A stretch of DNA of 64,000 bases from an uncultured Bacilli bacterium. Its GTDB lineage: Bacteria; Bacillota_I; Bacilli_A; RF39; UBA660. The stretch lies in NCBI GenBank assembly GCA_947628235.1, contig CANQZC010000004.1, positions 12,314 to 76,313 on the forward strand, given 5' to 3'. How positions within the stretch are numbered: the first letter of the stretch is position 1; every line of letters begins with the position of its first letter. Both the position numbers and the translations under genes were made by a program. The notes below the pieces were generated by a model, which worked only from the letters and a program-made list of their open reading frames with translations, ran no database searches and was not told where the DNA came from. Shown in pieces: positions 1-64,000 of the stretch.

Positions 1-521
1 AATTAACTTTAAACGAAGAGTATCCTTATATTTATCTTTATGTCGATGGAGAACCAATGATTGAAGGAAAAGAGATAGAAGACTATCTTTGGGTAGCTGA
101 TGATTTCGGTGTTATGGCTTCTAAAGTAGGAAAGATTTCCTTTTCCTTTGAAGAGGCTCCTCAAAGTTTTCAAGTCTATACGATCGATGTTTCTGCTATT
201 CAAGAATTTTGGGAAACAAGGGAGCAGTTTGTTCTTTCTAAAAATACAGGAAATCATATTTCTGGTACGATAACTGCTTCTCAAGATGGTTACTTATTCT
301 TTAGTATTCCTTATGAAGAAGGATGGGAAGCATCTTTAGATGGAAAGAAAGTTCCTTGTCAATCTCTTTTAGATACCTTTTTAGCAATTGAAGTAAAGCA
401 AGGGACGCACACTGTAGAATTAAATTATCATGTTCCGGGAATAAAGGCAGGAATCTTTCTTAGCCTAGGAAGTTTTCTTCTCCTTTTGGGATATGAGAGA
501 TACCGAAAAAGACACTGTTAA
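1..521 (+). CDS. C-terminal portion of a large membrane protein, YfhO-like; the reading frame is open back to the window edge (5-prime partial)
   Basis: The frame of the 57..521 ORF has no stop back to nt 3. The IPYEEGWEASLDGKKV motif and a C-terminal TM resemble the YfhO family C-terminus. The 9..284 minus ORF is antisense to it. Confidence 0.4.
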   Translation, partial: LTLNEEYPYIYLYVDGEPMIEGKEIEDYLWVADDFGVMASKVGKISFSFEEAPQSFQVYTIDVSAIQEFWETREQFVLSKNTGNHISGTITASQDGYLFFSIPYEEGWEASLDGKKVPCQSLLDTFLAIEVKQGTHTVELNYHVPGIKAGIFLSLGSFLLLLGYERYRKRHC

Positions 522-1078
522 TCAGTGTCTTTCTCTGTATATTTAGATTCAAATAAATTTTGTTCTTCGTTTTCTTCCTCTTTGATTTCAATTTTAGGGA
601 GTTCATCAATTCCTCCTAATCCGAAGTAATCTAAAAAGTCATTGGTCACTCCATATTGTTTTGGATGACCAGGAAGATTTGATCTTCCTACTTCTTGAAT
701 TAGATTTTTGATGAGTAATTTTCGAATGACATAACTACTATTTACGCCCCGAATTTCATCTACTTCAATTCTAGTAATTGGCTCATTATACGCGATAATC
801 GCTAGAGTCTCTAAAGCAGATTGCGTTAGATTGGAGTTTTCTTCTTCTAGCATAATTTTTTGGTAGTACTTTTTATGTTCTTGCTTGGTCGTTAATTTAA
901 AGTGTTCTCCTAGCAATTCTAATTGAATTCCTCGATTTTCATCTTGATAGTCTTGGTATAGTTCTTGAATTAGTTTTTTGACTTCTTCGGTAGGAATTTC
1001 TAAAATGGAACTGATTTCTGCTATCGTTAATCCATCAGCACCTTTTACAAAAAGTAATCCTTCGATGACTGCTTTCAT
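518..1078 (-). CDS. scpB: Segregation and condensation protein B
   Basis: The translation has the ScpB-like N-terminus IEGLLFVKGADGLTIAEI and an acidic C-terminus; it is 4 nt overlap-coupled to scpA. Confidence 0.8.
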   Translation of the reverse strand: MKAVIEGLLFVKGADGLTIAEISSILEIPTEEVKKLIQELYQDYQDENRGIQLELLGEHFKLTTKQEHKKYYQKIMLEEENSNLTQSALETLAIIAYNEPITRIEVDEIRGVNSSYVIRKLLIKNLIQEVGRSNLPGHPKQYGVTNDFLDYFGLGGIDELPKIEIKEEENEEQNLFESKYTEKDTD

Positions 1079-1797
1079 TTTTCTCCCCCCGTTTCCCGAA
1101 TAATAATATTATCAAAATTTTTCGTCTGTTCAATACTAATTTCTTGCTTTTTGGACATACTTAAGATAGCAAGGAAAGTAACTACTACATATTCTTTGGT
1201 TACAAAATCAAATAAATCTTCAAAAGAGACTTCCTTTTTCTTTCTTAAAATATCACGAATTTGAACACATCTTGTTCCTACCGAATATTCTTTCGAAGCG
1301 ATTTTCGTGTTTAATGGCTTTTGAAATTCTTTAGAATCTAAGAATTTTTGAAAAGCTGCTAGTAAATCTTCTAAAGAAATCCCATAGTCTATTTTCCCTT
1401 TTTCTTCTTGATATTCTAAAAGGTCGCTTGGTTCTTTTGTATAGACTTCTTTTCGATAGGATTCTAGTTCTTGGAAAGTTGCGGTTGCTTCTTTATAAGC
1501 TTGATACTCAAGGAGACGGTTAATCAACTCTTCTTTAGGATCTTCTTCCTCCTCGTCCTCTTTTTGAGGAAGCAATACTCGTGATTTCATTTCTACTAGT
1601 TCTGCTGCCATCACTAAGTATTCACTAGCGATATCTAGATTCATTTCTTCCATTTTTTCAATGTAATCTAGGTATTGCTTGGTTATTTCTTCAATGGAAA
1701 TGTCGCAAATATTGATATCTGACTGCTTAATTAAATGAAGAAGCAAGTCGAGTGGTCCATCAAAAGATGGTAGGGTAATTGTATATTCCATAAGCAT
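1075..1797 (-). CDS. scpA: Segregation and condensation protein A
   Basis: The LDLLLHLIKQ ... EITKQYLDY N-terminal motif is typical of ScpA. A true start at the third codon (MEYT) is possible. Confidence 0.8.
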   Translation of the reverse strand: MLMEYTITLPSFDGPLDLLLHLIKQSDINICDISIEEITKQYLDYIEKMEEMNLDIASEYLVMAAELVEMKSRVLLPQKEDEEEEDPKEELINRLLEYQAYKEATATFQELESYRKEVYTKEPSDLLEYQEEKGKIDYGISLEDLLAAFQKFLDSKEFQKPLNTKIASKEYSVGTRCVQIRDILRKKKEVSFEDLFDFVTKEYVVVTFLAILSMSKKQEISIEQTKNFDNIIIRETGGEK

Positions 1798-1938
1798 CCA
1801 ACTTTCTCATTCATTATAATATTTTTCAAAATAAAACTCAATACTTTCTATTTTTATACAAAGATTTTCAAAAAGAACTTTTTTTTTCCAAAAATTTAAG
1901 ATATACTATAGTTAGTAAAATAGTAAAGGGGAATAGAT

Positions 1939-3540
1939 ATGGTATTCAGAAAACCGTATGCATTTTTAATCAAACACTTTAAATTACTCCATATTTTGAT
2001 GACGATAGGAATGATTTTCTCTAGTTATCGTACGGAGTTAATGATTAGTTTTTTAAATGAATATATCGGTTCTAACATTTCTGTCATGGGAAAAGAAATC
2101 GTCTCATCCTTGTATAATGTATGGGTATTTCTAGTTCCTGTTTTAATCTTAATTATCTCTATTGTCCTATTAGTCACTATGACAATAAAGAAAAAACCTA
2201 GATTGTATTATATTTTAATGATTATTGTCCATGTTGCATTAATTGCTATCTATATTTATGGATTTGTAGTTTTTGGAAAGATGCAAGAGACTATTGTAGA
2301 GGTAAGAACGATTAAGGCTCTTCGTGATGTCCTCCTCTATGGTATCCTTTTCCAAGGAGCTTTCTCATTAGTTTCATTAATCCGTGGCGTTGGATTTGAT
2401 ATTAAGAAATTTGACTTCGGTCGAGATTTACAAGAATTAGATATCTCAGAATCAGATAGTGAAGAGTTTGAGGTTTCATTTAACTTTGATTTAAACGATA
2501 AGACTAGACAAGGAAAGAAATTCCTACGCCTTTTGAAATATCAATACTTAGAACATAAATTTGTTTTCCGAATCGCGGGAGGGATTGTTTTAGCAGCACT
2601 TCTTTTCTTCGCTTATTCTCATTATAATATCTATAATAAAACGAATCCAGAGGGAACTAGTTTCTATATGAATGGATTTACCTTGGGCGCAGAAAAAAGT
2701 TATTTAGTAAATCAAGACTTCCGGGGAAATATTATCGGTGATGGAAGTATTTACTTAGTTGTTGTAGATATCAATATTAAAAACAGTTCTCCAACTCCAT
2801 CTCCATTCGCAACAGGTGGAGTAGAACTAAATATTGCGGGAGATGTTTATCATCATACCGATAAGTACGATGCGGTTTTAGATGATTTAGGAGTTGTCTA
2901 TAAAGGACAAAATATTGCTCAAGAATTTACACACTACCTTTTTGTTTATGAAATTCCAGTAACGGCTACGAAGAGTAAGATGAAACTAGGCTTTAGTAAT
3001 GCTGATAATGGAAAGACGGCATATGTAAAATTAAAAGTAAATGATTTAACACCACAAGATAAGAAAGTCCAAGAGTATACTTTAGGCCAAGAAGCTAAAT
3101 TGAACGATAGTACTCTAGGAGATAGTACTTTAAAAATTGATAGTTATGAATTGAGAAATCGTTTTAGTTTAAACTATCGGTATTGTTCTACGAGAACTAA
3201 GAAATGTATTGATTCTGTAGAATATTTGATGCCAAACTTATATAACTCTAATTATAATAAGACACTTCTTAGAATTGATGGAACTTTTACTCTAGATGAG
3301 AATATGCATTCAGAGACTATTAAAGATTTTTATGGATTCTTCCAAGCATTTGGAAAGATTGAATATGAATTGAACGGGGAAACAAAGTATCAGAATGTTT
3401 ATTTAGGAGATGTAAGACCATCTAAAGTAAAATCGAATTCTTATTATATTGAAGTGATTCAGGAAATTAAGGCAGCAGACAAAATTGTCTTGATTTTCCA
3501 AGTAAGAAACAATGTTTATCGGTATTATTTAAAAAAATAA
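1939..3540 (+). CDS. Polytopic membrane protein (about 5 N-terminal TM helices) with a large extracytoplasmic domain; function unknown; first gene of the accessory block
   Basis: Long ORF with several hydrophobic N-terminal segments. Nothing identifiable as a prepilin-peptidase motif. Confidence 0.45.
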   Translation: MVFRKPYAFLIKHFKLLHILMTIGMIFSSYRTELMISFLNEYIGSNISVMGKEIVSSLYNVWVFLVPVLILIISIVLLVTMTIKKKPRLYYILMIIVHVALIAIYIYGFVVFGKMQETIVEVRTIKALRDVLLYGILFQGAFSLVSLIRGVGFDIKKFDFGRDLQELDISESDSEEFEVSFNFDLNDKTRQGKKFLRLLKYQYLEHKFVFRIAGGIVLAALLFFAYSHYNIYNKTNPEGTSFYMNGFTLGAEKSYLVNQDFRGNIIGDGSIYLVVVDINIKNSSPTPSPFATGGVELNIAGDVYHHTDKYDAVLDDLGVVYKGQNIAQEFTHYLFVYEIPVTATKSKMKLGFSNADNGKTAYVKLKVNDLTPQDKKVQEYTLGQEAKLNDSTLGDSTLKIDSYELRNRFSLNYRYCSTRTKKCIDSVEYLMPNLYNSNYNKTLLRIDGTFTLDENMHSETIKDFYGFFQAFGKIEYELNGETKYQNVYLGDVRPSKVKSNSYYIEVIQEIKAADKIVLIFQVRNNVYRYYLKK

Positions 3541-3633
3541 AAAGTCGCAGAAATTACGATTATTTTAAAATCGCGGATTTTGACTACCAAATTGAAGAAA
3601 AGTATGTTATAATTTAGAAAGGATAGAGTCGAC

Positions 3634-4326
3634 ATGAAAAGATATCTAATATATATGATACTACTGACAGGAATGCTTGTCATACCAAACCATGTATCTG
3701 CGATTCTCTGTGATTACCGAACAATCGCAGATTATCGGGACTTGGCAAGTAATATTCGAACCTATACCAATTATCAAATGGTAGATGGACAACCAGTTTT
3801 TACAATTACATTTACAAATATTTATGATGATATTTATATTGTTGATGAAACGAATCCAGATAAAACGAAGAAATATACAAGTAAAAACTTTGATGATGAA
3901 ACAACTCTTGTATTAAGTGGATATAAAGATAATCAGAGATTAACCTTTAAGATATACACTAGTACGGATGGATGCTACGGACAGATTTTAGGGACTAGAT
4001 ATGTTACATTACCTAATTATAATGAACTTTCAGTAGATCCTATTTGCGTCGGAGCAGAGGAGTACTCTTTATGTCAAAGATGGGGCGCTAATTCCATTAC
4101 TAACTATGACGACTTTGTAAGTAAGGTAAATAAATATAAAGAAGCAAGAAAACAAAAAATTACTTCTACAGCAGAGAAACAACCATTGACATGGAAAGAA
4201 AAAATTTTAAAGTTTATTGGTAATTATTATGTATATTTAGTTTCAGGAATTGTTATATTGATTTTAATATTAGCCGCATTAAAATCAATATCTGCAAAGA
4301 AACATGAATTCAATTTTAAAGTGTAG
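3634..4326 (+). CDS. Secreted protein with a signal peptide and a C-terminal TM anchor; unknown function
   Basis: The N-terminus MKRYLIYMILLTGMLVIPNHVSA is a signal peptide. A hydrophobic C-terminal helix is followed by basic residues. An RBS lies upstream, preceded by an extended -10 tgtTATAAT. Confidence 0.45.
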   Translation: MKRYLIYMILLTGMLVIPNHVSAILCDYRTIADYRDLASNIRTYTNYQMVDGQPVFTITFTNIYDDIYIVDETNPDKTKKYTSKNFDDETTLVLSGYKDNQRLTFKIYTSTDGCYGQILGTRYVTLPNYNELSVDPICVGAEEYSLCQRWGANSITNYDDFVSKVNKYKEARKQKITSTAEKQPLTWKEKILKFIGNYYVYLVSGIVILILILAALKSISAKKHEFNFKV

Positions 4327-4341
4327 GTGAATAAGAAAAAT

Positions 4342-7300
4342 ATGAAAAAGAAAAAAACAAGAGGGAAAACACTTTTACTATTGTGTTTAATTGCTTGCTT
4401 GATGATTTTTTCAGCAACCCCATTTGTAAGTGGGGAAGGAGAAACTCCTTCTGGTGGAGGAGTTTCTACAGGCGGTGACGATGGCGGAGAAGCAAGCGGT
4501 AAAGGTGAATCATGCAATTCTATGACAGGGAACAGTTATGTAAGATGGGGAATAAGAGTTTCTATTGTTGGAGATGATTCTAAGCCTATTGCAGGAACTC
4601 ATGCAATTAATGTAGTACCTAAAGTTTGGGAAAAAGGAGCTTATGTTGATTGGGCTAACGGAACCTTTTATTCTGTTAGCAATGGAACCAAAACGAAATA
4701 TGAATATTTAAGTTCTCTAAGTTCTGATGTCCTTAATGGAAAAGATGTAACTCCTGTTACGGAAACTACATGGAGTGGAATGGGATTCATTAGTGCAGAA
4801 GCTTTAATTAGTAAAGCGGCATTAGCTTTGAATATTCACAATAGTATTCCAAAGGACTACACCGGTAGTAAGGTTACATCTGATATCAAAGCACTATATA
4901 ACTATATAGCTACTGTAGATGCTTCTAATAATTATGCATGGACAGATGCATTATTCTCTTTACTTGGATGGAATAAAAAAGTTGCGGAATTAACTGAGGA
5001 AGAAATTTCTAGCACTTATGTTATGTTTGAACCAGTTATGGGATTAGAGGTAAAAACGGCTAGTACTGGTTGCGATAGTTATCATGGTGTCGTAGCGACG
5101 ATGACAGAGATGGCAACTATTTTATCTCCGGGAACTTCTACATGGTCTATGGGAAAAGACATGGTAGAAAAATTTGGAGCTCAGATATATGCTCCAGCAA
5201 ACTGTGGATATGATAAATGTGCTCCTAAAGATATTGAAAGTTATAATAATCTAGCAATATCAGCTGCTAAAGGAAGGGGAGCTTGGAGAAAATTAGTGGA
5301 TGCTACTACTACTCAAGCTGTTAGTTATATTTGGCTAGGTGCTGTTATTCAAAAAGAGGAATCTTGCCCTGAAGTTATCAAACAAATCAATGCTATGAAG
5401 ACAGGCGGAAAAATAGATCAGAGCAAATATGATGATTTAGTTGCAAAGGTAAAAAATGGACAGCTTACTCTTGAACTTGCTCAACAACTTAATTTACAAT
5501 CTGCTAGTGGAAAGTTCTTAGTTATGACACAACCACAAGATTATGATTATCTTGATAAAACTTACTATGGTGATACAACGATTAATCCAACAGGACTTGC
5601 AAAATGTGAAAACCACATTCCACAACCACCAACGGCTTGCGATCCTTCTTTAGCACATGCAGATGTTTATGTTGACCCTTGTACAAATGGACAAACATAC
5701 TTTAGAGATGATGGTAATGAAGATAACTGGTTAAAATGTGAAACAGCTTACTATTTTAACGGTACTGCTTATTCATCAGATAATACTGGACATGTTGCTA
5801 CAGATGTAGAAGCATGGCAAAGTGATGGAAGAATTCAAGTTAGTTCTAAGTTTCAAGCTGTTATGGGAAGCCATAGACAGGTTGGAAATAAAGAGTTTTG
5901 TGAAGTTTTCTGCCGAGAAGAATATGAAACATATTTTCCAACTTCGGTTACAGGCATAAGAGCTGGACGGACTTTTGTTTGGGGACAATCTGATGGCACT
6001 TATGGAACAGTAAGAATTATTAAACACTGTTCTAATCAAGATTATAATAAAGATGCTGGTGAAGGATATCGATTTAAAGAATGGGAAAGCAAGTATAAGG
6101 AAAATGAACGACAATTAGTTACAAATTGGCTTGACTATAACTTTAATAAATGGGCTGATGATAATATTAAAGTAACACACGCTTCTGATAGCACACTTCA
6201 TGCAAATGGAGGATGCTGCGCCGTTGAAAAAACTAATCCAATTACAGGTCGCGCATATTGCAAGACCCCTGGAACAAAATGGACAGCCAAAAAGGAACAC
6301 CCATTTACTAGCAAAGGTAATCCTGATAACAATGACTGGATGAAAGCTTATGGTAGCATAGATGCTAAATTTAATGATTATAGTTGTACTTCTGAAGACG
6401 ATGCAAAAAACAAGGTTAAAAGTCCAAATACGCAAACTTACTATAATAACTATACTATAAATGTTGCACAAGAACCTGAAATTATGGCAGAAATATTAGA
6501 GTGCGCACAAAATATAAAATATGTATATAATGCTGTTGTATATTTTGTATTCCAAGAACCTGTTAATGCTCAGTATGGACCAAACTCAAGACAATTCCAA
6601 TATGATGATGAGTTATTAATAGACCCATCTAAAGAGGATGGTTATAACAAAGACAATGTTGATACAAGCACTTGTGAACGTGCTAGAGTATATTCATATG
6701 AATGCTCAGGTTCTGATTTAGATGCTCATTGCGATGCTACTGAAGAGTGGGTACTTGATTGCTCTAAGACCCGTGTCACTTGGGATATTGAAGGAAATTG
6801 GACTTACAAATATAATGCAGAGGATTTCCAATGGTATTCTTTAAAAATTGATAGTACTTTAATCAATAAAAAGGAAAAGCCAAGCATTGATGATGCATAT
6901 TTCTATTTCCTTGGATTTGGATTACCAACAGCATTTAGTTTGACAGATGGTACCTATGATATGAAAGTCGTTGTTGGAACAATTGGAGATACTGGCGTTA
7001 CAGAAGGTGATCAACAATATAATGTTGATAACGGACATTTCTGGCCATTAACTGATTTTACAGATCATAACGTTTACGGCTTTGAATATCAATGTACATA
7101 TGAAGTAATAAACGAAATATTTGGTTATGATTGCCAATATGCGGCAGGTCAATTAACCGGGGTATCTCCAGAATATTGTGACCCAACAGATGACGGAGAT
7201 TCAAATGGATATTTGAAAGGTATTGATATTGTTTATAGATTGATTCAACTTTTAGACGATACGGATAGCATTGATAAAGCCTTCCCTGGTATCGATGGAA

Positions 7301-7719
7301 ATGGTAGAAATCAGGGAATGAACTGGAAATTACCAGAGAGTGACTTACATGACATTTTAAATTCGAATGTGATAAACAATAGCAATGCAATGTATGAATT
7401 AATGTTGGATGTAAATGCAATTCAGTACATTAGGGAAGATAATAAGAAATATTTTGATATGGGATTAGATCCTTATACTTCTTATGATTCAGAAAGCGGC
7501 GGATATAAAATTATTTGTGTCGGAGGTACTGACAAAAATAAATATTGTGCAAGTACGTTCTTGGATGATCTTCAAAATTTAAATGGTAATTTTTTAAATT
7601 ATCCACTTATGGGTACTTGTTTACCTAATGGTTTATCAGCGGAGCCAAGAGCTCGAGAAATATTAGCAAATGGTTGCGGATATTCATATGTATATCCACC
7701 ATTCACATGGACGAGGTGA
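4342..7719 (+). CDS. Very large (about 1125 aa) Cys-rich secreted protein, candidate surface or adhesin-like factor of the locus
   Basis: The ATG at 4342 is preferred over the GTG at 4327 because AGGTGA lies 11 nt upstream. A signal peptide is followed by a Gly-rich segment. There are dozens of Cys residues and no C-terminal anchor. Confidence 0.55.
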   Translation: MKKKKTRGKTLLLLCLIACLMIFSATPFVSGEGETPSGGGVSTGGDDGGEASGKGESCNSMTGNSYVRWGIRVSIVGDDSKPIAGTHAINVVPKVWEKGAYVDWANGTFYSVSNGTKTKYEYLSSLSSDVLNGKDVTPVTETTWSGMGFISAEALISKAALALNIHNSIPKDYTGSKVTSDIKALYNYIATVDASNNYAWTDALFSLLGWNKKVAELTEEEISSTYVMFEPVMGLEVKTASTGCDSYHGVVATMTEMATILSPGTSTWSMGKDMVEKFGAQIYAPANCGYDKCAPKDIESYNNLAISAAKGRGAWRKLVDATTTQAVSYIWLGAVIQKEESCPEVIKQINAMKTGGKIDQSKYDDLVAKVKNGQLTLELAQQLNLQSASGKFLVMTQPQDYDYLDKTYYGDTTINPTGLAKCENHIPQPPTACDPSLAHADVYVDPCTNGQTYFRDDGNEDNWLKCETAYYFNGTAYSSDNTGHVATDVEAWQSDGRIQVSSKFQAVMGSHRQVGNKEFCEVFCREEYETYFPTSVTGIRAGRTFVWGQSDGTYGTVRIIKHCSNQDYNKDAGEGYRFKEWESKYKENERQLVTNWLDYNFNKWADDNIKVTHASDSTLHANGGCCAVEKTNPITGRAYCKTPGTKWTAKKEHPFTSKGNPDNNDWMKAYGSIDAKFNDYSCTSEDDAKNKVKSPNTQTYYNNYTINVAQEPEIMAEILECAQNIKYVYNAVVYFVFQEPVNAQYGPNSRQFQYDDELLIDPSKEDGYNKDNVDTSTCERARVYSYECSGSDLDAHCDATEEWVLDCSKTRVTWDIEGNWTYKYNAEDFQWYSLKIDSTLINKKEKPSIDDAYFYFLGFGLPTAFSLTDGTYDMKVVVGTIGDTGVTEGDQQYNVDNGHFWPLTDFTDHNVYGFEYQCTYEVINEIFGYDCQYAAGQLTGVSPEYCDPTDDGDSNGYLKGIDIVYRLIQLLDDTDSIDKAFPGIDGNGRNQGMNWKLPESDLHDILNSNVINNSNAMYELMLDVNAIQYIREDNKKYFDMGLDPYTSYDSESGGYKIICVGGTDKNKYCASTFLDDLQNLNGNFLNYPLMGTCLPNGLSAEPRAREILANGCGYSYVYPPFTWTR

Positions 7720-7725
7720 TAGGTA

Positions 7726-8160
7726 ATGAGAGAGTCATTTTGGGGTGTTATGATTATAGGAATGGGAATAGTATCTATGTTTCTTGTATACTTTTTCCAA
7801 TCTATCACTAACACGGATGAGCATAATTATGAATTGTTAAAAGAAACAACGGAAGCAGCAATGTATGACGCGATTGATCTTGCTGCTTACCGTTATGATG
7901 AAACAGTTCGAATTGATAGAGAAATTTTTGTAGAAAGTTTCTTTAGAAGATTCGCACAGGATGCAACTTTACAACATCAATATCATGTTTGGATTTATGA
8001 TGTTCATGAGGAACCACCTAAAGTTAGTATTAGAGTAGAGACGATGGGATCTGAAATTTCTACGACGATGAGTGGTGGAGACAGCATTAATTTTAAATTA
8101 ACGGATACAATTAATGCCATTTTGGAAACAAAATGGGGTGTTAATGGATATGGAGGATAG
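7726..8160 (+). CDS. TadE-like pseudopilin/minor pilin candidate
   Basis: The MRESFWG N-terminus followed by a hydrophobic helix is shared with the ORFs at 12445 and 13000 (MRESIG, MREAVG). The small size fits a TadE/TadF-like protein. Confidence 0.35.
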   Translation: MRESFWGVMIIGMGIVSMFLVYFFQSITNTDEHNYELLKETTEAAMYDAIDLAAYRYDETVRIDREIFVESFFRRFAQDATLQHQYHVWIYDVHEEPPKVSIRVETMGSEISTTMSGGDSINFKLTDTINAILETKWGVNGYGG

Positions 8161-8165
8161 AAAAT

Positions 8166-9026
8166 ATGAATAATTTTATGATTTCTGCAAAAAGACTTAT
8201 CACAAACAAAAATACCGTTACCATCATAGGCGTTCTTATCGTTCTTGTTATTCTATACTGGGGATATAAGTCTACTATTGATAATGCGGTAAAACCAGTT
8301 AGTGTTCCATTTGCTAATAAGTTAATTGGACCACAAACTGAGATTACAGCTGATGATATCAGTTGGAAAAATGTTGCTAACGCAGCAAAAGATAATACAG
8401 TATTGATGAGAGAAAGCGACATTGTTGGAAAATACACTGCTGTAAATGCTACGATTCCAGAAGGAAGTATGTTTTATAGTGATGTATTAATCAATAAGGA
8501 AGATCTTCCTGGTTCTTGGTTAACAAGAATTAAAACAGATGTTAATGGAGTACCTGAAATTCCTTATTACATTTCTGTAAATATCGTTACTACATTTGGT
8601 AAATCTATTCAACCAGATGATTATATTGATATTTATATGAAAGCAAAAGATGAATCAGACTTGATTATGTTCGGTAAACTTATCGAAAATATTCAAGTAT
8701 TAGCAGTTAAAGATATGAGTGGTGAAGATGTTTTCAAAGATGTTGATAGCGATGCTACTCCAGCTTACTTATATTTCGGTGTATCTAGTGAGTTACATGA
8801 CTTATTAAGAAAAGCTTTATATTTAAGTAGTATTGGTGTTGAAATCATCGTTGTACCACATGGAGGTATTTCTCCAGTTACTGGAGATGTAGTTGTAAGT
8901 AGTGCTTATCTAAGAGACTATATCGATGCACACAGTGTTGTTATTCCAACAGATGAAGAATATGTTGAAAACTTAGATGGAAGCAATACAAATACAAACA
9001 CTGGAACAAATCCAGCAGGAAATTAA
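8166..9026 (+). CDS. CpaB/RcpC-like Flp pilus assembly protein
   Basis: An N-terminal TM is followed by a SAF-like segment (ITADDISW ... GKYTAVNATIPEGSMF). Placement just upstream of the CpaF ATPase supports the call. Confidence 0.45.
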   Translation: MNNFMISAKRLITNKNTVTIIGVLIVLVILYWGYKSTIDNAVKPVSVPFANKLIGPQTEITADDISWKNVANAAKDNTVLMRESDIVGKYTAVNATIPEGSMFYSDVLINKEDLPGSWLTRIKTDVNGVPEIPYYISVNIVTTFGKSIQPDDYIDIYMKAKDESDLIMFGKLIENIQVLAVKDMSGEDVFKDVDSDATPAYLYFGVSSELHDLLRKALYLSSIGVEIIVVPHGGISPVTGDVVVSSAYLRDYIDAHSVVIPTDEEYVENLDGSNTNTNTGTNPAGN

Positions 9027-9069
9027 TAAAAAGTAAAAAGAAGAATGAATAAAAAGGCTTGGTGAATAT

Positions 9070-10395
9070 ATGGATAATATATTTGATCAGATGGACTTCG
9101 GTTCATTACAACAATATCTTGACAATGACGATGTAACCGATATTTCCTACAGTAATGGAGGACAATTATGGTTAAAGACATTATCTCATGGTATATTTAG
9201 AGTAGAAAATCCTTTAATCGATAACAATTTCATGGAAAAGTTAGCATTCCAATGTTCCAATGTTGTTGGTCATAGTTTCAACGCAGCTCACCCTTTCCTA
9301 GATAGTGAAAGCGCTGAGTTGCGTATGAACTTTATCCATGATTCTATCGCTCGAAATGGGATTGCATGTGTTATTCGTAAAACACCAGCAAAGATTCGTT
9401 TGGAACATGATAAAATTATTGAAGAAAAATATATTACAGAAGATATTCATGATTTATTAATTCGTTGTGTTCACGGTCATTGTAATATGATTGTATCTGG
9501 AGAAACTGGTTCAGGTAAAACTGAGTTTGTAAAATACTTAGCTTCTCACACATACGAAAATGAAAAATTGATAACGATAGAGGATACCCTCGAACTTCAC
9601 TTGGATAGAATTTATCCACACAGAGACATCGTTGCTATGAAAACAAATAATGTTGCTAGTTATACCGATGTACTTGTTTCTTGTATGAGACAGAACCCTA
9701 AATGGATATTACTTTCCGAGGTTCGTAGTGCAGAGGCAGTACTTGCTGCCAGAAACTCTATTTCTTCTGGTCACTATATTCTTTCTACTATCCATGCCGA
9801 TAGGGCAACATCTATCCCTAACCGTATGTATAGTTTGCTAGAAACAAACCAAGAAATTGATCAATTCTTAAGATCTATCTATCGATATATTCAAATTGGT
9901 ATTTATATCCGTGGATATCAAGATAGAGTATCTAAAAGATTTGTTCGTGAGATTGCGGAAGTTTGTGAATTTTATGTTACGGAAGAAAATGAAGCAAAAT
10001 ATAATATTTTATTTCAAAAAACTCCAGCAGGAAAAATTACAAAGCATCCGCCAAGCAAATATTTAGTTGCTTATTTGGAGGCTCAAGGAGTTATCCTTCC
10101 AGAAGGTTTTATGGCAGGAGAAGCTACCGACAATGGAGTTTCTGCCTCTGAGACACTAGAAAAGGAAGATCCTTTCGCAGAACCTGCAAATAGCGAAGAA
10201 GGAGAAGGAGGACAAGAAGTACAACCTACTTCAACAGTTCCTACTGCCCCTGTAAGTCAACCAATGAATCCTATGGCAAGTCAACCTCAACCCACGATGA
10301 CTGTGCCACAACAAGTGAGTCCAATGACTCAACCACAAATGATGGCTCAAATGCCACCACAGGCAAGTCCAACGACTGCTTTTCCAACACAATAA
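9070..10395 (+). CDS. CpaF/TadA-family (VirB11-like) secretion ATPase with a C-terminal P/Q/T/M-rich tail
   Basis: Walker A GETGSGKTE, the ILLSEVRSAEA Asp-box region and the TIHA His-box are present. The last 90 or so aa are low complexity. Confidence 0.8.
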   Translation: MDNIFDQMDFGSLQQYLDNDDVTDISYSNGGQLWLKTLSHGIFRVENPLIDNNFMEKLAFQCSNVVGHSFNAAHPFLDSESAELRMNFIHDSIARNGIACVIRKTPAKIRLEHDKIIEEKYITEDIHDLLIRCVHGHCNMIVSGETGSGKTEFVKYLASHTYENEKLITIEDTLELHLDRIYPHRDIVAMKTNNVASYTDVLVSCMRQNPKWILLSEVRSAEAVLAARNSISSGHYILSTIHADRATSIPNRMYSLLETNQEIDQFLRSIYRYIQIGIYIRGYQDRVSKRFVREIAEVCEFYVTEENEAKYNILFQKTPAGKITKHPPSKYLVAYLEAQGVILPEGFMAGEATDNGVSASETLEKEDPFAEPANSEEGEGGQEVQPTSTVPTAPVSQPMNPMASQPQPTMTVPQQVSPMTQPQMMAQMPPQASPTTAFPTQ

Positions 10396-10413
10396 TAGAA
10401 AAGGAGGAAAAAT

Positions 10414-11319
10414 ATGAGTGTAACAGTAATCTTTTTTATCTGCTCTGTTATTGTTATCTTCATCTTAGTCTATAGAAGTGCGAATGGAGAAAATGTATAC
10501 AAATATGTAAGTGATAGAACAGCTTTTATCTATGATCGATTTGCACCTTATTCTTTTAAGACGATTCGTGACAAGGTAAAAGATTTAGGACAAGAATATA
10601 CGACGCACCAATACATTGTACAAGTTGTCAGTTTTGCTTTAGGTGCAGCAGTAATTTCTTACTTATATTTCTATAACTTAATTATTTCTGTCATTTATGC
10701 TATTATTGCTGTTTGCTTTATTCCTTATTTGACATATTTACGGTGTAAAAGAATTTACAGTGAATTTATTTTCGAGCAAATTCAAATTTACACAACTAAT
10801 ACAATTATGGAATTCGCAACAACACAATCTTTCGTTAAGGCACTAGAAGGTGTTTACGAATCTGGAGTACTTGAAGATCCTGTAAAGACAGATGTTAAAG
10901 TCATGATTGATATGTCTTATGAAAATGGTACAATTGATCAGTCTTTAAGTTTTATGAGTACTAAATATGACTTCTATATGGTAAAGAATATGCATCAATT
11001 GTTCTTACAAATTACGAATGAAGGTGCAAAGGATACTGCTGAGTCTCTAGAAAACATGTCACAGGATATCGATATGCTTGTTGAAAATGTATATCGAGAT
11101 AGACTAGACAGAGCTCAGTTTCATAAGAAGTTCTTACAATTTGGTATTATCTTATACTTTATGTGTATGTTACTTCAGTTCTTATTAGGATCTGAAACTT
11201 ATCTAGAAATGCTTGAGAGATGGTATGTACAATTGCTACTTCACGCGATTTTAATTGTTAATACTTTCTTCTTACTAAAAGGAGAAAAATACTATAATGA
11301 GAATGTAGGTGCGGAATAA
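10414..11319 (+). CDS. TadB-like (GspF-family) membrane protein
   Basis: Topology of an N-terminal TM, a cytoplasmic domain, then paired TMs. It sits directly after the CpaF-like ATPase and its stop overlaps the next start (TAATG). Confidence 0.45.
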   Translation: MSVTVIFFICSVIVIFILVYRSANGENVYKYVSDRTAFIYDRFAPYSFKTIRDKVKDLGQEYTTHQYIVQVVSFALGAAVISYLYFYNLIISVIYAIIAVCFIPYLTYLRCKRIYSEFIFEQIQIYTTNTIMEFATTQSFVKALEGVYESGVLEDPVKTDVKVMIDMSYENGTIDQSLSFMSTKYDFYMVKNMHQLFLQITNEGAKDTAESLENMSQDIDMLVENVYRDRLDRAQFHKKFLQFGIILYFMCMLLQFLLGSETYLEMLERWYVQLLLHAILIVNTFFLLKGEKYYNENVGAE

Positions 11320-12104
11320 TGGAATTTATAATTATTGCAGTTATTATTGTATTTATTTTGAACTATAACCGTGTAGTAGATACCAATCGGTTTGTTACCG
11401 ATACGGAACCATACTTTAGAGCATTGATGGAAGATGATTATGTTTTCTTACTTAATATTCGTTATCCAGGCCGTGATATTAATGTTAATGAATTATATGG
11501 AATTCGTGTAAGAAATGGTATTATTACGATTATTGCTTTAATCTTCTTATTCTTTAATCAATTATCTTTTATTTACATATTAATTGCTTTTATTGCTGGA
11601 TATCTAGTATTTAAAAGCCCATATAATTCTTTAAAATCTTATTACAAAGCAAATTTACACCATATTAACTTGATGCTTCCTTACTATTTAAAGAGTTTGG
11701 AAATCTTGGTACAACACTATACCGTACCAGTAGCATTAAGTAGAAGTATTGATACAGCTCCAGAAGTATTCAAGCCAGGACTACAAAGATTAGTAGCCAG
11801 AATTGATGCCGGAGATTCTAGTATTCAACCTTATATTGATTTTGCTAATGAATATCCAGTTCGTGATTCTATGCGTATGATGCGTTTGTTATATCGTTTA
11901 GGATTAGGATCTCAACAGGATAAGCACGAACAAGTTATGATGTTCTCTAGAACCGTTTCTGCTTTACAAAATAAGGCAAGAGAACAAAAATATAAGGAAC
12001 GCCTAGAAACCATGGAAAATCAAACCATGATTATGTTATTCTCTACTGGTGGTGGAGTTATGGGACTTATGTTACTATCTATGATGGTACTTATGACCTT
12101 TTAA
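11319..12104 (+). CDS. TadC-like (GspF-family) membrane protein
   Basis: Similar GspF-like topology; position in the gene order. Confidence 0.45.
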   Translation: MEFIIIAVIIVFILNYNRVVDTNRFVTDTEPYFRALMEDDYVFLLNIRYPGRDINVNELYGIRVRNGIITIIALIFLFFNQLSFIYILIAFIAGYLVFKSPYNSLKSYYKANLHHINLMLPYYLKSLEILVQHYTVPVALSRSIDTAPEVFKPGLQRLVARIDAGDSSIQPYIDFANEYPVRDSMRMMRLLYRLGLGSQQDKHEQVMMFSRTVSALQNKAREQKYKERLETMENQTMIMLFSTGGGVMGLMLLSMMVLMTF

Positions 12105-12114
12105 TCAAAATTTA

Positions 12115-12144
12115 TTGAAAAATAAAAAAGTAATGTGTTATAAT
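12115..12144 (+). promoter_or_regulatory. Sigma-A type promoter: TTGAAA, 18 nt spacer, TATAAT with an upstream TGT (extended -10)
   Basis: The hexamers can be read directly in the intergenic region upstream of the small pilin gene. Confidence 0.4.
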
Positions 12145-12171
12145 AATGTTAGAATGTAAGGTGGTGAGAGA

Positions 12172-12411
12172 ATGAAAGAAGCTGCAGGTGAAGCAAACTT
12201 AACTGTAGTTGCAATTATCTTAATTGCAGTAATCGTAGCAGTAGCTACCCCATTAATCAATAGTTTGATGAGAAGTTCAGCTAGAAGATCTTGCTGTACT
12301 GATGCCGGAGGTGTTTGGAAAAGCAACAACTGCATAGCAGCATCAAATGACAGAACTGGTCAATTCGACTCTGCTGGATATTCAAGCTGCGTATCAGAAG
12401 CTGGACAATAA
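12172..12411 (+). CDS. Small Flp/class-III-signal-peptide-like pilin candidate with a Cys-rich C-terminus
   Basis: A short charged leader MKEAAG is followed by a 25 aa hydrophobic helix. The protein is 79 aa and lies between TadC-like and TadE-like genes. It is noncanonical because the G/XXXXEY motif is absent. Confidence 0.4.
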   Translation: MKEAAGEANLTVVAIILIAVIVAVATPLINSLMRSSARRSCCTDAGGVWKSNNCIAASNDRTGQFDSAGYSSCVSEAGQ

Positions 12412-12444
12412 TCCGTTCATGTAAATTTATAGGAGGTAATAGCT

Positions 12445-12978
12445 ATGAGGGAAAGCATAGGGACTTCATTTATGTTAAATTTTATAGTTTTATTTATATT
12501 TTTAGTGTTTGCCTTCTTAGCTGGAACTTTTAGCTATTACAAGGCCTATAGAGTTAACAATTATATCGTTAACTCTCTTGAAATCTATGAAGGATATAAT
12601 GAATATTCAAAGGATCAAATGGATGTAGGACTAACTAGTATGGGATATGATATTACAACAAAGATAGATTGTCCAAGTACATGGGAAAACACGAGTCAAA
12701 GTTATTTGGCGCGTGAAAATGGAGAAATTGCTAAATTTAATGTAATAGGGCAAAGAGCTTTAGTGGATTTAAACCATCCAGACGAGGGATATTGCGTTTA
12801 TTTGTATTGGAATGATGATTCCACTCTTGCCGCAGACAATTCCTATGGATTGGAAACAACAGATGTTTACTATACTTATGGTGTCTTAACATACATGAAA
12901 TTTCGTTTTCCTGTCATTGAAAACATTTTGAGAATTCCTATATTTTCTAGAACCAATAGAATGTATTATTTTGGATAA
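12445..12978 (+). CDS. TadE/TadF-like pseudopilin candidate
   Basis: The MRESIG N-terminus plus a hydrophobic helix is paralogous to the ORFs at 7726 and 13000. Confidence 0.35.
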   Translation: MRESIGTSFMLNFIVLFIFLVFAFLAGTFSYYKAYRVNNYIVNSLEIYEGYNEYSKDQMDVGLTSMGYDITTKIDCPSTWENTSQSYLARENGEIAKFNVIGQRALVDLNHPDEGYCVYLYWNDDSTLAADNSYGLETTDVYYTYGVLTYMKFRFPVIENILRIPIFSRTNRMYYFG

Positions 12979-12999
12979 GTTAGAATGGGGTGAGCCTAG

Positions 13000-13473
13000 A
13001 TGCGTGAGGCAGTTGGAAATACTTTTATTGTAAATTTATTATTAGTCTTTTTAGGCGTTATGTCTGCTTTACTAATAGGATCTATTAGTTATTCTAAGGC
13101 GTTCAAAGTAAAAAATAGAATTATTTATATTATTGAAAAATATGGTGACTGGGATGTTACGGCAGGTGGAGAAAATTTGGTTCAAGCGGAAATAGAAGCT
13201 AACTTGAGAGATATTGGGTATCATTTAGCTTTAGCCAATAGAGAGTGTCCACCTAGAGACGGTGCTTTAACAAAATATGGTACCAATAGTACTACCACTA
13301 GTAGAACTACTTATCATTATTGCGTTTATGAGTATAACAATGAGAAAGGCCACTATTTTGGTGTGACATCATATATGCACTTTGATTTGCCTTTAATTGG
13401 AAATTATATTGAATTTCCTGTATATGGGGAGACTAAGTCATTGTATGATGTAGGTCAGCACTACAATAATTAA
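13000..13473 (+). CDS. TadE/TadF-like pseudopilin candidate
   Basis: The MREAVG N-terminus plus a hydrophobic helix. Confidence 0.35.
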   Translation: MREAVGNTFIVNLLLVFLGVMSALLIGSISYSKAFKVKNRIIYIIEKYGDWDVTAGGENLVQAEIEANLRDIGYHLALANRECPPRDGALTKYGTNSTTTSRTTYHYCVYEYNNEKGHYFGVTSYMHFDLPLIGNYIEFPVYGETKSLYDVGQHYNN

Positions 13474-13492
13474 CAAAGAAAGGTGATATTGC

Positions 13493-14467
13493 ATGAATGT
13501 TATCGTTTCTAATAAATATCAATTGATGCTAGAAAATCTAGGAATCGATGTTATTAAAAGTTTAAATGGGGAGTTTGAGGCTGATGAAATTATTAGCACT
13601 TTCCAAAACTTTTTTTATCAAAGAATGATTCTTGATATCACAGCGATTAAGGATTATAAGGATATTAGAAATCTTCAAAAATTATCTATAGCTTTACCTA
13701 TGGAAAAAGTAATTCTTTTACTAGATGATACAGAAGAAAGTACCTCTCCTGCTTATCTATCTAAGTTGATTTCTATGGGAATTTACAATTTTACAAGAAA
13801 TGTTGATGGAATTCAATATTTGTACAACCATCCAAATAGTTATCGTGATGTTGCACAATTCCATCAATTAGACGAAGTAGCTGTTGTTCCACAAATGCCA
13901 AATCAAGTTACACAAAATGTTGTTGTTCAAAATATTGGAACGGGTTATAGTGGAAGAATTATCGGTGTAAAAAATATTACCAAAAGTTCTGGCGCAACTA
14001 CATTAGTATATATGATGTATAATGAATTATCTAAGTACTATAATGTGGCAGCTATTGAAGTTGATAAAACCGATTTTACTTATTTAAAAACGCCAGGTCT
14101 TGTTTCTACTGTTAGTGGAAATGTAAATAGTGAAGTAGGTAAATATCGCGACTGTGATGCTATTATCATCGATGTCAATAACAGTGTTCAAGCAGAAGGA
14201 TTATGTAATGAAATCGTTTATTTGATTGAGCCTTCTGTTATCAAATTAAATCGTTTAACAATGGTAACTCCTCAAGTTTTACGAAATCTAAAGGATAAAA
14301 AGGTTGTATTAAATAAAAGTTTATTAAGTTCAAAAGATGTATTAGATTTTGAATATGAAGCAAGAATTAAAGTATTCTATAATCTTCCGCCTCTTGATGA
14401 ACGTGAAAAGAAAAATAAACCACTCGTTGAATTCTTAAATAAATTAGGTTTTGATCGAGTACAATAA
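13493..14467 (+). CDS. TadZ/CpaE-like protein with a receiver-like N-domain and a degenerate ParA/MinD P-loop
   Basis: The N-terminal 120 or so aa look receiver-like. The sequence GVKNITKSSGATTL occupies the place of the KGGVGKTT P-loop. The position matches that of tadZ. Confidence 0.35.
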   Translation: MNVIVSNKYQLMLENLGIDVIKSLNGEFEADEIISTFQNFFYQRMILDITAIKDYKDIRNLQKLSIALPMEKVILLLDDTEESTSPAYLSKLISMGIYNFTRNVDGIQYLYNHPNSYRDVAQFHQLDEVAVVPQMPNQVTQNVVVQNIGTGYSGRIIGVKNITKSSGATTLVYMMYNELSKYYNVAAIEVDKTDFTYLKTPGLVSTVSGNVNSEVGKYRDCDAIIIDVNNSVQAEGLCNEIVYLIEPSVIKLNRLTMVTPQVLRNLKDKKVVLNKSLLSSKDVLDFEYEARIKVFYNLPPLDEREKKNKPLVEFLNKLGFDRVQ

Positions 14468-14492
14468 CTTTAATATAATCAGAGGTGATATT

Positions 14493-15275
14493 ATGAGAAG
14501 TAAATTAACAAAAACTATTATTTTAATAGTTTTTGTCGTGTTTTTAGGGATAAAAAATGTAAGTGCTCTTACATGTACTTACTCAAGAAATGTTAGTGGT
14601 GAAGAACAAACATATACCATCAATTTAACTACTAAAGCGGTGACTTATACGTATTTTCGTATTCCTATGGCAGAACCTCAGACGACAAATAAGACGATGG
14701 TATTTTCTTTTACTACTTGTCCACCCTCTATTACTGTAACTGGAAACACCATTGCAGACGGCGGTAGTAGTGGAGATTATAAATTAAAAACTCCTACTTC
14801 GTCTTCCTCTTCCTCTTCAAATCTTGAGTATGGCGGAGGTGTTGGTCAGCTAACACACGAATCTAATGTAACTAATTGTGGAAGTATCACAGACATTCCA
14901 AGTGCTATTCCTAAAACAACAAAAATTATTTATATGTTTTTACAAGTTCTTATCCCTGTTATTTTAGTGATTATGGGAATGCTAGATTTAACAAAAGGTG
15001 TTATGTCTCAAAAAGAAGATGAGATAAAAAGAGGACAGCAAACTTTAGTAAAAAGATTGATTGCTGCGGCGATGGTCTTCTTTGTATTTGCACTTGTGAA
15101 AATGCTTGTTAGTTTTGTATCTGATGGTAATACTACTGTCACAGACTGCTTAAATTGCTTTATATCTGGCGAATGCGATGATACTGTTCCTCCTGTTGAA
15201 GGGGAAGAAAGTTCGTCTACTATGGTTCTTGAATGGAATGAAAGTTCAGATGCTCAGATTGCTATGGTAAGTTAG
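14493..15275 (+). CDS. Secreted hairpin-family protein P1 (VirB2/TrbC-like two-helix pilin-like domain) with a larger N-terminal region
   Basis: The ATG at 14493 follows a GAGGTGA RBS. It has a signal peptide and the conserved ...GMLDLTKGVMSQKEDEIKRGQQTLVKRLI... loop between two hydrophobic helices. A CG..I..IP motif and a C-terminal CLNCF complete the pattern. Confidence 0.6.
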   Translation: MRSKLTKTIILIVFVVFLGIKNVSALTCTYSRNVSGEEQTYTINLTTKAVTYTYFRIPMAEPQTTNKTMVFSFTTCPPSITVTGNTIADGGSSGDYKLKTPTSSSSSSSNLEYGGGVGQLTHESNVTNCGSITDIPSAIPKTTKIIYMFLQVLIPVILVIMGMLDLTKGVMSQKEDEIKRGQQTLVKRLIAAAMVFFVFALVKMLVSFVSDGNTTVTDCLNCFISGECDDTVPPVEGEESSSTMVLEWNESSDAQIAMVS

Positions 15276-15285
15276 GAGGACTAAT

Positions 15286-15813
15286 ATGAAAAAATTTTTT
15301 ACGATATTTCTTTTATTAGGAACTCTTTTGATAGTAATTGGAACCAGTCCTGTTCCTGTTTATGCAGATGAAGCTCCAGCATGGCTTAGTGGAGAGAAAG
15401 TTTCTTGTGGCAATATTCAAAATATTCCTAAAAAGGTTCCAGAATTTGTTAGTATGTTTATTTTAATAGCACAAGTAGTAGTACCTGTCTTACTAGTTTT
15501 ATTTGGTATGATAGATTTTGCGAAAGGTGTTATGTCTCAAAAAGAAGATGAAATCAAGAAGGGTCAACAAACTTTTATAAAAAGATTGTTGGTGGGTGCT
15601 ATCGTCTTCTTCGTCGTAGCGCTTGTCAAGATGCTTGTTAGTATTGTAGGAGATACGGATACTAATAAAGAAAATATTATTTCTTGTATCGATTGTTTTG
15701 TTAATGGAGTAGAAAACTGTGGAGGAACATCTTCTGGTGGAGGTGGAGGCGGTAATCCAGACCCAGGAAGAAATCCTACTGTAGATCGTTATCCAACTTA
15801 TGAACAAATTTAA
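15286..15813 (+). CDS. Secreted hairpin-family protein P2 with a Gly-rich C-terminal tail
   Basis: Signal peptide ending VYA; motif GMIDFAKGVMSQKEDEIKKGQQTFIKRLL; SCIDCFVNG. Confidence 0.6.
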   Translation: MKKFFTIFLLLGTLLIVIGTSPVPVYADEAPAWLSGEKVSCGNIQNIPKKVPEFVSMFILIAQVVVPVLLVLFGMIDFAKGVMSQKEDEIKKGQQTFIKRLLVGAIVFFVVALVKMLVSIVGDTDTNKENIISCIDCFVNGVENCGGTSSGGGGGGNPDPGRNPTVDRYPTYEQI

Positions 15814-15867
15814 CTACTTTTCAATTGATAAAAAAAATAGTATAATGACTTTGAAGGAGTGTATGTT

Positions 15868-16266
15868 ATGAAAAAGGAAAATTTAAGAATGCTAAGTTTA
15901 ATGAGCGTACTTTTTGTAGGTCTATTTGTACTGGCATCACCAGTTCATGCTCTTGAATGTGTTGGTGTAACAGTTGATGCTAATATTGTTAGAGTAGTTC
16001 ATTCTGTAATTGTATTAATTCAAATTGTAGCGCCAATCTTACTTGTTATTTTTGGTATGTTAGATTTAGCAAAAGGTGTTATGGCACAAAAAGAAGATGA
16101 AATCAAGAAGGGTCAACAAACTTTTATAAAAAGATTGATTACTGCAGCGATTATTTTCTTCGTTATAGCGCTTGTTAGAATGTTAGTAAGTTTTGTAACC
16201 GGTGATGGTTCTGATAGCGAGATTATGACATGTATTGATGCATTCATCAATGGTGAAAATTCGTAA
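15868..16266 (+). CDS. Secreted hairpin-family protein P3 (minimal pilin-like form)
   Basis: The ATG at 15868 lies 8 nt after GAAGGAG. It has a signal peptide ending VHA. Its motif GMLDLAKGVMAQKEDEIKKGQQTFIKRLI contains a 51-nt tract identical to P2. Confidence 0.6.
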   Translation: MKKENLRMLSLMSVLFVGLFVLASPVHALECVGVTVDANIVRVVHSVIVLIQIVAPILLVIFGMLDLAKGVMAQKEDEIKKGQQTFIKRLITAAIIFFVIALVRMLVSFVTGDGSDSEIMTCIDAFINGENS

Positions 16267-16283
16267 CTAGCAGGAGGTTACTA

Positions 16284-17381
16284 ATGGTAGAAAAATTAAA
16301 ACAACTGGATAAGAAGGTTTATATCATGGGAGGTATTGTGTTAGGAATAATTGTTCTCCTAATCATTCTCTTGGTAGTTATAAAAATTTTATCTGGTCCA
16401 GGCAAAAATTATAGTAAATTAGAAAAAAAATTATCTTCTGCAGCAGAAAGTTATTTAAAAGCTAATCCAGATTCTGTTCCTGCTGATGGGGAAAGTATTG
16501 AATTAGATTCAGCAACTTTAATTTCTGCTGGAAAGTTAAAAGAATTAAAAAAATATGTAGATGATGAGTGCACAGGTCGTGTTTTAGTTAGAAATAACGG
16601 TGGACTAGCCCAGTATTTACCACACTTAGATTGTACAAATTATACCACACAGCATCTTTATGATAAGGTCATTGAAGATAATCTTGTTGTTGATTCTGAA
16701 AATCCATATGAAGGTGGACTATATGAAGTTAACGGAGAATACATTTTCAAAGGGAAAAATGTTAATAACTATGTTTCTTTTGGTACTCTTACATGGAGAA
16801 TCATGAAAATCGATGAAAATGGCAACTTAAGACTTATTAAAACTAGTGCAGAAAAAGCGAAAAAGATATGGGATAATAAGTACAATTCAGATTTAGATAA
16901 AAATTATGGAATCAATGATTATGAAAATAGTTATCTTAGAGAGGTTCTAGACCAAAGTTACAAAGGAGTAACAGAAAAGAATCGTGCTCACATTATTCCA
17001 CATGATGTTTGTGTAGGAAAAAGAGCAAAAAACAATATGACTCTTTCTTATGATATTGATTGTGCAAGTATCTTAGAAAAACAATATATTAGTGTTATTA
17101 ATACTTTAGATTATCCAATGGCCAGTCTAGATGAAAATTGTAAAAAGGTAGGCGATGGTGCTTGTTCTAATTACAATTATCTAAATGGTACAATTAGTAC
17201 TAGTTGGACAAGTATTGGTGTTAGTGATAACTCTTATGAAGTATATGATATCAGTGCTGGTTATGTAAGTACTTTAAGAGCAAGACAAACCGTAAGTTAT
17301 AGTTGGGTTATCTATCTTAGCGGTCAAGAACTATATACAAAGGGTTCTGGAACTGCAGAAGATCCATATGTAATCCAATAG
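16284..17381 (+). CDS. Membrane-anchored extracytoplasmic protein (single N-terminal TM), unknown function; it is inserted within the hairpin-gene array
   Basis: Hydrophobic segment at residues 15-35, then a 330 aa hydrophilic domain containing Cys residues. Confidence 0.4.
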   Translation: MVEKLKQLDKKVYIMGGIVLGIIVLLIILLVVIKILSGPGKNYSKLEKKLSSAAESYLKANPDSVPADGESIELDSATLISAGKLKELKKYVDDECTGRVLVRNNGGLAQYLPHLDCTNYTTQHLYDKVIEDNLVVDSENPYEGGLYEVNGEYIFKGKNVNNYVSFGTLTWRIMKIDENGNLRLIKTSAEKAKKIWDNKYNSDLDKNYGINDYENSYLREVLDQSYKGVTEKNRAHIIPHDVCVGKRAKNNMTLSYDIDCASILEKQYISVINTLDYPMASLDENCKKVGDGACSNYNYLNGTISTSWTSIGVSDNSYEVYDISAGYVSTLRARQTVSYSWVIYLSGQELYTKGSGTAEDPYVIQ

Positions 17382-17387
17382 AGATTT

Positions 17388-17416
17388 ATTGACAAACAAA
17401 AATAGGTATAGTATAA
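17388..17416 (+). promoter_or_regulatory. Consensus sigma-A promoter: TTGACA, 17 nt spacer, TATAAT
   Basis: Perfect hexamers can be read directly. A GAGGAGG RBS lies 6 nt before the P4 ATG. Confidence 0.55.
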
Positions 17417-17441
17417 TTATTATAATTAGAGGAGGAAGAAA

Positions 17442-17831
17442 ATGTTACAAGTTTTAGCAAATATTGATACAAATTTAACTTACACTTGTGGAGACATTGG
17501 AATGAGTTTTAATGGGATGCTTCCATATGTTGTATCTATGATCGTTTTGATTATCAAGATCGTAGTACCAATTTTATTAATTATCTTTGGTATGTTAGAT
17601 TTGGCAAAAGCAGTTATGGCCCAAAAAGAGGATGAGATTAAGAAAGGTCAACAAACTTTCATTAAAAGACTTATTGCTGCTGTTATTGTATTCTTTGTAA
17701 TTACTATTGTTCAAATGATTATTAGTTTCGTATCAAATGATAATGATAGTATTGCAAGTTGCTTTAAATGCTTTGTTAACGGTGATGCTAGTGCATGTAC
17801 ACCAGATTCATCAACACAAGTTGGATTCTAG
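17442..17831 (+). CDS. Hairpin-family protein P4 with no cleavable N-terminal signal peptide; candidate major pilin-like subunit
   Basis: Motif GMLDLAKAVMAQKEDEIKKGQQTFIKRLI; SCFKCFVNG. It has its own consensus promoter upstream and two terminators downstream. Confidence 0.6.
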   Translation: MLQVLANIDTNLTYTCGDIGMSFNGMLPYVVSMIVLIIKIVVPILLIIFGMLDLAKAVMAQKEDEIKKGQQTFIKRLIAAVIVFFVITIVQMIISFVSNDNDSIASCFKCFVNGDASACTPDSSTQVGF

Positions 17832-17834
17832 TAT

Positions 17835-17866
17835 AAAAAAGATGCTCAACATCTTTTTTCTTTTAT
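17835..17866 (+). terminator. Rho-independent terminator (AAAAAGATG, loop CTCAA, CATCTTTTTT)
   Basis: A perfect hairpin followed by a T-run. A second A/T-rich hairpin at 17881..17908 is also followed by a T-run. A TGgTATAAT extended -10 at 17908..17916 follows. Confidence 0.55.
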
Positions 17867-17937
17867 TAAAGAATGATAGAAAAACTATTTATTAAATAGT
17901 TTTTTTTTGGTATAATAACATAGAAGGAGTAGCTTCT

Positions 17938-20073
17938 ATGGAATATATAGTAAAGATTTTAAGAACATTATTTTTCCACATAGATCGTGTTGTTTATGAA
18001 GGAATTGGAAGTGTTTATGATTTGTTGTTAAGAATAGCTAGAACAACTATTCTTAGTGACGATATGATCGGTGATTTTAGTGAGAGAATTTATGCCCTTA
18101 TTGGGATTTTTATGCTATTTAAGATTAGCATATCTCTCATTACATATGTTTTAAACCCGGACGAGTTTGTTGACAAGGAAAAAGGATTCTCTTCTATCAT
18201 AAAAAGAGTCGTTATTTCCCTCTTTTGCTTAGCTCTTGTTCCATACGGCTTTAAAGAACTATTTAGTTTGCAAACCATTTTATTAGAGGACAATACTTTG
18301 GCAGCTATATTTTTCGGCGATATTGATGATAGCGCCTATAAAATTGATACTGCGGGAGATAAAATAAAATTTATTTTGATGTATACATTCTTTCAACCAA
18401 ACTATCAGGGACTCTATGAAAATGAAGGTAATACTAAACTAGCAAGTTGCGCAATTACTTATGAATTTGAAGAAGTCTCTGGCTCTAGTCAGGGTAGAGT
18501 CAAGAAAAATGACGATGGCGCTTTTATGCTAAATCAAGAATGTTTCGGAACTTATAATGCAGATAGTCATGAATATGTACCATCAACTCCAGATACAAGT
18601 GCGCTTAATAGTGATTCTGATTATGGATCATATTGGGATGATAAAGATCTTTACCAAACTTATGCACAGGGTGTTGCTAGACAGAATTTTTACTTAATGT
18701 TTAGACACAATATAGCAATGGCTGAAAGAGGGAAAGATAAAGGTCTATATCTAGTAGATTATATGGCACCACTTAGTACAGCCGTTGGAGTAGCTGTTCT
18801 TTGGGTTTTAATTTTATTCTGTATTGATGTTGCTGTTCGTAGCGTAAAATTATCATTCTATCAGTTAATCGCGCCAATTCCAATCTTATCTTATGTAGAT
18901 CCTAAGAGTAAAGATGGAATGTTTACTAAATGGCTAAAACAAGTTGGAACAACTTTCTTAAGTCTATTTATGAGGTTAATTGCTTTATATTTAGCAATAT
19001 ACTTAATCTCTGAAGTTTCTGAATCAGGAATCAGAGATGTTATAACAGGAGAAAGAGTAACTGACTGGTGGGTACAAATCTTTGTTATCATCGGTGTGTT
19101 AATGTTTGCAAAACAATTACCAAAGATTCTTGAAGATACTTTAGGAATTAAGGGGACTGGTGATTTTACATTAAATCCATTAAAGAAGCTAGAATCTATT
19201 CCAGGTGGAAAAATGTTATCTGCTCCAGTTAAAGCAGTCGGAAATCTAGGAAAAGGTATTGCACGTGGAGCAACCTTAGGTGTTGGAGCAGCAGCTGGTG
19301 TAGGAATTGCAGGATTAGTAACTGGTCAAGGACTTCGTGGCGGCGCTATGGGAAAAGCTTTATTAGGTGCTGCTAGAGGAGAAAAATTTGGTAAAAACTT
19401 TGCAACTTCTTATGGAGCTGGACGAGCTAGAAAGAAAGAATTGGATCAGATGAAAGCAGATGGTGTTAGTGCAAGCCAAGTTAGAGGCGAGAAATTTTAT
19501 AATGCTTTCCATGGTGAAACCAAAGCAGAACATGTACAACATGCAGTAGATACAGCAAAAGCAATTCAAAGTAGATATGAATCTTATGAAAAAACAGCAG
19601 TAGGTGTCGATTCTTATGCAAAATACGCAGATAAACAAGCTAAGGCAGCTGCGGCTAGAGGTGATTTTGAATGGCAAAGAACTTGGGAGGACATTCGTGA
19701 TGACAGAATAAAAGAAATTCATACGAAAAATGGTGAAATTTCTACTTCTAAAAATGTAAGTGATTCATCATTCTTTGTAACGGATGCACATGGAACCGTT
19801 GATTATAGTCGTAGACTTGACAAAACTGGTGTAGAAGAAGGAACAACTCAGGTAAATGCAGCCTTGGCAAACTTAGCACATAGCATGACGCAACTTGCAA
19901 CTCAGTTCAACGAACAATATTCAACAGTGGCTGGATATTCTAAAATTGATGGAACTAAGGATCCAAAGGGTATGAAAAATGAGGCTCTTGGTGCTCAACA
20001 ATCTATTGAAACTAACTCTGCAAATACAACTATAAACGATGTTGCAAAATATACTGGCGGTTCTAAAAAATAA
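17938..20073 (+). CDS. VirB6/ConG/TcpH-like polytopic membrane protein with a Gly/Ala-rich hydrophilic C-terminal region
   Basis: It is 711 aa with 5 or more TM segments spread over the first 400 aa. It lies upstream of VirB3-like and VirB4 genes. Confidence 0.45.
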   Translation: MEYIVKILRTLFFHIDRVVYEGIGSVYDLLLRIARTTILSDDMIGDFSERIYALIGIFMLFKISISLITYVLNPDEFVDKEKGFSSIIKRVVISLFCLALVPYGFKELFSLQTILLEDNTLAAIFFGDIDDSAYKIDTAGDKIKFILMYTFFQPNYQGLYENEGNTKLASCAITYEFEEVSGSSQGRVKKNDDGAFMLNQECFGTYNADSHEYVPSTPDTSALNSDSDYGSYWDDKDLYQTYAQGVARQNFYLMFRHNIAMAERGKDKGLYLVDYMAPLSTAVGVAVLWVLILFCIDVAVRSVKLSFYQLIAPIPILSYVDPKSKDGMFTKWLKQVGTTFLSLFMRLIALYLAIYLISEVSESGIRDVITGERVTDWWVQIFVIIGVLMFAKQLPKILEDTLGIKGTGDFTLNPLKKLESIPGGKMLSAPVKAVGNLGKGIARGATLGVGAAAGVGIAGLVTGQGLRGGAMGKALLGAARGEKFGKNFATSYGAGRARKKELDQMKADGVSASQVRGEKFYNAFHGETKAEHVQHAVDTAKAIQSRYESYEKTAVGVDSYAKYADKQAKAAAARGDFEWQRTWEDIRDDRIKEIHTKNGEISTSKNVSDSSFFVTDAHGTVDYSRRLDKTGVEEGTTQVNAALANLAHSMTQLATQFNEQYSTVAGYSKIDGTKDPKGMKNEALGAQQSIETNSANTTINDVAKYTGGSKK

Positions 20074-20093
20074 TAAAAGGGGTGTGAAAAAAT

Positions 20094-20426
20094 ATGGGAC
20101 AATATTTAATACCGGCTAACTCGAAAAAATCCATGCTAATATTAGGTGTATTTAATCAACTTGACTTATGGATATTTCTAGTTGGATTACTCATTTCGTT
20201 AGTATTACTATTAATACTTCCAGTGGACCAATTGCCGTATGCAATTACGGCAATTGCCCCTGGTGCATTTTGTGCATTCTTGGTAATGCCAATACCAAAC
20301 TATCACAATGTGCGTACTTTTTTTAGAGTAGCATTTGTATTTTATACAACTAGACAACATTTTGTATGGAAAGGATGGTGCTTTAATAGTGGCGAAGACG
20401 GCGAGAAGCAAGTATACAGAAGCTGA
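20094..20426 (+). CDS. VirB3/PrgI-like small two-TM protein
   Basis: It is 110 aa with two hydrophobic helices and sits immediately upstream of VirB4. Confidence 0.4.
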   Translation: MGQYLIPANSKKSMLILGVFNQLDLWIFLVGLLISLVLLLILPVDQLPYAITAIAPGAFCAFLVMPIPNYHNVRTFFRVAFVFYTTRQHFVWKGWCFNSGEDGEKQVYRS

Positions 20427-20934
20427 TGTTCCTGTAAAAAGCATTACGAATGGTACTATTTTACTAGATAATGGTCAAAAGGTTACTGGTGTTAAAATTA
20501 TGCCTAGAAATATCTTTATCTTGGAACCAGCAACGCAGAATGCCATTATTACTAACTTAAAAACAGTATTCAATGTTATCGATTTTGAATTCTGGATTAT
20601 TGTTGCTGATAGACCAGTAGATATTAATGTATATCTTTCTCAATTGCAATTACTATATAACACAACCACTGATCCTGCCCGTAGAAAGATTATTAACGAA
20701 GATATCAATAAAGCAAATATGTTTGCTGCTAATAATGTAGTTGATACAGAATACTTCTTAGTTTTTAAAGAGAAAGATAATGAACTTATCAATAAGAGAA
20801 TTAGAAACTTAATTGGAAACTTTGCAAATGCTGGATTAACGGCATTCCAAACAACCAATGACGATTTAAGAATGATTTTAGACAACTTCTTAAATGGTGG
20901 TATGACAACAGAATTTGGGACGGTGTTATCATGA
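20335..20934 (+). CDS. VirB4 N-terminal-domain-like protein encoded as a separate ORF; start uncertain (the ATG at 20335 overlaps the previous gene; a GTG at 20389 follows AAGGATGG)
   Basis: Its 199 aa plus the next ORF's 595 aa add up to a typical VirB4 length, with Walker A about 440 aa from the combined start. Its stop overlaps the next start in ATGA. Confidence 0.4.
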   Translation: MYFIQLDNILYGKDGALIVAKTARSKYTEADVPVKSITNGTILLDNGQKVTGVKIMPRNIFILEPATQNAIITNLKTVFNVIDFEFWIIVADRPVDINVYLSQLQLLYNTTTDPARRKIINEDINKANMFAANNVVDTEYFLVFKEKDNELINKRIRNLIGNFANAGLTAFQTTNDDLRMILDNFLNGGMTTEFGTVLS

Positions 20935-22718
20935 TGGATGTTAGAAGCCAAATTGCTCCTAAAGGCTTGGAGTTTAAACCTGCTTCTTTTGTAATAAGTG
21001 ATAAATATGCAACCATCTTAACGGTTATTGGATATCCTAAATATATTTATCCTGGATATTTATCATCTTTAACATCTATGTCAGGTATCAAATTAGTTAT
21101 TAAAAATATCCCACTTCCTTTTAGCTCTATTCAAAAAATGTTAAACAAGGAAATTGCGGATTTAAAACAAAGATATCAAGATGAACATGATAGAACGATT
21201 CAAGAGCGTATTAGACAAGACTACGACTCTTTGGAACAATTCGTTTCTGAGTTAGCTGCTAGTCAAGCAAAAATCTATGATTTTCAAATGCATATTATGA
21301 TTACAGCCAATTCTGAAGATGAATTAACGGTAAAAAAATTACAAGTAAGAAATTATTTGGAAGCAATGGAGATGAGAGCAATCCCACTTCGCTTCGAACA
21401 AGAAAAAGTATTAAAATCTATGTTAGCAATCTATCCTAAACAGGATATTGAAGATAGAATTGGAACTCCAATTCCAGCGCCAACGATTGCTGCTATGTAT
21501 CCATTTATTTTTGATAGTATTAAGGACCCAGGACTTTCTACTTTATTAGGGGTAGACTTTTCTGGTGGAGTTATTTTGTTTAATCAATTCTTATATCAAA
21601 TTAAGAAGGAGCACAATCGAAATAACGCTAATATGATTATCCTTGGTACTTCTGGTAGTGGTAAATCTACTGCTGCTAAACTATTACTTAGATCACATCT
21701 TCGTAATAACAATCAAATTGTTGTTATTGACCCTGAAGGGGAACTTGAAGATATGTGTAAACTCTATAGTGGAGACTTTATCAGTTTAGGTAAAGGTGGA
21801 GATTTCGGTATGATTAATCCCCTTGAAGTAGTTATGGATGCTGATGAAGAAGAGATTAAGCAAGGACTAGGATACACAACTTTAACGAGAACTTTACAAT
21901 CTGTAAAAGCATTCTTGAAGTATTATGATCCAACAACAGAAGAAGATGTTACCAATATGTTTAGTGAGATTCTTCAGGAAACTTATCGAAGATTTAACAT
22001 TAACTTTGAGACAGACTTTACAAAGTTGACATCTGAAGATTATCCAACTTTAAAAGATGTTTACGCAACGATTAAAGGAAAAATCTTATCTATGCCAGAA
22101 AGAACACAAGAAAGAGATGTTTTGGAAAGACTAGAGTTAAAGATTCGTCCACTTATCAAGGAATTAAGATATTACTTTGATGGACATACAACAATTCATT
22201 CTAATAGTGATTTCATTGTATTTAACATTAAGGAGTTAATGAATTCTGATACAAATATTAGAAATGCATTATTCTTCAATGTTCTTAAGTTTGCATGGAG
22301 TTTAACTCTAGATGCTTCTCATAATACGGTATTAATGGTTGATGAGGCACATGTATTGTTAAGTAATCAAAATGCCTTAGGTGCGGATTTCTTAGCGCAA
22401 ATTCAAAGACGTGCTAGAAAATATAACACAGGAACCATTATTATTACACAACAACCAACCGATTTCTGTGATCCAGCCGTATTTGTTCAAGGAAAAGCAA
22501 TTTTTGATAACGCTTCTTATTATTTAGCAATGGGATTAAAGAAGCAAGCAGCTGAAGATTTAGCTCGTTTAATTGATTTAAATGAAAGTGAAATTGACAG
22601 TATTAAGAGATATGGTCAAGGAGAAGCATTATTCATATGCGGTTCAAGACGCATGAGAATTAATATTGTTGTAACAGATGAAGAATTAGAGTCTTTCGGT
22701 AAAGGCGGAGGACTATAA
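20931..22718 (+). CDS. VirB4-family type IV secretion ATPase (ATPase domain portion)
   Basis: Walker A ILGTSGSGKSTAAKLL; Walker B region VLMVDEAH; a C-terminal region typical of VirB4, PrgJ, TcpF and TraE. Confidence 0.8.
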   Translation: MMDVRSQIAPKGLEFKPASFVISDKYATILTVIGYPKYIYPGYLSSLTSMSGIKLVIKNIPLPFSSIQKMLNKEIADLKQRYQDEHDRTIQERIRQDYDSLEQFVSELAASQAKIYDFQMHIMITANSEDELTVKKLQVRNYLEAMEMRAIPLRFEQEKVLKSMLAIYPKQDIEDRIGTPIPAPTIAAMYPFIFDSIKDPGLSTLLGVDFSGGVILFNQFLYQIKKEHNRNNANMIILGTSGSGKSTAAKLLLRSHLRNNNQIVVIDPEGELEDMCKLYSGDFISLGKGGDFGMINPLEVVMDADEEEIKQGLGYTTLTRTLQSVKAFLKYYDPTTEEDVTNMFSEILQETYRRFNINFETDFTKLTSEDYPTLKDVYATIKGKILSMPERTQERDVLERLELKIRPLIKELRYYFDGHTTIHSNSDFIVFNIKELMNSDTNIRNALFFNVLKFAWSLTLDASHNTVLMVDEAHVLLSNQNALGADFLAQIQRRARKYNTGTIIITQQPTDFCDPAVFVQGKAIFDNASYYLAMGLKKQAAEDLARLIDLNESEIDSIKRYGQGEALFICGSRRMRINIVVTDEELESFGKGGGL

Positions 22719-22741
22719 AATTTTAGCGAGTAGGTGAATCT

Positions 22742-24763
22742 ATGAATAATAAGCCAAATAACGGTGGCGGTGGAACCCCATCGTTATCACCTTCTGTGAA
22801 GGAAAGAGATTTAGAGAGTCAAGGGAAAAATTTGATGGAGGGAAAAGCTCGTGCTGTTACTCCTCCTCCTATTCCTAAAAGTAATCCAAGTAGTTCCAAT
22901 GCATCTTTACCTAAGCAGGGTGGAATTCCTAGTCAAGAAAGGGTAGGTTCTAAGGAAGGTATTGGCAGTCAAGGAGGACTGCCACCCAGAGAAAGCATTA
23001 ATAGTGGTGCTGGAACTCCAGCTGCACATAATGGACAAGGTGGGGGAGTTGCTGCAGGTGGAAAATCTAATCCACAAGCTCAGGCTTTAAAAAATAGAGT
23101 GGCTTCTGCTGCTCTTCAGGCGGCAGGAGTACCTAAGGCTGTTAGTGATATGGCTGTCAATTCAAAACTTGGTAAAAAAGCTATGACGGCGATGCAAGAC
23201 CCTGCTAAAGCGGCTCTTAATGGTGTAAAAAATGTAGGAAAAAGTGAAGCTGAAAAGGATGCTGCTGAAAAAGAAGAGGAAGAAAAAGAAAAGGAAAAAA
23301 CAACAGGCGGAGTTACTTTGAGGGTACCTCTTTCCGTAAAACTTACTATTTTCTTAGGAATTTTACCTTCTTTTTGCTTTATTATCATTTTTATGATGAT
23401 TATTGTTTCTTATGTAGCCGATGAAAAAGCATTTAATATTTTCATGGGTAAAATTGTAGGAGATAAAGATGCTAGCGATATATATGATTTCAAAGAAGAA
23501 ATGGGTATGGGTGGTACTCTAGACGATATTGGTATGGGTACTGGTGGAATTACTTTTGATGAATTCTTAAATAGATATCAAAATTTAGGAAATATTTATG
23601 AATATTTTGATTGTGAATCTAAAGAAGAATGCTTAGAGAGAGACGAAGTAAAATTTTATATCAAAGTCAATGATATTATGCTTCGTTACTATCATAAATA
23701 TAATGGTATTAATTTAGACTGGGAGTTGTTAATGTCAACCGTATTAAGTCTAGACATTGATGTGAAAGAAATGTTTAAAGAACTATGGCATTCTTATAAC
23801 TATGATGATGTTGAAAATTATGAAATCTTAATGGATTTAGATTGGGATTATGATTATAAAAAAATTCCTGGGTATGATTATTTAAGCCCTAGCGATTATC
23901 GCTATGATTTACAGATACTCGCGAAAAATATGGTTACGAAAACGACTACTCAGACTTGTACAAAATTAGTAAGAAATGAAGATGGTTCTACTTCTACCGT
24001 AGTAACGAAAACAAGAACAGATACAGATATCGAAGATATGTATCTTCAACCAGGACAACCATATTATTTAAAATGCGATGCTGGAGAAACTTATCATATT
24101 TCTAGTAATTACCGGTTAGATATGGATAAATATGATGAATTTTTATCTGAATACTTAGAGAAAAAATTATATTTGCCTGAAACGGCAGATGATAGTTATA
24201 TTCCAGATGAAAATGGTCAAATCACAATTGATCATGTAACAGGAGATAGTTTATCTGCTAAAATGGTTAATTTAGCCCTTGCTCAACAAGGAATAGAGGG
24301 TAGTTATGAACACAACGGTGATAATAATGTCATTTATAATACTTGGTATTATGGAAGAGAAGTTAGTGGATCAGCTTATCCTTGGTGTGCAGCTTTCGTA
24401 TCTTGGGTAGTAGCGCATACCGAACATGATGGTACTCAGTTATTAAGTATTTTAAATCATAAATCTGCATCTGTGCAGAATTGGGCCAGTTATTTTCAAA
24501 ATACTTCTACATTACAGCTTAAAAATTCTTCCTATTTAGGAGGTAATTACACACCAAAACAAGGAGATATGATTTTCTTCTCTTGGAAAGGTGATAATGG
24601 TTGTAGTAATACTGGAATCAGCACCATGGATCATATTGGTATTGTCGTTGAAGTACAAGGAAATAATGTTATTACTATCGAAGGAAATACTGCCAATAAG
24701 GTAGCAACCAGAACTTATGCGTTAGATAGTTGTGAAATTACAGCCTATGGGGTTTGGTACTAA
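22742..24763 (+). CDS. Membrane-anchored peptidoglycan hydrolase with a C-terminal CHAP domain (functional analog of VirB1, TcpG and CwlT)
   Basis: A 190 aa G/P/S/A-rich N-terminal region is followed by one TM. The C-terminus has the CHAP Cys (YPWCAAFVSW) and His (DHIGIVVEV) motifs. Confidence 0.65.
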   Translation: MNNKPNNGGGGTPSLSPSVKERDLESQGKNLMEGKARAVTPPPIPKSNPSSSNASLPKQGGIPSQERVGSKEGIGSQGGLPPRESINSGAGTPAAHNGQGGGVAAGGKSNPQAQALKNRVASAALQAAGVPKAVSDMAVNSKLGKKAMTAMQDPAKAALNGVKNVGKSEAEKDAAEKEEEEKEKEKTTGGVTLRVPLSVKLTIFLGILPSFCFIIIFMMIIVSYVADEKAFNIFMGKIVGDKDASDIYDFKEEMGMGGTLDDIGMGTGGITFDEFLNRYQNLGNIYEYFDCESKEECLERDEVKFYIKVNDIMLRYYHKYNGINLDWELLMSTVLSLDIDVKEMFKELWHSYNYDDVENYEILMDLDWDYDYKKIPGYDYLSPSDYRYDLQILAKNMVTKTTTQTCTKLVRNEDGSTSTVVTKTRTDTDIEDMYLQPGQPYYLKCDAGETYHISSNYRLDMDKYDEFLSEYLEKKLYLPETADDSYIPDENGQITIDHVTGDSLSAKMVNLALAQQGIEGSYEHNGDNNVIYNTWYYGREVSGSAYPWCAAFVSWVVAHTEHDGTQLLSILNHKSASVQNWASYFQNTSTLQLKNSSYLGGNYTPKQGDMIFFSWKGDNGCSNTGISTMDHIGIVVEVQGNNVITIEGNTANKVATRTYALDSCEITAYGVWY

Positions 24764-24766
24764 GAG

Positions 24767-25456
24767 GTGCTTATGAAAAAAATAATTGGACTATTTGTAT
24801 TAACCCTTTTTATTAGTGGGTGTAGTAGTGAATATAATGTAAAAATTACTTCTGATAAGATAGAGGAAAATATCAACATTGTTGTGGATAAAAGTTTAAT
24901 AGGAGAAGATGCGGGAAATCCAAATGACCCTGTCAATCCAACAGAATCAGACGATCAAATTACCCCATTTATCAAAGGAGATCAATATCCATTTTCTAAT
25001 AATACTTCTCAAAAATATGAAAAAGTGGTTACTGAAGATAAAGATAATTATTATATTCAATTAAATTATTCTTTTCTTCCATCTCAATATGGAAACTCAA
25101 CTGCACTTTCTAGTTGCTTTGAAAAACATGAATTTGTAGAAAATGAGAAGTATTATGAAATCAAATTGGGAGGAGCTTTTTACTGTTTATATTCTGATGC
25201 TTTAACCATTAATTTAAATACTCCAAATATTGTTAAAGAAAACAATGCAGAACAAGTGAATGGCGATACCTACACTTGGACAATCAATAATCAAAATGTT
25301 CGAAATACAGATATTTCTATTAAAATTATGAAGACAACCAAATGGCAACAATATCTTATTTATGGAATTATGATTGGTGTTATAGTAATTGTTGTGATTG
25401 GTGCTCTTGTTTTAGCGAATATATTTGCGAATAAAGAATCTCGTAATAAAATCTAG
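24767..25456 (+). CDS. Lipoprotein with a C-terminal TM anchor
   Basis: Lipobox FISGCSS; a C-terminal hydrophobic helix followed by KESRNKI. Confidence 0.5.
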   Translation: MLMKKIIGLFVLTLFISGCSSEYNVKITSDKIEENINIVVDKSLIGEDAGNPNDPVNPTESDDQITPFIKGDQYPFSNNTSQKYEKVVTEDKDNYYIQLNYSFLPSQYGNSTALSSCFEKHEFVENEKYYEIKLGGAFYCLYSDALTINLNTPNIVKENNAEQVNGDTYTWTINNQNVRNTDISIKIMKTTKWQQYLIYGIMIGVIVIVVIGALVLANIFANKESRNKI

Positions 25457-25466
25457 GAGGTGCTAT

Positions 25467-26855
25467 ATGAAAAAGAGAATGAAAAAAATTTTTATAGCCA
25501 ATTTAGTGATATGTCTTTGTCTATTTCATATAGCAAATGTTTTTTCCTATGAATACATAGATTCAAAGAATAAAACACCAGTGGAGCAAAAGAAAAAAGA
25601 AATTTATCAAATGCAGCAGATGTATCAGTTCCTTTTAGGGGAAGACGAGTCTAACTACATTATGAATTATAGTGGAGCATGTAGTACGGTTACTGTCGAA
25701 GGTAGTGGTACATATACACTAGATCAGTATATTGCTGGAGTTGTTAAGGCGGAGGTAGGATCTGAATCTGATAAGCCAGAACTTTTAAAAGCACAGGCAA
25801 TTGCCGCTAGATCTTTTGTTATTGCTAGTATGGGAGAAGATACTTTGACCTGTACCGTTCCTAATGGTCAAAGTTTCCAAGCATTCTCTGAAGTAAGTGA
25901 TGGAAACTCAGCAGATGCTCCTTACATTAAAGCCGCTCAAGAAACTTCTGGAATGGTTATTATGAAAGATGGAAAAGTAGCGCTTACGCAATACTTATCT
26001 TATCCAAATAGTAAATTCTGTTATGAAGTGGATGGAAAGTGGCATATTAATTTTCAAAAATTTGGAAGTGATTCAAGCACTGCTTGGGAATGGGTTGGAC
26101 CTTCTAAAGCAGAAGTATTAGCTGCTAATAACTGGGCTCCTCAGTCAGGAGCACCTTCTACTACTCACCATTTTGGAATGAGTCAAATTGTAGCTGGATG
26201 GATGGCAGCAAATGGCAAAACATATCAAGAAATTCTAGAGACTTTCTATGGGGAAAGTATTGGTATGTTAAGCGACGGTAATTACACTGGAGAATTAGAG
26301 TTTGTAGATTCTGATTTCGGTCAAATTACTTATTGGAACCAAGGAGATTTTGGTAATTATTACTATTCTTCTGATGTATCTACTCCTCAGTATAAAGGTT
26401 CTAGTGGAAAGTGGGCAACAATTGCTAGTCACGGTTGTGGTCCATCTTCTATGGCTATTATTTTATCTAGTTTTACGGGACAACAAATCTCTCCAATTAC
26501 GACGACACAACAAGTGTGTAAATTAGGAGGATGTACAAGTGGCGGTAGTACTTATGGTTCTCTTGCCCAACTTGCTAAACAATATGGATACAAAGCAGAA
26601 TTTGTTGGCAAAGATGGTAATCTTTCTAAGGTAACCAATGCCCTTGCTAGTGGAAATTCTTTAGTAGTAGCGCTTATGGGACCTGGAGTATTTACGAGTG
26701 GTGGTCACTATATTGTTCTTACAGGAACAAGATCTGATGGAATGGTATCTGTTGCTGATCCTGCAAGTAGAAAAAGAACACAACAAAAATGGTTTTCATT
26801 TAATTTAGTTGTTTCACAAGCAAAAGGTAGCGGATTCTTAATTGTTACTAAATAG
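25467..26855 (+). CDS. Secreted bifunctional cell-wall hydrolase: a SpoIID/LytB-like domain plus a C39-like cysteine peptidase domain
   Basis: The ATG at 25467 follows a TAGGAGGTG RBS. The SpoIID-type motif LLKAQAIAARSFVI is present. The C-terminus has GCGPSSMAIIL ... GGHYIVLTG, a Cys and His pair. Confidence 0.55.
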   Translation: MKKRMKKIFIANLVICLCLFHIANVFSYEYIDSKNKTPVEQKKKEIYQMQQMYQFLLGEDESNYIMNYSGACSTVTVEGSGTYTLDQYIAGVVKAEVGSESDKPELLKAQAIAARSFVIASMGEDTLTCTVPNGQSFQAFSEVSDGNSADAPYIKAAQETSGMVIMKDGKVALTQYLSYPNSKFCYEVDGKWHINFQKFGSDSSTAWEWVGPSKAEVLAANNWAPQSGAPSTTHHFGMSQIVAGWMAANGKTYQEILETFYGESIGMLSDGNYTGELEFVDSDFGQITYWNQGDFGNYYYSSDVSTPQYKGSSGKWATIASHGCGPSSMAIILSSFTGQQISPITTTQQVCKLGGCTSGGSTYGSLAQLAKQYGYKAEFVGKDGNLSKVTNALASGNSLVVALMGPGVFTSGGHYIVLTGTRSDGMVSVADPASRKRTQQKWFSFNLVVSQAKGSGFLIVTK

Positions 26856-26864
26856 GAGGAATTT

Positions 26865-27557
26865 ATGAGAAAAAAGTTAATCTTATTACTTTTATTGGTA
26901 ATGTTATGTTGTGGATGTGAGGCAAATTATACTTTAAAAATCAATGATGATTTAACGGTAGTGGAAACTATTAGCGCTACGGAAGGCCCTGAATTCTTTA
27001 GTGAATATCCAAAGTCTTCTGTACAATGGGTAGTTGGTTCTGTTTTTATAGAACCAAACCTAGAGTATATTAATAAAATAGGGTACGATATTAATTACAT
27101 TACTTCCAAAGAAGAGGGAGGAGCTAAACTTATTGGAAAATATAGTAGTTTAGACGAATATAAAGAGAAATCTGAATTTCCTAATCAAATAGATGGGGAA
27201 TGGAATTATACGAAAGATGGAGATCTTATTACCCTTTCTTTAAAAGGAAGATTTTCCGCTGATGAGCAAGATCAAGATGGAAGATATAAAATAGATAATG
27301 GAACTATCAGTATTACGGTTCCCTTTACCGTAACCAATCAAAACGCTGATAGCGTAAATAAAGAAACAAATACCTATACTTGGCATTTTGATAATGAAAA
27401 GGAGAAAGAGTTAACGATTACTTTTGACTCTTCTAGTTTAAAGAAAGATGAATTTCCATATATCGTAATTGCTATTGTAGTTGTTTTAGTTATCATTATT
27501 TTCTATGGAATAATGATAGCAATTGATAAAAATAAGCGTAGAAATAAATTAGATTAA
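26865..27557 (+). CDS. Lipoprotein with a C-terminal TM anchor (architecture paralogous to the ORF at 24767)
   Basis: Lipobox LCCGCEA; a C-terminal hydrophobic helix followed by KNKRRNK. Confidence 0.5.
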   Translation: MRKKLILLLLLVMLCCGCEANYTLKINDDLTVVETISATEGPEFFSEYPKSSVQWVVGSVFIEPNLEYINKIGYDINYITSKEEGGAKLIGKYSSLDEYKEKSEFPNQIDGEWNYTKDGDLITLSLKGRFSADEQDQDGRYKIDNGTISITVPFTVTNQNADSVNKETNTYTWHFDNEKEKELTITFDSSSLKKDEFPYIVIAIVVVLVIIIFYGIMIAIDKNKRRNKLD

Positions 27558-27575
27558 TAGAGAGTAGGTGATACC

Positions 27576-29783
27576 TTGAAATTAAAATTTCGTGCTGAGA
27601 CAAAGGATGTAGTTATCTTTTGCATCTTTTCTGCAGTTCTTTTCTTTCTTATTTGCTTAGCTGTATCGAATGTAGGAATTTTTATTGCGGAAAATGAATT
27701 TGTTGGTTTCAATATCATTCCTGCTTTAACAAGATATTTACCATTTACCTTGATGCTTTTTATTATTTCTATTATAGCTATGTTCTTAAGTGTTCAGTCT
27801 TGGTTTATTGAAAGAGAAGAAGGTATTGGTATTCAAATTGGTGCCAAAAAGGAAAAAAATTATTCTAGATGGGCCAAAGATAAAGAAATTCAAAATGGAC
27901 TAGATGTAGTAGCCGTTGATCCTCTAGCGCCTAAGACTGATGCTGCTGGTATACCATTAATTATGACACCTAAAAAAGTTTGGGTAGATAATGGTGGATA
28001 TCACAACCTAGTTATCGGTTCTACTGGTGCTGGTAAAACACAGACTACTGTACTTCCTATGGTAAATTTACTTGCAAAACATGATGAGTCTATGATTATT
28101 ACAGACCCTAAAGGTGAAATTTATGAATTAACTTCTAACTATTTAAAAAGTTTAGGATACAATATCGTTCTTTTGAACTTCCGTGATCCTCAGCAAGGAA
28201 ATAGTTGGAATCCAATGTATTTACCATATTCTTTATATAAACAGCATAAAATTGATAAATCTATCGAGTTATTGGAAGACTTAGCAGCCAATATCTTAAA
28301 GGACCCTTCTGCGAAGGGACAAGACCCATTCTGGGAAAATACATCAGCAGATTACTTTTCAGGATTGTCTTTTGCGCTTTTTGAAGATGGTGATGAGTCT
28401 CAAATTAACTTAAATAGTATTAACTTAATGACGACAGTAGGAGAAGAGAAACTAGCTAATACTACCTATATTAAAGAGTATTTTAGTTTTAAAGATCCTG
28501 CTAGTACAGCTTATATTAAAGCATCATCAACATTGATGGCACCAAATGAAACAAAAGGATCTATCCTTTCTGTATTTAAACAGAGAGTTCAATTATTCGC
28601 ATCTCGTACCAATTTATCTGAGATGCTTGCCAATAATGACTTTGATATGCGAGATATTGGTCGAAAAAAGACGGCTGTATTTATCGTTATTCAAGATGAA
28701 AAAACAACTTATCATACATTAGTTACGATTTTCTTGAAGCAATGCTATGAAACACTTATTTCTGTAGCGCAAGAAAGTGGAGGAAAACTTCCTCATAGAA
28801 CTAATTTTATTCTAGATGAGTTTGCTAACATGCCACCATTAAAAGATGTTACTACGATGGTTACAGCGGCTCGTTCTAGAAATATTCGTTTTACGTTTAT
28901 TATCCAGAACTTCTCTCAATTATATGAAGTATATGGAAAAGAAAATGGTGAAACAATTAAAGGTAACTGTGGTAACATCGTTTACTTAATTAGTACAGAG
29001 TTAAGTGCTTTGGAAGAGATTAGTAAAATGTGTGGAGAAGTAAAATCAAAAGAAAAAGAAAAGACTTCCTCTACGCCACTGGTTACTGTCAGTGATTTAC
29101 AAAGAATGGAACAATGGCAAACAATTATCCTTCGTATTCGAACGATGCCATTTAAGACTAAATTAACTCCTAACTTTAAGATGGATTGGGGACATAATTT
29201 CCCTAAAGCAGATTATCCACAAAGAGAGGAAATTCCTGTTCAAATCTTTGATTTAAAGGGATTTGTAGAGAAGAAAAGAGAAGAGAAAATTAATAATTTA
29301 TTAGGAAATTCCGGAACTCCTGGAGGAGGAGTTCCAACTCCAATTCCAACTCCTGGAATGCCAACTTCTCAGTTCCCACCTACGCCATTTGGAGCAGGAA
29401 CACCAAGCAACCCTTTCTCTTCTAGACCATTCCCACCAAAGGCTGGCATGACGAATGCTGCGGAAAAGAAACCTGCTGGTGGAGGAATTAATGTAGAAGA
29501 CTTAGTTAAGAGAATAGATGCGAAAATTGCTGAATTAGAAGAAGAAGAAAAGAGAGAAAAAGAGGCACAAGGTGGTGGAATTCCAAATCCAGAGATACCA
29601 AATCCAGAGATACCAAATCCAGAGATACCAAATCCGGAAATTTCAACACCTATGGAAACACAGCCACAAATGCCTGTTTCTTCTCCTGTCACGCCAACTA
29701 GAGAGCCAGAAAAACCTAAAGAGACAACTGCTCCAAAAGTTAGCGATGATGAATTCTTTGATGATTTCTTTGGAGATGATTAA
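27576..29783 (+). CDS. VirD4/TraG/TcpA-like type IV coupling protein with a Pro-rich repetitive C-terminal tail
   Basis: Two N-terminal TMs; Walker A LVIGSTGAGKTQT; Walker B region ILDEFANMP. The start is a TTG, 5 nt after TAGGTGA. Confidence 0.75.
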   Translation: MKLKFRAETKDVVIFCIFSAVLFFLICLAVSNVGIFIAENEFVGFNIIPALTRYLPFTLMLFIISIIAMFLSVQSWFIEREEGIGIQIGAKKEKNYSRWAKDKEIQNGLDVVAVDPLAPKTDAAGIPLIMTPKKVWVDNGGYHNLVIGSTGAGKTQTTVLPMVNLLAKHDESMIITDPKGEIYELTSNYLKSLGYNIVLLNFRDPQQGNSWNPMYLPYSLYKQHKIDKSIELLEDLAANILKDPSAKGQDPFWENTSADYFSGLSFALFEDGDESQINLNSINLMTTVGEEKLANTTYIKEYFSFKDPASTAYIKASSTLMAPNETKGSILSVFKQRVQLFASRTNLSEMLANNDFDMRDIGRKKTAVFIVIQDEKTTYHTLVTIFLKQCYETLISVAQESGGKLPHRTNFILDEFANMPPLKDVTTMVTAARSRNIRFTFIIQNFSQLYEVYGKENGETIKGNCGNIVYLISTELSALEEISKMCGEVKSKEKEKTSSTPLVTVSDLQRMEQWQTIILRIRTMPFKTKLTPNFKMDWGHNFPKADYPQREEIPVQIFDLKGFVEKKREEKINNLLGNSGTPGGGVPTPIPTPGMPTSQFPPTPFGAGTPSNPFSSRPFPPKAGMTNAAEKKPAGGGINVEDLVKRIDAKIAELEEEEKREKEAQGGGIPNPEIPNPEIPNPEIPNPEISTPMETQPQMPVSSPVTPTREPEKPKETTAPKVSDDEFFDDFFGDD
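29583..29642 (+). repeat. Four tandem 15-bp repeats, CCAAATCCAGAGATA, encoding (IPNPE)x4
   Basis: Three copies are identical and one has diverged. They lie in frame inside the VirD4-like tail. Confidence 0.8.
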
Positions 29784-29867
29784 AAGACCTTTCTTATGGA
29801 AGGTTTTTTTCATGAATGAAAGATTTGTGTGATATAATAAAAGTAGTATTAATAAGAGAGGGATGCT

Positions 29868-31007
29868 ATGCAATTTCATATGGATTCTGATAATTTCAAA
29901 AATGCTAAAATGAAAGTAGTAACAGGAAGTGAATCTTCCTCCCTATCAAACAATACTCTTTCTAATGTATCAACGACTGAAGTTTATGAAGAGTATGAGG
30001 AAGAAGAAAAACCTAAAGGATTTTTTTCTGGTTTGGTTTATGAACATTTTGGCGAAGAAATAGAAGAGGCAATTCAAATGATTCAAGAATTAGCGCCTCA
30101 AATTGGATTAAACACGGATCATTTAACAGATCAATTAATTTATGATCACATTATCTTTTTCGGTTCTTTAGCGCTTCAACTAAAAGGATTGGATGTCGAA
30201 AATCCAGACGAAGAGAAATTAGCGATTATTCTTTTTGATTTCCTTGCAAATTCAGGTATTTCTTATGAAGAACTAGAAGCAAATTTTACGAATATTACAG
30301 AAGTCATTCAAGAATATTTATCTCCTTTAGCAGAAAAAACTGGTTTAGAGATGAACTTAGATAGAGATCATATTAAAAATCTTTATGATGCATTTTCTAA
30401 GAAGGAAGAGAAGAGGGGAGAAGCAGTTACAGAAGCTATTTTAGATATTTGTCCTGACTTAGCAGATAGCATTTCTGCCAAACTTAGAGAAAATAATATT
30501 TATGTAACTTCTGACTTAATAAAAAAATCTTTACCACCAATTTTTAAAGATGCTTCCTCTTCTATTACTGAAATTAAAAATATTATAGGATTATTTCAAG
30601 GAAATATTTTAGATATGTTGAAAGCGATAGGAAAACTAACTGACTTTTTAGACCTAGGAATAACAGATGTTGGGGTTACGATAGGTGGAACCTTGATGCT
30701 TTTTGGAGGAGATTTACTAGACGATACTTGGACGAGTATACAAGCATGGGGAAATAAAACCATAAATGATGTTAAAAATTTTGGTGCAGAAGTTTTAGAC
30801 TGGGGCGAGCAAGCTATTCAGGATGTTAAAGAATGGGGAGAACAGGCTATTCAAGATGTCAAAGACTGGGGCGAGCAAGCCATTGAAGATGTTAAGGATT
30901 GGGGAGAGCAGACTATAGAAGATGTCACAGTTTGGGGAGTGGAAGCTTGGGAAGATGTAGAAGACTTTTTTTCTGATGCCGGAGACTTTCTTTGCTTTTG
31001 GAATTAA
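29868..31007 (+). CDS. Acidic protein with a C-terminal 11-aa tandem repeat (WGEQAIQDVKD-like) x5; unknown function
   Basis: The ORF is preceded by TGTGATATAAT. Repeat units at 30821..30985 differ at synonymous positions. Confidence 0.45.
   Translation: MQFHMDSDNFKNAKMKVVTGSESSSLSNNTLSNVSTTEVYEEYEEEEKPKGFFSGLVYEHFGEEIEEAIQMIQELAPQIGLNTDHLTDQLIYDHIIFFGSLALQLKGLDVENPDEEKLAIILFDFLANSGISYEELEANFTNITEVIQEYLSPLAEKTGLEMNLDRDHIKNLYDAFSKKEEKRGEAVTEAILDICPDLADSISAKLRENNIYVTSDLIKKSLPPIFKDASSSITEIKNIIGLFQGNILDMLKAIGKLTDFLDLGITDVGVTIGGTLMLFGGDLLDDTWTSIQAWGNKTINDVKNFGAEVLDWGEQAIQDVKEWGEQAIQDVKDWGEQAIEDVKDWGEQTIEDVTVWGVEAWEDVEDFFSDAGDFLCFWN
30821..30985 (+). repeat. Five tandem 33-bp in-frame repeats
   Basis: TGGGGCGAGCAAGCTATTCAGGATGTTAAAGAA recurs with silent substitutions. 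The last unit is degenerate. Confidence 0.7.
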
Positions 31008-31023
31008 GAGGAGGAAAATATAA

Positions 31024-31299
31024 ATGAAAGAAAAATATTTACCATTAGGAACGATAGTATTGCTTAAAGGCGCAAATAAAAGATTAATGATAACAGGATT
31101 TGAAATTGTGAAGTCAAAAGATAAAAAAAGATATGATTATTGTGGATGTTCTTTTCCTGAAGGTCTGATTGATAGTAAAAGCATGTTTGCCTTTAACCAT
31201 GATCAAATTGAAAAAATTTATTATATGGGATATCAAGATGAAGAACAGAAAAAATTTGAAGAATATATTAAAAATAAAGCAAAAAAAGTACAAGAATAG
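31024..31299 (+). CDS. Small cytoplasmic protein, DUF4176-like
   Basis: A PLGTIVLLKG N-terminal motif was recognised from memory of that family. This call is weak. Confidence 0.3.
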   Translation: MKEKYLPLGTIVLLKGANKRLMITGFEIVKSKDKKRYDYCGCSFPEGLIDSKSMFAFNHDQIEKIYYMGYQDEEQKKFEEYIKNKAKKVQE

Positions 31300-31308
31300 G
31301 AGGATAAT

Positions 31309-32391
31309 ATGGAATATATTATTATTGGACTACTATGTGTCATTCTCATTCTTTTAGTCATTTTACTGGTGAGACCAAATCATGATGATTCAACCTTGGA
31401 ACGAATTAGTAAAATGGAAACAGAAATGATTAAGGAAATTGGAGATTTTAAAACGGATTTTACTAGAGATATTAGAGATGATTTTGAAAAGACTAACGAT
31501 AGAATCGATCATCGTTTACAATTAATTAGTGAAAGAGTAAATGAACGATTAGATGAAAACTTTGAAAAGACCAATAAAACATTTACTTCTGTGTTAGAGA
31601 GACTTTCTAAAATTGATGAAGCACAAAAGAAAATTGATAATTTATCTACAGATATTGTTTCTCTTCAAGGAATATTAACAGATAAGAAAACAAGAGGAAT
31701 TTTTGGAGAAGTAAATCTAGAACATATTATGAGTAATGTATTTGGCGCTAATAATACGAAGATTTTTGAGATGCAACATTCTTTTGAAAATGGAACGATT
31801 GCCGATTGCGTTTTATTTGCGCCAGAACCATTAGGAGTAATCGCTATTGATTCCAAATTCCCATTAGAAAATTACCAAGCAATGGTAAATAAAAAAAATA
31901 GTACTGATGTGAGAGCAAATGCTGAAAAATTGTTTAAATCAGATATGAAGAAGCATATTGATGCCATTAGTAGTAAGTATATTATTCCAGGAGTAACGAG
32001 TGATCAAGCTATTTTATTTTTACCAGCAGAGGCTATCTTTGCAGAAGTAAATGCTTACCACACAGAATTGTTAGAATACGCTTACAAGAAAAGGGTATGG
32101 ATTACTTCTCCTACAACATTAATTAGTACTTTAACAACGATTCAAATCATTATGAAAAATATCGAAAGAGATAAGTATGCACAAGTGATTCATAAAGAAT
32201 TACAATTATTAGATAGTGAGTTTTCCAGATATCGGGAAAGATGGGATAAACTTTATCGTAGTATTGAAACTGTTAGTAAGGATGTTAAAGATATTCATAC
32301 CACAACGGATAAAATTACCAAAAGATTTAATAGTATTAATCAAGTAGAAATGGGGAAAACGATAGATGAAGAAAATACTCTCGATTCTTAA
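31309..32391 (+). CDS. rmuC: DNA recombination protein RmuC
   Basis: An N-terminal TM and coiled-coil-like segments are followed by a conserved C-terminal RmuC-type region (ADCVLFAPEPLGVIAIDSKFPLENYQ). Confidence 0.65.
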   Translation: MEYIIIGLLCVILILLVILLVRPNHDDSTLERISKMETEMIKEIGDFKTDFTRDIRDDFEKTNDRIDHRLQLISERVNERLDENFEKTNKTFTSVLERLSKIDEAQKKIDNLSTDIVSLQGILTDKKTRGIFGEVNLEHIMSNVFGANNTKIFEMQHSFENGTIADCVLFAPEPLGVIAIDSKFPLENYQAMVNKKNSTDVRANAEKLFKSDMKKHIDAISSKYIIPGVTSDQAILFLPAEAIFAEVNAYHTELLEYAYKKRVWITSPTTLISTLTTIQIIMKNIERDKYAQVIHKELQLLDSEFSRYRERWDKLYRSIETVSKDVKDIHTTTDKITKRFNSINQVEMGKTIDEENTLDS

Positions 32392-32974
32392 TTATATAAT
32401 GATTGGAATTGCTTTTTTTGGTAGTTTTTATTATGTAATAACAAGGGATAGAGAGATTGGTTTAATTTTAAAAGATGCTTCTATTCTATTTACGATAACC
32501 GCTCCTTATTGGATAGAAAAATTATTTCATAAAAAGATTTCAATCGTTATCAAGTTTGTTTGTGTATTATTTGTTTTTAGCGCACATTTCTTAGGAACAG
32601 CAGTAGAGCTTTATAACCATATTTCATATTTTGATAAAGTTATTCATACCATTTCTGGAGCATTAACAGCACTATTTGCGATGCTTCTTTTAAATGTTAT
32701 GGGGATGTATCATAAGAAGAATCTTTTCTTTAATATTCTATTTATGCTTTCCTTGACTCTTTTAGTAGCTGGTGGTTGGGAAATGTTTGAGTATGTAGCA
32801 AATATCTTTTTTGGTGGAGATGCCCAAAGAGTAGCTTTAACGGGAGTAAATGATACCATGCAGGATATTATTGTTGCAACTTTAGGTTCTATTGTGATTT
32901 GTATTTGTTATGTTTTAGAGGAGAAGAAAGATAGAGATTGGTTAGTAAAAGGATTTATGAATGGAATAAAATAG
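32366..32974 (+). CDS. Polytopic small membrane protein (YjdF/DUF2238-like?)
   Basis: Four or five TM helices. The family assignment is weak. Confidence 0.3.
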   Translation: MKKILSILNYIMIGIAFFGSFYYVITRDREIGLILKDASILFTITAPYWIEKLFHKKISIVIKFVCVLFVFSAHFLGTAVELYNHISYFDKVIHTISGALTALFAMLLLNVMGMYHKKNLFFNILFMLSLTLLVAGGWEMFEYVANIFFGGDAQRVALTGVNDTMQDIIVATLGSIVICICYVLEEKKDRDWLVKGFMNGIK

Positions 32975-33033
32975 TGGAAATTTAATTCTTATTTTGCTAT
33001 AATAAAGTTGTAATAATACACGAGGAGGAAAGT

Positions 33034-33540
33034 ATGGAAATAATTAAGGAAAATAAGAAGATGATTATTTTTTTAGTAGTAATCCTTATATTGATTATAG
33101 GAATACTAGTGCTTAGTTTATTTGAAAAATCTGATAGTAGTAATTTGATGGTAAATTGTAGTAGAACTGTTCATTCAAAAACATCAGAAATTACACAGAG
33201 TATAGAAATATATGATTATATTTCTTATAAAACGATGATTCTAAAAATTGTTGTAGGAATAGATCAAGATGTAAATCAGAATATGTTAGAAAATTATCTA
33301 GCGATTATTGAATTTCAAACAAAACAAAAAATACAGTCAGCGGCTGGCGGAGAAATTCCTAAAGATGTGGTAGTTAGTTCAAAAATTGAAGGAAACAAGG
33401 CTATTATTTCTATTGAAAACAAACTTACCGAAGAGAATGCGGTAGAGATGTACCAATTATATGATACGAATTTTTATGAGATGACAAAAGAAGAGATGAA
33501 AAATTATTTTATTGAGGATGGTTTAACATGCGAAAGTTAG
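33034..33540 (+). CDS. Membrane-anchored hypothetical protein
   Basis: An N-terminal TM is followed by a hydrophilic domain. A TGcTATAAT extended -10 lies at 32995..33003. Confidence 0.4.
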   Translation: MEIIKENKKMIIFLVVILILIIGILVLSLFEKSDSSNLMVNCSRTVHSKTSEITQSIEIYDYISYKTMILKIVVGIDQDVNQNMLENYLAIIEFQTKQKIQSAAGGEIPKDVVVSSKIEGNKAIISIENKLTEENAVEMYQLYDTNFYEMTKEEMKNYFIEDGLTCES

Positions 33541-34823
33541 TTGAAAAAAGTTTATTTTTCTTATTAGCATTTGTAATATGCTTTGAAACAGTTTTAGCAG
33601 CACCAGTTTCTTGTGAATATCCACAATTAGATATGACTTTAACATATTATGATGGTCAAGATAAGCCATCAATCAGTTATTCTAATTGGGCACAGTCTGA
33701 TTGGTATGTTAATTTATTAGCTGTAAAACTTGGACAGCATAAATATGCCGAAGATGAAGTTCGTATTGATCAAAACTTATACAGACAATTCCAAGGAGAT
33801 ACTTGTCCTGATAAAATGTATGTTTGTGAATATACAGAGTGGAGTGCTCAATTACCAAGCTTACTTAGTTTAGGACAAGATATCGCCGGTGTTTTAGCGC
33901 TTATTCCGGCTCTTTTTGGGGCTGATACACTTGGATTTTCTGATGAAATGCTAGAAGAAGGTTGGTCTCTTTTTACACTAGGAAAATCTGAATTATATGT
34001 TATGAATTATGAATCTTATGAAAACCATGAATATCGTATCTACGAAGGTGGTCTTGTATCAGATGATTTAGATATGGCTTATATGGAAGGATATGAAGGC
34101 TGTAATGGTGATGGCGGAGGACTTTGGTGGCTGCTAGGAGGAGTTTGTGGTATTCTGTGGTCTGCTATCGATGGAGTTATTGGAGAAACAATAATTGGTG
34201 ATGGAATCGATGTTCTATTTTATAAAAATTTTACTTGTAAAAAAGCGAATTATCAAGGGGAAAATTCTACTGTAGATGTTAACTGCTCTTTTTTGACAAC
34301 AAAAACCCATGAGTATCAAACTTATGTGAGTGAGTATAGCAGTTGCGGAGATGATTCTTGTAGAGCAAATGCGGTTAGTAAGTTAAATAGAAAACAATCA
34401 GAACTTGAAGCTTTGTGCAAAAAAGTTCTTCGAAATTACGAATATAATGAAACTCAAACTGAATGTATTAATAATTGCATTTCTTTGCGTAAGACATTAA
34501 ATAAATATAAAGAAGGAACCGATTTGCATATGGATTTTGAAGATACAGATTCAAATAGTTGCCGATTCTCCGATAGAATGGCAGCATGGTTAATGCGAAT
34601 TGTATCTTGGGTAAGATATATTGTACCTGCTATTATTATCATTTTAACGATTTTAGATTTTATTAAGGCAATTGCTGCTGATAGTGAAGATGAGATTAAA
34701 AAGGTCAGTGGTAGATTTGTAAAACGACTAATTGTCGCAGTCATTATTTTCTTACTTCCACTTATTCTAGAATTTTTACTTGGAATATTTGATATATCAA
34801 CCAATAATTATTGCTTAAAATAG
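33528..34823 (+). CDS. Large secreted Cys-rich protein P6: unique ectodomain fused to a C-terminal hairpin-family (pilin-like) domain
   Basis: Signal peptide ending VLA. The C-terminal 80 aa (WLMRIVSWVRYIVPAIIIILTILDFIKAIAADSEDEIKK...RLIVAVIIFLLP...NNYCLK) match the small hairpin proteins. Confidence 0.6.
   Translation: MRKLVEKSLFFLLAFVICFETVLAAPVSCEYPQLDMTLTYYDGQDKPSISYSNWAQSDWYVNLLAVKLGQHKYAEDEVRIDQNLYRQFQGDTCPDKMYVCEYTEWSAQLPSLLSLGQDIAGVLALIPALFGADTLGFSDEMLEEGWSLFTLGKSELYVMNYESYENHEYRIYEGGLVSDDLDMAYMEGYEGCNGDGGGLWWLLGGVCGILWSAIDGVIGETIIGDGIDVLFYKNFTCKKANYQGENSTVDVNCSFLTTKTHEYQTYVSEYSSCGDDSCRANAVSKLNRKQSELEALCKKVLRNYEYNETQTECINNCISLRKTLNKYKEGTDLHMDFEDTDSNSCRFSDRMAAWLMRIVSWVRYIVPAIIIILTILDFIKAIAADSEDEIKKVSGRFVKRLIVAVIIFLLPLILEFLLGIFDISTNNYCLK
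34596..34823 (+). repeat. Near-identical dispersed repeat: the 3-prime ends of P6 and P7 (second copy at 35962..36189)
   Basis: Aligned by eye, the two copies are about 90 percent identical over about 225 bp. Confidence 0.7.
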
Positions 34824-34848
34824 ATAGACATCTCTATCTATTTTTTTT
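34820..34848 (+). terminator. Rho-independent terminator: TAGATAGA, loop CATC, TCTATCTA, T8
   Basis: A perfect 8-bp stem that includes the P6 stop codon, followed by a T-run. Confidence 0.6.
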
Positions 34849-34878
34849 AAATATGATATAATTATGTTAGGTGATGTT

Positions 34879-36189
34879 ATGAAACAAACTCGGATTTATC
34901 TGCTTTTTATTTGCTTTTGCCTCTTTTTTGGGGGGAAAAATGTATTGGCAAAAGAGGTTTCAAAAACTTGTAAGTATACTTATGTAAATGAATTGACAGA
35001 AAATGGTAATACGGATACAGTTGCTGCTAACCGAGGAGGAACTATCACTTTAAGTGTATATACAGATGGTTCCCAAGATGGGCAAGGAAAAAGTAATGGT
35101 ACTTTTTTAGCTGAAAATTTTGGTGGGCATGAAGAAATTTTAAACTGGGGAAAATCAGATAATGATGCTCCTGATATCAAAGGAACTTCTTGCCCAGATT
35201 ATATTGGTGTTATTGTTCAAGGCCTTGGAGATCGTAAGTGGTATGGATTTACCTCTAGTGGTTTATCTAGTTATGGACCTAAAGTTGCTTCTCATGATAA
35301 CAGTAATTCTATGGCAGTTTTAAAAAATGATAGTTTGGAAGATCCAACATATACTTGCTATTATCCTGATGAAAATAATTCTTATTATAGTATTACAGTT
35401 GATACTAATCAAAAGACTTTGACAGCCAAGTCTACTTTAGCAAGTTTAAATATTTTTTACTCAGTAAGTGATCAATTACAAGAGAGTTGGTTCTCTGAGG
35501 AACGAGGAACAGATAAGTGCTTACCTACTGTTGCTTGTTCGACAGATTCATTAACTATTAGTTATTCTTATATTTTTAATGACTCTATGGAAGCAGCTGC
35601 TGCCGGATATAAAAATTGTGAATTACAAAAATGCTCTGGTGATGATTGTGATGAAACGAAAGAGTATTCATGCATTACATATACGAAGTATTTAAATGAT
35701 ATAGATTCTTTATATTCACAAATAAAAAGCGCAACTGGAGATACAGCTAATTTGTATAAACAAGTTCATGATAAAGAAGAAACATTGGCAACCTTATGTC
35801 AAAGTGTCATGGCTAATTATACTTATGCAGAAAACTGTGTAAAAGCTTGTTTACAAATGGAAAAAGATATAAATTCTAGAAAAGAAAAATATGGAATTGA
35901 TGTAATCACGAATCCTACTAATAGTTGCAGCATTTCTGTAAGATTAGCAACATGGTTAATGAGAATTATATCTTGGGTAAGATATATCGTACCTGCTATT
36001 ATTATTATCTTAACAATTCTAGATTTTATTAAAGCTATTGCTGCCGATAGTGAAGATGAAATGAAAAAAGCCAGTGGAAAGTTTGTAAAACGACTAATTG
36101 TTGCAGTCATTATTTTCTTACTTCCACTTATTCTAGAATTCTTACTTGGAATATTTGATATATCAACCAATAATTATTGTTTAAAATAG
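34879..36189 (+). CDS. Large secreted Cys-rich protein P7: a different ectodomain fused to the same C-terminal hairpin domain
   Basis: The ATG at 34879 lies 5 nt after AGGTGA. It has a signal peptide ending VLA. The last 225 or so nt are about 90 percent identical to the 3-prime end of P6. Confidence 0.6.
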   Translation: MKQTRIYLLFICFCLFFGGKNVLAKEVSKTCKYTYVNELTENGNTDTVAANRGGTITLSVYTDGSQDGQGKSNGTFLAENFGGHEEILNWGKSDNDAPDIKGTSCPDYIGVIVQGLGDRKWYGFTSSGLSSYGPKVASHDNSNSMAVLKNDSLEDPTYTCYYPDENNSYYSITVDTNQKTLTAKSTLASLNIFYSVSDQLQESWFSEERGTDKCLPTVACSTDSLTISYSYIFNDSMEAAAAGYKNCELQKCSGDDCDETKEYSCITYTKYLNDIDSLYSQIKSATGDTANLYKQVHDKEETLATLCQSVMANYTYAENCVKACLQMEKDINSRKEKYGIDVITNPTNSCSISVRLATWLMRIISWVRYIVPAIIIILTILDFIKAIAADSEDEMKKASGKFVKRLIVAVIIFLLPLILEFLLGIFDISTNNYCLK

Positions 36190-36214
36190 ATAGGAAACCC
36201 TATCTATTTTTTTC
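36186..36214 (+). terminator. Rho-independent terminator: ATAGATAGG, loop, CCTATCTAT, T-run
   Basis: A perfect 9-bp stem followed by TTTTTTTC. Confidence 0.6.
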
Positions 36215-36246
36215 TGTTTTATAGTATAATAGAATTGGTGAATAGT

Positions 36247-38385
36247 ATGGAAGAGAAGATATTAGAAATTTTAAATCGAGAAAGACGAGCACTCGGTGTT
36301 CATGAAATAGAAACATTGATGAAACTAGGAACAGCAGAAGATTTAAAGGAACTATTAAAGGCCTTAAATACTTTAGAACAAGATACAAAAATATATCGTA
36401 CTAAAAAGGGTAGTTACATGCTATTTGAAGATAGTAATTCTAGAGTTGGAATTCTTTCTGTCACCTCTAAAGGGACTGGCTATGTGATGATGGATAATGG
36501 AGAAGAGATAAAAGTCTATGAGGAGCACTTGAATGGAGCGGTTCATAAAGACAAAGTTATCGTCAATATTATCGATAAAAATAGTGAGCCTATGGAGGGA
36601 GAAGTCGTTCGGATTGTCGAACGTGGTGTAAAGCAGATTGTAGGTACTGTTTTCTATAAACATGGTAAGATATTCGTAAAACCAGATGACCAAAAAATTC
36701 AACGAAGTGTCAGAATTGATGTCAATTATCATAAGAATTTAGTAGACGGACATAAAGTTGTTGTCAAACTTTTATCTCCTACCAAAGAATTAGATTATCG
36801 TGGAGAAATTATAAAAGTGATTGGACACATCAATGACCCTGGAGTAGATATTTTATCAATTATGGCAAAGTATGGTATCAATGATGTCTTTAGCGATGAA
36901 GTAATGGAAGAAGTAAGTCATCTTCCAGATAAAGTAACGGAAGAAGAAATTCAAAAAAGAGTGAAAGATCCAAAACAAGATTTAAGAGATGAAGTTATTT
37001 TTACCATTGATGGAAATGACACGAAGGATATTGATGATGCTATTTCAATCCATAAACTAGAGAATGGAAACTATCTATTAGGAGTTCATATTGCCGATGT
37101 TAGTTACTATGTTAAAGAAGATGGAGAATTAGATAAAGAAGCTGCTTCGCGAGGAACTAGTGTTTATTTAGCAGATCGTGTAACCCCAATGCTACCTCAC
37201 GAATTATCGAATGGAATCTGTTCTTTAAATCCTGGTGTAGATAGATTTGCTATCTCTTGTTTTATGGAGATAGATTCTACAGGAAATGTTGTGAAATATG
37301 ACATTTTTGATAGTGTTATTCGTTCTCGTATTCAAATGACTTATGATAAAGTAAATCAAATCTTAGAAAAGAATGAAATACCAGAAGGATATGAAGATTA
37401 TGTATCTCATCTAAAAATGATGCAGGAATTAGCAACTATCTTAAGAAAACATAAAGAAGAAAAAGGATATATTGATTTTGAGATAGAAGAAGCTAAAATC
37501 ATTGTTAATGAAAAGGGAGAAGCCATTGATGTTCAACTTAGAAATCGTGGGGTTGGAGAAAAATTGATTGAGGACTTCATGATTATTGCCAACGAAACCG
37601 TGGCTAGTCACTTCTATTATATGGATTATCCTTTAATATATCGTGTCCATGGTGAACCTAGCGAAGAGAAGATGACAGAATTCCTTCACCTAGTGAGTGT
37701 GTTAGGATATCAAATTCATGCGAATACAAAGAAAATAACGCCAAAAGTAGTTCAAGAAATCTTAAATGAATTAAAGGATAAAAAAGAATATTATATTTTA
37801 TCTAGTCAAATGTTAAGAAGTATGCAGAAGGCAGTCTATGATACGAAAAATATTGGTCACTTTGGACTAGCTAGTAAAATCTATTGTCATTTTACTTCGC
37901 CAATTCGAAGATATCCAGACTTAACCGTTCATCGTTCTATTCGCAAATGTCTTTTAAACCCTGATGTAGATATGAGTGTTATCAAGTCTTGGGAAGCGAA
38001 ACTTCCTTATTATGCAGAACATTCTTCTGAAACAGAAAGAGCATCTGTGGATTGCGAAAGAGAAGTCGACGATATGAAAATGGCAGAATACATGTTATCT
38101 CATATTGGGGAAGAATTCCATGGTATTATTACGAGTGTTATGAGTTTTGGATTCTTTGTTCAACTTCCTAATATGATTGAAGGACTTGTTAGAATTGAAG
38201 ATTTAAAAGATGATTACTATACTTACGATGAAAGTACTTTCTCTTTATCAGGAAAGAAAAATAAACGAGGATATCGTTTAGGGGATGAAATAGATGTGGT
38301 TGTAAAGACAGCCTCTAAAGAAGCTCATACGATTGACTTTATAACGAAAAAGGATGCTATCAATGAAGAAAAGAAAACTGCGTAA
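36247..38385 (+). CDS. rnr: Ribonuclease R
   Basis: The RNB catalytic region motifs and a C-terminal S1-like domain are present. The ATG at 36247 is preferred. Confidence 0.85.
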   Translation: MEEKILEILNRERRALGVHEIETLMKLGTAEDLKELLKALNTLEQDTKIYRTKKGSYMLFEDSNSRVGILSVTSKGTGYVMMDNGEEIKVYEEHLNGAVHKDKVIVNIIDKNSEPMEGEVVRIVERGVKQIVGTVFYKHGKIFVKPDDQKIQRSVRIDVNYHKNLVDGHKVVVKLLSPTKELDYRGEIIKVIGHINDPGVDILSIMAKYGINDVFSDEVMEEVSHLPDKVTEEEIQKRVKDPKQDLRDEVIFTIDGNDTKDIDDAISIHKLENGNYLLGVHIADVSYYVKEDGELDKEAASRGTSVYLADRVTPMLPHELSNGICSLNPGVDRFAISCFMEIDSTGNVVKYDIFDSVIRSRIQMTYDKVNQILEKNEIPEGYEDYVSHLKMMQELATILRKHKEEKGYIDFEIEEAKIIVNEKGEAIDVQLRNRGVGEKLIEDFMIIANETVASHFYYMDYPLIYRVHGEPSEEKMTEFLHLVSVLGYQIHANTKKITPKVVQEILNELKDKKEYYILSSQMLRSMQKAVYDTKNIGHFGLASKIYCHFTSPIRRYPDLTVHRSIRKCLLNPDVDMSVIKSWEAKLPYYAEHSSETERASVDCEREVDDMKMAEYMLSHIGEEFHGIITSVMSFGFFVQLPNMIEGLVRIEDLKDDYYTYDESTFSLSGKKNKRGYRLGDEIDVVVKTASKEAHTIDFITKKDAINEEKKTA

Positions 38386-39496
38386 AAAAAGAATTTTTAT
38401 AACGGTACTTTTTCTTCTTGGATTAGGAATTCTTTGCTTTTCCTTTTTTCATAATACTTTCTCTTTTCGGGCGAAAGTAGAGGAATATGCTAACAATGAG
38501 GAAGAAGAATTAGTTCCAACTCAAAAAGAGAAAAGAATGTCTTTGGCGATGGTAGGAGATGCTTTAATTCATGAAGTTGTCTATCGAGATGCATATCAGA
38601 ATGGGAAATATGATTTTACGAATATGTTTACCGAAATAAAGCCACTTCTTACTTCTTATGATTTAAAATATTATAATCAAGAAACGATTATTGGTGGAGG
38701 AACGCCTAGTACTTATCCTAGATTCAATACACCAGAAGCCTTCGCCAATAATTTAACAACTATGGGTTTTAATGTCGTTAGTTTAGCGAATAATCATACC
38801 TTAGATAAAGGAGAATCTGGTATTTTACATTCTGTTTCTTATTGGAAGAAAAAAGAAGGAGTAGTTACGGCTGGAAGCTATTCTTCTTGGGAAGATAGGA
38901 ATAGCGCACCGATTTATAGTAAAAATGGAATCTCCTATGCTTTTTTATCTTATACTGTAGCAACGAATGGGTTAAAAGCTCCTTCAGGAAAGGAATATTT
39001 AGTAAATGTCTATTCCAAAGAACAAGCAAAAAAAGATGTAGAAGCAGTGAAAAAGAAGGGTGCGGAAGTCATTATGGTAGCGATGCACTGGGGAGATGAG
39101 TATACACATACTCCTAATGCGAAACAAAAAGAAATTGCTTCCTATTTATCTAGTTTAGGAGTAAATCTAATTATAGGAGCACATCCACATGTGATTCAGC
39201 CAATTTCTTATGTAGGAGATACTTTAGTCATTTATTCTTTAGGAAATTTTATTTCTGGTCATGAAGTTCCAACACTAGATAAGACAATTGGTCTTTTCGT
39301 TGGATTAGATATTGTCGTTGGGGAAGATGGGAAAGTTCGCTTTGAAAATATCGATAAGCAACTTCTTTATACCTATTGTACTTCTTCTAGAAAGAATTTT
39401 AAGGTTTATCCATTTTCAAAATTGACAGATAAAATTTTAAAGAATTATGAAAGTATAGAAAAAGATTATTTAAAAATCTTAGACAAGAAAGTGTAA
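38354..39496 (+). CDS. CapA/PgsA-like (PGA_cap family) membrane-anchored metallophosphatase-like protein
   Basis: MHWGDEYTHTPN ... LGVNLIIGAHPHVIQPI are motifs of the capsule-synthesis CapA family. It has an N-terminal TM. Confidence 0.65.
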   Translation: MLSMKKRKLRKKRIFITVLFLLGLGILCFSFFHNTFSFRAKVEEYANNEEEELVPTQKEKRMSLAMVGDALIHEVVYRDAYQNGKYDFTNMFTEIKPLLTSYDLKYYNQETIIGGGTPSTYPRFNTPEAFANNLTTMGFNVVSLANNHTLDKGESGILHSVSYWKKKEGVVTAGSYSSWEDRNSAPIYSKNGISYAFLSYTVATNGLKAPSGKEYLVNVYSKEQAKKDVEAVKKKGAEVIMVAMHWGDEYTHTPNAKQKEIASYLSSLGVNLIIGAHPHVIQPISYVGDTLVIYSLGNFISGHEVPTLDKTIGLFVGLDIVVGEDGKVRFENIDKQLLYTYCTSSRKNFKVYPFSKLTDKILKNYESIEKDYLKILDKKV

Positions 39497-39508
39497 GGGT
39501 AGAAAAGT

Positions 39509-40855
39509 ATGAAAAGAGTAGTAAGAAAAAAAGAAAAACCGTTAAGTGACGAGGAACTGCTTTTAGAAGATCAACCAAGGTCTAAAGATAAGAAAAAAGA
39601 GAAGACTTTGGAGAAAAAGCAGTCTTCTAAACCAGAGAAAGAGAAGGTATTAGAGAAAGAAAAATCTTCTAAAAAGGAGAAAGAAGAGATTTTCAAGGAG
39701 GAAAAGCCTTCTAAAAAGAAGAAAAAGAAATCTTTCCCTTGGGGATATGCCTTTTGTTGGGTCGTTCTTTTAAGTATTTTGTCATTTGGAGTTTATTTAA
39801 TTCTTTCTAATCCTACGATTTCTAAGGAAGAAAAACCACAGGTAGAAGAGAAAGAAGAACCGAAAGTAGAGGAAGAGTCAAAAGAAAGAAGAATGTCTTT
39901 AGTTATGGTAGGGGATGCCTTAATTCATGGCGCTGTTTATTATGACGCTAAAAAATCGAATGGAACTTATGATTTTACGAAGATGTTTACTTCTATCCAA
40001 AAGATGATTAAGCCTTATGATTTAAAATACTATAATCAAGAAAGTATTATTGGGGGAGGAGTTCCTCAACATTATCCTAGATTAAATTCTCCAGACGAAA
40101 TTGGAAAAAATTTAGTATCGGCAGGATTTAATCTTGTCAGTTTAGCGAACAACCATGCTCTTGATCAAAATGAATCGGGAATTCTTTATTCTAATGCTTT
40201 TTGGAAAAAACAAAAAAATGTCATTACAGCAGGAACCTATTCTTCTTGGGAAGAGAGAAATGCACTACCTGTCTATGAACAAAATGGAATTACCTATGCA
40301 TTTTTATCTTATACGATGAAGACGAATGGACTTACGATGCCAAGTGGAAAAGAATATTTAGTAAATGTCTATTCAAAAGAACAAGTAAAAAAAGATATTG
40401 AAGCAGTGAAAGAAAAAGGGGCTGAAGTCATTATTGTGTGTATGCACTGGGGTGAAGAATATACTCATGTTCCTACCAAACTTCAAAAAGAAGATGCTAC
40501 TTATCTATCTAGTTTGGGAGTTAATCTCATTATAGGAGCGCATCCACATGTTATTCAGCCAATCGCCTATGTAGGAGATACCTTAGTCATTTATTCTTTA
40601 GGAAATTTTATCTCAGCTCAAAAAGTATTAGGACTTGAAAAGATTATTGGTCTTTTAGTTGGACTAGATATTGTGGTTGAGGAAGATGGGAAAGTTCATT
40701 TTGAAAATATGAAAACAGAATTACTTTATACTTATTACGATAACAATAACCGTAACTTTAAAGTTTATCCTTTTAGTGAACTTACGGATAAAATCTTAAA
40801 GAATCATGATACCATTGAAAAAGAGTACTTAGAGATTTTAAGCAGGGAGGTATAA
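39509..40855 (+). CDS. CapA/PgsA-like paralog with a K/E-rich low-complexity N-terminal insertion
   Basis: It carries the same motifs as the ORF at 38354 and the two proteins align throughout. Confidence 0.65.
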   Translation: MKRVVRKKEKPLSDEELLLEDQPRSKDKKKEKTLEKKQSSKPEKEKVLEKEKSSKKEKEEIFKEEKPSKKKKKKSFPWGYAFCWVVLLSILSFGVYLILSNPTISKEEKPQVEEKEEPKVEEESKERRMSLVMVGDALIHGAVYYDAKKSNGTYDFTKMFTSIQKMIKPYDLKYYNQESIIGGGVPQHYPRLNSPDEIGKNLVSAGFNLVSLANNHALDQNESGILYSNAFWKKQKNVITAGTYSSWEERNALPVYEQNGITYAFLSYTMKTNGLTMPSGKEYLVNVYSKEQVKKDIEAVKEKGAEVIIVCMHWGEEYTHVPTKLQKEDATYLSSLGVNLIIGAHPHVIQPIAYVGDTLVIYSLGNFISAQKVLGLEKIIGLLVGLDIVVEEDGKVHFENMKTELLYTYYDNNNRNFKVYPFSELTDKILKNHDTIEKEYLEILSREV

Positions 40856-40856
40856 C

Positions 40857-41300
40857 ATGGAGATTACCAATCGAAGAGCTAAATATGATTATCTGATTGA
40901 AGAAACATACGAGGCTGGTATTGCTTTAAAAGGGACAGAAATTAAATCTATTCGTAATGGAAAAGCACAATTGAAAGATAGTTACGCGATTTTAAAGAAC
41001 GAAGAAGTTTATCTTTTGAATATGCACATTAGTGTTTATAAAGAAGGAAATATTTTTAATCATGAAGAAACGAGAACTAGAAAACTATTGCTTCATAAGA
41101 AAGAGATTTTAAAGATTAGAGATAAAATAGCCTTAGAAGGTTATACTTTAATTCCTATCAAAGTATATTTTGTGAAAAATCGAGCCAAAGTATTGTTAGG
41201 GATCGCTAAAGGTAAGAAAACATACGATAAAAGAGAGTCTATTAAAAAACGGGATATGGAAAGAGATATGAAGCAACATATGAAAAATTCTTATCGTTAG
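40857..41300 (+). CDS. smpB: SsrA-binding protein
   Basis: The N-terminus NRRAKYDYLIEETYEAGIAL is typical of SmpB. The C-terminal tail is basic. Confidence 0.85.
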   Translation: MEITNRRAKYDYLIEETYEAGIALKGTEIKSIRNGKAQLKDSYAILKNEEVYLLNMHISVYKEGNIFNHEETRTRKLLLHKKEILKIRDKIALEGYTLIPIKVYFVKNRAKVLLGIAKGKKTYDKRESIKKRDMERDMKQHMKNSYR

Positions 41301-41389
41301 AAAGATTATGAAAAACAAGAGAAAACTCTTGCATTCAAAATAAAAATATTATATACTTAAGGTGTAAGACTAGCGAAGGGAGTGTGCTT

Positions 41390-41653
41390 ATGCAAATTAC
41401 ATCTGTAAATGTCAAGAAAATTGACAAAGAAGAATCTAGAATGAAAGGGATTGCTTCTGTATTAATCGACGACTGCTTTGCAGTTCGTGATATCAGAATC
41501 ATTGAAGGAAACGATGGACTATTTATCGCTATGCCTAGTCGTAAGAATGCAGAAGGCGAATATCATGATATAGCGCATCCAATTAATTCAGAAACAAGAA
41601 AAATGTTTGAAGATGCAATATTTGAAGCTTACAATAAAGAAGAAGCTGAATAA
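41390..41653 (+). CDS. spoVG: SpoVG
   Basis: MQITSVNVKKI ... GIASVLIDDCFAVRDIRIIEGNDGLFIAMPSRK matches the SpoVG family. RBS GAAGGGAG. A TTGCAT ... TATACT promoter-like pair lies at 41330..41358. Confidence 0.85.
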   Translation: MQITSVNVKKIDKEESRMKGIASVLIDDCFAVRDIRIIEGNDGLFIAMPSRKNAEGEYHDIAHPINSETRKMFEDAIFEAYNKEEAE

Positions 41654-41676
41654 AAAACTCGAAAGAGTTTTTTTTC
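41652..41676 (+). terminator. Rho-independent terminator: AAAAACTC, loop GAAA, GAGTTTTTTTT
   Basis: The hairpin and T-run can be read directly after the spoVG stop. Confidence 0.55.
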
Positions 41677-41720
41677 ATATCTAGAAAACTTGGACATATA
41701 TATAATTAGGAGGAAAAAAT

Positions 41721-42002
41721 ATGGACAAGGAGATGGCATCTTTTAATCATAATATTACCATTACAGAAAGAAAAAATATTGTGGTAAGTGGGGTAAAAAA
41801 GATTGATAATTTTGATGCGGAAGAATTTTTAATTGAGACTTCGATGGGTCATTTATTGATTAAAGGAAATGACTTAGAAATTATTAAATTAGATACCTAT
41901 CAAGGAAATGTATCAATTAAAGGAAAGTTCAATAGTTTAAGTTATACCGAAAATACCAAAAAAGAAAAAGAAGACTCTATTTTTTCTAAGTTGTTTAAGT
42001 GA
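41721..42002 (+). CDS. yabP: Sporulation protein YabP
   Basis: At 93 aa it has the ITITERKNIVVSGVKKIDNFDAEEFLIETSMGHLLIKG pattern typical of YabP. Its stop overlaps yabQ. Confidence 0.65.
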   Translation: MDKEMASFNHNITITERKNIVVSGVKKIDNFDAEEFLIETSMGHLLIKGNDLEIIKLDTYQGNVSIKGKFNSLSYTENTKKEKEDSIFSKLFK

Positions 42003-42274
42003 TTCCACTTTCTATTCAAATAGAACTCATTTTCTTTTCTTTTGGATTCGGTCTTTTCTTTTTTGTCGTATACTTTCTCTGTGAACGATTTCTTTATTGT
42101 GAAAATGTCTATTTTAGAATCTTAAATACGGGAAGTCTCGTTTTAGCGTCCACACTACTTTATTTTTTAGGAATTGAAAAAATTAGTGATGGAATTTTAC
42201 ACCTTTATTCTTTATTTTTAATTTTGTTAGGTTTTGTCTGTGGAGAGATGATTGCAAGAAGACTAAAAAAATGA
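41999..42274 (+). CDS. yabQ: Spore cortex protein YabQ-like small membrane protein
   Basis: At 91 aa it has 3 TM helices and follows yabP. Confidence 0.45.
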   Translation: MIPLSIQIELIFFSFGFGLFFFVVYFLCERFLYCENVYFRILNTGSLVLASTLLYFLGIEKISDGILHLYSLFLILLGFVCGEMIARRLKK

Positions 42275-42297
42275 TACAATGAGTTTAGGGTGAGGAT

Positions 42298-42735
42298 ATG
42301 GCAAAGCGTAGAAAAGAGATGACCTCTCAAGCAAAATGTCGATTAATTGTTTTTGGCTCTCTTAGTATGATTGCCTTTTTTACTTTAGTTTTTACCCTAT
42401 TATCTTATAGTACTACGATCTATCAACTAGAGAAGCAAAAAAAAGAGTTAGAAAAATCTTATGCTGAGTTACAGGAACATGCTGATGAGTTGAAACTAGA
42501 AATCAATAAATTACAAGATCCAGAATATTTAGCGCAGTATGCTAGAGAGAACTATCTTTATTCTAAAGAAGGGGAATTGATTATTAAGATTAATCAGACG
42601 AATGAAGAAGTAGCCAAACAAGAAGATAAGTTAGATAGAAATAAAAATATTATTACGATCTCTTTAGTTGTCATAGCGTTCGTATTCTTATATATTATCT
42701 TTGGAGGACATAGAAAAAAGAAATCAACTAAGTGA
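42298..42735 (+). CDS. Septum formation initiator family (DivIC/FtsB-like)
   Basis: One TM, then a coiled-coil (ELEKSYAELQEHADELKLEINKLQDPEY). It follows yabPQ, as in Bacillus. Confidence 0.5.
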   Translation: MAKRRKEMTSQAKCRLIVFGSLSMIAFFTLVFTLLSYSTTIYQLEKQKKELEKSYAELQEHADELKLEINKLQDPEYLAQYARENYLYSKEGELIIKINQTNEEVAKQEDKLDRNKNIITISLVVIAFVFLYIIFGGHRKKKSTK

Positions 42736-42743
42736 TTTCTTTT

Positions 42744-43295
42744 TTATGCTTTTAATTCTTCTAAGATACTTTTCTTTTCTTTTTGCTCTTCATAGAGTTC
42801 TTTTTTCGTATACTTTTTAAAGAACGCTACAATACGAGAAGGGAACTTTCTCATGAATTTGTTGTAATCCTTTGTAATATCGTTATAATACTTTCGTAAA
42901 GCAACAATTTCTGATTCCGATTCCATCAATAGAATTTGCGTTTTTACATATCCTTCGTTTTTCTTTAAATCTTCGTATTTTTCAACATAAGATTGAAACT
43001 CTGCAATCGCTGGATAGAGTTGTTTATCTAACTCAATATTGGATACACTTTGGGAACGAAGTTGAATAATGGTTGGTAAGATGGTTCCGGTATCTTCAAT
43101 ATTGGTAGTTTCTTTAATAAAATCAACGGATTTATTTAATAAATCAAATCTTTTTCGTAGGACAGAGTCAATGCTTACTTCGGCTTCATTAATACGAATA
43201 AGATATTCTTGAAAATGATTATAATTGAATAAAAAGATTAAAGCGAGAATTCCACTGACTGCTATCACACTTAAAATGATAACTGCTACTGTCAT
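42744..43295 (-). CDS. lemA: LemA family protein
   Basis: An N-terminal TM is followed by a LemA-like helical domain. Confidence 0.5.
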   Translation of the reverse strand: MTVAVIILSVIAVSGILALIFLFNYNHFQEYLIRINEAEVSIDSVLRKRFDLLNKSVDFIKETTNIEDTGTILPTIIQLRSQSVSNIELDKQLYPAIAEFQSYVEKYEDLKKNEGYVKTQILLMESESEIVALRKYYNDITKDYNKFMRKFPSRIVAFFKKYTKKELYEEQKEKKSILEELKA

Positions 43296-43340
43296 ACTAT
43301 CACCATTCTCATTATAGCAAATTTCTTTGTTCTTGACAAC

Positions 43341-43646
43341 TTAGATAGAAGGATAAAAAATTTCGCTCGTATTAATTTCTTCATCAAATTTAATATAGTT
43401 CACATAAATTAATAAGAGTAAATACCAATTTCCAGTAGTGGGATCACTTAAAATAATATGATCTTTTCCAGACTGTTCAATAATACCTTTAAAGACACGG
43501 TCTCGCCATTCTAAGGAGTCCGCAAAAGAAGTATATACTTCCACTTTCTTTCCTTTGTTTAACCGTAAAATGTTTTCTACATATGACTGTTCATTTAAGG
43601 GAGGAGTATTTTGATAGGGAGAAATATTTCCATAATTATTGTTCAT
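43341..43646 (-). CDS. Hypothetical small protein
   Basis: ORF only. Confidence 0.3.
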   Translation of the reverse strand: MNNNYGNISPYQNTPPLNEQSYVENILRLNKGKKVEVYTSFADSLEWRDRVFKGIIEQSGKDHIILSDPTTGNWYLLLLIYVNYIKFDEEINTSEIFYPSI

Positions 43647-43727
43647 AAAATCATCCTTTCTCTTAAAATATATTTTCTAAATGTTAGAAATATGATATAA
43701 TGACCTTAGAATTGTATAGGTGATAAA

Positions 43728-44174
43728 ATGAAAAAGTTCAGTATAGTTTTAGTAATGGTGGCAGTTCTATTACTTTGTCCATCTATGGTACATGCGATTG
43801 ACCCACTTCCTAGTCATACGACATATGTAGCTTGTGGAGATGCGAAGTCTATTCCTCAACCAGTTCCTCAGTTAACTAGTGTGGCATATACTTTAATTAT
43901 TATAGCAGTACCTGTCATTTTAATTGTTTTTAGTATTGTTACTCTGGTAAAGGCGGTTACAGCAGGTTCTCCTGATGAAATTTTAAAAGCGAGAGGTAAA
44001 TTAATTAAGAAGTTTATTGCTGCTGCTATTATTTTCTTTGTAGCAGGAATTACACAGTTTGTAGTTACGAAGGCAGCGGATGATTCCGAAGGAAATAATA
44101 TTGCTTCTTGTATTAGTTGTTTTCTTTATTATGATGGATGTACGGAATCAGAGCCACCAGAGGCTTACCGATAG
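43728..44174 (+). CDS. Orphan secreted hairpin-family protein P5 (divergent pilin-like paralog)
   Basis: Signal peptide ending VHA. ACGDAKSIPQPVP is followed by two hydrophobic helices flanking AGSPDEILKARGKLIKKFI, then SCISCF. The upstream sequence AAATATGATATAAT is shared with P7. Confidence 0.55.
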   Translation: MKKFSIVLVMVAVLLLCPSMVHAIDPLPSHTTYVACGDAKSIPQPVPQLTSVAYTLIIIAVPVILIVFSIVTLVKAVTAGSPDEILKARGKLIKKFIAAAIIFFVAGITQFVVTKAADDSEGNNIASCISCFLYYDGCTESEPPEAYR

Positions 44175-44257
44175 ATTTGACAAAAACAAATTATTTATGA
44201 TACGATTATGGCGTCTTCTTTGGAGGACGCTTTTTTCTATTCTAAAGGAGGTTTCTT

Positions 44258-45133
44258 ATGACAAAAATATTAGTCATTCCCCCACATAAAGAGGATATTT
44301 CTGAGTTACTTTCCAAAGTAGATGGAATTCTCGTTGGAGTGAAAAATTTCTCTAATAATTTTACGGAAATTTCTAAGGAAGAATTAGAAAAGATTACGAA
44401 GGAAGTAAAAAAGGCGAATAAAGAAATTTTTATCTCGTTAAATAAGAATATGCATCATGCTGATTTAGAAGCATTAACAGAACTATTAAAAAAATGTAAT
44501 CAATTAAAAGTAGATGGTGTTTTTTATTATGATGTAGCAGTTTTATCTATCCATCATAAACTATCGTTAGAAATCCCTCTCATTTGGAGTGCGGAACATC
44601 TAACGACGAATGCCTATACGATAGGATATTGGGAAAATTTTGGTATCAGTGGAACTTTTCTATCTAATGAAATTACAATGAAAGAAATTTTAGAGATTCA
44701 TCAAAGTACTAAGACATATACCTTTGTTCAAGTTTTTGGGTACCTACCAATGTATGTTTCTAGACGACTTGCTATTGATAATTATTTAAAGCATTTTCAT
44801 TTAAAACGGGATGCGAAAGAATTTTATCTATGGAAGGAGAATCATACTTATCCCATCTTAGAGAGAGAAAAATCTACAGAAATCTATTCTTCTTTCTTAT
44901 TGAACGCTATTTCAGAATTTTTAGAATATCAAGAAAGTGGAATAGAATATGCGATTATTAGTGGCTTTTTAGTTCCTTATTCATCTTTAGAAGAAGTTAT
45001 TACTTGCTTTCAAGAAGTAACGGAAGAAAATGTCGAAGAGAAGAAACAAAAGATTCAAGAACTGTTCCCTAATACAGGAAATGGATTTTTATATAAAGAA
45101 ACGGTTTATCAGGTGAAGAAAAATGAAAAATAA
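44258..45133 (+). CDS. Peptidase U32 family protein (YrrN-like)
   Basis: Family-level resemblance only. It is adjacent to the second U32 gene and overlaps it. Confidence 0.45.
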   Translation: MTKILVIPPHKEDISELLSKVDGILVGVKNFSNNFTEISKEELEKITKEVKKANKEIFISLNKNMHHADLEALTELLKKCNQLKVDGVFYYDVAVLSIHHKLSLEIPLIWSAEHLTTNAYTIGYWENFGISGTFLSNEITMKEILEIHQSTKTYTFVQVFGYLPMYVSRRLAIDNYLKHFHLKRDAKEFYLWKENHTYPILEREKSTEIYSSFLLNAISEFLEYQESGIEYAIISGFLVPYSSLEEVITCFQEVTEENVEEKKQKIQELFPNTGNGFLYKETVYQVKKNEK

Positions 45134-46337
45134 ACCAGAATTACTTGCTCCAGCAGGAGATTTAGAAAGATTAAAAGTAGCGCTTCTTTATGGAGCAGAT
45201 GCTGTCTATTTTGGTGGACCTTCTTTTGGGTTAAGAGCCAATGCGATTAATTTTACTTTCGATGAAATGAAAGAAGCAGCTCTTTTTGCGCATTCTTTAG
45301 GGAAAAAAGTTTATGTTACAGTAAATATTATTCTTCATAATAAAGAGGCTAAAGAATTAGTTTCTTATCTTCAAAATATTGAAAAAACGGGAATCGATGC
45401 CATTATTGTAAGTGACCCTTATGTCATTTCTATGGCTAAAAAATATACTTCTTTAGAAATTCATTTATCCACACAACAATCTACCATCAATTATGAGGCT
45501 GCTTCCTTCTTTCAAAAAGAGGGAGTGAAAAGGATTGTCTTAGGAAGAGAATGTAGTAAAGAAGAGATAAAAGAGATTATTACTAGAGTTCCTATTGAGA
45601 TAGAGACATTTATTCATGGAGCGATGTGTGCAGGATATAGTGGAAGATGTGTATTATCTAACTTTCTAACAGATCGAGACTCTAATCGTGGTGGATGTAG
45701 TCAGATTTGTAGGTGGGATTTCAAATTACAAGATCAAGATGGAAAAAGGATAGAAGGGGAAAGAGATTTTACTCTTTGTAGTAAAGATTTATCCCTATTA
45801 AAATATATTCCTGAAATGATTGATATGGGCATCAGTTCTTTTAAAATAGAAGGAAGGATGCGTTCCGTTTACTATATCGCGACGGTTGTTTCTGTGTATC
45901 GAAAAGCGATTGATAAGTACTTAGAAGAAAAAGAGAACTATGTCTATGATGAAAGATTAGAGACGGTTCTTAGAAATTGTGCTAACAGGGATTCTGTTCC
46001 CCAATTCTTTGATGGTTCGACAGGAGAAGAATGTAGTTACTATAATGGTAGGGAAGAGGTATCTAATCAAGACTTTTTAGGAATTGTTTTAGCATATGAT
46101 GAAGAAAAAAAAGAAGCTGTTATTGAGCAGCGTAACTATTTTCAGAAAAAGGATAAGATAGAAATTTTTGGGCCTCATCACGAAGATATTTTCTATGAAG
46201 TAGGCGATATTTATGATGAGGATGGAAATTTAATAGATATTGTAAGACATCCACGGCAGATAGTAAGGATTCCTATGAATGAGAAATTGGAACCTTACGA
46301 TATGCTTCGGATTGCAAAATTAAAGGTTGACAAATAA
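45123..46337 (+). CDS. Peptidase U32 family protein (YrrO/PrtC-like)
   Basis: PELLAPAGDLERLKVALLYGADAVYFGG and E-x-F-x-HGA-x-C motifs. Confidence 0.7.
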   Translation: MKNKPELLAPAGDLERLKVALLYGADAVYFGGPSFGLRANAINFTFDEMKEAALFAHSLGKKVYVTVNIILHNKEAKELVSYLQNIEKTGIDAIIVSDPYVISMAKKYTSLEIHLSTQQSTINYEAASFFQKEGVKRIVLGRECSKEEIKEIITRVPIEIETFIHGAMCAGYSGRCVLSNFLTDRDSNRGGCSQICRWDFKLQDQDGKRIEGERDFTLCSKDLSLLKYIPEMIDMGISSFKIEGRMRSVYYIATVVSVYRKAIDKYLEEKENYVYDERLETVLRNCANRDSVPQFFDGSTGEECSYYNGREEVSNQDFLGIVLAYDEEKKEAVIEQRNYFQKKDKIEIFGPHHEDIFYEVGDIYDEDGNLIDIVRHPRQIVRIPMNEKLEPYDMLRIAKLKVDK

Positions 46338-46397
46338 GAAAAAAAGTAGTATTATTTGGTAGACTTAATGTTAAAAGGAAAGTTAAGGGTGAATTTT

Positions 46398-46868
46398 ATG
46401 TCAAGTACAAAAGAGATTTATCTAACAGAAGAAGGGTTAGAAGAAATAAAGAAGGAATTAGATTTCCTCAAACTAGAAAGAAGACCTGAAATTATCCAGG
46501 CTTTGAAAGATGCAAGAGCACTTGGAGACTTAAGTGAAAATGCAGAATACGATGCTGCTCGTAATGATCAAGCACAAGTAGAAGCAAGAATTCAAGAATT
46601 AGAACACATGGTTGAAAAGGCCGTTGTTATTAAAGAAGTTAGTAAAGATGTCGTTGCAATTGGAACAAAAGTAACGATTGAATATGTAGAAGATCAAGAA
46701 CAAGAAGAGTATTCTATTGTGGGAAGTAAGGAAGCAGATCCATTCGCGAATAAGATTTCTAATGAATCACCTATTGCGAAAGCAATTATGGGAATGCGTG
46801 TTGGAAATGTGGTTTCTGTTGATAGCCCAAATGGAAAATACGATGTGAAGATTGTCGCAATTGCTTAA
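46398..46868 (+). CDS. greA: Transcription elongation factor GreA
   Basis: A coiled-coil N-domain is followed by a C-terminal FKBP-like region, GTKVTIEYVEDQEQEEYSIVG. The ATG at 46398 follows AAGGGTGA. Confidence 0.85.
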   Translation: MSSTKEIYLTEEGLEEIKKELDFLKLERRPEIIQALKDARALGDLSENAEYDAARNDQAQVEARIQELEHMVEKAVVIKEVSKDVVAIGTKVTIEYVEDQEQEEYSIVGSKEADPFANKISNESPIAKAIMGMRVGNVVSVDSPNGKYDVKIVAIA

Positions 46869-46925
46869 GTAGAGAGTTTTCTCTACTTTTTTTTCATAAA
46901 AAAATTCTAGGTATCTAGAATTTTA
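46868..46925. terminator. Convergent hairpins between greA and clpP (GTAGAGA...TCTCTAC then T8; AATTCTAG...CTAGAATT with A/T runs on both sides)
   Basis: The inverted repeats can be read directly. Confidence 0.45.
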
Positions 46926-47488
46926 TCAATTAATCCATATTCTAAGGCTTCTTTCGCATCTAGAAAGAAGTCTCTTTCGGTATCTTTTTCAATGACCGAA
47001 AGAGGTTGATTCGTATTTTTTACCAAAATCTCATTCAATCGTTTTCTTGTTTTTAAAATATGTTCGGCTGCAATTTTAATTTCTGTTGCTTGTCCTTGCG
47101 CTCCTCCTAAAGGTTGATGAATCATAACTTCACTATTCGGTAAGGAAAAGCGTTTTCCTTTCGTTCCACTAGAGAGTAGAAAAGCCCCCATCGAAGCAGC
47201 CATTCCAAGACAGATAGTAGAGACATCACTTTGAATAAAATTCATCGTATCATAGATGGCCATTCCAGCCGTCACACTTCCTCCCGGAGAATGAATATAA
47301 ATCGAAATATCTTGATGATTTAGGGAGTCTAAATAAAGCAGTTCACTCACGATAATATTCGCTAAATTCTCATCGATTTCACCCGTTAATAGAATGATTC
47401 TATCTTCTAAGAGACGAGAGTAGAGATCATAGACTCTTTCACTACCATGTTTTTTTTCAATGACATTTGGAATTAACAAGTTCATCAT
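46907..47488 (-). CDS. clpP: ATP-dependent Clp protease proteolytic subunit
   Basis: The Ser-His-Asp context is present: [11 protein letters not shown] and MIHQPLGG. Confidence 0.9.
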
Positions 47489-47590
47489 CTCCTGTTATTA
47501 GCATAGGATGAAATAGAGAAAAATATTCAAAAAATAATGACAAGGATAGCTTTTTTTGGTAAAATGGATATTAGAGAATAGAGGGATTGT

Positions 47591-49255
47591 ATGGGTGAGA
47601 AAACGGTACAAGTAATATATCATCAACTCGAAGTGAAAGAGTTTCCAGTTGGAACCACTCTCAAGCAAGTAAGTAAGAGTTTTGGACACAATTATCCATA
47701 TGATATCTTAGTTGCTAAAGTGGATAATGACATTGTCGAATTAGGAGATTCGATTACCAAAAAATGTAGTGTAGATTTCTTTGATCGAAGCAGTGCCTTA
47801 GGATATAGTGTATATACAGCAAGTGCGATGTTTATGATGATTGTTGCGGTGAAACATCTCTTTGGAGAAGAAAAAGAAGTATATATTGATCATTCTATTG
47901 ATTTTGGTGTTTTCTGCCGTATTGATGGTGTAGAAATTACAGAAGAGGTTGCTCATGATATTGAGGAAGAGATGCATAAGATTTATCGAGATGATTATCT
48001 TTTCAAAAAAGTGAGTGTTTCTAGAATTGATGCGATTCAATACTATAAGAAAAAGAAAAAAATGGATAAAGTGCGAGTATTAAAATATATTTCTAATACC
48101 TATGTCAATCTTTATCGGTTAGATGATGTATATGATTATTTCTATACAAAACTTGCTTATAGTACTAGACAAATTAATGATTTTAAGATTACGAGAATTG
48201 ATAATCGTGGTTTTGTACTATCTTTTCCAAGTACATTAAATCCAGAATGTACCTTAGATTATGTTCATCATGAAAAGGTCTTTGAAGAATTTCAAAGGTA
48301 TAATACTCTTTGCATGAAACTAGGAATTAATACAGCAGCGGATTTGAATGAAGTGGTTTCTTCTGCAAAAGAGGCAGAATTGATTCGTTTAGCAGAGACA
48401 AACTATAATACGCAATTAGTCAATATTGCTTCTATCATAGAAGAAAAACCAGAAATTAAACTCATTTTATTAGCTGGACCTTCTAGTAGCGGAAAGACAA
48501 CGACAGCGCGGAAGTTAGTTACTTGTTTAAAAAGTAGAGGAATCAATATTATTCAACTTTCTACGGATGATTATTTTGTAAATAAAGAGGATACTCCGAA
48601 AGATGAGAAGGGAGAATATGATTTTGAATCTCTCTATACGGTAGATTTAAATTTATTTAATAAACATCTATCTCAATTATTAGATGGAAAAAGAGTAGAA
48701 ATTCCAACTTATAATTTTGTGACAGGAAAACGAGAATATCATGGTAATTTCGTTAAATTAGGTCCGAAAGATATGTTGATTGTAGAAGGAATTCATGCGT
48801 TAAATGATTTACTTACTATGTCTATTGATCGAAAGAATAAATTTAAAATTTACATTAGTCCATTAACACAGATGAATATTGATCATCATAGTCATGTTCA
48901 TACAAGTGATTTAAGAAAGTTAAGACGTATCGTACGAGATAGTAAAACTCGTGGGTACACAGCATCGCAGACACTTAGTATGTGGGCTTCTGTGGAAAAG
49001 GGAGAAAGAAGAAATATCTATCCATTCCAAGATGAAGTGGATGAGGTTATTAATTCTTCTTTAATCTATGAAATAGGAGTTTTAAAGACTTATGTAGAAC
49101 CATTACTTTTCTGTGTGGAGGAAAATGACCCATCTTATCCAGAAGCACTTAGGTTAATTAATTTCTTACGAAATTTCTTACCAATTCCTGGAGATGATGT
49201 TCCAGTAGATTCTGTTTTAAGAGAATTTATCGGTGGAAGTTGCTTTAAAAATTAG
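47591..49255 (+). CDS. Uridine kinase/phosphoribulokinase-family nucleoside kinase with an N-terminal TGS-like domain
   Basis: A P-loop LLAGPSSSGKTTTARKL sits in the C-terminal half. The N-terminal beta-grasp-like region precedes it. Confidence 0.55.
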   Translation: MGEKTVQVIYHQLEVKEFPVGTTLKQVSKSFGHNYPYDILVAKVDNDIVELGDSITKKCSVDFFDRSSALGYSVYTASAMFMMIVAVKHLFGEEKEVYIDHSIDFGVFCRIDGVEITEEVAHDIEEEMHKIYRDDYLFKKVSVSRIDAIQYYKKKKKMDKVRVLKYISNTYVNLYRLDDVYDYFYTKLAYSTRQINDFKITRIDNRGFVLSFPSTLNPECTLDYVHHEKVFEEFQRYNTLCMKLGINTAADLNEVVSSAKEAELIRLAETNYNTQLVNIASIIEEKPEIKLILLAGPSSSGKTTTARKLVTCLKSRGINIIQLSTDDYFVNKEDTPKDEKGEYDFESLYTVDLNLFNKHLSQLLDGKRVEIPTYNFVTGKREYHGNFVKLGPKDMLIVEGIHALNDLLTMSIDRKNKFKIYISPLTQMNIDHHSHVHTSDLRKLRRIVRDSKTRGYTASQTLSMWASVEKGERRNIYPFQDEVDEVINSSLIYEIGVLKTYVEPLLFCVEENDPSYPEALRLINFLRNFLPIPGDDVPVDSVLREFIGGSCFKN

Positions 49256-49269
49256 AAAGAAGGAAAAAA

Positions 49270-50274
49270 ATGATTAGAGTAGCAATTAACGGATTCGGAA
49301 GAATAGGAAGACTAGTATTTAGAATTATGGAGGAAGACCCAACATTTGAAGTTGTCGCTATTAACGATTTAACCGATGCAGAACAATTAGCGTATTTATT
49401 AAAGTATGATACTTCTCATCGTTGTTATCGTCTAGATGATATTTCTCATGATGAAAATTCTATCATTGTAGGAGGAAGACATATTCGTGTCTATGCAGAA
49501 ACTGATCCTGCTAACCTTCCTTGGGGAGAACTTGGAATTGATGAAGTATTTGAATGTACTGGTAAATTTACTGATTTAGAGAAAGCTTCTGCTCATATTC
49601 GTGCTGGAGCTAAAAAAGTAATTATCTCTGCTCCTGCCAAAGGGGATTTAAAGACAATTGTTTACAATGTTAATGAAAATACATTAGATGGTAGCGAGAC
49701 AGTCATTAGTGCTGCTAGTTGTACAACAAACTGTTTAGCGCCTGTTGTCAATGTATTAGAGAAAAACATTGGTATTGTAAAAGGATATATGACAACCGTT
49801 CATGCTTATACAAACGATCAAGCAACTCTTGATATTGCTCATAAAAAGGGAATTAATGCTCGTCGTGGTAGAGCTTGTGCTGCCAACATTGTTCCATCAT
49901 CAACAGGAGCAGCCAGTGCTTTAGGACTTGTTATTCCATCTGTTCAAGGAAAAATGGATGGAGGAGCTCTTCGTGTTCCTACGACAGATGGTTCTGTTGT
50001 TGATTTAACACTAGAACTTACAAGACCTACAACCGCAGAAGAAATTAATCAATTATTCCGTACGAATGCTAGTGAAACATTAGGATTTACGATGGATCCA
50101 ATCGTATCTAGTGACATTATTGGTTCTTATTTAGGAGGATTAGTAGATGGTCAATTAACAAAGGTACTAGATGTAAATGGTAGTCAACTAGTAAAAGTCG
50201 TAGCATGGTATGACAATGAGATGGGATACAGTGCTCAAATGGTTAGAACAGCAAAATATTGGGGCCAAATGTAA
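49270..50274 (+). CDS. gap: Type I glyceraldehyde-3-phosphate dehydrogenase
   Basis: NGFGRIGR Rossmann motif; ASCTTNCLAP active site. Confidence 0.9.
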   Translation: MIRVAINGFGRIGRLVFRIMEEDPTFEVVAINDLTDAEQLAYLLKYDTSHRCYRLDDISHDENSIIVGGRHIRVYAETDPANLPWGELGIDEVFECTGKFTDLEKASAHIRAGAKKVIISAPAKGDLKTIVYNVNENTLDGSETVISAASCTTNCLAPVVNVLEKNIGIVKGYMTTVHAYTNDQATLDIAHKKGINARRGRACAANIVPSSTGAASALGLVIPSVQGKMDGGALRVPTTDGSVVDLTLELTRPTTAEEINQLFRTNASETLGFTMDPIVSSDIIGSYLGGLVDGQLTKVLDVNGSQLVKVVAWYDNEMGYSAQMVRTAKYWGQM

Positions 50275-50281
50275 AGTGACA

Positions 50282-50312
50282 AAATACTTCCTTCGGGAAG
50301 TATTTTATTTAT
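50282..50312 (+). terminator. Rho-independent terminator: AAATACTTCC, loop TTCG, GGAAGTATTT, T-rich tail
   Basis: A perfect 10-bp stem with a tetraloop. Confidence 0.65.
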
Positions 50313-50352
50313 AAAAAACTATGTTATAATAGAAAAGAAAGTAGGTGAGTTC

Positions 50353-51207
50353 GTGCCTATTATACTAATTCTATTATCCGTATTACCAGTTATTCTTTTA
50401 GGGAGATATATTTATAAAAACGATTTTGAAAAAGAGCCAAAAGGATTATTAGTGGGACTTTTTTTGATGGGATTTGGATCGATTGCGCTCACCCTTGTAT
50501 TAACCTTTGCATTAGAGATAGTCTTTCCTTTCTTTTCCCCAGAAAATGAAAATTCGATTAATCTTTTCGAATTAATTCCATATATTTTTATTGGTGTAGC
50601 GTTGATTGAGGAGTTTTCAAAGTGGATATTTTCTTATTTGATTGGATATCATACAAAAGAGTTTAATCATGCCTATGATGCTATTGTATATTCTACTTTT
50701 GTAGCGTTAGGGTTTGCTTGTATTGAAAACATTCTCTATGTTTTTATGGGAGGAATTGGGACAGCCTTCACGAGAGCGATAACCGCAGTTCCAGGACATG
50801 CTTGTTTTGGAGTCATTATGGGATTTTACTTAGGACTTGCTAAAACAGCAGAAAGAAATCAAAATAGAAAGGTAATTCGAACCAATTTAATAAAGAGTCT
50901 TCTTTTCCCTATTTTAGCGCATGGACTTTATGATTACTTTATTTTTGCAACCGCTACTGAAGCCTTCTTTAAGGTTCCATTTATCTTATTTGTTATCTTC
51001 TTATTTTCTGTAGCGCCTAAGTTGATTCGTCAATTAGCGGCGATTCATTATGATATTCAATTAGGAGTTATGACTCCAGAACCAGTTAGTTATATGGCAA
51101 CTCCTATGGGAATGCCTCAATATACTTATCAATTCTGCCCAATTTGTGGAGAGAGAGTAGTTGGCCGTTTCTGTTCACGCTGTGGACATGACCATTTTCA
51201 AGGATAA
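50353..51207 (+). CDS. PrsW-like intramembrane protease with a C-terminal zinc ribbon
   Basis: EEFSKW and HGLYD motifs sit in polytopic membrane helices. The C-terminus has CPICGERVVGRFCSRCGH. A GTG start follows AGGTGA. A TGtTATAAT -10 lies upstream. Confidence 0.55.
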   Translation: MPIILILLSVLPVILLGRYIYKNDFEKEPKGLLVGLFLMGFGSIALTLVLTFALEIVFPFFSPENENSINLFELIPYIFIGVALIEEFSKWIFSYLIGYHTKEFNHAYDAIVYSTFVALGFACIENILYVFMGGIGTAFTRAITAVPGHACFGVIMGFYLGLAKTAERNQNRKVIRTNLIKSLLFPILAHGLYDYFIFATATEAFFKVPFILFVIFLFSVAPKLIRQLAAIHYDIQLGVMTPEPVSYMATPMGMPQYTYQFCPICGERVVGRFCSRCGHDHFQG

Positions 51208-51230
51208 ATTTGTAAAAATCATTGATTTTT

Positions 51231-51259
51231 GTTGACAAATAAAGAATTATTCGATATAA
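51231..51259 (+). promoter_or_regulatory. Consensus sigma-A promoter (TTGACA, 17 nt spacer, TATAAT) of the infC-rpmI-rplT operon
   Basis: The hexamers can be read directly. Confidence 0.55.
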
Positions 51260-51428
51260 TCATTCGTGTAATGAAAAAAAGGAAAGCGATGTATCCACAT
51301 CCACCTGATTGCTAAAGCAATAGGTAAAGGCCTAACATAATAATTTATGCGTGCTTAAAAGTGGATACCCTGTATGCACTTTTTTCATGGTATAGGATAC
51401 CATTTTCAGTTATGAGGAGGTGTTTGTT
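51260..51428 (+). promoter_or_regulatory. infC operon leader with alternative hairpins (candidate L20-responsive attenuator)
   Basis: GTATCCAC at 51289 and GTGGATAC at 51361 can pair at long range. Hairpin AAAAGTG...CACTTTT is followed by T5. Hairpin TGGTAT-agg-ATACCA is followed by T4. All of this lies upstream of the RBS GAGGAGG. Confidence 0.4.
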
Positions 51429-51959
51429 ATCGCAAACAAGGAAAAAGATTTGTTCATTAATGAGCAAATTCACGCGAAAGAAGTAATGGTCATTGGTCCA
51501 AACGGTGAACAATTAGGAATTAAAAATATTAAGGATGCTTTAACTCTTTCTACCTATGCAGGGTTTGATCTTGTTTTAATTAATCCATCTGGTAATCCAC
51601 CAGTATGTAAGATTATGGATTATAATAAGTTTAAATACGAAAGTAAAAAGAAACAGAAAGAAAACTTAAAAAAACAAAGAGAAACCAATTTAGAAATGAA
51701 AGAATATCGTCTCTCTGTAGTTATCGATGTTCATGATTTTCAAACGAGAGTAAATCAAGCTTCTAAATATTTAGAGAAAGGTCACCGTGTGAAGGGGTCT
51801 ATTCGCTTTAAAGGAAGAGAAATGGCTCACACAGAGTTAGGAAAAGAGGTATTACTACGCTTTGCTGAGGCATTAGCGGAAGTATCTGAAATTGAACAAA
51901 AGCCACTTCTAGACGGTCGTAATATGACAATGATACTTATGCCAAAAAAAGAAAAATAG
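51429..51959 (+). CDS. infC: Translation initiation factor IF-3, probable non-canonical AUC start
   Basis: IANKEKDLFINEQIHAKEVMVIGPNGEQLGI aligns with IF-3 N-termini. The in-frame GTG at 51420 overlaps the RBS. ATC lies 8 nt after GAGGAGG. Confidence 0.75.
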   Translation: MANKEKDLFINEQIHAKEVMVIGPNGEQLGIKNIKDALTLSTYAGFDLVLINPSGNPPVCKIMDYNKFKYESKKKQKENLKKQRETNLEMKEYRLSVVIDVHDFQTRVNQASKYLEKGHRVKGSIRFKGREMAHTELGKEVLLRFAEALAEVSEIEQKPLLDGRNMTMILMPKKEK

Positions 51960-51969
51960 GAGGAAAATT

Positions 51970-52164
51970 ATGCCAAAATTAAAAACACATAAAGGAACTA
52001 AAAAGGTATTAAATGTTCGTGATGGTGGATCTGTTAAAATTGGTCACCCAGGAACAAGACACAATACAGGAAAGAAAAACGCTGCTTCTAATCGAAGTGG
52101 AAGACATGCTTCTGCGCTTAGTAAGGCAGATGCTAATAGATTTAAGAATCTAAAGATTAAATAA
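51970..52164 (+). CDS. rpmI: Ribosomal protein L35
   Basis: MPKLKTHKGTKK N-terminus; 64 aa. Confidence 0.9.
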   Translation: MPKLKTHKGTKKVLNVRDGGSVKIGHPGTRHNTGKKNAASNRSGRHASALSKADANRFKNLKIK

Positions 52165-52182
52165 CAGAAGGAGGATGAAAGA

Positions 52183-52707
52183 ATGGCAAGAGTAAAAGGT
52201 GGAACTATCCACGCTGCAAGAAGAAAAAAAGTTTTAAAACAAGCTAAAGGTTACTTTGGAAGTAAACATAAATTATATAGAACTGCTAAAGAACAAGTAA
52301 TGCATTCTTTAAAATATGCTTATAGAGATAGAAGACAAACAAAGAGAAATATGAGAAAGTTATGGATTACTCGTATTAACGCTGCTTGTCGTATGAATGA
52401 GATTAGTTATTCTAAGTTCATTGATGGATTAAATAAAGCAGGAGTAACTATTAATAGAAAGATGTTAAGTGAAATCGCTATTCAAGATAGTGAAGCATTT
52501 ACAAAATTAGTAGTAGTTGCTAAAGATGCCTTAGCTGGAAAAGCAGGAAAACCTGCTAGTAAAGAAGAAAAAGTAGTAGCTGTAAAAGAAGAAGCAGAAG
52601 ATTTATCTAAAAAGACCGTTGCTGAGTTAAAAGAAATGGCAAAAGCAGCTGGTGTAGAAGGATATACTACTATGAAAAAAGCAGATTTATTAGAGGCTTT
52701 AAAATAA
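52183..52707 (+). CDS. rplT: Ribosomal protein L20 with a C-terminal extension of about 55 aa ending in a Rho_N-like helix-hairpin motif
   Basis: The first 120 or so aa are canonical L20. The extension is ...[33 protein letters not shown]. Confidence 0.8.
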
Positions 52708-52730
52708 GAGTGAACTTCATTCTTATTTTT

Positions 52731-52757
52731 TTATCTCGTTTTAGCACTCTCACTTGA
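52731..52757 (+). promoter_or_regulatory. CIRCE-like inverted repeat (HrcA operator): TTAGCACTC, N9, AAGTGCTAA
   Basis: It matches the CIRCE consensus at 17 of 18 positions and overlaps the -35 of the clpB promoter. Confidence 0.6.
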
Positions 52758-52771
52758 CAAGTGCTAAAAAA
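52744..52771 (+). promoter_or_regulatory. Sigma-A promoter: TTGACA, 16 nt spacer, TATAAT
   Basis: The hexamers can be read directly upstream of clpB. Confidence 0.55.
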
Positions 52772-52819
52772 GGAGTATAATGAAGTAGGAATGAGGAATT
52801 CTAGAAAGAGGGGGATAGT

Positions 52820-54937
52820 ATGAATATGCAAGATCCATATCAAGAAAATTTAGAGAATGTATTAGAAAAATACGGACGAGATATTACGAAGTCTGTTCGG
52901 GATGGAAAGGTTGATCCTGTTATTGGAAGGGATGAAGAAGTTCGTAGTATTACCCGTATTTTATCACGAAAGACAAAGAATAATCCGGTTCTAATTGGGG
53001 AACCTGGCGTTGGAAAAACAGCTATTGTAGAGGGTTTAGCGCAACGAATTGTAAAAGGTGATGTACCTCTTAGTCTAAAGGGAAAAACAATCTGGGAACT
53101 CGATTTAGGCGCTCTTATTGCTGGAGCAAAATATCGTGGTGAATTTGAAGACCGGTTAAAAGCCGTTTTAAAAGAAATTCAGAAGACTGATGGAGATACT
53201 ATTTTATTTATTGATGAACTTCATATGATTGTAGGGGCTGGAGCAGAAGGCGCTATGGACGCTGGAAATATGTTAAAACCGATGTTAGCGCGTGGAGAGA
53301 TTCACATGATTGGCGCAACTACTTTAAATGAGTATCGTAAGTATATTGAGAAAGATGGCGCTTTAGAGCGTAGATTTCAAAAAGTAAAAGTATCGGAACC
53401 TACCGTATTAGATACGATTACTATTTTACGTGGATTAAAATCTCGTTTTGAAGTATTCCACAGTGTTAGTATTAAAGATAAGGCATTAGTTGCTGCAGCT
53501 ACTTTATCTGATCGATATATTACTGATCGATTCTTACCAGATAAGGCGATTGATTTAGTAGATGAGGCATGTTCTACCATTAAGGTTCAAATGGATTCTG
53601 TACCTACCGAACTAGATACATTAACTAGAAAAATTATGCAACTAGAAATTGAACTACAAGCTTTAAAGAAAGAAAAAGATGAACTTTCTAAGAAGAGAGT
53701 AGAAGAGATTCATGAGAAGTTAAAGGGTATGAAAGAGGAAGAGAAACGCCTTCGTAGTCAATGGGAAGATGAAAAAAATATTCTTGCTAAAATTAATGCT
53801 AAAAAAGAAGAGATTGAAAAATGTACTTTTGAACTAGAACAAGCAGAGAATAACTATGACCTAGAGGTAGCTGCTAGACTTCGTCACGGTGTTCTTCCTA
53901 CCTTAAATAAAGAATTAGAAGATTTAAGAAGTACCACAAACTCACAAATTTTAAGTGATGAGGTAACGGAAGAAGATATTGCGAAGATTGTTTCTAAATG
54001 GACGAATGTACCTGTTGCCAAATTAGTAGGCGGCGAAAGAGAGAAATTATTAAATCTAGAGGAAAATTTAAAGCGAAGAGTGAAAGGTCAAGACGAAGCA
54101 TTAAAATTGGTTAGTGAGGCCATTATTCGTGCCAGAGCAGGTATTAAAGACCCTAATCGACCAATCGGTTCTTTCCTTTTCTTAGGCCCTACCGGTGTAG
54201 GAAAGACGGAGGTAGCCCGTTCTTTAGCAGAAGAACTTTTTGATGATGAAAGACATATTGTTCGAATTGATATGAGTGAATATATGGAAGCTCACAGTGT
54301 CGCTAGATTGATAGGAGCGCCTCCAGGATATGTCGGATATGATGAAGGTGGACAATTGACAGAGAAAGTAAGAAGAAATCCTTATAGTATTGTCCTATTT
54401 GATGAAATTGAAAAGGCTCATCATGATATTTTTAATATTTTACTACAAATCTTAGATGATGGTAGAATTACGGATTCGCAAGGTAGAACAGTAGACTTTA
54501 AGAATACGATTATTATCATGACTTCTAACTTAGGAAGTGAATATATCTTAAGCGAACAGGAAGATGGCGAAGAATTAGTTTTAAAAGAACTAAAGAAGAC
54601 ATTCCGACCAGAATTCATTAACCGAATTGATGAAGTAGTTATCTTTAAATCCTTAACCAAAGAGGTAGTGGGAGATATCATCGATAAGATTATTGGGGAG
54701 ATAGAAGCTCGGCTATCTGATAAAAAGATTCACTTAATTCTAACGGAGAAAGCCAAAGAGTATATCATGGAGGAATCTTTTGTTCCAGAATATGGCGCTA
54801 GACCAATTCGCCGTTTCATTTCTAGAAATTTAGAGACCCTAATTGCTAGTAATTTAATTATGGATAATATCAAGTTTCAGTCAGAATTAATCATTGATGT
54901 TGATAAAAATGGATTTTTTTTAAGAGAAAATAAGTAA
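52820..54937 (+). CDS. clpB: ClpB-type AAA+ disaggregase lacking the N-terminal domain
   Basis: It has two NBDs (GEPGVGKT and GPTGVGKT) and a long coiled-coil M-domain between them. It begins at the position equivalent to NBD1. A terminator hairpin GAGAAAATA...TATTTTCTC plus T6 spans the stop codon at 54923..54951. Confidence 0.8.
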
Positions 54938-54984
54938 TATTTTCTCTTTTTTGGTATAATGGAAGAAGATAGGGTAGTGAAAGT

Positions 54985-55809
54985 ATGAAGGATAGAAAAA
55001 AATGGGGAATTATTTTTCTTAGTATTATCTTGCTTTTGCTTGTTACTACAGTAGTGACGCATAATCTTTCTTCCATGAGAACAGATTCCGGATGGGATAC
55101 GAGTTATGATGGAGGAGGCAGCAGTAGTAGTTCTGATGGTGATGGTGGAGATCTCTTCTTTTTAATCTATTTGATTTTAGAATATCCTATTATTGGTATT
55201 CCTCTTTGTATTTTCTTAATCTATAGTGTTTTTGCTAGTATGCATCCTAAGAAGATTACAGTAGATCCGAATACTAATATTCAATACATTCAAAACTTAC
55301 ATTTTCCAGAAGAGGAAGAAAAAATCATTCTTCGTGCTTATCAAGTATTCTATGAAACACAGTTAGCTTGGATGAATTTCGATTATCCAAAGTTACAAAA
55401 CTTACTAACGGATGAACTTTACAATATGTATAAAACACAATTAGAGGCATTAGAGTTAAAAGGTCAAAGAAATATTATGAGTGATTTTAGAATCTTATCT
55501 ATTTCTTTGAATGGTAGAAAGGAAGAAGAAGGGGTAGATACTACCGAGATTTCTCTTTCTGTCAGCTTCTATGATTATGTTGTTGATGCTTCTAACAAAG
55601 TAGTAAGAGGAAAAGATAGACAAAGAGTAACGATGTTTTATCGATTAACCTTTGTATCGAAAGATGTCGAATTAGATATTTGTCCAAACTGTGGCGCACC
55701 ACTTACAACACCAAATTATTGTGATTATTGTAAGTCACCACTTCAGGGAGTTTCTAAAGAAATGAGATTATCAAAGAAAGAAGTATTACATCAACGGATG
55801 GGAGGATAG
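54985..55809 (+). CDS. Membrane protein with an acidic G/S/D tract, a Tim44-like domain and a C-terminal zinc ribbon
   Basis: N-terminal TM; DSGWDTSYDGGGSSSSSDGDGGD; a second TM; C-terminal CPNCGAPLT...CDYCKSPL. Confidence 0.45.
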   Translation: MKDRKKWGIIFLSIILLLLVTTVVTHNLSSMRTDSGWDTSYDGGGSSSSSDGDGGDLFFLIYLILEYPIIGIPLCIFLIYSVFASMHPKKITVDPNTNIQYIQNLHFPEEEEKIILRAYQVFYETQLAWMNFDYPKLQNLLTDELYNMYKTQLEALELKGQRNIMSDFRILSISLNGRKEEEGVDTTEISLSVSFYDYVVDASNKVVRGKDRQRVTMFYRLTFVSKDVELDICPNCGAPLTTPNYCDYCKSPLQGVSKEMRLSKKEVLHQRMGG

Positions 55810-55811
55810 TT

Positions 55812-56351
55812 ATGTTTGATGAATTACAAAAATTAGAACCAGAATTTACAGAAAGTATGTTTCAGACAAAAGTAAATAATATTTTTGTTGCTATGATGAA
55901 TGCGATTATGTTTCGCGATATTGAAAGGGTATCTTCTTCTTTAGGAGAAGAGATGAGAGGAGTTATTTCTAACCGGATTAATGAACTTAATCAGAACCAT
56001 GAGATTCAGATGTATGATGAATTAAATGTTAAACATAATGAAGTAGTAAAAGTAACAATTTTAGAAGATAGATATCAAATAGATGTTAAATTAACGTCAA
56101 GATATATGGATTATAAATTGGATAGTGATAGTAAAGCATTGAAGAGTGGAAATAATTCTAGTAGAATTGAGAAAGTAAATTGGCTCACTTTTGAAGAAAA
56201 GAGAAACCATAAGTCTTTAGGAACTTCTGCGAAATGTCCTAGTTGTGGGGCTCCTATCGATTACAATTATACTGGTGTTTGTGAATACTGCGGTTCGCAA
56301 ATGCCTAAGGAAGATTACGATTGGGTGTTAGTATCATGGACACAAGAATGA
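55812..56351 (+). CDS. Soluble protein with a C-terminal zinc ribbon (Tim44-like?)
   Basis: CPSCGAPIDYNYTGVCEYCGS at the C-terminus. Confidence 0.4.
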   Translation: MFDELQKLEPEFTESMFQTKVNNIFVAMMNAIMFRDIERVSSSLGEEMRGVISNRINELNQNHEIQMYDELNVKHNEVVKVTILEDRYQIDVKLTSRYMDYKLDSDSKALKSGNNSSRIEKVNWLTFEEKRNHKSLGTSAKCPSCGAPIDYNYTGVCEYCGSQMPKEDYDWVLVSWTQE

Positions 56352-57211
56352 AAAAACAGATACCTCTTCTTGTTGCAGCCTTTTTCCTTGTCGGATTACT
56401 CTTTAGTTTTGACAATGAGTTTCGTCTTTCCAATCTAGCCGCAGATTCTGGTTGGGATACGGATTATGATTATGACTATGGTAGCGACTACGATTATGGT
56501 AGTGATTATGACTATGATTCAGGAAGTGATTATCACCATAGTTCTAGCAGTGGAGGATCAGATGCGGGTGGATCTGTTACCTTTGGTACGATTGTCATTG
56601 TTATCTTTCTTGTTGTTCTTGTTATCTGCATTCAAAATTCTAAGAAGAAAACAACGACAAGTAGTACTCCATCTAAGCCAGCTGGACCTTCTATCAATAC
56701 ACTTTTACCAACTACTCCAGAACTTCAAGGATATTTGGATAAAGCTTATAATATCTTTGTCAAGACACAAGAAGCTTGGACGAATTTTGATTATGATACC
56801 TTAAGAACTTTATTAACCGATGAACTTTATAATACTTACTATAGTCAATTAGGGGTTCTTTCTTTAAAAGGACAACAAAATATTATGTCAGACTTCGTTA
56901 TGAAAAAGATTGGCGCTGTTAGTAAAGAAACGGAAGGAAGTATTACTACTTTAAAAGTAGAATTAGAAGTAGAGTTCTATGACTATGTTGTAAATCAAAA
57001 TAAAGATGTTGTTCGTGGAAACAATCATCGTAAAGTAGATATGACTTATTTATTAACTTTCGTATGGGAAGAAAAATCTAGTGATACTTGTCCAGGATGT
57101 GGAGCATCTCTTACTGGCGGAGAAACGATTTGTCCATATTGTGGAAGTAATATTCAAGGAGTTGGTACTACTATGAGACTTTCTAAGAAGGAGAATTTAC
57201 GTCAACGATAA
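56321..57211 (+). CDS. Paralog of the ORF at 54985: a DYDYGS-repeat acidic tract, a TM, a Tim44-like domain and a zinc ribbon
   Basis: DSGWDTDYDYDYGSDYDYGSDYDYDSGSDY; C-terminal CPGCGASLTGGETICPYCGS. Confidence 0.45.
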   Translation: MGVSIMDTRMKKQIPLLVAAFFLVGLLFSFDNEFRLSNLAADSGWDTDYDYDYGSDYDYGSDYDYDSGSDYHHSSSSGGSDAGGSVTFGTIVIVIFLVVLVICIQNSKKKTTTSSTPSKPAGPSINTLLPTTPELQGYLDKAYNIFVKTQEAWTNFDYDTLRTLLTDELYNTYYSQLGVLSLKGQQNIMSDFVMKKIGAVSKETEGSITTLKVELEVEFYDYVVNQNKDVVRGNNHRKVDMTYLLTFVWEEKSSDTCPGCGASLTGGETICPYCGSNIQGVGTTMRLSKKENLRQR

Positions 57212-57250
57212 TCCGTTTGTGATATAATAAATTAGTAAGGTAGTGATAAA

Positions 57251-57556
57251 ATGGATGCTTTTGTTATATTATTTTTAGTCATTGTAATTATTTGTTGGTC
57301 TTGTTACCGAAGAAGGTTAGAAAAGGCTGCTTATGGAATCGCTGCTTTGGATTTAGGACTTCGCCTTTTCGCTTTTATTTCCACGCATATTGGAAAGAAT
57401 GAAGTAGCGACTTTCTTAGGAAGATTTCCAGATAGTTTATTATGGGTAGCAGATAAGTATATGGATGGTATTTTATATACTTTAGTTGCTTGGATGTTTG
57501 TTATCTTGATGATTTATTTCTTATTTTTAATCATTAGAGTATTTTTTAAAAAATAA
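57251..57556 (+). CDS. Small membrane protein
   Basis: ORF with 3 hydrophobic segments, preceded by TTTGTGATATAAT. Confidence 0.35.
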   Translation: MDAFVILFLVIVIICWSCYRRRLEKAAYGIAALDLGLRLFAFISTHIGKNEVATFLGRFPDSLLWVADKYMDGILYTLVAWMFVILMIYFLFLIIRVFFKK

Positions 57557-57616
57557 AAATACTCTTTTTTTGTTTTTAAAAACATTTGTTTGTGATATAA
57601 TGAGTTTGGTGATAGT

Positions 57617-58171
57617 ATGTACGAATATATGAAGGGCATCGTAACAGGGATAGAAAGTATGTATATCGTGTTAGAAAATCAAGGCGTAGGATACTTAATC
57701 TATGTTGGAAATCCTTATTCTTATACGGTAGGGAAAGAAGAGACTATCTATCTTTATCAACAAGTAAGAGAGGATGAACTAAGTCTTTATGGCTTTCATA
57801 CGAAGGAAGAAAAACAATTATTTTTAAAATTGATTGGAGTAAAAGGATTAGGCTGTAAAATGGCTCTTCCGATGTTAGCGAGTGGTTCTATCGATGGTAT
57901 TTTAGATGCGATTGAAAGAGAGAATATTCTATACTTAAAGAAATTTCCAAAGATTGGGGATAAAGTAGCTCGTCAAATTATTTTGGATTTAAAAGGAAAA
58001 CTAAGTTCTGATACAGTTTCTAGAGAAGATGCTTCCCTAGAAGAGTTAGTAGAAGTATTAGAAGGATTAGGATATAAAAATGGGGATATTAAGAAAGTAT
58101 TACCTCATATCCATAAGGAACTTTCTATTGAAGAACAGATTAAAGAGGCTTTAAAATTATTATTAAAATAG
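57617..58171 (+). CDS. ruvA: Holliday junction DNA helicase RuvA
   Basis: An N-terminal OB-like region and a helix-hairpin-helix region (KGLGCKMALPML). It is upstream of ruvB. Confidence 0.8.
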   Translation: MYEYMKGIVTGIESMYIVLENQGVGYLIYVGNPYSYTVGKEETIYLYQQVREDELSLYGFHTKEEKQLFLKLIGVKGLGCKMALPMLASGSIDGILDAIERENILYLKKFPKIGDKVARQIILDLKGKLSSDTVSREDASLEELVEVLEGLGYKNGDIKKVLPHIHKELSIEEQIKEALKLLLK

Positions 58172-58183
58172 GAGGGAGGATCT

Positions 58184-59191
58184 ATGGAAGATCGAATTTT
58201 AACTAGTGAAAAATTAGCAGAAGATAAATTAGAGACTAATATTCGTCCTGAAGAATTAGAGGAATATATTGGTCAAAAAGAAGTCAAAGAAAATTTAGAA
58301 ATCTTTATTAAAGCAGCGAAGATGCGGGAAGAACCATTAGATCATGTTCTTTTGTATGGCCCTCCCGGATTAGGAAAGACAACTCTTGCTTATATTATCG
58401 CACATGAATTAGGTAGTAATATTAAGACAACGAGTGGTCCTTCTATTGAAAAAAGTGGAGATTTAGCTGCCGTTCTTTCTAGTCTAGAACCTGGAGATGT
58501 TTTATTTATTGATGAAATACATAGAATTCCTCGGTTTATTGAAGAGATTTTATATTCTGCGATGGAAGATTTTACCTTAGATATTATCGTAGGAAGTGAT
58601 TCTAGTAGTAGAAATATTCGCATTGATTTACCCCCATTTACTTTGGTAGGAGCGACAACGAGAGCGGGAGATTTAACGGGACCTTTACGGGATCGTTTTG
58701 GCATTATCAATAAATTGAATTATTATAGTGTCGATGAGTTAAAACAGATAGCAAAGCGAACAGGACACGTTTTAGGGGTTGAAATTGAAGAAGATGCGGC
58801 TTTAGAACTCGCTAGAAGAAGTAGAGGAACACCTCGTATTGTCAATCGTCTTTTTAAACGAGTACGAGATTATGCTCTAGTGATGGGAAATGGGACGATG
58901 GATCTAGAGATTACGAAACTAGCTTTAGATAAATTAAAAGTAGATGGTTTAGGACTCGATGAGACAGACTATCATCTTTTAAAATCCATTATTGAAAAAT
59001 TTAATGGTGGTCCAGTCGGAATTGAAGCGATTGCTTCTTCCATTGGTGAAGAACAAACGACGATAGAAGATGTCTATGAGCCTTATTTATTGCAGACTGG
59101 TCTTTTAAAGAGAACAGCGCGAGGAAGAATGGTTACCAAAAAGGCTTATGAGCATTTAGGACTCCCTTATTTAGAGAAAGAAACGAAGTGA
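58184..59191 (+). CDS. ruvB: Holliday junction DNA helicase RuvB
   Basis: Walker [15 protein letters not shown]; Walker B LFIDEIHR. Confidence 0.9.
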
Positions 59192-59258
59192 TATAATTCC
59201 TTTGTTTTTTTTTAGGGAATATGGTATAATTTTAGTTGTTAGAAATTGAGGTTTTGTT

Positions 59259-59912
59259 ATGTTTATTGGGAAGTATAATCGTTCTGTTATTGTGACCTAT
59301 TTAGGGGTATTATCTACGATGATTGGAATTTATTTTGTATTGGGTTTTTCCACTCCTAAAATAACGGGTGCGATGATTTGTTTAATGTTATCAGGAATCT
59401 GTGATATGTTTGATGGAAAAATTGCTAGAATGTGTAAAAATAGAACAGAAGAAGATGTAGAGTATGGAATTCAAATCGATTCTTTAACAGATATGATTTC
59501 TTTTATTGCTTTCCCTATCGTTACACTCTATGGTGTAAGTGCCTATTTCGATGTGGCTTTAAATCCGATTGCCACAGTACTTGTAATTGCCTTATTTACC
59601 ATTGCTGGAATTAGTCGACTAGCGTTTTTTAATCTAGCTGCGAATAGTGAAGATGGACCAGTAAAATATTATTCTGGGTTACCTGTTACGACAACCGCCA
59701 TGATATTTCCAGTCATTTATCTTTTACGTTATGTAAAAGCGATATCTAAGACAGTGTTTGTAAGTATTTATTTAGGAGTATTCCTTTTAATTGCATTCTT
59801 GTTTGTATATAATTTTAAAATTAGAAAGCCAAAGAAAAACTGGTGGTATATCAGTTGTACGGTTCTTGCTATTGTCATGACCGTGATTCTTCTTTGGTTA
59901 AAGTTAAGATAA
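59259..59912 (+). CDS. pssA: CDP-alcohol phosphatidyltransferase, probably phosphatidylserine synthase
   Basis: GICDMFDGKIAR motif. It is polytopic and overlaps psd by 1 nt (TAATG). Confidence 0.6.
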   Translation: MFIGKYNRSVIVTYLGVLSTMIGIYFVLGFSTPKITGAMICLMLSGICDMFDGKIARMCKNRTEEDVEYGIQIDSLTDMISFIAFPIVTLYGVSAYFDVALNPIATVLVIALFTIAGISRLAFFNLAANSEDGPVKYYSGLPVTTTAMIFPVIYLLRYVKAISKTVFVSIYLGVFLLIAFLFVYNFKIRKPKKNWWYISCTVLAIVMTVILLWLKLR

Positions 59913-60769
59913 TGATCTATTTCAGAAAAGAGGGAACTTATGTAGAAGAAAAGACAAGTCGAGTTCTCCTTTTTTTCTATCAAACATTTCTCGGTAGAAT
60001 GCTATTAAAAGGATTAAGTGCAAGATTCATCAGTAATCTAGTAGGAAAGTATATGAGTAGTTCTCTTTCCAAACGAAGAATTCCAAAATTTATCGAAAAG
60101 AATCATATTCTCATGGAAGAATATGAAAAAGAAGAGTACTCTTCTTTTAATGATTTCTTTACTCGCAAAATCCAAGTAGAAAAGCGGCCTTGTCCAAAGA
60201 ATAAAAATCTTGTTTTATCTCCTGCAGATAGTCGTTTAACTGTCTATCCTATTGGAGAAGATTCTTGTTTTTGGATAAAAGGAAGTTGCTATACCCTAGA
60301 AGAATTGCTTCGTTCTTCTTTCTTAGCGCGTTCTTTTCAAGGAGGATATTGCTTTGTCTATCGATTATGTGTGGATGACTATCATCGATATGCTTATGTA
60401 GATGAAGGAAAGGTAGTATCTTCTCAAAGAATTGAAGGAAGACTTCATACCGTACAACCTATCGCTTTTAAAAAGTACCGAGTATTCCATGAAAATACTA
60501 GAGAATATATGGTTTTAAAAACAGAAAACTTTAAAACCATCATTCAAATGGAGGTAGGAGCCTTACTGGTTGGAAAAATCTGTAATCATTCAAAGAAGAC
60601 ATTCCATCGTGGAGAGGAGAAAGGATACTTTGCCTTTGGAGGCTCTACCGTCATTGTTCTTTATCCGAAAGATACTGTTATTCCAGATCAGGATATCTTA
60701 GAAAATTCTAAGAAAGAGATAGAGACAAAAGTAAAATTATTAGAAACAGTAGGAAGAAGGAAAATATGA
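59912..60769 (+). CDS. psd: Phosphatidylserine decarboxylase proenzyme
   Basis: The FGGST self-cleavage motif is near the C-terminus. The start is the ATG at 59912, not 59843. Confidence 0.7.
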   Translation: MIYFRKEGTYVEEKTSRVLLFFYQTFLGRMLLKGLSARFISNLVGKYMSSSLSKRRIPKFIEKNHILMEEYEKEEYSSFNDFFTRKIQVEKRPCPKNKNLVLSPADSRLTVYPIGEDSCFWIKGSCYTLEELLRSSFLARSFQGGYCFVYRLCVDDYHRYAYVDEGKVVSSQRIEGRLHTVQPIAFKKYRVFHENTREYMVLKTENFKTIIQMEVGALLVGKICNHSKKTFHRGEEKGYFAFGGSTVIVLYPKDTVIPDQDILENSKKEIETKVKLLETVGRRKI

Positions 60770-61491
60770 TATTTCGAAAGGCAGTTTTAATTATTCATGG
60801 ATTTGCGGGAGGAGTATATGATGAAGAATCTCTTCAGTATTATTTAAACTCGCGGATGGGAATAGATGTTTATAGTTTTACTCTCCCAGGACATGAGAGA
60901 AATCTAAGCCATGATGTTACTTATCAAGATTGGATTGATTCCACGGAAAAACATATTGAATTATTAATTCATAAAGGATATCGAACCATCTATGTTGTAG
61001 GGCATAGTATGGGAGGAGTTCTTGCTACTTATGCAGCTATTAAATATAAGCAAGTAAAGAAATTAGTGCTAGCTGCTCCAGCGTTTCAATATCTAGATGA
61101 ACATCCAGAATTTAAAAATAAACTGGATGCTTTGATGAAACATGGAATGTCTATCCTTAAAACCTATCAAGCGAAAGAGATTTTATCTAGAGTTTTAAAG
61201 GTTTCCGTACCCATGTTTTTAGAATTTACAAAATTGATTAATCTATCACAGGAGAACCCTTCTAAAGTAACGGTTCCTGTATTAATCTTTCAGGGAACGA
61301 AAGATGAAATTGTTCCCAAAACAAGTTCGCAATTTGTATATGATTCGGTAAAAGGTAAAAAATGGTTAATTTTTTTAGAGGGAACAACGCATGATATTTT
61401 TAAAGATCCCCAAGTCAATAAAATTAATCATGAGATTGAGAAATTTTTTGTTTCGCCCTTTTATCATGAAAAATCGATTAGAAAATGGTGA
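60766..61491 (+). CDS. Alpha/beta hydrolase (esterase/lipase-like)
   Basis: GHSMGG nucleophile elbow. Confidence 0.6.
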   Translation: MIFRKAVLIIHGFAGGVYDEESLQYYLNSRMGIDVYSFTLPGHERNLSHDVTYQDWIDSTEKHIELLIHKGYRTIYVVGHSMGGVLATYAAIKYKQVKKLVLAAPAFQYLDEHPEFKNKLDALMKHGMSILKTYQAKEILSRVLKVSVPMFLEFTKLINLSQENPSKVTVPVLIFQGTKDEIVPKTSSQFVYDSVKGKKWLIFLEGTTHDIFKDPQVNKINHEIEKFFVSPFYHEKSIRKW

Positions 61492-61494
61492 TGT

Positions 61495-62520
61495 ATGAAA
61501 ACAGATGATTTTGATTTTGAACTACCAGAGCGTTTAATTGCTCAGACTCCTCTCGAGAAGAGAGATGAATCTAGGCTTTTAGTACTTCATAAGACAACCG
61601 GAGATTTGGAACATAAACACTTTTCAGATATCTTAGAATATTTAAAAGAAGGCGATGTTTTAGTTCTAAATGATACTAAAGTAATGCCGGCTCGTCTTTA
61701 TGGAGTAAAAGAAGAGACGAAAGCTTTGATAGAGATTTTAATGTTGAAAGAACAAGAAAAAGATACATGGGAATGTCTTGTGAAACCAGCGAAACGAATT
61801 CATTTAGGAGAAACCGTAACTTTTTCATCCAAACTAAAGGCAACCTGTGTCGGGGTTGGAGAGGAAGGTATTCGCAAGTTTCGTTTTGAATATGAAGGAA
61901 TCTTCTATGAAATTTTAGAAGAGTTAGGAGAGATGCCTCTTCCTCCTTATATTCATGAAAAGTTAAAAGAAAAAGATCGTTATCAAACCGTGTATGCGAA
62001 AAATATAGGAAGTGCCGCTGCTCCTACCGCAGGACTTCATTTTACAAAAGAATTAATGCATCAGTTAGAAGAAAAAGGAGTTCTCTTAGTGTATATTACT
62101 CTCCATGTTGGCTTAGGAACTTTTCGTCCTGTCAATGTCGAAGATGTTACAAAGCATAAGATGCATAGTGAGTATTATCAGATGTCAAAAGAAGCAGCTG
62201 AGGTATTAAATACAGCCAAAAGGGAAGGACGAAGAATTATCAGTGTCGGAACAACTTCTACGCGTACCTTAGAGACGATTATGAAAAAATATCATACTTT
62301 TCAAGAATGTAGTGGATGGACAGATATCTTTATTTATCCAGGATATCAATTTGAAGCAATTGATGCTTTAATTACAAATTTCCATCTTCCTAAATCTACC
62401 TTGATTATGTTAGTTAGTGCGTTAGCAGGAAAAGAGAATATATTAAATGCATATCGTGAGGCTGTAGAAAAGGAATATCGCTTTTTCTCTTTTGGCGATA
62501 GTATGTTTATTTGCAATTAA
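61495..62520 (+). CDS. queA: S-adenosylmethionine:tRNA ribosyltransferase-isomerase
   Basis: [16 protein letters not shown]-terminus typical of QueA. Confidence 0.85.
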
Positions 62521-63464
62521 TTGACTTATTAAATAAATTATTACAAGAATACTTTTATGAGGATACCGAAGAAGTTGACTTTTCTTTTTTAAAGAATATG
62601 ACATCGATTGTTCGAACTCCTAAATTTCACTTACAAAAGCAAAGTTATCATAGTCATATGAGAATTTCTAGGAGTTTTTCACTAGCCAAGGAATTTTTAA
62701 CTACGGTTGACCCAAGATATGGAGAATACTTAGAACTTCTTATGACGAGTGGGAAAATTCATATTCATCCGAGAGTAGGAAAATATTTGGAATCTCTATC
62801 TTGTATGATTGCTAGTGAAGAGGACAAACAAATTGAATTTTATGCGACAGATACGATTGAAGATGCTTATACTTTTGCGCATGAAAGTATGCATAGTTGG
62901 AATTGTCGGGAAAAGAATCCTACCTATAATTGGGAATTGATGACAGAAGGAATGTCTATCTTAATAGAAAGTTTAGCGGAAGATTATTTTCGGGGAAAAT
63001 CCTTACGGGAGTATCGAAAGAATAAAAGGGATACTTATTATGCCTTACGAATAAAAGCGATTGCTTTAGAATTTGAAATTCGTCTACTCGAATTTTATCA
63101 ACTTTATCGTTATCTTGATGAAGAATTATTAGACCAAATATTTTCTGGCTTTCCTCACACGGTAGAAGATATTCTAACAAGAGATTTAGAACGTATTTGG
63201 GAAGATAAAGAATTACAATGTTACGATTTAGAAAGAAATGTAATAGGAGGCGTATTAGCGTCCTATATGCATCAAAGAATCTTAGAAAAACCATCTCGTA
63301 TTGGAGAATTTGTGGAACTAAATGATTCTTTAAACGAACTTGCTTTTGAAGATACTTTATACTATTTAGGACTAGAAGTATTGGATGTAGGTACTCTAGA
63401 ACTTAGTAAAGAATCTCAAAAACAATTACAAATGAGTTATCAAAAGGAATTACATAGATTATAA
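62511..63464 (+). CDS. HExxH-motif protein (putative zinc metallopeptidase-like); TTG start uncertain
   Basis: FAHESMHSW motif. It overlaps the queA end by 10 nt. Confidence 0.35.
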
Positions 63465-63475
63465 GGAGGTAAAAT

Positions 63476-64000
63476 ATGAGAAATGTAGGAACTGTTGCAA
63501 GGGGAATTCGTACCCCAATTATTAAGGAGAATGATGATTTAGCGAGCATTGTCGTAGAATCATTAATGGAAGCATCTAAATCGGAACCTTTTTCGTTTAG
63601 AGATCGTGATATTGTCGCTATTACAGAGGCAGTAGTAGGAATTTCAGAAGGAAATTATGTCACAGTAGGTCAAATTGCAGAAGATGTAAAAAGAAAATTT
63701 CCAGAAGGGGAAGTTGGACTTGTTTTTCCAATTCTAAGTAGAAATCGTTTTTCTATGATTTTAAAAGGAATTGCTAGAGGAATGAAGAAAATTACAATGT
63801 TACTTAGTTTTCCAGCAGATGAGGTAGGAAATGGTATTCTAGACGAAGATAAACTAGAAGCAAGTCCTTATCATTTAGGAGATACTCTTACGGAAGCAGA
63901 TTATGAAAGAGAATTTGGAGACTTCATTCATCCTTTTACTGGAATTAATATGGTTCATTTTTATCGTGATTTAATTCATGGCGAAAATTGTGAAGTAGAA
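63476..64000 (+). CDS. 3-prime partial CDS, possibly a CofE/FPGS-like ligase family member
   Basis: The N-terminus VARGIRTPIIKENDDLASIV resembles CofE-like proteins. This is weak. Confidence 0.25.
   Translation, partial: MRNVGTVARGIRTPIIKENDDLASIVVESLMEASKSEPFSFRDRDIVAITEAVVGISEGNYVTVGQIAEDVKRKFPEGEVGLVFPILSRNRFSMILKGIARGMKKITMLLSFPADEVGNGILDEDKLEASPYHLGDTLTEADYEREFGDFIHPFTGINMVHFYRDLIHGENCEVE

Follow-up and report, generated by a model that had tools for sequence, protein, structure and literature searches.

Introduction

To our knowledge, VirB2-type pilus subunits were believed to be absent from Gram-positive bacteria until 2025. PrgF of the plasmid pCF10 is described as an essential VirB2-like protein, with candidates in 95% of 174 Gram-positive plasmid classes (bioRxiv 10.64898/2025.12.18.695078). 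Patescibacteria possess VirB2-like arrays of 2-11 genes beside MPF_FATA-like T4SS genes, mostly without a relaxase, and these were found with PF18895 and PF04956 (PMC12102498).

In this study, we analysed a stretch of 64,000 nucleotides (the window) from an uncultured gut Bacilli lineage. We propose, with a probability of roughly 0.6, that seven proteins encoded in the window (P1-P7) are paralogous VirB2-type pilin-like subunits, a distant PF18895 lineage, of a chromosomal T4SS that has no relaxase. This T4SS resembles the Mollicutes-ICE / MPF_FATA type.

Results

The module-bearing genes

An HMM built from six modules was searched against the six-frame translation of the window. Exactly seven ORFs carried the module (E 1e-32 to 1e-53), the next match having an E value of 0.06, and the back-translated QKEDEIKKGQQT pattern occurred at 4 sites in the window versus 0 expected. 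These ORFs and the features among them are as follows.

14493..15275, + strand: P1, 260 aa, with a signal peptide, an N-terminal ectodomain of ~115 aa, the hairpin, CLNCF plus 1 further Cys, and an acidic tail; 6 mature Cys
15286..15813, + strand: P2, 175 aa, with a signal peptide, the hairpin, CIDCF plus 1 further Cys, and a Gly/Pro-rich tail; 4 Cys
15868..16266, + strand: P3, 132 aa, the minimal form, with a signal peptide and CIDAF; 2 Cys
16284..17381, + strand: p365, a module-free gene between P3 and P4, with an N-terminal TM helix and an ectodomain, 365 aa
17389..17417, + strand: sigma-70-type consensus promoter TTGACA-17-TATAAT, 25 nt upstream of P4 (12/12 match)
17442..17831, + strand: P4, 129 aa, leaderless and pilin-like, directly upstream of the VirB6-like gene; 4 Cys; candidate major subunit
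33528..34823, + strand: P6, 431 aa, with a signal peptide, a Cys-rich ectodomain, a helical stalk and the C-terminal hairpin; 14 mature Cys
34864..36189, + strand: P7, 441 aa, with stalk and hairpin (PF18895) as in P6 and an unrelated N-terminal head; AF2 model; 14 mature Cys
43728..44174, + strand: P5, 148 aa, an orphan pilin-like gene with housekeeping neighbours; 4 mature Cys

The sequence-only reading had described four genes in a row which share one module with P5 and the C-termini of P6 and P7. The sharing extends to all seven ORFs, but the row is interrupted by p365, which separates P4 from the others. The p365 gene is kept at the same position in 48 of 75 related loci, and profile searches found no family match for it. 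Sequence analysis placed two hydrophobic segments around a charged loop in each of P1-P7, and the AF2 model of P3 consists of two long helices (38-73 and 76-110). The position of P5 between GerQ and a U32 peptidase is the same for its orthologs in two other genomes.

The T4SS gene cluster and its neighbourhood

The genes surrounding the array include the following.

7726..14467, + strand: Tad-like type IV filament module, consisting of DUF5411, an RcpC/CpaB-like gene, a T2SSE ATPase, 2 polytopic membrane proteins, small pilin-like genes and a TadZ-like 324-aa protein (the labels TadB/C, Flp, TadE and TadZ denote position and sequence features only)
17938..20073, + strand: VirB6/TrbL-like polytopic membrane protein, 711 aa (TrbL_4 E 1.3e-5; NCBIfam MMCAP2_0566 E 1e-9, pLS20_p028 E 9e-8 and Mbov_0396 E 1.7e-6; all under the respective cut-offs)
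20094..20426, + strand: VirB3/PrgI-like small membrane protein, identified from its location and from weak similarity to the N-terminal part of the Mbov_0397 profile (E 0.81, profile positions 2-79)
20335..22718, + strand: VirB4-type ATPase as two ORFs, the N-terminal domain (20335-20934) and the ATPase (20931-22718) (NF045975, AAA_10)
22742..27557, + strand: T4SS wall hydrolases and lipoproteins, namely a CHAP protein, a lipoprotein, a SpoIID + C39-like protein and an LppM-like lipoprotein
27576..29783, + strand: VirD4-type coupling protein (Pfam T4SS-DNA_transf E 3.8e-57; NCBIfam CD1115 family 292 bits, cut-off 250)

The two VirB4 ORFs matched positions 101-276 (E 6.9e-15) and 296-893 (E 1.2e-103) of the NCBIfam model NF045975, and the split is kept in all 58 of 58 loci; the VirB3-like gene is present in 62 of 75 related loci. 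No relaxase was found in the chromosomal T4SS cluster. The cluster occurs in some 60 genomes at species level, the majority of them MAGs from uncultured gut Bacilli, and across these the order PIL(2-4) - p365 - P4-like - [P6/P7-like] - VirB6 - VirB3-like - VirB4 - CHAP recurs. In every related locus holding the VirB6-like gene (64/64), the gene immediately before it carries the module.

Relationship to known pilin families

PF18895 'T4SS_pilin' was the top Pfam match of P5 (E 2e-5, 25.0 bits), P6 (E 2.8e-5, 24.5 bits) and P7 (E 1.5e-5, 25.4 bits), with 65-70 of its 71 profile positions aligned; the gathering cut-off of 26.6 bits was reached by no window protein, P5-P7 falling short by 1-2 bits and the whole set by 1-14. 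P1, P3 and P4 matched this profile at E 0.04-0.17 (P1 0.051), amid noise matches to unrelated membrane families. In the P5 family (the query and eight orthologs), 8 of 9 members match PF18895 at E <= 0.01 (best 4.9e-6). Precomputed Pfam annotation flags two of these nine, and also at least 15 of 63 P7 homologs (PF18895.6). By hhalign, the main family (P1-P4) aligned with the P5 family at 99.6% (E 7e-25) and with the P6/P7 module at 98.9% (E 1.4e-17), and the latter two aligned with each other at 98.0%. On these profile comparisons, we regard the module of P1-P7 as homologous to PF18895, of which the seven proteins are distant members.

TrbC/VirB2 (PF04956) gave weak matches in only 3 of 52 family members (best E 2.6e-4), amid comparable noise to unrelated membrane families. 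The NCBIfam model NF045849 (Mbov_0395 pilin-like) matched P1 and P3 at no better than E 0.2-0.3 and ~11 bits versus a cut-off of 40, and hhalign of PrgF against the family returned a probability of 0.2%, that is, no detectable sequence relationship. The earlier label of VirB2/TrbC-like pilins is thus sustained as far as T4SS pilin-like proteins are concerned, by PF18895, hhalign and gene order, but not as direct homology to TrbC/VirB2.

Divergence among the paralogs and the position of P4

The loop is the most conserved region among the 52 family members, in which K69, A73, Q74, K75, D77, E78, I79, K80, K81, G82, Q83, Q84, F86, I87, K88 and R89 each show conservation of 90% or more. Invariance, as first claimed, applies to P3 and P4 only. 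Across P1-P4 the loop is near-invariant, with K->R, F->L and I->V in P1 and the ending RLL in P2, whereas P5 has SPDEILKARGKLIKKFI and P6/P7 have SEDE(I/M)KK(V/A)SG(R/K)FVKRLI. The cores of P1-P4 share 57-70% amino-acid identity, and third positions of identical codons are just 57-79% identical, so that their likeness reflects purifying selection and not recent duplication. The P6 and P7 modules are an exception to this pattern, with 91% nucleotide identity.

Where a leader is present, it is an ordinary signal peptide (23-29 aa) and not the long Sec leader of VirB2/TrbC type that had been suggested; P4 is without any leader since its stop-to-stop ORF starts just 4 codons upstream of the ATG. 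In the intergenic region upstream of P4 from 48 related loci, the promoter matches at 12/12 positions in 31 and at 11/12 in 16 (47/48). Identity to relatives ranges over 92-60% for P4, 66-48% for P3 and 50-32% for P1, and that to the closest relative is 92% for P4 versus 50-66% for P1-P3. Judged by these identities, P1-P3 are fast-evolving and P4 is the most conserved paralog. Because P4 is leaderless, conserved and preceded by the consensus promoter in nearly all of these loci, it is likely to be the major subunit. The subunits are therefore not simply interchangeable, contrary to one of the earlier suggestions.

Discussion

It is possible, but rather doubtful, that the hairpin is a mere membrane anchor and that the proteins serve surface display or act as T4SS accessory proteins (adhesins, channel-lining or docking factors), with a loop that binds the machine ATPase or VirB6 and with no filament formed. 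Large extracellular extensions are found in most of the 147 clusters' representatives (N-terminal extensions of >70 aa in 82, C-terminal extensions in 25), and P6 and P7 present heads of ~230 aa on a common stalk. An N-terminal extension of this size is unusual in a filament subunit and speaks against the pilin reading. Fold searches gave no specific pilin match, a helical hairpin being a fold that such searches do not discriminate, and a Gram-positive T4SS pilus has never been visualised according to the PrgF preprint (bioRxiv 10.64898/2025.12.18.695078). However, the homology to PF18895 is at odds with a mere anchor, as are the minimal forms P3 and P4, which are almost the hairpin alone. The loop is also more conserved than the transmembrane helices, as expected of a lumen or assembly interface, and the consensus promoter of P4 fits an abundant structural subunit.

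The cysteines bear on one part of the pilin reading. Each of the seven proteins has an even number of Cys in its mature form. An N-proximal Cys and a C-terminal CxxCF had been ascribed to P1-P5; the latter does not hold for P3, in which CxxA (CIDAF) stands in place of CxxC and leaves one C-terminal Cys only. Among 504 distinct relatives, 441 have both the last Cys and the second Cys of the CxxC, 47 have neither, and just 16 have one without the other. The proposed disulfide staple thus gains statistical support from even parity and co-loss (441+47 versus 16), while the bond itself, and its role as an equivalent of cyclisation, we infer. It is unlikely that the four conserved Cys instead bind a metal (Zn-type Cys4) or remain reduced. 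In favour of this alternative, a CxxC with two more Cys is well known from metal-binding sites, the cluster revealed no Dsb/Bdb-like gene, and the hosts live anaerobically in the gut, a point which we also counted against our main explanation. However, P3-type members retain two Cys only, one N-terminal and one C-terminal, and P6/P7-type members retain one Cys per hairpin side, which argues for a pairwise bond and not Cys4; the counts in the ectodomain proteins are also even (6, 14 and 14).

It is very unlikely that the proteins are substrates or accessory subunits of the Tad-like type IV filament machine and not of the T4SS. The TadZ-like gene immediately precedes the array, the array runs in the same direction as the Tad-like module, the gene order of the two is shared in 45-66 of 75 loci, and the two modules are always linked in the related loci. 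However, the class III (prepilin) signal is absent, a two-helix hairpin is not a single N-terminal helix, and the Tad-like module holds its own small pilin-like genes (12172-13473). The constant abutment of a module gene on VirB6, the distance of P5, P6 and P7 from the Tad genes and the PF18895 matches all indicate the T4SS. Least probable are unrelated small membrane proteins (holin, bacteriocin-immunity or exclusion) that lie in the cluster by chance: many proteins combine two TM helices with a charged loop, and per-sequence Pfam matches span unrelated membrane families (e.g. DUF621 in 19/52 members), but the position is kept in ~60 species, PF18895 links the proteins to T4SS, no lysis or bacteriocin genes lie nearby, and paralog arrays with ectodomains misfit this class.

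We therefore return to VirB2-type pilin-like subunits. P1-P3 and P5-P7 would be inserted into the membrane via a cleaved Sec signal peptide, and P4 without a leader, as pCF10 PrgF, which likewise has none, would have to be. The predicted topology, with the hairpin as modelled, places the N- and C-termini outside and the basic K/R-rich loop (...KGVMAQKEDEIKKGQQTFIKR...) in the cytoplasm. Parity and co-loss suggest that a disulfide from the Cys before helix 1 to the first Cys after helix 2 ties the extracellular ends, and that most members have a second, local disulfide between the second Cys of the CxxC and the last Cys. Solved VirB2-type pili and the PrgF model suggest by analogy that subunits are drawn from the membrane by the VirB4 ATPase together with the VirB6-like platform, both encoded just downstream, and are stacked into a short pilus or a conduit that crosses the wall. 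Its lumen would be lined by the conserved loop, unless the loop touches the machine instead, and the variable termini would be exposed on the outside; from the same analogy we infer filament formation. P4, which is leaderless, most conserved, has its own consensus promoter and adjoins VirB6, would be the main structural subunit. P1-P3, which evolve fast, and P1, P6 and P7, which carry ectodomains, would be variant or minor subunits; built on one common polymerisation module, they would expose differing surfaces or adhesive heads. With VirD4 and no relaxase, the substrate may be protein, or DNA by another route.

Comparison with known systems

Several described systems can be compared with this T4SS. 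In Mycoplasma ICEs, a pilin-like gene (NF045849 Mbov_0395) is likewise followed by a VirB6-like gene (Mbov_0396/MMCAP2_0566) and then VirB4 (Mbov_0397), and the best NCBIfam matches of the window VirB6-like protein and VirB4 are Mycoplasma ICE models. The Mbov_0395 protein differs from the window proteins in its length of ~80 aa, and its profile of 80 positions shows neither a signal peptide nor a Cys motif. The Bartonella Trw T4SS, with multiple variable VirB2/VirB5 copies, also has tandem amplified, diversified pilin genes by a conserved machine, read as surface variation (PMC12857230), but it is Gram-negative, without VirD4 and erythrocyte-targeting, and there is no sequence relationship.

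TrbC/VirB2 proteins (PF04956: Agrobacterium VirB2, RP4 TrbC, F TraA) share the hairpin, whose charged loop faces the cytoplasm in the membrane-inserted protein and the lumen in pili of solved structure, and their genes adjoin virB3/virB4. In some of them the termini are joined by cyclisation, where we propose a disulfide. In contrast to those systems, no TraF-type cyclase was seen in the cluster, leaders are short and ordinary or absent, and the host is monoderm.

PrgF (PrgF_B2) of Enterococcus faecalis pCF10 (ter Beek et al., bioRxiv 2025) is likewise a small protein in which a short charged loop joins two TM helices, and P4 resembles it in having no signal peptide. Its gene lies just upstream of VirB6-like, VirB3-like and VirB4 genes, so that the order prgF-prgG-prgH (B6)-prgI-prgJ (B4) equals that of the window. 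However, pCF10 has a single essential PrgF on a plasmid with a relaxase, whereas the window has seven paralogs, most of them with signal peptides, cysteines and extensions, and a chromosomal cluster that is free of a relaxase.

The arrays of Patescibacteria/CPR (Southlakia epibionticum, TM7x) are similar in that the hairpin matches PF18895 nearly end to end, some orthologs of the window proteins scoring above threshold. They are also tandem divergent paralogs, sometimes with an intervening non-pilin gene, beside MPF_FATA-like VirB6/VirB3/VirB4, and they are chromosomal, usually without a relaxase and with a type IV pilus system alongside (PMC12102498, PMC12857230). The window family differs in its host, a true Bacillota, in its almost invariant loop (CPR arrays have 25% mean identity), in its conserved Cys pairs and frequent large ectodomain fusions, in the physical fusion with a Tad-like cluster, and in a leaderless conserved paralog with its own promoter. 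The window family thus joins the VirB2-like arrays of Patescibacteria and PrgF of pCF10 as a variant in gut Bacilli.

A module shared by seven proteins

The window belongs to a low-GC (~33%) Firmicute chromosome. One module, two hydrophobic helices with a charged loop between them, was found in seven of its ORFs, P1 to P7.

P1, 14493-15275, module-bearing ORF
P2, 15286-15813, module-bearing ORF
P3, 15868-16266, module-bearing ORF
P4, 17442-17831, module-bearing ORF
P5, 43728-44174, module-bearing ORF
P6, 33528-34823, ORF with the module at its C-terminus
P7, 34864-36189, ORF with the module at its C-terminus

Exactly these ORFs were recovered when the six-frame translation of the window was scanned with an HMM made from six modules (E 1e-32 to 1e-53; next match, E 0.06), which confirms the claim of the sequence-only reading that P1 to P4, P5 and the C-termini of P6 and P7 have a module in common. 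Searched as a degenerate DNA pattern, QKEDEIKKGQQT has four sites in the window against none expected. The shared module is real, with corrections to its description. P1 to P4 had been described as four genes in a row; P1 to P3 do adjoin, but p365, a 365-aa gene without the module (16284-17381, forward strand), parts P3 from P4. The loop, described as invariant, is identical in P3 and P4 alone; P1 and P2 have it in near-identical form, while P5 to P7 have plainly departed from it. The C-terminal CxxCF motif does not extend to P3, which reads CIDAF. Nor are the leaders long: signal peptides are of an ordinary 23-29 residues, and P4 is leaderless, with only 4 codons from the upstream stop to its ATG.

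At codons that are identical in meaning among P1 to P4, the third positions are just 57-79% identical, so the shared loop has been kept by selection; recent duplication or gene conversion as its source is ruled out by these diverged synonymous sites. Among the modules, those of P6 and P7 (91% nucleotide identity) alone appear to have been homogenised recently. The last 200 residues of these two proteins are common (54% identity), the last 85 nearly identical, and their N-terminal heads, ~230 aa each on a common helical stalk, are unrelated, a pattern suggestive of swapped heads or of gene conversion in the 3' part.

Hydropathy gives two transmembrane helices joined by a short charged loop of positive net charge. 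The AF2 model of P3 (pLDDT 76.7) has a signal-peptide helix, a small beta-hairpin (29-36), two long helices (38-73 and 76-110) with the turn between them at A73-Q74, and a short helix at the C-terminus (117-128). P1, P6 and P7 carry added ectodomains and are larger than the "small protein" of the VirB2-like class. In the P7 model (pLDDT 82.3) a beta-rich head (32-255) and a helical stalk (271-342) precede the hairpin (357-393/397-430); a structural search with this model found no specific relative. Fold searches of the PDB were non-specific, as thousands of chains resemble a long helical hairpin.

Relation to known pilin families

PF18895 (Pfam T4SS_pilin) was the top Pfam match of P5, P6 and P7 (E 1.5e-5 to 2.8e-5, 65-70 of 71 profile positions aligned), with scores of 25.0, 24.5 and 25.4 bits that all lie below its gathering cut-off of 26.6 bits. 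P4, P1 and P3 scored 14.3, 14.1 and 12.4 bits, with E only 0.04-0.17. When 52 family members were scanned singly, PF18895 was found in 7, PF04956 (Pfam TrbC/VirB2) weakly in 3 (best E 2.6e-4) and the unrelated DUF621 in 19; since unrelated membrane families also match in this way, single-sequence Pfam matches alone are not decisive. PF18895 matched 8 of 9 members of the P5 family (best E 4.9e-6), and precomputed annotation flags PF18895.6 in the P5-group orthologs P0272 and P0277. The same flag is carried by at least 15 of 63 P7 homologs, including more distant proteins of 325-591 aa. With hhalign, the main family (the profile family of P1 to P4) aligned with the P5 family over its whole length, Cys motifs included (99.6%, E 7e-25), and with the P6/P7 module (98.9%, E 1.4e-17); the P5 family and the P6/P7 module also aligned with each other (98.0%, E 2.3e-13). 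Together, the PF18895 matches and flags and the alignments between subfamilies indicate that P1 to P7 form one family that straddles the PF18895 threshold. As judged from these sequence comparisons, all seven modules are homologous to members that match PF18895.

Other pilin models gave less. No window protein matches PF04956, and against the NCBIfam model NF045849 (Mbov_0395 pilin-like) P1 and P3 reached 10.7 and 11.2 bits where 40 are required (E 0.2-0.3). PrgF, the VirB2-like protein of pCF10, had been put forward for profile comparison; hhalign gave it a probability of 0.2% against the family. The family profile found only a melatonin receptor among PDB sequences (E 9.6), and searches of PDB sequences that started from p365, from the P7 family or from the VirB6-like protein had no match. 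The proposal that these are VirB2/TrbC-like pilins is partly supported: the relation to PF18895, the hairpin and the T4SS neighbours speak for it, the results with PF04956, NF045849 and PrgF against it.

The family in other genomes

In a set of 5.8 billion proteins, P3 had 1396 homologs; almost none had a Pfam domain, and the sole name among them was "hypothetical protein". The family profile matched 8352 clusters (50% identity) at E <= 0.001, a number that falls to 3649 at E <= 1e-10. When 185,579 species genomes were scanned, 167 encoding stretches came up, from which 75 distinct loci were fetched. Nearly all carriers are MAGs from the guts of rabbit, deer, sheep, goat, mouse, pig and human, and their titles read uncultured Bacilli, Tenericutes, Mycoplasmatota, Erysipelotrichaceae or Firmicutes CAG:884. 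The same Firmicute-type cluster also occurs in some genomes under the titles Muribaculaceae, Bacteroidaceae, Roseburia or Actinomycetes (L018, L019, L022, L043, L044, L051, L061, L031), probably through mis-binning of contigs or mislabelling of MAGs.

The fetched loci hold 1-6 modules per 20 kb, most commonly 4, in a near-fixed order: a TadZ-like gene, 2-4 module genes, p365, a P4-like gene, optionally a P6/P7-like gene, VirB6, a VirB3-like gene, the VirB4 N-domain, VirB4 and CHAP. In 64 of 64 loci the gene that adjoins VirB6 on its upstream side is a module gene. Many relatives have a P6/P7-like gene between the P4-like gene and VirB6 instead of at the distal end of the block. Orthologs of P5 (54-62% identical) were located in two other genomes, in each case among the same housekeeping genes (RNase R, PGA_cap, SmpB, SpoVG, YabP, DivIC, LemA, GerQ, P5, U32 peptidase, GreA). 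No match to P5 was obtained at E <= 10 by tblastn against 72,556 plasmids, so the family is not on sequenced plasmids.

The mature forms of P1 to P7 contain 6, 4, 2, 4, 4, 14 and 14 cysteines, all even numbers. The count is also even in 122 of 147 cluster representatives by a crude signal-peptide rule, these representatives being taken from the best 150 matches (all E < 1e-32). Of 120 close homologs, 97 place a single Cys ahead of helix 1 and three behind helix 2, and another 18 have a single Cys on each side; P6/P7-type proteins retain one Cys on each side of the hairpin, right next to the helix. An alignment of 504 distinct members that reaches through the C-terminus shows the second CxxC Cys together with the last Cys in 441, neither of them in 47 and just one of the two in 16. 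These counts come from related sequences and are not independent events. The pattern fits a putative staple bond from the pre-helix-1 Cys to the first Cys after helix 2, and a second, local bond that would join the second CxxC Cys to the last one.

Genomic setting of the array

The array sits in a co-oriented block (~1939-36189) flanked by scpA/scpB and RNase R. Its filament and secretion genes are as follows.

7726-14467, Tad-like type IV filament module, always upstream of the pilin array
Tad-like module, DUF5411
Tad-like module, RcpC/CpaB-like protein
Tad-like module, T2SSE ATPase (top NCBIfam matches VirB11, TadA, TrbB)
Tad-like module, 10414-12104, two polytopic membrane proteins
Tad-like module, small proteins with MKEAAG/MRE(S/A)xG N-termini
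Tad-like module, TadZ-like protein
17938-20073, VirB6/TrbL-like protein directly 3' of P4 (Pfam TrbL_4 E 1.3e-5; NCBIfam MMCAP2_0566 E 1e-9)
T4SS genes, VirB3/PrgI-like small membrane protein, 110 aa
T4SS genes, VirB4 N-terminal domain ORF, 199 aa (NF045975 positions 101-276, E 7e-15)
T4SS genes, VirB4 ATPase ORF, 595 aa (NF045975 positions 296-893, E 1e-103)
T4SS genes, CHAP hydrolase
T4SS genes, lipoproteins
T4SS genes, SpoIID/C39-like protein
T4SS genes, VirD4 coupling protein (NCBIfam CD1115 family, over its cut-off)

The labels TadB/C, Flp, TadE and TadZ come from position and sequence features alone. No T2SSF model fits the pair of polytopic membrane proteins; a prepilin peptidase was not seen in the cluster, nor a TraF-type peptidase in those of its proteins that were scanned. 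The 79-aa pilin-like gene is preceded by an 11/12 promoter with a TG extension (12115-12144). Compared with NF045975, the Mycoplasma-ICE VirB4 model of 894 positions, window 20094-22718 is in pieces: the VirB3-like gene, the N-domain and the ATPase. A pseudogene is ruled out as the explanation, the split being kept in 58 of 58 related loci.

An ICE origin is likewise ruled out. Relaxase and integrase domains are absent from every ORF of at least 90 aa in 1939-36189, no tRNA lies in the window, and the flanking genes keep their synteny. The fixed gene order, the synteny of P5 and the lack of mobility genes point instead to a long-resident chromosomal system.

Several further genes were noted in and around the block. 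At its head lie a 533-aa membrane protein (1939-3540), a secreted 230-aa protein that has a TM helix at its C-terminus (3634-4326) and a 1130-aa Cys-rich secreted protein (4327-7719); none of the three has a Pfam match, and inside the fetched flanks they are partly kept in relatives (8-27 of 75 loci). The secretion block also contains, between VirD4 and P6, the housekeeping gene RmuC (31309-32391), and two tandem PGA_cap (CapA-like) paralogs (38354-40855) follow RNase R. VirD4 is followed (29868-31299) by a 379-aa protein that has WGEQAIQDVK-type repeats, with a DUF4176 protein next. In a related locus (L081:6609-9633), alternating genes for ~102 and ~122 aa, one a weak WXG100 match, are inserted directly after the P5 ortholog. 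These genes may represent T7SS-type cargo near the pilin genes.

Differences between the paralogs

P4 is preceded, 25 nt upstream, by a perfect sigma-70 consensus promoter (TTGACA-17-TATAAT, 17389-17417). In the p365-to-P4 intergenic region of 48 related loci, the promoter matched at 12/12 positions in 31 and at 11/12 in 16; it is thus kept in 47 of 48 loci (L005-L079) despite proteins that have diverged to ~60% identity. The P4-like proteins of these loci are all leaderless, with the conserved N-terminus M..L....YTCG..G..FSG..PY.

Identity of window proteins to the best match in related loci (range; median)
VirB4: 97-80%; 81%
P4: 92-60%; 63%
P2: 72-43%; 48%
P3: 66-48%; 53%
P1: 50-32%; 37%
VirB6-like: 62-37%; 40%

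The promoter and the conservation of the paralogs, both read from sequence, make P4 look like a conserved, strongly expressed structural subunit and P1 to P3 like fast-evolving variants. P6 and P7, and P1 with them, look like carriers of variable ectodomains. The VirB6-like protein, whose C-terminal half is long and hydrophilic, changes as fast as the variable pilins.

Discussion

How such subunits might work can be sketched from the solved Gram-negative pili and the PrgF_B2-PrgH model. The module would lie in the membrane with both termini outside and the loop in the cytoplasm, and its outer ends would be stapled by disulfides. VirB4 and VirB6 would extract the subunits and stack them into a short pilus or conduit, in which the loop would run along the lumen and the variable termini and ectodomains would face outward. 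VirD4 occurs here with no relaxase, and the substrate could be protein, or DNA by another route.

The main rival explanation is that the hairpin is a mere membrane anchor for displayed ectodomains. Among the 147 top representatives, 82 are N-extended, 25 are C-extended and 40 are minimal. A bolder reading, to which we give a probability of about 0.3, is that a whole lineage of uncultured gut Bacilli has a fixed chromosomal, relaxase-less T4SS fused to a Tad-like cluster, and that it builds a fibre of conserved, leaderless P4 decorated by fast-evolving, disulfide-stapled paralogs and by large swappable ectodomains. Such a fibre could serve as a modular organelle for contact with other cells, in adhesion or in the exchange of molecules or DNA. 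If true, it would be a functional parallel, in true Firmicutes, to the essential T4SS and pilin array of the epibiotic Patescibacteria. P4 and the VirB6-like protein are concrete targets for asking whether Gram-positive T4SS make pili, and the cluster opens the question of a non-conjugative T4SS role in abundant uncultured gut bacteria. Annotation in Pfam and NCBIfam could reach thousands of "hypothetical" proteins.

VirB2-like arrays themselves are already known. A 2025 study of Patescibacteria, with profiles that included PF04956 and PF18895 among others, described 441 VirB2 arrays, each with 2-11 genes that run in tandem or are interrupted by a non-pilin gene, adjoining MPF_FATA-like T4SS genes that mostly have no relaxase (PMC12102498). 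According to a December 2025 review, Gram-positive T4SS lack VirB2 homologs, Patescibacteria being the sole monoderm exception (PMC12857230). For plasmids this view is overturned by the PrgF preprint of the same month, which reported VirB2-like candidates for 95% of 174 classes of Gram-positive plasmids (bioRxiv 10.64898/2025.12.18.695078). PrgF of pCF10 resembles the P1 to P7 genes in gene position and topology alone. We found no paper that treats this family or the cluster of Tad and T4SS genes in uncultured gut Bacilli. The family would be a third, independent and very large case of Gram-positive VirB2-like proteins, nearly all of them unannotated, this time in a chromosomal system of bona fide Bacillota without a relaxase. 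It is a distinct variant of the known arrays, set apart by its host lineage, its chromosomal fixation and Tad-like linkage, its Cys pairs, its ectodomain fusions and its subunit specialisation. Undescribed in other VirB2-like proteins are the conserved Cys pairs, which could stand in for cyclisation, the near-invariant loop, the frequency of ectodomain fusions, and the combination of one conserved, strongly promoted subunit with several fast-evolving ones.

Follow-up and report, generated by a model that had tools for sequence, protein, structure and literature searches.

The window, the whole 64-kb stretch of DNA analysed here, carries P4, a 129-codon open reading frame (17442..17831, + strand) whose product is a leaderless two-helix membrane protein and a candidate VirB2/PrgF-like T4SS pilin. 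Three leader-bearing paralogues lie upstream on the same strand: P1 (14451-15275), P2 (15286-15813) and P3 (15859-16266). Between them and P4, directly 5´ of the P4 promoter, is the gene of a conserved protein of about 365 residues with an N-terminal membrane anchor (16284..17381, + strand), for which searches of Pfam, NCBIfam and the PDB returned no match.

Downstream, 106 nt separate the end of P4 from the ORF of a VirB6/TrbL-like polytopic membrane protein of 711 residues (17938..20073, + strand), the presumed assembly platform. Its matches to TrbL_4, MMCAP2_0566, pLS20_p028 and Mbov_0396 are sub-threshold but consistent. A small VirB3-like ORF is found between this gene and VirB4 (20335-22718), and these are followed by a CHAP hydrolase (22742-24763) and VirD4 (27576-29783), with a predicted terminator at 29783-29808. 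The surroundings of P4 are thus a T4SS of the Gram-positive type.

Upstream of the paralogues lies a Tad-like module with a T2SSE ATPase (9070-10395) and a Flp-like pilin (12172-12411) that stands behind its own promoter (12115-12144). The rest of this module comprises an RcpC-like gene, a TadC-like gene, two pseudopilin-like ORFs and a 324-aa protein. The T4SS/Tad cluster as a whole is bordered by scpA on one side and by rmuC, RNase R, smpB, gap, ruvB and queA on the other. The G+C content is uniform along the region (about 0.33), no tRNA genes were found in it, and neither a relaxase nor an integrase was detected when the large ORFs that lacked an assignment were searched against Pfam, NCBIfam and the PDB. 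Because of this uniform composition, the lack of tRNA genes and of a detected integrase or relaxase, and these flanking genes, the cluster seems to be an apparatus that has resided in the chromosome for a long time, like that of Patescibacteria. A blastn search of positions 14400-20100 against a plasmid collection gave no match.

The P4 transcription unit

The promoter assigned to P4 (17389..17417, + strand) is of the sigma-70/SigA type, with TTGACA at 17389-17394, a spacer of 17 nt and TATAAT at 17412-17417. It matches the consensus at 12 of 12 positions and was the sole such match returned by a promoter scan of 12-24 kb; in the 64-kb window, three perfect 12/12 sites were observed, against 0.18 expected from base composition. 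Transcription would start near 17424, about 7 nt past the -10 element. The Shine–Dalgarno sequence GAGGAGG (17429..17435, + strand) lies 6 nt 5´ of the ATG at 17442, in a translation-initiation region that is unstructured (median MFE of -0.35 kcal/mol). Both the perfect promoter and the GAGGAGG motif had been named in the original prediction, and both are in place. A longer N-terminus for P4 is ruled out by an in-frame TAG at 17427. Since an Rfam search of 11-24 kb gave no match, the P4 unit is taken to be without a riboswitch or known sRNA.

Two consecutive terminators had also been proposed behind P4, and two hairpins with U-tracts are found there. The first (17835..17866, + strand) consists of a stem-loop at 17835-17859, with a 10-bp stem, a 5-nt loop and an energy of -7.6 kcal/mol, followed by the tail CUUUUAU. 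The second (17878..17908, + strand) has its stem-loop at 17878-17906, with a 13-bp A/T-rich stem (-8.1 kcal/mol) and a U-run that reaches 17908; this stem is built around CTATTTA/TAAATAG, a palindrome that recurs in many divergent loci. Each of them folds as a single stem-loop with z = -3.5 relative to shuffled sequence. Neither was reported by a consensus terminator scan, as their stems contain fewer than three G–C pairs each. Judged by absolute energy the two hairpins are weak, and they may allow only attenuation. Along the 12-30 kb interval, the two behind P4 and the one behind virD4 are the only clean intergenic terminator structures.

The last U of the second tail and the following G supply the TG of an extended -10 element, TGgTATAAT (17908..17916, + strand). 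This putative restart promoter ends 21 nt before the VirB6-like ATG at 17938, its -35 element is weak (TTTATT), and a GAAGGAG motif is located between it and the start codon. A hairpin at 17919-17940 that would mask the ribosome-binding site and start codon of the VirB6-like gene was considered as a means of translational damping and dropped as a general mechanism, since it occurs only in the window and in the closest relative.

The description of P4 as an insulated, monocistronic unit stands for its 3´ side, where the terminator-like hairpins lie, and fails for its 5´ side. The 7-nt gap between the upstream stop codon at 17381 and the -35 element at 17389 contains no hairpin or U-tract, so that insulation is one-sided, at the 3´ end only, and read-through into P4 from the upstream operon is unblocked. 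The likely layout has three parts. An upstream operon would start from the promoter at 12115-12144 (11/12, TG-extended) and run into P4; an internal consensus promoter would boost P4, with both transcripts halting at the P4 terminators; and a separate promoter would serve virB6...virD4.

Conservation of the cassette in related loci

In a genome of 33% G+C, motifs found in a single sequence weigh little, and the analysis was therefore extended to a comparison with 76 related loci. At this composition promoter-like hexamers and A/T hairpins are common, and the consensus scan recovered promoter-like sites as numerous in shuffled sequence as in the real DNA. Such counts fit a reading in which P4 is a decaying paralogue that has lost its signal peptide, flanked by chance matches in A/T-rich DNA. 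The loci compared come from species-representative genomes, namely MAGs of uncultured gut Bacilli, 'Tenericutes' or Erysipelotrichaceae. All of them were fetched by their match to the P4 family, and the identity of their P4 proteins is 50-92%. The exact P4 protein occurs in only two source contigs, which are short and bring no added context.

Upstream of the P4 orthologue, 72 of the 76 loci have a promoter that agrees with the consensus at no fewer than 11 of its 12 positions, compared with 2.7% of random 180-nt windows drawn from the same loci. The -35 hexamer is TTGACA in 60 of the loci, with TTGACT in 14 others, 70/76 have a spacer of 17 nt, and the distance from the end of the -10 element to the ATG is 23-26 nt in 56/76. 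GGAGG is present in the P4 leader of 62 of the 76 loci. The promoter hexamers are invariant across the loci, and the spacers and flanks vary. The hexamers, the spacing of 17 ± 1 nt, the placement and the conservation in relatives are, as far as sequence can indicate, those of a SigA-dependent promoter.

Similar constancy is seen past the stop codon. A hairpin with a U-tract at or below -6 kcal/mol follows P4 in 79% of loci and other genes in 10% of cases, and these hairpins mostly begin 1-8 nt after the P4 stop codon. Their stems are unrelated in sequence even between orthologues of 81-92% identity, which means that the structure of the terminator has been kept and its sequence has not. The restart into the VirB6-like gene, also part of the original prediction, is supported by a TGnTATAAT motif at most 200 nt past the P4 stop in 62 of 75 loci, compared with 11% after other genes and with a background rate of 0.18 per kb per strand. 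The terminator U-tract is often fused straight to this restart promoter across loci (...TTTTTTTTTG(G/A)TATAAT).

Promoter, terminator and restart promoter are thus enriched 7-30 fold over controls and occupy fixed positions. Their order (promoter, ribosome-binding site, gene, terminator, restart promoter) is kept in 76 species-level loci, in which the nearby intergenic sequence turns over. The three regulatory elements are accordingly under selection as one set, and the comparison gives strong evidence that the cassette is not of chance origin and has a function. The design of the P4 transcription unit is very probably functional.

The enrichment over controls also argues against decay, as do the proteins themselves. 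The P4-type copy is the best-conserved and most widely retained paralogue, present in 76/76 loci (which had been chosen by a P4-family match), and its leaderless N-terminus, including Cys16, is conserved. The loci, at 50-92% identity, are not near-copies of one another. A full HMM search with the P4 family returned 7977 representative clusters (50% identity), of which 3189 fall at E ≤ 1e-10, and many of these carry long N- or C-terminal extensions around the common core. A decaying P4 amid chance motifs is therefore contradicted by the comparison and considered extremely improbable.

The P4 protein and its relatives

P4 is composed of an acidic N-terminal tail (residues 1-28, with Cys16), a first transmembrane helix (TM1, about 29-53), a basic loop (54-76), a second helix (TM2, about 77-100) and an acidic C-terminal tail with Cys107, Cys110 and Cys119. 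The loop is an invariant stretch of 23 residues (AQKEDEIKKGQQTFIKR). Kyte–Doolittle windows of 19 residues detect exactly two hydrophobic segments, with peaks at about 30-48 and 77-95, and the AF2 model (single chain, pLDDT of 74) is a helical hairpin with helices at 26-60 and 63-100. The loop contains six K/R residues, compared with 0-1 in the tails, which hold all of the cysteines. Across 49 family members the loop averages six K/R and the tails 0.5-1.1, and all cysteines again lie in the tails, one N-terminal and about three C-terminal.

Through the positive-inside rule, the short acidic tails and the basic loop lead to a predicted N-out/C-out topology, in which helix 1 would act as a reverse signal anchor. 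The signal anchor was already part of the original prediction, and this charge distribution supports it. The prediction had also set a leaderless P4 apart from its neighbours. By inspection and a simple heuristic, P1-P3 carry Sec-type n/h/c leaders and P4 carries none, and its orthologues (about 106-139 aa) are leaderless in essentially all cases.

P1-P3 resemble P4 in having the two-helix core, the loop with KEDEIKKGQQT and the Cys motif near the C-terminus, to which they add N-terminal extensions of variable length. Related loci have between zero and four such upstream paralogues, and the N-terminus is leader-like in 119 of 129 of them. One locus (L055) gave a leader-bearing paralogue as its best P4-family match, the only best match of this kind, and has a P4-type copy downstream. 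P1-P3 are candidates for minor or variant subunits.

Homology searches bear on the identity of P4 as a pilin. PF18895 (T4SS_pilin) is the most frequent Pfam match of the family, found for 32 of 49 members at E ≤ 0.1 with a best E of 1.4e-6. P4 itself scores 14.3 bits (E = 0.043) over positions 12-71 of this 71-position model, below the gathering threshold of 26.6 bits. One orthologue (L036) reaches 25.7 bits over positions 1-70, against the same cutoff of 26.6, and is labelled PF18895 in a precomputed table. Among wider relatives, 15 of 80 match PF18895 at E ≤ 0.01, a level like that of spurious transmembrane families. Since the PF18895 scores mostly fall short of the gathering threshold and are similar to those of spurious matches to nematode DUF621 and 7TM families, part of the signal may come from transmembrane composition. 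The homology of the P4 family to PF18895 pilins is, on these scores, borderline.

Other profiles gave nothing specific. An hhalign comparison of the P4 family with an alignment of 26 PF04956 VirB2 proteins, including Agrobacterium VirB2, returned a probability of 0.1%, and PF04956 was absent from every Pfam scan of P4 and its relatives. The corresponding comparison with PrgF of pCF10 returned 0.2%. A profile search of PDB sequences with the P4 family found no pilin, only gap-junction noise, fold searches with P4 yielded nothing specific, and NCBIfam gave only compositional matches, MamI and MscL among them. The suggestion that P4 is a pilin and major subunit is therefore backed by its architecture, its gene context and the borderline PF18895 signal, and finds no backing in VirB2 or PrgF profiles or in fold searches.

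These negative results leave room for P4 as an abundant membrane-resident part of the T4SS, comparable to the other small TM proteins of Gram-positive systems, that forms no filament. It might be a partner of VirB6, line the channel or stabilise the complex, and its strong promoter would then reflect a high copy number or rapid turnover in the membrane complex. Gene context and predicted topology suit this reading and the pilin reading equally, the searches linked P4 to no solved pilin in a specific way, by sequence or by fold, and about half of surveyed Gram-positive plasmids encode several small two-TM candidates, of which one models as a pilus (bioRxiv 10.64898/2025.12.18.695078). However, a two-helix hairpin with a charged loop directly 5´ of virB6 is the defining VirB2-like architecture, and the only coherent Pfam signal is that of T4SS_pilin. 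In addition, a promoter and terminator that boost a single small gene are what a polymerising subunit needs. A membrane-resident role that involves no filament is rather unlikely, though it deserves the most weight among the alternatives to a pilin.

A second alternative places the P family in the service of the adjacent Tad-like (type IVc) pilus, or of another envelope function, and not of the T4SS. The Tad-like module directly adjoins the P array, and its genes are conserved together with the array in 45-71 of the 76 loci, so the two cannot be separated by synteny in this lineage. However, the P proteins lack a class-III (prepilin peptidase) leader, with Sec-type leaders on P1-P3 and none on P4, and P4 adjoins the VirB6-like gene in 69 of the 76 loci. 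In other pilus operons, such as those with the Flp pilin of Tad loci or with type IV pilA, the gene of the major subunit is preceded by a strong promoter of its own and followed by a terminator or attenuator, so that the subunit outnumbers the machinery; their protein families and assembly machines are unrelated to those of P4. The Tad-like module in the window already owns a pilin gene of this kind, the Flp-like ORF at 12172-12411 with its promoter at 12115-12144. A role of the P family outside the T4SS is accordingly very improbable. Since the locus encodes this Tad-like pilus and its Flp-like pilin as well, a filament on these cells need not be P4. The P4 expression cassette is well conserved, yet of a conventional kind for a structural subunit made in bulk.

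A proposed pilin of a chromosomal T4SS

Up to 2025, the accepted description of Gram-positive T4SSs was that they have no VirB2 pilins, and a review of that year reported VirB2 to be absent from them except in Patescibacteria (PMC12857230). A preprint of December 2025 by ter Beek et al. now argues that such subunits are near-universal on plasmids, with VirB2-like proteins of almost no mutual homology in about 95% of representative Gram-positive conjugative plasmids (bioRxiv 10.64898/2025.12.18.695078). These proteins measure 50-150 aa, their two TM helices enclose a charged cytoplasmic loop, and their genes lie beside virB6 (bioRxiv 10.64898/2025.12.18.695078). P4 agrees with this description in size (129 aa), in its two TM helices, in its predicted N-out/C-out topology with a charged loop, and in its adjacency to virB6. 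It is plausible, from these features, that P4 belongs to these VirB2-like T4SS subunits of monoderms, which have been recognised as a class only recently.

The closest comparison is PrgF of the Enterococcus faecalis plasmid pCF10, a leaderless protein of 75 aa with two TM helices and a charged loop that is encoded just upstream of virB6, is essential for conjugation and models as a pilus on a VirB6 pentamer (bioRxiv 10.64898/2025.12.18.695078). Small size, the lack of a leader, two TM segments, a charged loop on the cytoplasmic side (predicted for P4) and a gene just 5´ of a VirB6-like gene are common to PrgF and P4, and the order P4-B6-B3-B4-CHAP hydrolase...VirD4 parallels prgF-prgG-prgH(B6)-prgI(B3)-prgJ(B4)-prgK. 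P4 differs in its greater length (129 vs 75 aa), in Cys-bearing tails of about 25 residues and in an invariant loop of 23 residues, where that of PrgF is 'short', and the sequences share no detectable similarity (hhalign probability of 0.2%). Moreover, prgF sits inside the prgQ operon with gaps of 46 and 13 nt, too short to hold much of a separate cassette. The P4 locus is chromosomal, has no relaxase that could be found and, across related loci, includes from zero to four leader-bearing paralogues.

Arrays of 2-11 PF18895/VirB2-like genes near virB4, next to T4SSs of the MPF_FATA type, have been described in Patescibacteria, where most are chromosomal and relaxase-less (PMC12102498; reviewed in PMC12857230). 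The resemblance of the P4 locus to these CPR arrays includes tandem, divergent two-TM pilin-like genes near virB4/virB6, a monoderm host, a chromosomal location without a detectable relaxase, and co-occurrence with a type IV-like pilus system. The differences are the host of P4, an uncultured member of the gut Bacilli, its borderline PF18895 membership, and a leaderless paralogue with a dedicated consensus promoter and terminator; promoters are unmentioned for the CPR arrays in PMC12102498.

With the TrbC/VirB2 pilins (PF04956; T-pilus, F, R388, RP4), P4 shares a two-helix hairpin, in the membrane state with termini out and loop in as predicted for P4, the assembly of the classical pilins at VirB6 being known from the literature. 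However, the classical propilins have long cleaved leaders, which P4 lacks, virB2 usually lies within an operon and P4 has its own cassette, and P4 has neither profile similarity to this family (hhalign probability of 0.1%) nor a PDB sequence match.

The explanation favoured here, held with slightly better than even confidence, is that P4 is the leaderless core member of a two-helix family and a VirB2/PrgF-type pilin, that is, the conduit subunit of a chromosomal Gram-positive-type T4SS in a lineage of uncultured gut Bacilli. For the narrower proposition that P4 polymerises as a pilin, the chances are about equal on either side. What the analysis shows are the sequence elements, how well they are conserved, the predicted topology of the protein and the genes around P4; that the promoter and terminators are active, that the protein is abundant and forms filaments, and that the subunits divide into major and minor are inferred from these.

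Under this pilin explanation, a strong and probably constitutive SigA promoter would drive P4, giving a transcript that starts about 7 nt downstream and has an unstructured leader of about 17 nt with the GAGGAGG motif. The transcript, of about 440-485 nt, would end at one or two A/T-rich hairpin/U-tract terminators as a short, hairpin-stabilised mRNA, and the same terminators would stop read-through from the upstream Tad-like/paralogue operon. The extended -10 element fused to the terminator U-tract would then restart transcription of virB6-virB3-virB4...virD4, as far as the terminator at 29783-29808. In this way the amount of P4 would be uncoupled from that of the machine proteins. A large molar excess of P4 would be expected because of its strong promoter, strong Shine–Dalgarno sequence and terminators, as opposed to the weak -35 element of the machine promoter.

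The protein would be inserted N-out/C-out with no signal-peptide cleavage, probably through YidC/Sec, so that its four conserved cysteines would lie outside the cell. P4 would subsequently be drawn from a membrane pool onto the VirB6-like platform and polymerise there, and by analogy its conserved charged loop would face the lumen. P1-P3 would join as minor or variant subunits with extra N-terminal domains.

A broader and unlikely proposal is that the locus is not a conjugation element at all. It would be a long-resident, relaxase-less chromosomal organelle of reduced-genome gut Bacilli that combines a Tad-like pilus and a T4SS with a VirB2-like filament, in which leaderless, constitutively over-expressed P4 is decorated by leader-bearing paralogues with variable N-terminal domains. 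If true, this organelle would be to Firmicutes what the essential apparatus of T4SS and pilin arrays is to epibiotic Patescibacteria, and would serve cell–cell interaction or uptake instead of plasmid transfer.

To the emerging picture of Gram-positive T4SS pilins, the P4 locus adds a large unannotated family from uncultured gut Bacilli that is chromosomal and arranged in paralogue arrays. The conserved promoter–terminator–promoter cassette marks one of these paralogues, P4, as the likely bulk subunit. A small two-TM gene that lies 5´ of virB6 and has a consensus promoter and a terminator to itself may thus provide a genomic signature by which major subunits could be recognised where homology gives no guidance.

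Promoters and repeats around the P4 gene

The promoter of the gene for P4 (17442–17831), the leaderless two-helix membrane protein and candidate T4SS pilin, is one of very few perfect promoters in the window. Only two more sigma-70 promoters with a 12/12 match were found, one at 51232–51260, 5´ of an ORF at 51420–51959, and the other at 52754–52781, 5´ of a gene (52820–54937) encoding a Clp-family AAA+ ATPase with AAA_2/ClpB_D2-small domains.

Two terminator-like hairpins follow P4. The second contains the palindrome AAAAACTATTTA(n)TAAATAGTTTTT (in region 17878–17916), the sequence of which is nearly invariant between the window and the related loci L001, L006, L009, L013, L014, L022, L028, L032, L038 and L039, although the P4 proteins of these loci are only ~60–70% identical. 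In contrast, the first-hairpin sequences turn over across loci. The palindrome overlaps the -35/spacer region of the restart promoter that precedes the VirB6-like gene (17938–20073), and it could additionally serve as the operator through which a regulator acts on the virB6 operon. Further downstream, an 8-bp inverted repeat, CATAGAAG...CTTCTATG (17919–17940, -10.4 kcal/mol), is predicted to sequester the RBS and the start codon of the VirB6-like gene. Among the related loci, this repeat is not conserved beyond the window and its closest relative, L001.

The P4 family and its upstream neighbour

Proteins with the two-helix core of P4 form a family that comprises 7977 clusters (50% identity). 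In many members, this core carries extensions of 100–450 residues, either N- or C-terminal to it, and almost no member has a Pfam annotation.

Directly 5´ of the P4 promoter, the window encodes a protein of ~365 amino acids with an N-terminal membrane anchor (16284–17381) and without a database match. An ORF of ~320–430 amino acids occupies this position in ~62 of 75 loci, with similarity found by tblastn in 49/76. The role of this protein could be that of an assembly factor, a tip protein or an adhesin.

Organization of the Tad-like and T4SS cluster

The entire Tad-like and T4SS cluster (1939–31007 and flanks) is chromosomal, flanked by scpA on the left and by rmuC, RNase R, smpB, gap and ruvB on the right. 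G+C content is uniform across the cluster and its flanks, where no tRNA genes, integrase or relaxase were detected. For several large ORFs (1939–3540, 4327–7719, 29868–31007 and 33528–36189), searches of Pfam, NCBIfam and PDB gave no match.

VirB4 (20335–22718) is encoded by two adjoining ORFs that lie in different frames and overlap at an ATGA, comprising the N-terminal domain (20335–20934) and the ATPase part (20931–22718). The identical split recurs in 63 of 64 related loci, which rules out an assembly error; it is therefore a conserved two-gene VirB4.

In region 12115–13473, the Tad-like module carries its own candidate major pilin gene. The 79-aa product (12172–12411) has the N-terminus MKEAAG|EANLTVVAIILIAV..., and the gene is preceded by a promoter (12115–12144) that matches 11/12 positions and has a TG-extended -10. 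Two pseudopilin-like ORFs are located 3´ of this candidate, with the common N-termini MRE(S/A)xG(T/N)(S/T)F. The locus therefore encodes two filament candidates.

Follow-up and report, generated by a model that had tools for sequence, protein, structure and literature searches.

The window, i.e., the whole stretch of 64,000 nucleotides that was analyzed, contains three consecutive and overlapping genes on the forward strand that belong to a type IV secretion system (T4SS). The first gene (20094..20426) encodes a PrgI/VirB3-like small membrane protein of 110 aa with two hydrophobic segments in the hydropathy plot. It is followed by a TrsD-like gene, here ORF1 (20389..20934), which encodes 181 aa from a GTG at 20389 and whose frame is open back to a TTG at 20335. 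The third gene, ORF2 (20931..22718), encodes a short-form VirB4 ATPase of 595 aa, as seen from its matches to NCBIfam model NF045975, to PDB entry 4AG5 and to Pfam. ORF1 and ORF2 share the four nucleotides ATGA at 20931..20934 (forward strand), in which the ATG start of the ATPase gene and the TGA stop of the TrsD-like gene overlap; the reading frame of ORF2 is therefore -1 with respect to that of ORF1.

Upstream of the trio lies a TrbL_4/VirB6-like gene (17938..20073), and a CHAP gene (22742..24763) and a VirD4 gene of the T4SS-DNA_transf family (27576..29783) follow downstream. ORF2 thus has VirB3-like, VirB6-like, CHAP hydrolase and VirD4 genes as neighbors, the T4SS context that is expected for a VirB4; a TadA/VirB11-like ATPase is also encoded in the window. 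Using a 19-residue Kyte-Doolittle window, maximal mean values of 1.21 for ORF1, 1.18 for ORF2 and 2.93 for the VirB3-like ORF were obtained, and neither ORF1 nor ORF2 contains a hydrophobic segment. The 110-aa PrgI/VirB3-like protein is presumed to be the membrane anchor for VirB4. Precomputed annotation lists a weak match to PF26592 (PrgI_like) for the equivalent 107-aa genes of related loci.

Start codons and ribosome-binding regions

A preliminary description of this DNA had reported a 199-aa frame at 20335..20934, free of transmembrane segments, whose TGA overlaps the ATG of the 595-aa ORF. This is the extent of ORF1 on the forward strand when it is read from its first possible start, and the description holds, as does the 92-nt overlap with the VirB3-like gene that this start would create. 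The codon at 20335, however, is TTG and not the ATG that had been named; the codon at 20362 is likewise TTG. The GTG at 20389, previously mentioned as an alternative, does exist and is favored as the real start by 78 related loci. In these loci, the nearest start before a conserved S[KR]YT motif is ATG (66/78) or GTG (12/78), located 2-8 codons before the motif and in 75 of the 78 loci 5-8 codons before it. A conserved TGGAARGGWTGGTG block is found at a fixed distance before the ORF1 start in almost all of them. Based on this comparison, we assign the start of ORF1 to GTG 20389, which yields the 181-aa protein and reduces the overlap with the VirB3-like gene to 38 nt.

In the window, the conserved block reads TGGAAAGGATGGTG (20367..20380, forward strand) and lies within the 3'-terminal part of the PrgI-like gene, where it precedes GTG 20389 by 8 nt. 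It is likely the ribosome-binding region of the TrsD-like gene. Similarly, the heptanucleotide GACGGTG (20919..20925, forward strand), which forms part of the last codons of the TrsD-like gene within a conserved FGTV and ends 5 nt before the ATG of ORF2, is likely a Shine-Dalgarno-like element of the ATPase gene; ACGGTG directly precedes the junction in nearly all related loci, whichever junction type is present.

ORF1 and ORF2 as complementary parts of VirB4

Alignment of both ORFs to full-length VirB4, as had been proposed, yielded collinear matches. Against NF045975, a VirB4 model of 894 positions, ORF1 covers positions 101-276 (E 6e-15) and ORF2 positions 296-893 (E 1e-103). The 800-aa single-chain VirB4 P0245 is matched at residues 18-183 by residues 14-175 of ORF1 (BLASTP, E 4e-19) and at residues 226-799 by residues 8-594 of ORF2. 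ORF2 is also collinear with a second single-chain VirB4, P0255 (839 aa; BLASTP). The position of the break corresponds to a linker of ~40 residues in single-chain VirB4 (P0245 residues 184-225), and together the two ORFs have the normal length of a VirB4, in agreement with the earlier estimate.

When the AlphaFold model of ORF1 was compared to the PDB with Foldseek, the top 14 matches were all chains of R388 TrwK/VirB4, at a moderate model quality (pLDDT 65, pTM 0.57) and TM-scores of ~0.47. A profile of ORF1 homologs searched against PDB sequences gave chance-level matches only. In a Pfam scan, no family was assigned to ORF1, to its close homologs P0001 and P0012 or to the PrgI-like ORF even at E 10, while precomputed annotation contains weak PF26593 (TraC-like) matches on homologs that are 89-94% identical to ORF1. 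Judged by its matches to NF045975 and P0245, ORF1 is a homolog of the first ~180 residues of single-chain VirB4. As a candidate for the missing positions 1-100 of the Mycoplasma VirB4 model, the PrgI-like ORF was also compared with that model and showed no match.

ORF2 carries the RecA-like ATPase domain of the VirB4/TrbE/CagE proteins. The Walker A motif GTSGSGKS comprises residues 239-246 (21645..21668, forward strand), matching the position of about 240 aa given before, and a Walker B-like VLMVDE at residues 467-472 (22329..22346, forward strand) aligns with VLVVDEA of 4AG5. This PDB entry, a solved VirB4 C-terminal domain, is matched by residues 201-593 of ORF2 at E 1.4e-58, and Pfam assigns AAA_10, P-loop_TraG and DUF87. 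With 347.5 bits versus a threshold of 590, ORF2 stays below the full-length cut-off of the NCBIfam VirB4 models. Its closest single-chain relatives, P0255 and P0245, are 31% and 28% identical, compared to 30% for the closest split one, a pBMB67-type protein. With both kinds about equally close, the split may go back to a common origin with TrsD/TrsE or may have arisen independently.

Since the 4AG5-type ATPase domain starts at about residue 201, residues 1-200 of ORF2, equivalent to NF045975 positions 296 to about 500, represent the second half of the N-terminal domain. In R388 VirB4 this domain spans residues 15-400 (PMC9259494). With ORF1 corresponding to roughly the first 180 residues and ORF2 to the remainder, the break lies midway through the ~400-aa N-terminal domain and not at the boundary to the ATPase. 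Unlike a VirB4 with the N-terminal ~400 aa and the ATPase on the same polypeptide, the locus thus divides the domain between two cistrons. The earlier proposal that a separate gene encodes the VirB3-binding N-terminal domain therefore applies to the first half of the domain, not to the whole, whereas the division of VirB4 into two ORFs at the ATGA junction is borne out by the collinearity with NF045975 and P0245 and by the fold match of ORF1 to TrwK/VirB4.

Conservation of the break and alternative readings

A search for homologs of ORF1 returned 7879 sequences, the best 120 of which are all 179-207 aa long. Gene order is identical in related loci from independent assemblies, and the arrangement occurs in at least 454 places in a collection with one genome per species. 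The end of ORF1 lies 19-22 residues past an ILDNFLNG motif in 77 related loci, and an ORF2 of 594-597 aa begins at the break wherever the locus extends far enough. The possibility of fused orthologs in relatives had been raised; a fused gene was found in 0/77 loci, with two separate cistrons throughout. Its recurrence in every related locus examined places the two-gene arrangement far beyond chance. The dN/dS ratios are about 0.14 for ORF1 and about 0.10 for ORF2, both values being approximate because synonymous differences are near saturation (pS ~0.6). Thus, at the level of sequence comparison, both genes are under purifying selection.

A natural split had been one of three options, next to a frameshift pseudogene and a sequencing error, and it is the one favored by the conserved break, the variable junctions and the purifying selection. 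The locus very probably represents an evolutionarily fixed, functional fission of the VirB4 gene in a Gram-positive-type (MPF-FATA-like) T4SS. Blastn of 20094..22718 against plasmid and phage collections gave no match, and no paper was found on 'split VirB4' or on VirB4 in RF39. One candidate for a fused close relative, P0138 (41% identity), is a lone 891-nt contig with a chimeric-looking 3' end and was too weak to count.

Overlapping or abutting as they are, the PrgI/VirB3-like, TrsD-like and VirB4 genes are probably co-transcribed and translationally coupled. A ribosome ending at the TGA at 20932-20934 may re-initiate at the ATG at 20931; alternatively, it may be recruited by the GGTG-containing element just upstream. 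Either route would result in roughly equimolar amounts of the two products, which could then associate non-covalently to form a complete VirB4 N-terminal domain. At the membrane, the rebuilt domain would dock on the VirB3-like protein with its two TM segments and mediate oligomerization of VirB4, with the ATPase domain powering machine assembly and substrate transfer. The VirB4 N-terminal domain is known to be wrapped by VirB3, and the same domain mediates VirB4 dimerization (PMC9259494). In pUC11B, conjugation requires trs11, located between a 2-TM gene and the gene for VirB4, and complementation of trs11 in trans is possible (PMC10221548).

Rather than simply completing VirB4, the 181-aa protein might be a diverged accessory subunit that arose from the VirB4 N-terminus and has a role or stoichiometry of its own. 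It could, for example, bind only some of the VirB4 subunits, or it could link the VirB3-like protein to a truncated VirB4 as an adaptor for assembly or regulation. In favor of such a role, the split is ancient, and the small protein has its own families (PF26593 TraC-like and NF041427 TrsD). Furthermore, the two subunits of the R388 VirB4 dimer are non-equivalent in their N-terminal-domain contacts (PMC9259494), so that an asymmetric use of a detachable subdomain is possible in principle. We nevertheless regard an accessory subunit as unlikely: ORF1 and ORF2 complement each other exactly and are both collinear with single-chain VirB4, no segment being duplicated or missing, and the close overlap of the genes points to synthesis in equimolar amounts.

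Programmed -1 ribosomal frameshifting, or another form of recoding at the ATGA overlap, could produce a single full-length VirB4 and render the split only apparent. The -1 frame of ORF2 in the window would suit this mechanism, and the commonest junctions among the 77 related loci, ATGA and TAATG, share that relation. However, an X XXY YYZ slippery heptamer is absent at GGGACGGTGTTATCATGATGG, and the frame relation is not fixed, so that neither feature of a programmed frameshift site is present at the junction. Besides ATGA and TAATG, the related loci contain TAAATG, TAATATG, TAA followed by 13 nt, and overlaps of 10-11 nt. ORF2 is in frame 0 behind a TAA in L073 and in the +1 frame in L035, L053, L072, L085, L036 and L041, the junction in L036 being a 13-nt spacer that resembles a ribosome-binding site. 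With frames and spacers varying in this way, no single recoding mechanism could be conserved. In addition, ORF2 of the related loci always starts with its own ATG or GTG, and the two genes are 3-20 nt apart in plasmid homologs. Recoding is thus very improbable.

A frameshift pseudogene, or an indel from assembly or sequencing that broke a single virB4 gene of ~780 aa in this genome, would also explain two ORFs in different frames whose summed length is that of a normal VirB4, and an exact-sequence look-up of the ORF2 protein returned no other record. Neither relaxed selection nor an unshared disruption, the marks of a pseudogene, was found. Instead, the break is common to 77/77 related loci from independent assemblies and species, with varied junctions and frames and without fusion; both ORFs have conserved start codons of their own with upstream purine/GGTG elements; selection on both is strongly purifying; and thousands of ORF1 homologs stand alone at ~180-200 aa. 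A broken gene is therefore almost certainly not what the locus contains. Read-through of the TGA under genetic code 4 was rejected because the two reading frames differ, TAA is the stop of ORF1 in most relatives, and the long ORFs are intact under table 11.

Relation to known systems and implications

The fission seen here matches the TrsD plus TrsE gene pair of conjugative plasmids from staphylococci and enterococci; it is a genuine feature, though an ordinary one, and not a novel kind of system. Both the TrsD/TrsE arrangement and the remote homology of TrsD to VirB4 have already been published, TrsD having been reported as remotely homologous to the VirB4 N-terminus (PMC12102498). The order of a VirB3-like protein, a soluble protein of ~200 aa and a VirB4 of ~600-670 aa is present in pGO1-type (TrsC/D/E), pIP501-type (TraC/D/E), pMRC01-like, pBMB67 and pLS20 plasmids. 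S. aureus pGO1/pSK41-type TrsD and TrsE and pIP501-type TraD and TraE (MPF-FATA 'pGO1' subclass) have the gene order of the window, and pGO1-, pIP501- and Lactococcus pMRC01-like plasmids also share the soluble protein (~180-230 aa), the VirB4 (~600-670 aa) and a CHAP or lysozyme hydrolase thereafter. The genes of these pGO1- and pIP501-type plasmids are 10-20 nt apart and do not overlap as those of the window do. Identity between ORF2 and TrsE/TraE is only ~24%, and the host of the window is an uncultured low-GC gut Bacilli/Mollicutes-like lineage.

ORF1 has the position, size, solubility and remote VirB4 N-terminal homology of TrsD/TraD. Using hhalign, its family profile matched S. aureus TrsD with a probability of 94% (E 1.3e-7, 155 columns) and pIP501-type TraD at E 0.086, which is not significant alone. 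The 181-aa ORF1 itself did not match the NCBIfam TrsD model NF041427 even at E 10. At a curated cut-off of 200 bits, this model scores S. aureus TrsD at 227 bits, pIP501-type TraD at 107 bits and the 227-aa protein of pBMB67 at 40 bits. As neither NF041427 nor Pfam matches ORF1, the link to TrsD is made by profile-profile comparison and through the intermediate pBMB67 protein. The latter matches the ORF1 profile (hhalign probability 97.7%, E 2e-12) as well as NF041427 (E 3e-10), NF045975 and TIGR00929 (VirB4, positions 3-136), thereby bridging the families.

The closest characterized replicons are pBMB67-type plasmids of the Bacillus cereus group, in which genes for a TrbL/VirB6-like protein, a PrgI family protein, the 227-aa hypothetical protein WP_000051766 and a 630-aa DUF87 protein are ordered as in the window. 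ORF2 is ~30% identical over its whole length to the pBMB67-type VirB4 (H37) of Bacillus plasmid NZ_CP097259.1 (E 2e-78). These systems differ in being plasmid-borne, with relaxase and T4CP adjacent, a 3-nt gap and a longer small protein (227 aa). In pLS20 of Bacillus subtilis, genes 50-51-52 encode a 103-aa 2-TM protein, a 192-aa 'unknown' and a 631-633-aa putative VirB4. As in the window, this trio follows an extended VirB6 (p028 family) in an operon with a TadA/VirB11-like ATPase, and the VirB6-like protein of the window matches the pLS20_p028 model. The alignment of p52 with ORF2 begins at residue 12 and continues to the end (E 3e-32, 22% identity); p51 owes its VirB4 link to NF045975 (positions 91-276, E 5e-6); its hhalign comparison with ORF1 was unconvincing alone (E 0.18 with a shallow profile; E 0.009 and a probability of 4.5% with a broader one). 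The neighbor of a short VirB4 on a C. perfringens plasmid, tried as a TrsD-like protein, is a genuine RNase H.

In the single-chain VirB4 proteins, namely R388 TrwK, those of Thermoanaerobacter pseudethanolicus and of the Mycoplasma ICE Mbov_0397 family, and the metagenomic P0245 and P0255, all domains, including Walker A/B and the ATPase domain of 4AG5 type, are collinear with ORF1 plus ORF2. They form one polypeptide of ~800-900 aa, whereas the chain in the window is interrupted within the N-terminal domain. TrsD homologs also adjoin virB4, together with PrgI/VirB3 and VirB6, in Patescibacteria, likewise bacteria with reduced genomes (PMC12102498); a stand-alone TrsD-type protein with VirB4 resembles the layout of the window, although in a different phylum.

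The wider cluster of ~29 kb combines the T4SS with a Tad-like module and is flanked by the housekeeping genes ScpA/ScpB and RmuC/RNase R. No relaxase was found near the split VirB4 cluster. The core T4SS genes keep their order across hundreds of species of uncultured gut Bacilli/Mollicutes-like bacteria with reduced genomes. A chromosomal, vertically inherited and non-conjugative apparatus, whose detached TrsD-like subdomain would let the VirB4 motor assemble in a regulated or asymmetric way, is conceivable, but we regard it as rather doubtful. If true, it might serve, e.g., the uptake of DNA, exchange upon contact or a lifestyle that depends on a host or partner, and would parallel the TrsD-containing T4SS of Patescibacteria.

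For annotation, a 'hypothetical' gene of ~180-200 aa located between a VirB3-like gene and a short virB4 is best interpreted as a component of the VirB4 motor rather than as an unknown gene or a sign of a broken one. This concerns thousands of metagenomic proteins as well as pLS20 gene 51, listed as 'unknown', and the 'hypothetical' 227-aa protein of pBMB67. The natural split within the N-terminal domain shows a place between two subdomains at which a break is tolerated, which could help to dissect the docking of VirB4 on VirB3 and VirB4 dimerization.

Gene layout and start of the small gene

ORF1 (open frame 20335..20934) and ORF2 (595 aa, 20931..22718) were located on the forward strand by ORF scan. 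The four nucleotides ATGA at 20931-20934 are common to the end of ORF1 and the start of ORF2, and ORF2 therefore lies in the -1 frame relative to ORF1. This junction had been described before, together with the lack of a transmembrane segment in the small ORF and a Walker A motif about 240 aa into the ATPase ORF, and each of these observations was reproduced. Neither ORF1 nor ORF2 contains a hydrophobic segment (19-residue hydropathy maxima of 1.21 and 1.18), whereas the 110-aa PrgI-like ORF immediately upstream of ORF1 (20094..20426) has strongly hydrophobic segments with a maximum of 2.93. In ORF2, Walker A (GTSGSGKS) occupies residues 239-246, and Walker B (VLMVDE) residues 467-472.

The first possible start codon of the ORF1 frame, at 20335, is a TTG and not the ATG given in the preliminary description; a further TTG follows at 20362 and a GTG at 20389. 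The latter, mentioned earlier as an alternative, is now the favoured start. It coincides with the methionine column of the homolog protein alignment. We compared the nearest start codon ahead of the S[KR]YT motif across 78 loci: 66 use ATG and 12 use GTG, at a distance of 2-8 codons (5-8 codons in 75 of 78), and almost all carry a conserved TGGAARGGWTGGTG block 8-9 nt upstream of it. Based on the methionine column and this pattern, we place the start of ORF1 at GTG 20389, predicting a 181-aa protein with a 38-nt overlap with the PrgI-like gene; in relatives this overlap measures 11-53 nt. Window positions 20367-20426 are dual-coding, TGGAARGGWTGGTG encoding the W-K-G-W-C end of the PrgI-like protein. 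Conservation upstream of 20389 is only apparent and is explained by the overlapping PrgI-like C-terminus in another frame.

The T4SS genes lie within a cluster of ~29 kb (window 1900-31000) flanked by the housekeeping genes ScpB/ScpA upstream (518..1797) and RmuC and RNase R downstream (31309..38385). It includes a Tad-like module with a weak RcpC/CpaB-like match (8166..9026) and a T2SSE/TadA/VirB11-like ATPase (9070..10395), as well as a VirD4 coupling protein (27576..29783). A CHAP hydrolase (22742-24763), whose N-terminal ~200 aa are of low complexity and rich in Gly/Ser/Pro/Ala, and a second wall-active protein with SpoIID and Peptidase_C39-like domains (25425-26855) form a pair of cell-wall enzymes that is unusual in a T4SS cluster. 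Neither relaxase nor integrase was detected with Pfam and NCBIfam in the scanned ORFs of at least 150 aa (12445..12978 and 13000..13473 with Pfam only), and the large ORFs 1939..3540, 4327..7719 and 29868..31007 matched no model of either collection. The cluster may be chromosomal and non-conjugative.

ORF1 as the front part of VirB4

Four agreeing lines of evidence identify ORF1 as the front of VirB4 and bear out the proposal that VirB4 is split into two ORFs. First, on the NCBIfam model NF045975 (Mycoplasma-ICE VirB4, 894 positions), ORF1 matches positions 101-276 (E 7e-15) and ORF2 positions 296-893 (E 1e-103), in collinear order, without overlap and without a missing block. Second, an exhaustive search over 1.8 billion representative proteins yielded metagenomic single-chain VirB4 proteins with an N-terminus matching ORF1, namely P0245 (800 aa) and P0255 (839 aa). 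Third, alignment to a full-length VirB4, as had been suggested, was collinear: by BLASTP, ORF1 residues 14-175 align to the N-terminus of P0245 (residues 18-183, E 4e-19) and ORF2 residues 8-594 to its residues 226-799 (E 7e-73), so that the break corresponds to a ~40-residue linker of the single-chain protein. Fourth, modelling ORF1 with AlphaFold2 gave a structure of moderate quality (pLDDT 65, pTM 0.57), and the best 14 PDB matches to it were exclusively R388 TrwK/VirB4 chains (probability 0.90-1.00, with 1.00 for 11 of the 14; query TM-score up to ~0.47).

ORF2 residues 201-593 match the crystal structure of the Thermoanaerobacter VirB4 C-terminal ATPase domain (4AG5, E 1e-58). The N-terminal domain of R388 VirB4 covers residues 15-400, is wrapped by VirB3 and mediates VirB4 dimerisation (PMC9259494). 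Since the 4AG5 match begins at ORF2 residue 201 and the R388 domain extends over residues 15-400, the break falls inside the N-terminal domain. The ~380 residues ahead of the ATPase domain are thus split into roughly equal halves, with ORF1 as the first subdomain and ORF2 residues 1-200 as the second. The earlier view of a separately encoded VirB3-binding domain is correct for the first subdomain only, as the second remains part of ORF2.

A natural and ancient split

An ORF1 search gave 7879 significant homologs; among them, the 120 best (68-94% identical) are without exception 179-207 aa long. Independent assemblies with an 89%-identical protein show the order 107-aa PrgI-like gene, 182-aa gene, 595-aa ATPase, CHAP hydrolase, 221-aa gene and SpoIID/C39-like gene, again with a 4-nt overlap between the small gene and the ATPase. 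In a scan of one genome per species, at least 454 places encode an ORF1 relative; the best 80 of these belong mostly to uncultured gut 'Bacilli', Mollicutes/Mycoplasmatota, Acholeplasma sp. CAG:878 and Erysipelotrichaceae MAGs. Several loci 70-88% identical to the window ORF1 (L009, L018, L022, L029, L045, L047 and others) come from bins named Muribaculaceae, Roseburia, Bacteroidaceae or Actinomycetes. These are most likely mis-binned low-GC Bacilli contigs; horizontal transfer is a less likely source of the odd labels.

Among 77 related loci, the end of the small gene falls 19 residues (in a few, 21-22) past an ILDNFLNG motif, and a 594-597-aa ORF2 begins at that point wherever the locus extends far enough. 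The junctions themselves vary, comprising ATGA, TAATG, TAAATG, TAATATG or TAGTATG, TAA followed by a 13-nt spacer with GGAGG, and 10-11-nt overlaps; L057 and L068 have no ATG at the junction, and ORF2 apparently starts at GTG. A frameshift pseudogene or a sequencing error, both considered in the preliminary description, would imply that a one-off indel broke a single virB4, which is excluded by the same break with varied junctions across the 77 loci. Fused orthologs, likewise raised there, were found in none of the 77. A conserved programmed frameshift joining ORF1 and ORF2 is also excluded, because their relative frame is -1, 0 or +1 depending on lineage and the junction lacks a slippery heptamer. 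The junction pattern is the mark of two genes held separate over long evolutionary time. Pairwise Nei-Gojobori dN/dS was ~0.14 for ORF1 and ~0.10 for ORF2, values that are approximate as synonymous sites are near saturation. We conclude that the VirB4 split is natural and ancient.

The 233-aa protein P0138 (L094:71-772, on an 891-nt metagenomic contig) is 41% identical to ORF1, and a linker of ~25 residues joins its N-terminal subdomain, in frame, to an ORF2-like start (TILSVIGYPNKVYPGYLSGL). It is possibly a fused close relative, but the contig looks chimeric at its 3' end.

TrsD-type genes in conjugation systems and a proposed mechanism

The three-gene motif of the window is also found in Gram-positive conjugation systems that have been studied by experiment. 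In S. aureus plasmids of the pGO1/pSK41 type, trsD (227 aa, annotated 'TrsD/TraD family') stands between the genes for a membrane protein and a DUF87 ATPase of 670 aa. In plasmids of the pIP501 type, the three products measure 127, 209 and 653 aa, the last being TrsE/TraE. In B. thuringiensis pBMB67, a hypothetical protein of 227 aa is encoded between a PrgI family protein and a DUF87 protein of 630 aa. The motif recurs in a Lactococcus pMRC01-like plasmid, with trsD annotated at the equivalent position, and in B. subtilis pLS20 as genes 50, 51 and 52, the middle one given as 'unknown' (PMC8557374).

The pBMB67 227-aa protein (L087:4914-5597, WP_000051766) matches an ORF1 profile (probability 97.7%, E 2e-12), the TrsD model NF041427 (E 3e-10) and the N-termini of the VirB4 models TIGR00929 (positions 3-136) and NF045975. 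An ORF1 profile, once broadened, also matches S. aureus TrsD over 155 columns (probability 94%, E 1.3e-7). pLS20 p51 (L089:22518-23096) matches NF045975 positions 91-276 (E 5e-6), and p52 aligns to ORF2 from its very beginning. As ORF1 itself does not register on NF041427, we call it TrsD-like, a remote relative of the same superfamily and position outside that family. ORF2 is about as similar to the nearest split VirB4 (pBMB67-type, 30% identity) as to single-chain VirB4 (P0255, 31%; P0245, 28%), and much less similar to TrsE/TraE (~24%) and pLS20 p52 (22%).

At the equivalent position in pUC11B, trs11 is essential for conjugation and can be complemented in trans (PMC10221548). Among functional precedents for a small subunit made as a separate protein, trs11 is the best to date; from the trsD annotated at the same position in the pMRC01-like plasmid, it is probably a TrsD homolog. 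In the pIP501-type tra region of pEC369 (L091:2410-5411), the VirB3-like traC and the VirB4 gene traE are separated by a gene for a 209-aa TraD, which matches the TrsD family (E 1e-30). In a recent review, traC is said to be 'immediately adjacent' to traE (PMC12857230); the TrsD-type gene between them seems to have been overlooked in current pIP501-type system models.

ORF1 and ORF2 are two complementary, collinear VirB4 pieces with their own start codons and under purifying selection, always adjacent and always behind a VirB3-like gene. The PrgI-like gene, ORF1 and ORF2 are probably co-transcribed and translationally coupled, and the stop/start overlap and a conserved ACGGTG shortly before the ORF2 start would serve the coupling. 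The two polypeptides could rebuild the N-terminal domain non-covalently, and the rebuilt domain would dock on the PrgI/VirB3-like anchor and help the ATPase that powers the secretion machine to oligomerise.

The window pair is a new, very populous and metagenome-dominated case of the known architecture of TrsD plus short VirB4. The finding will not surprise a T4SS specialist; its use lies in annotation, where pLS20 gene 51 and pBMB67 WP_000051766, now 'unknown' and 'hypothetical', could become 'TrsD-like / VirB4 N-terminal subdomain'.
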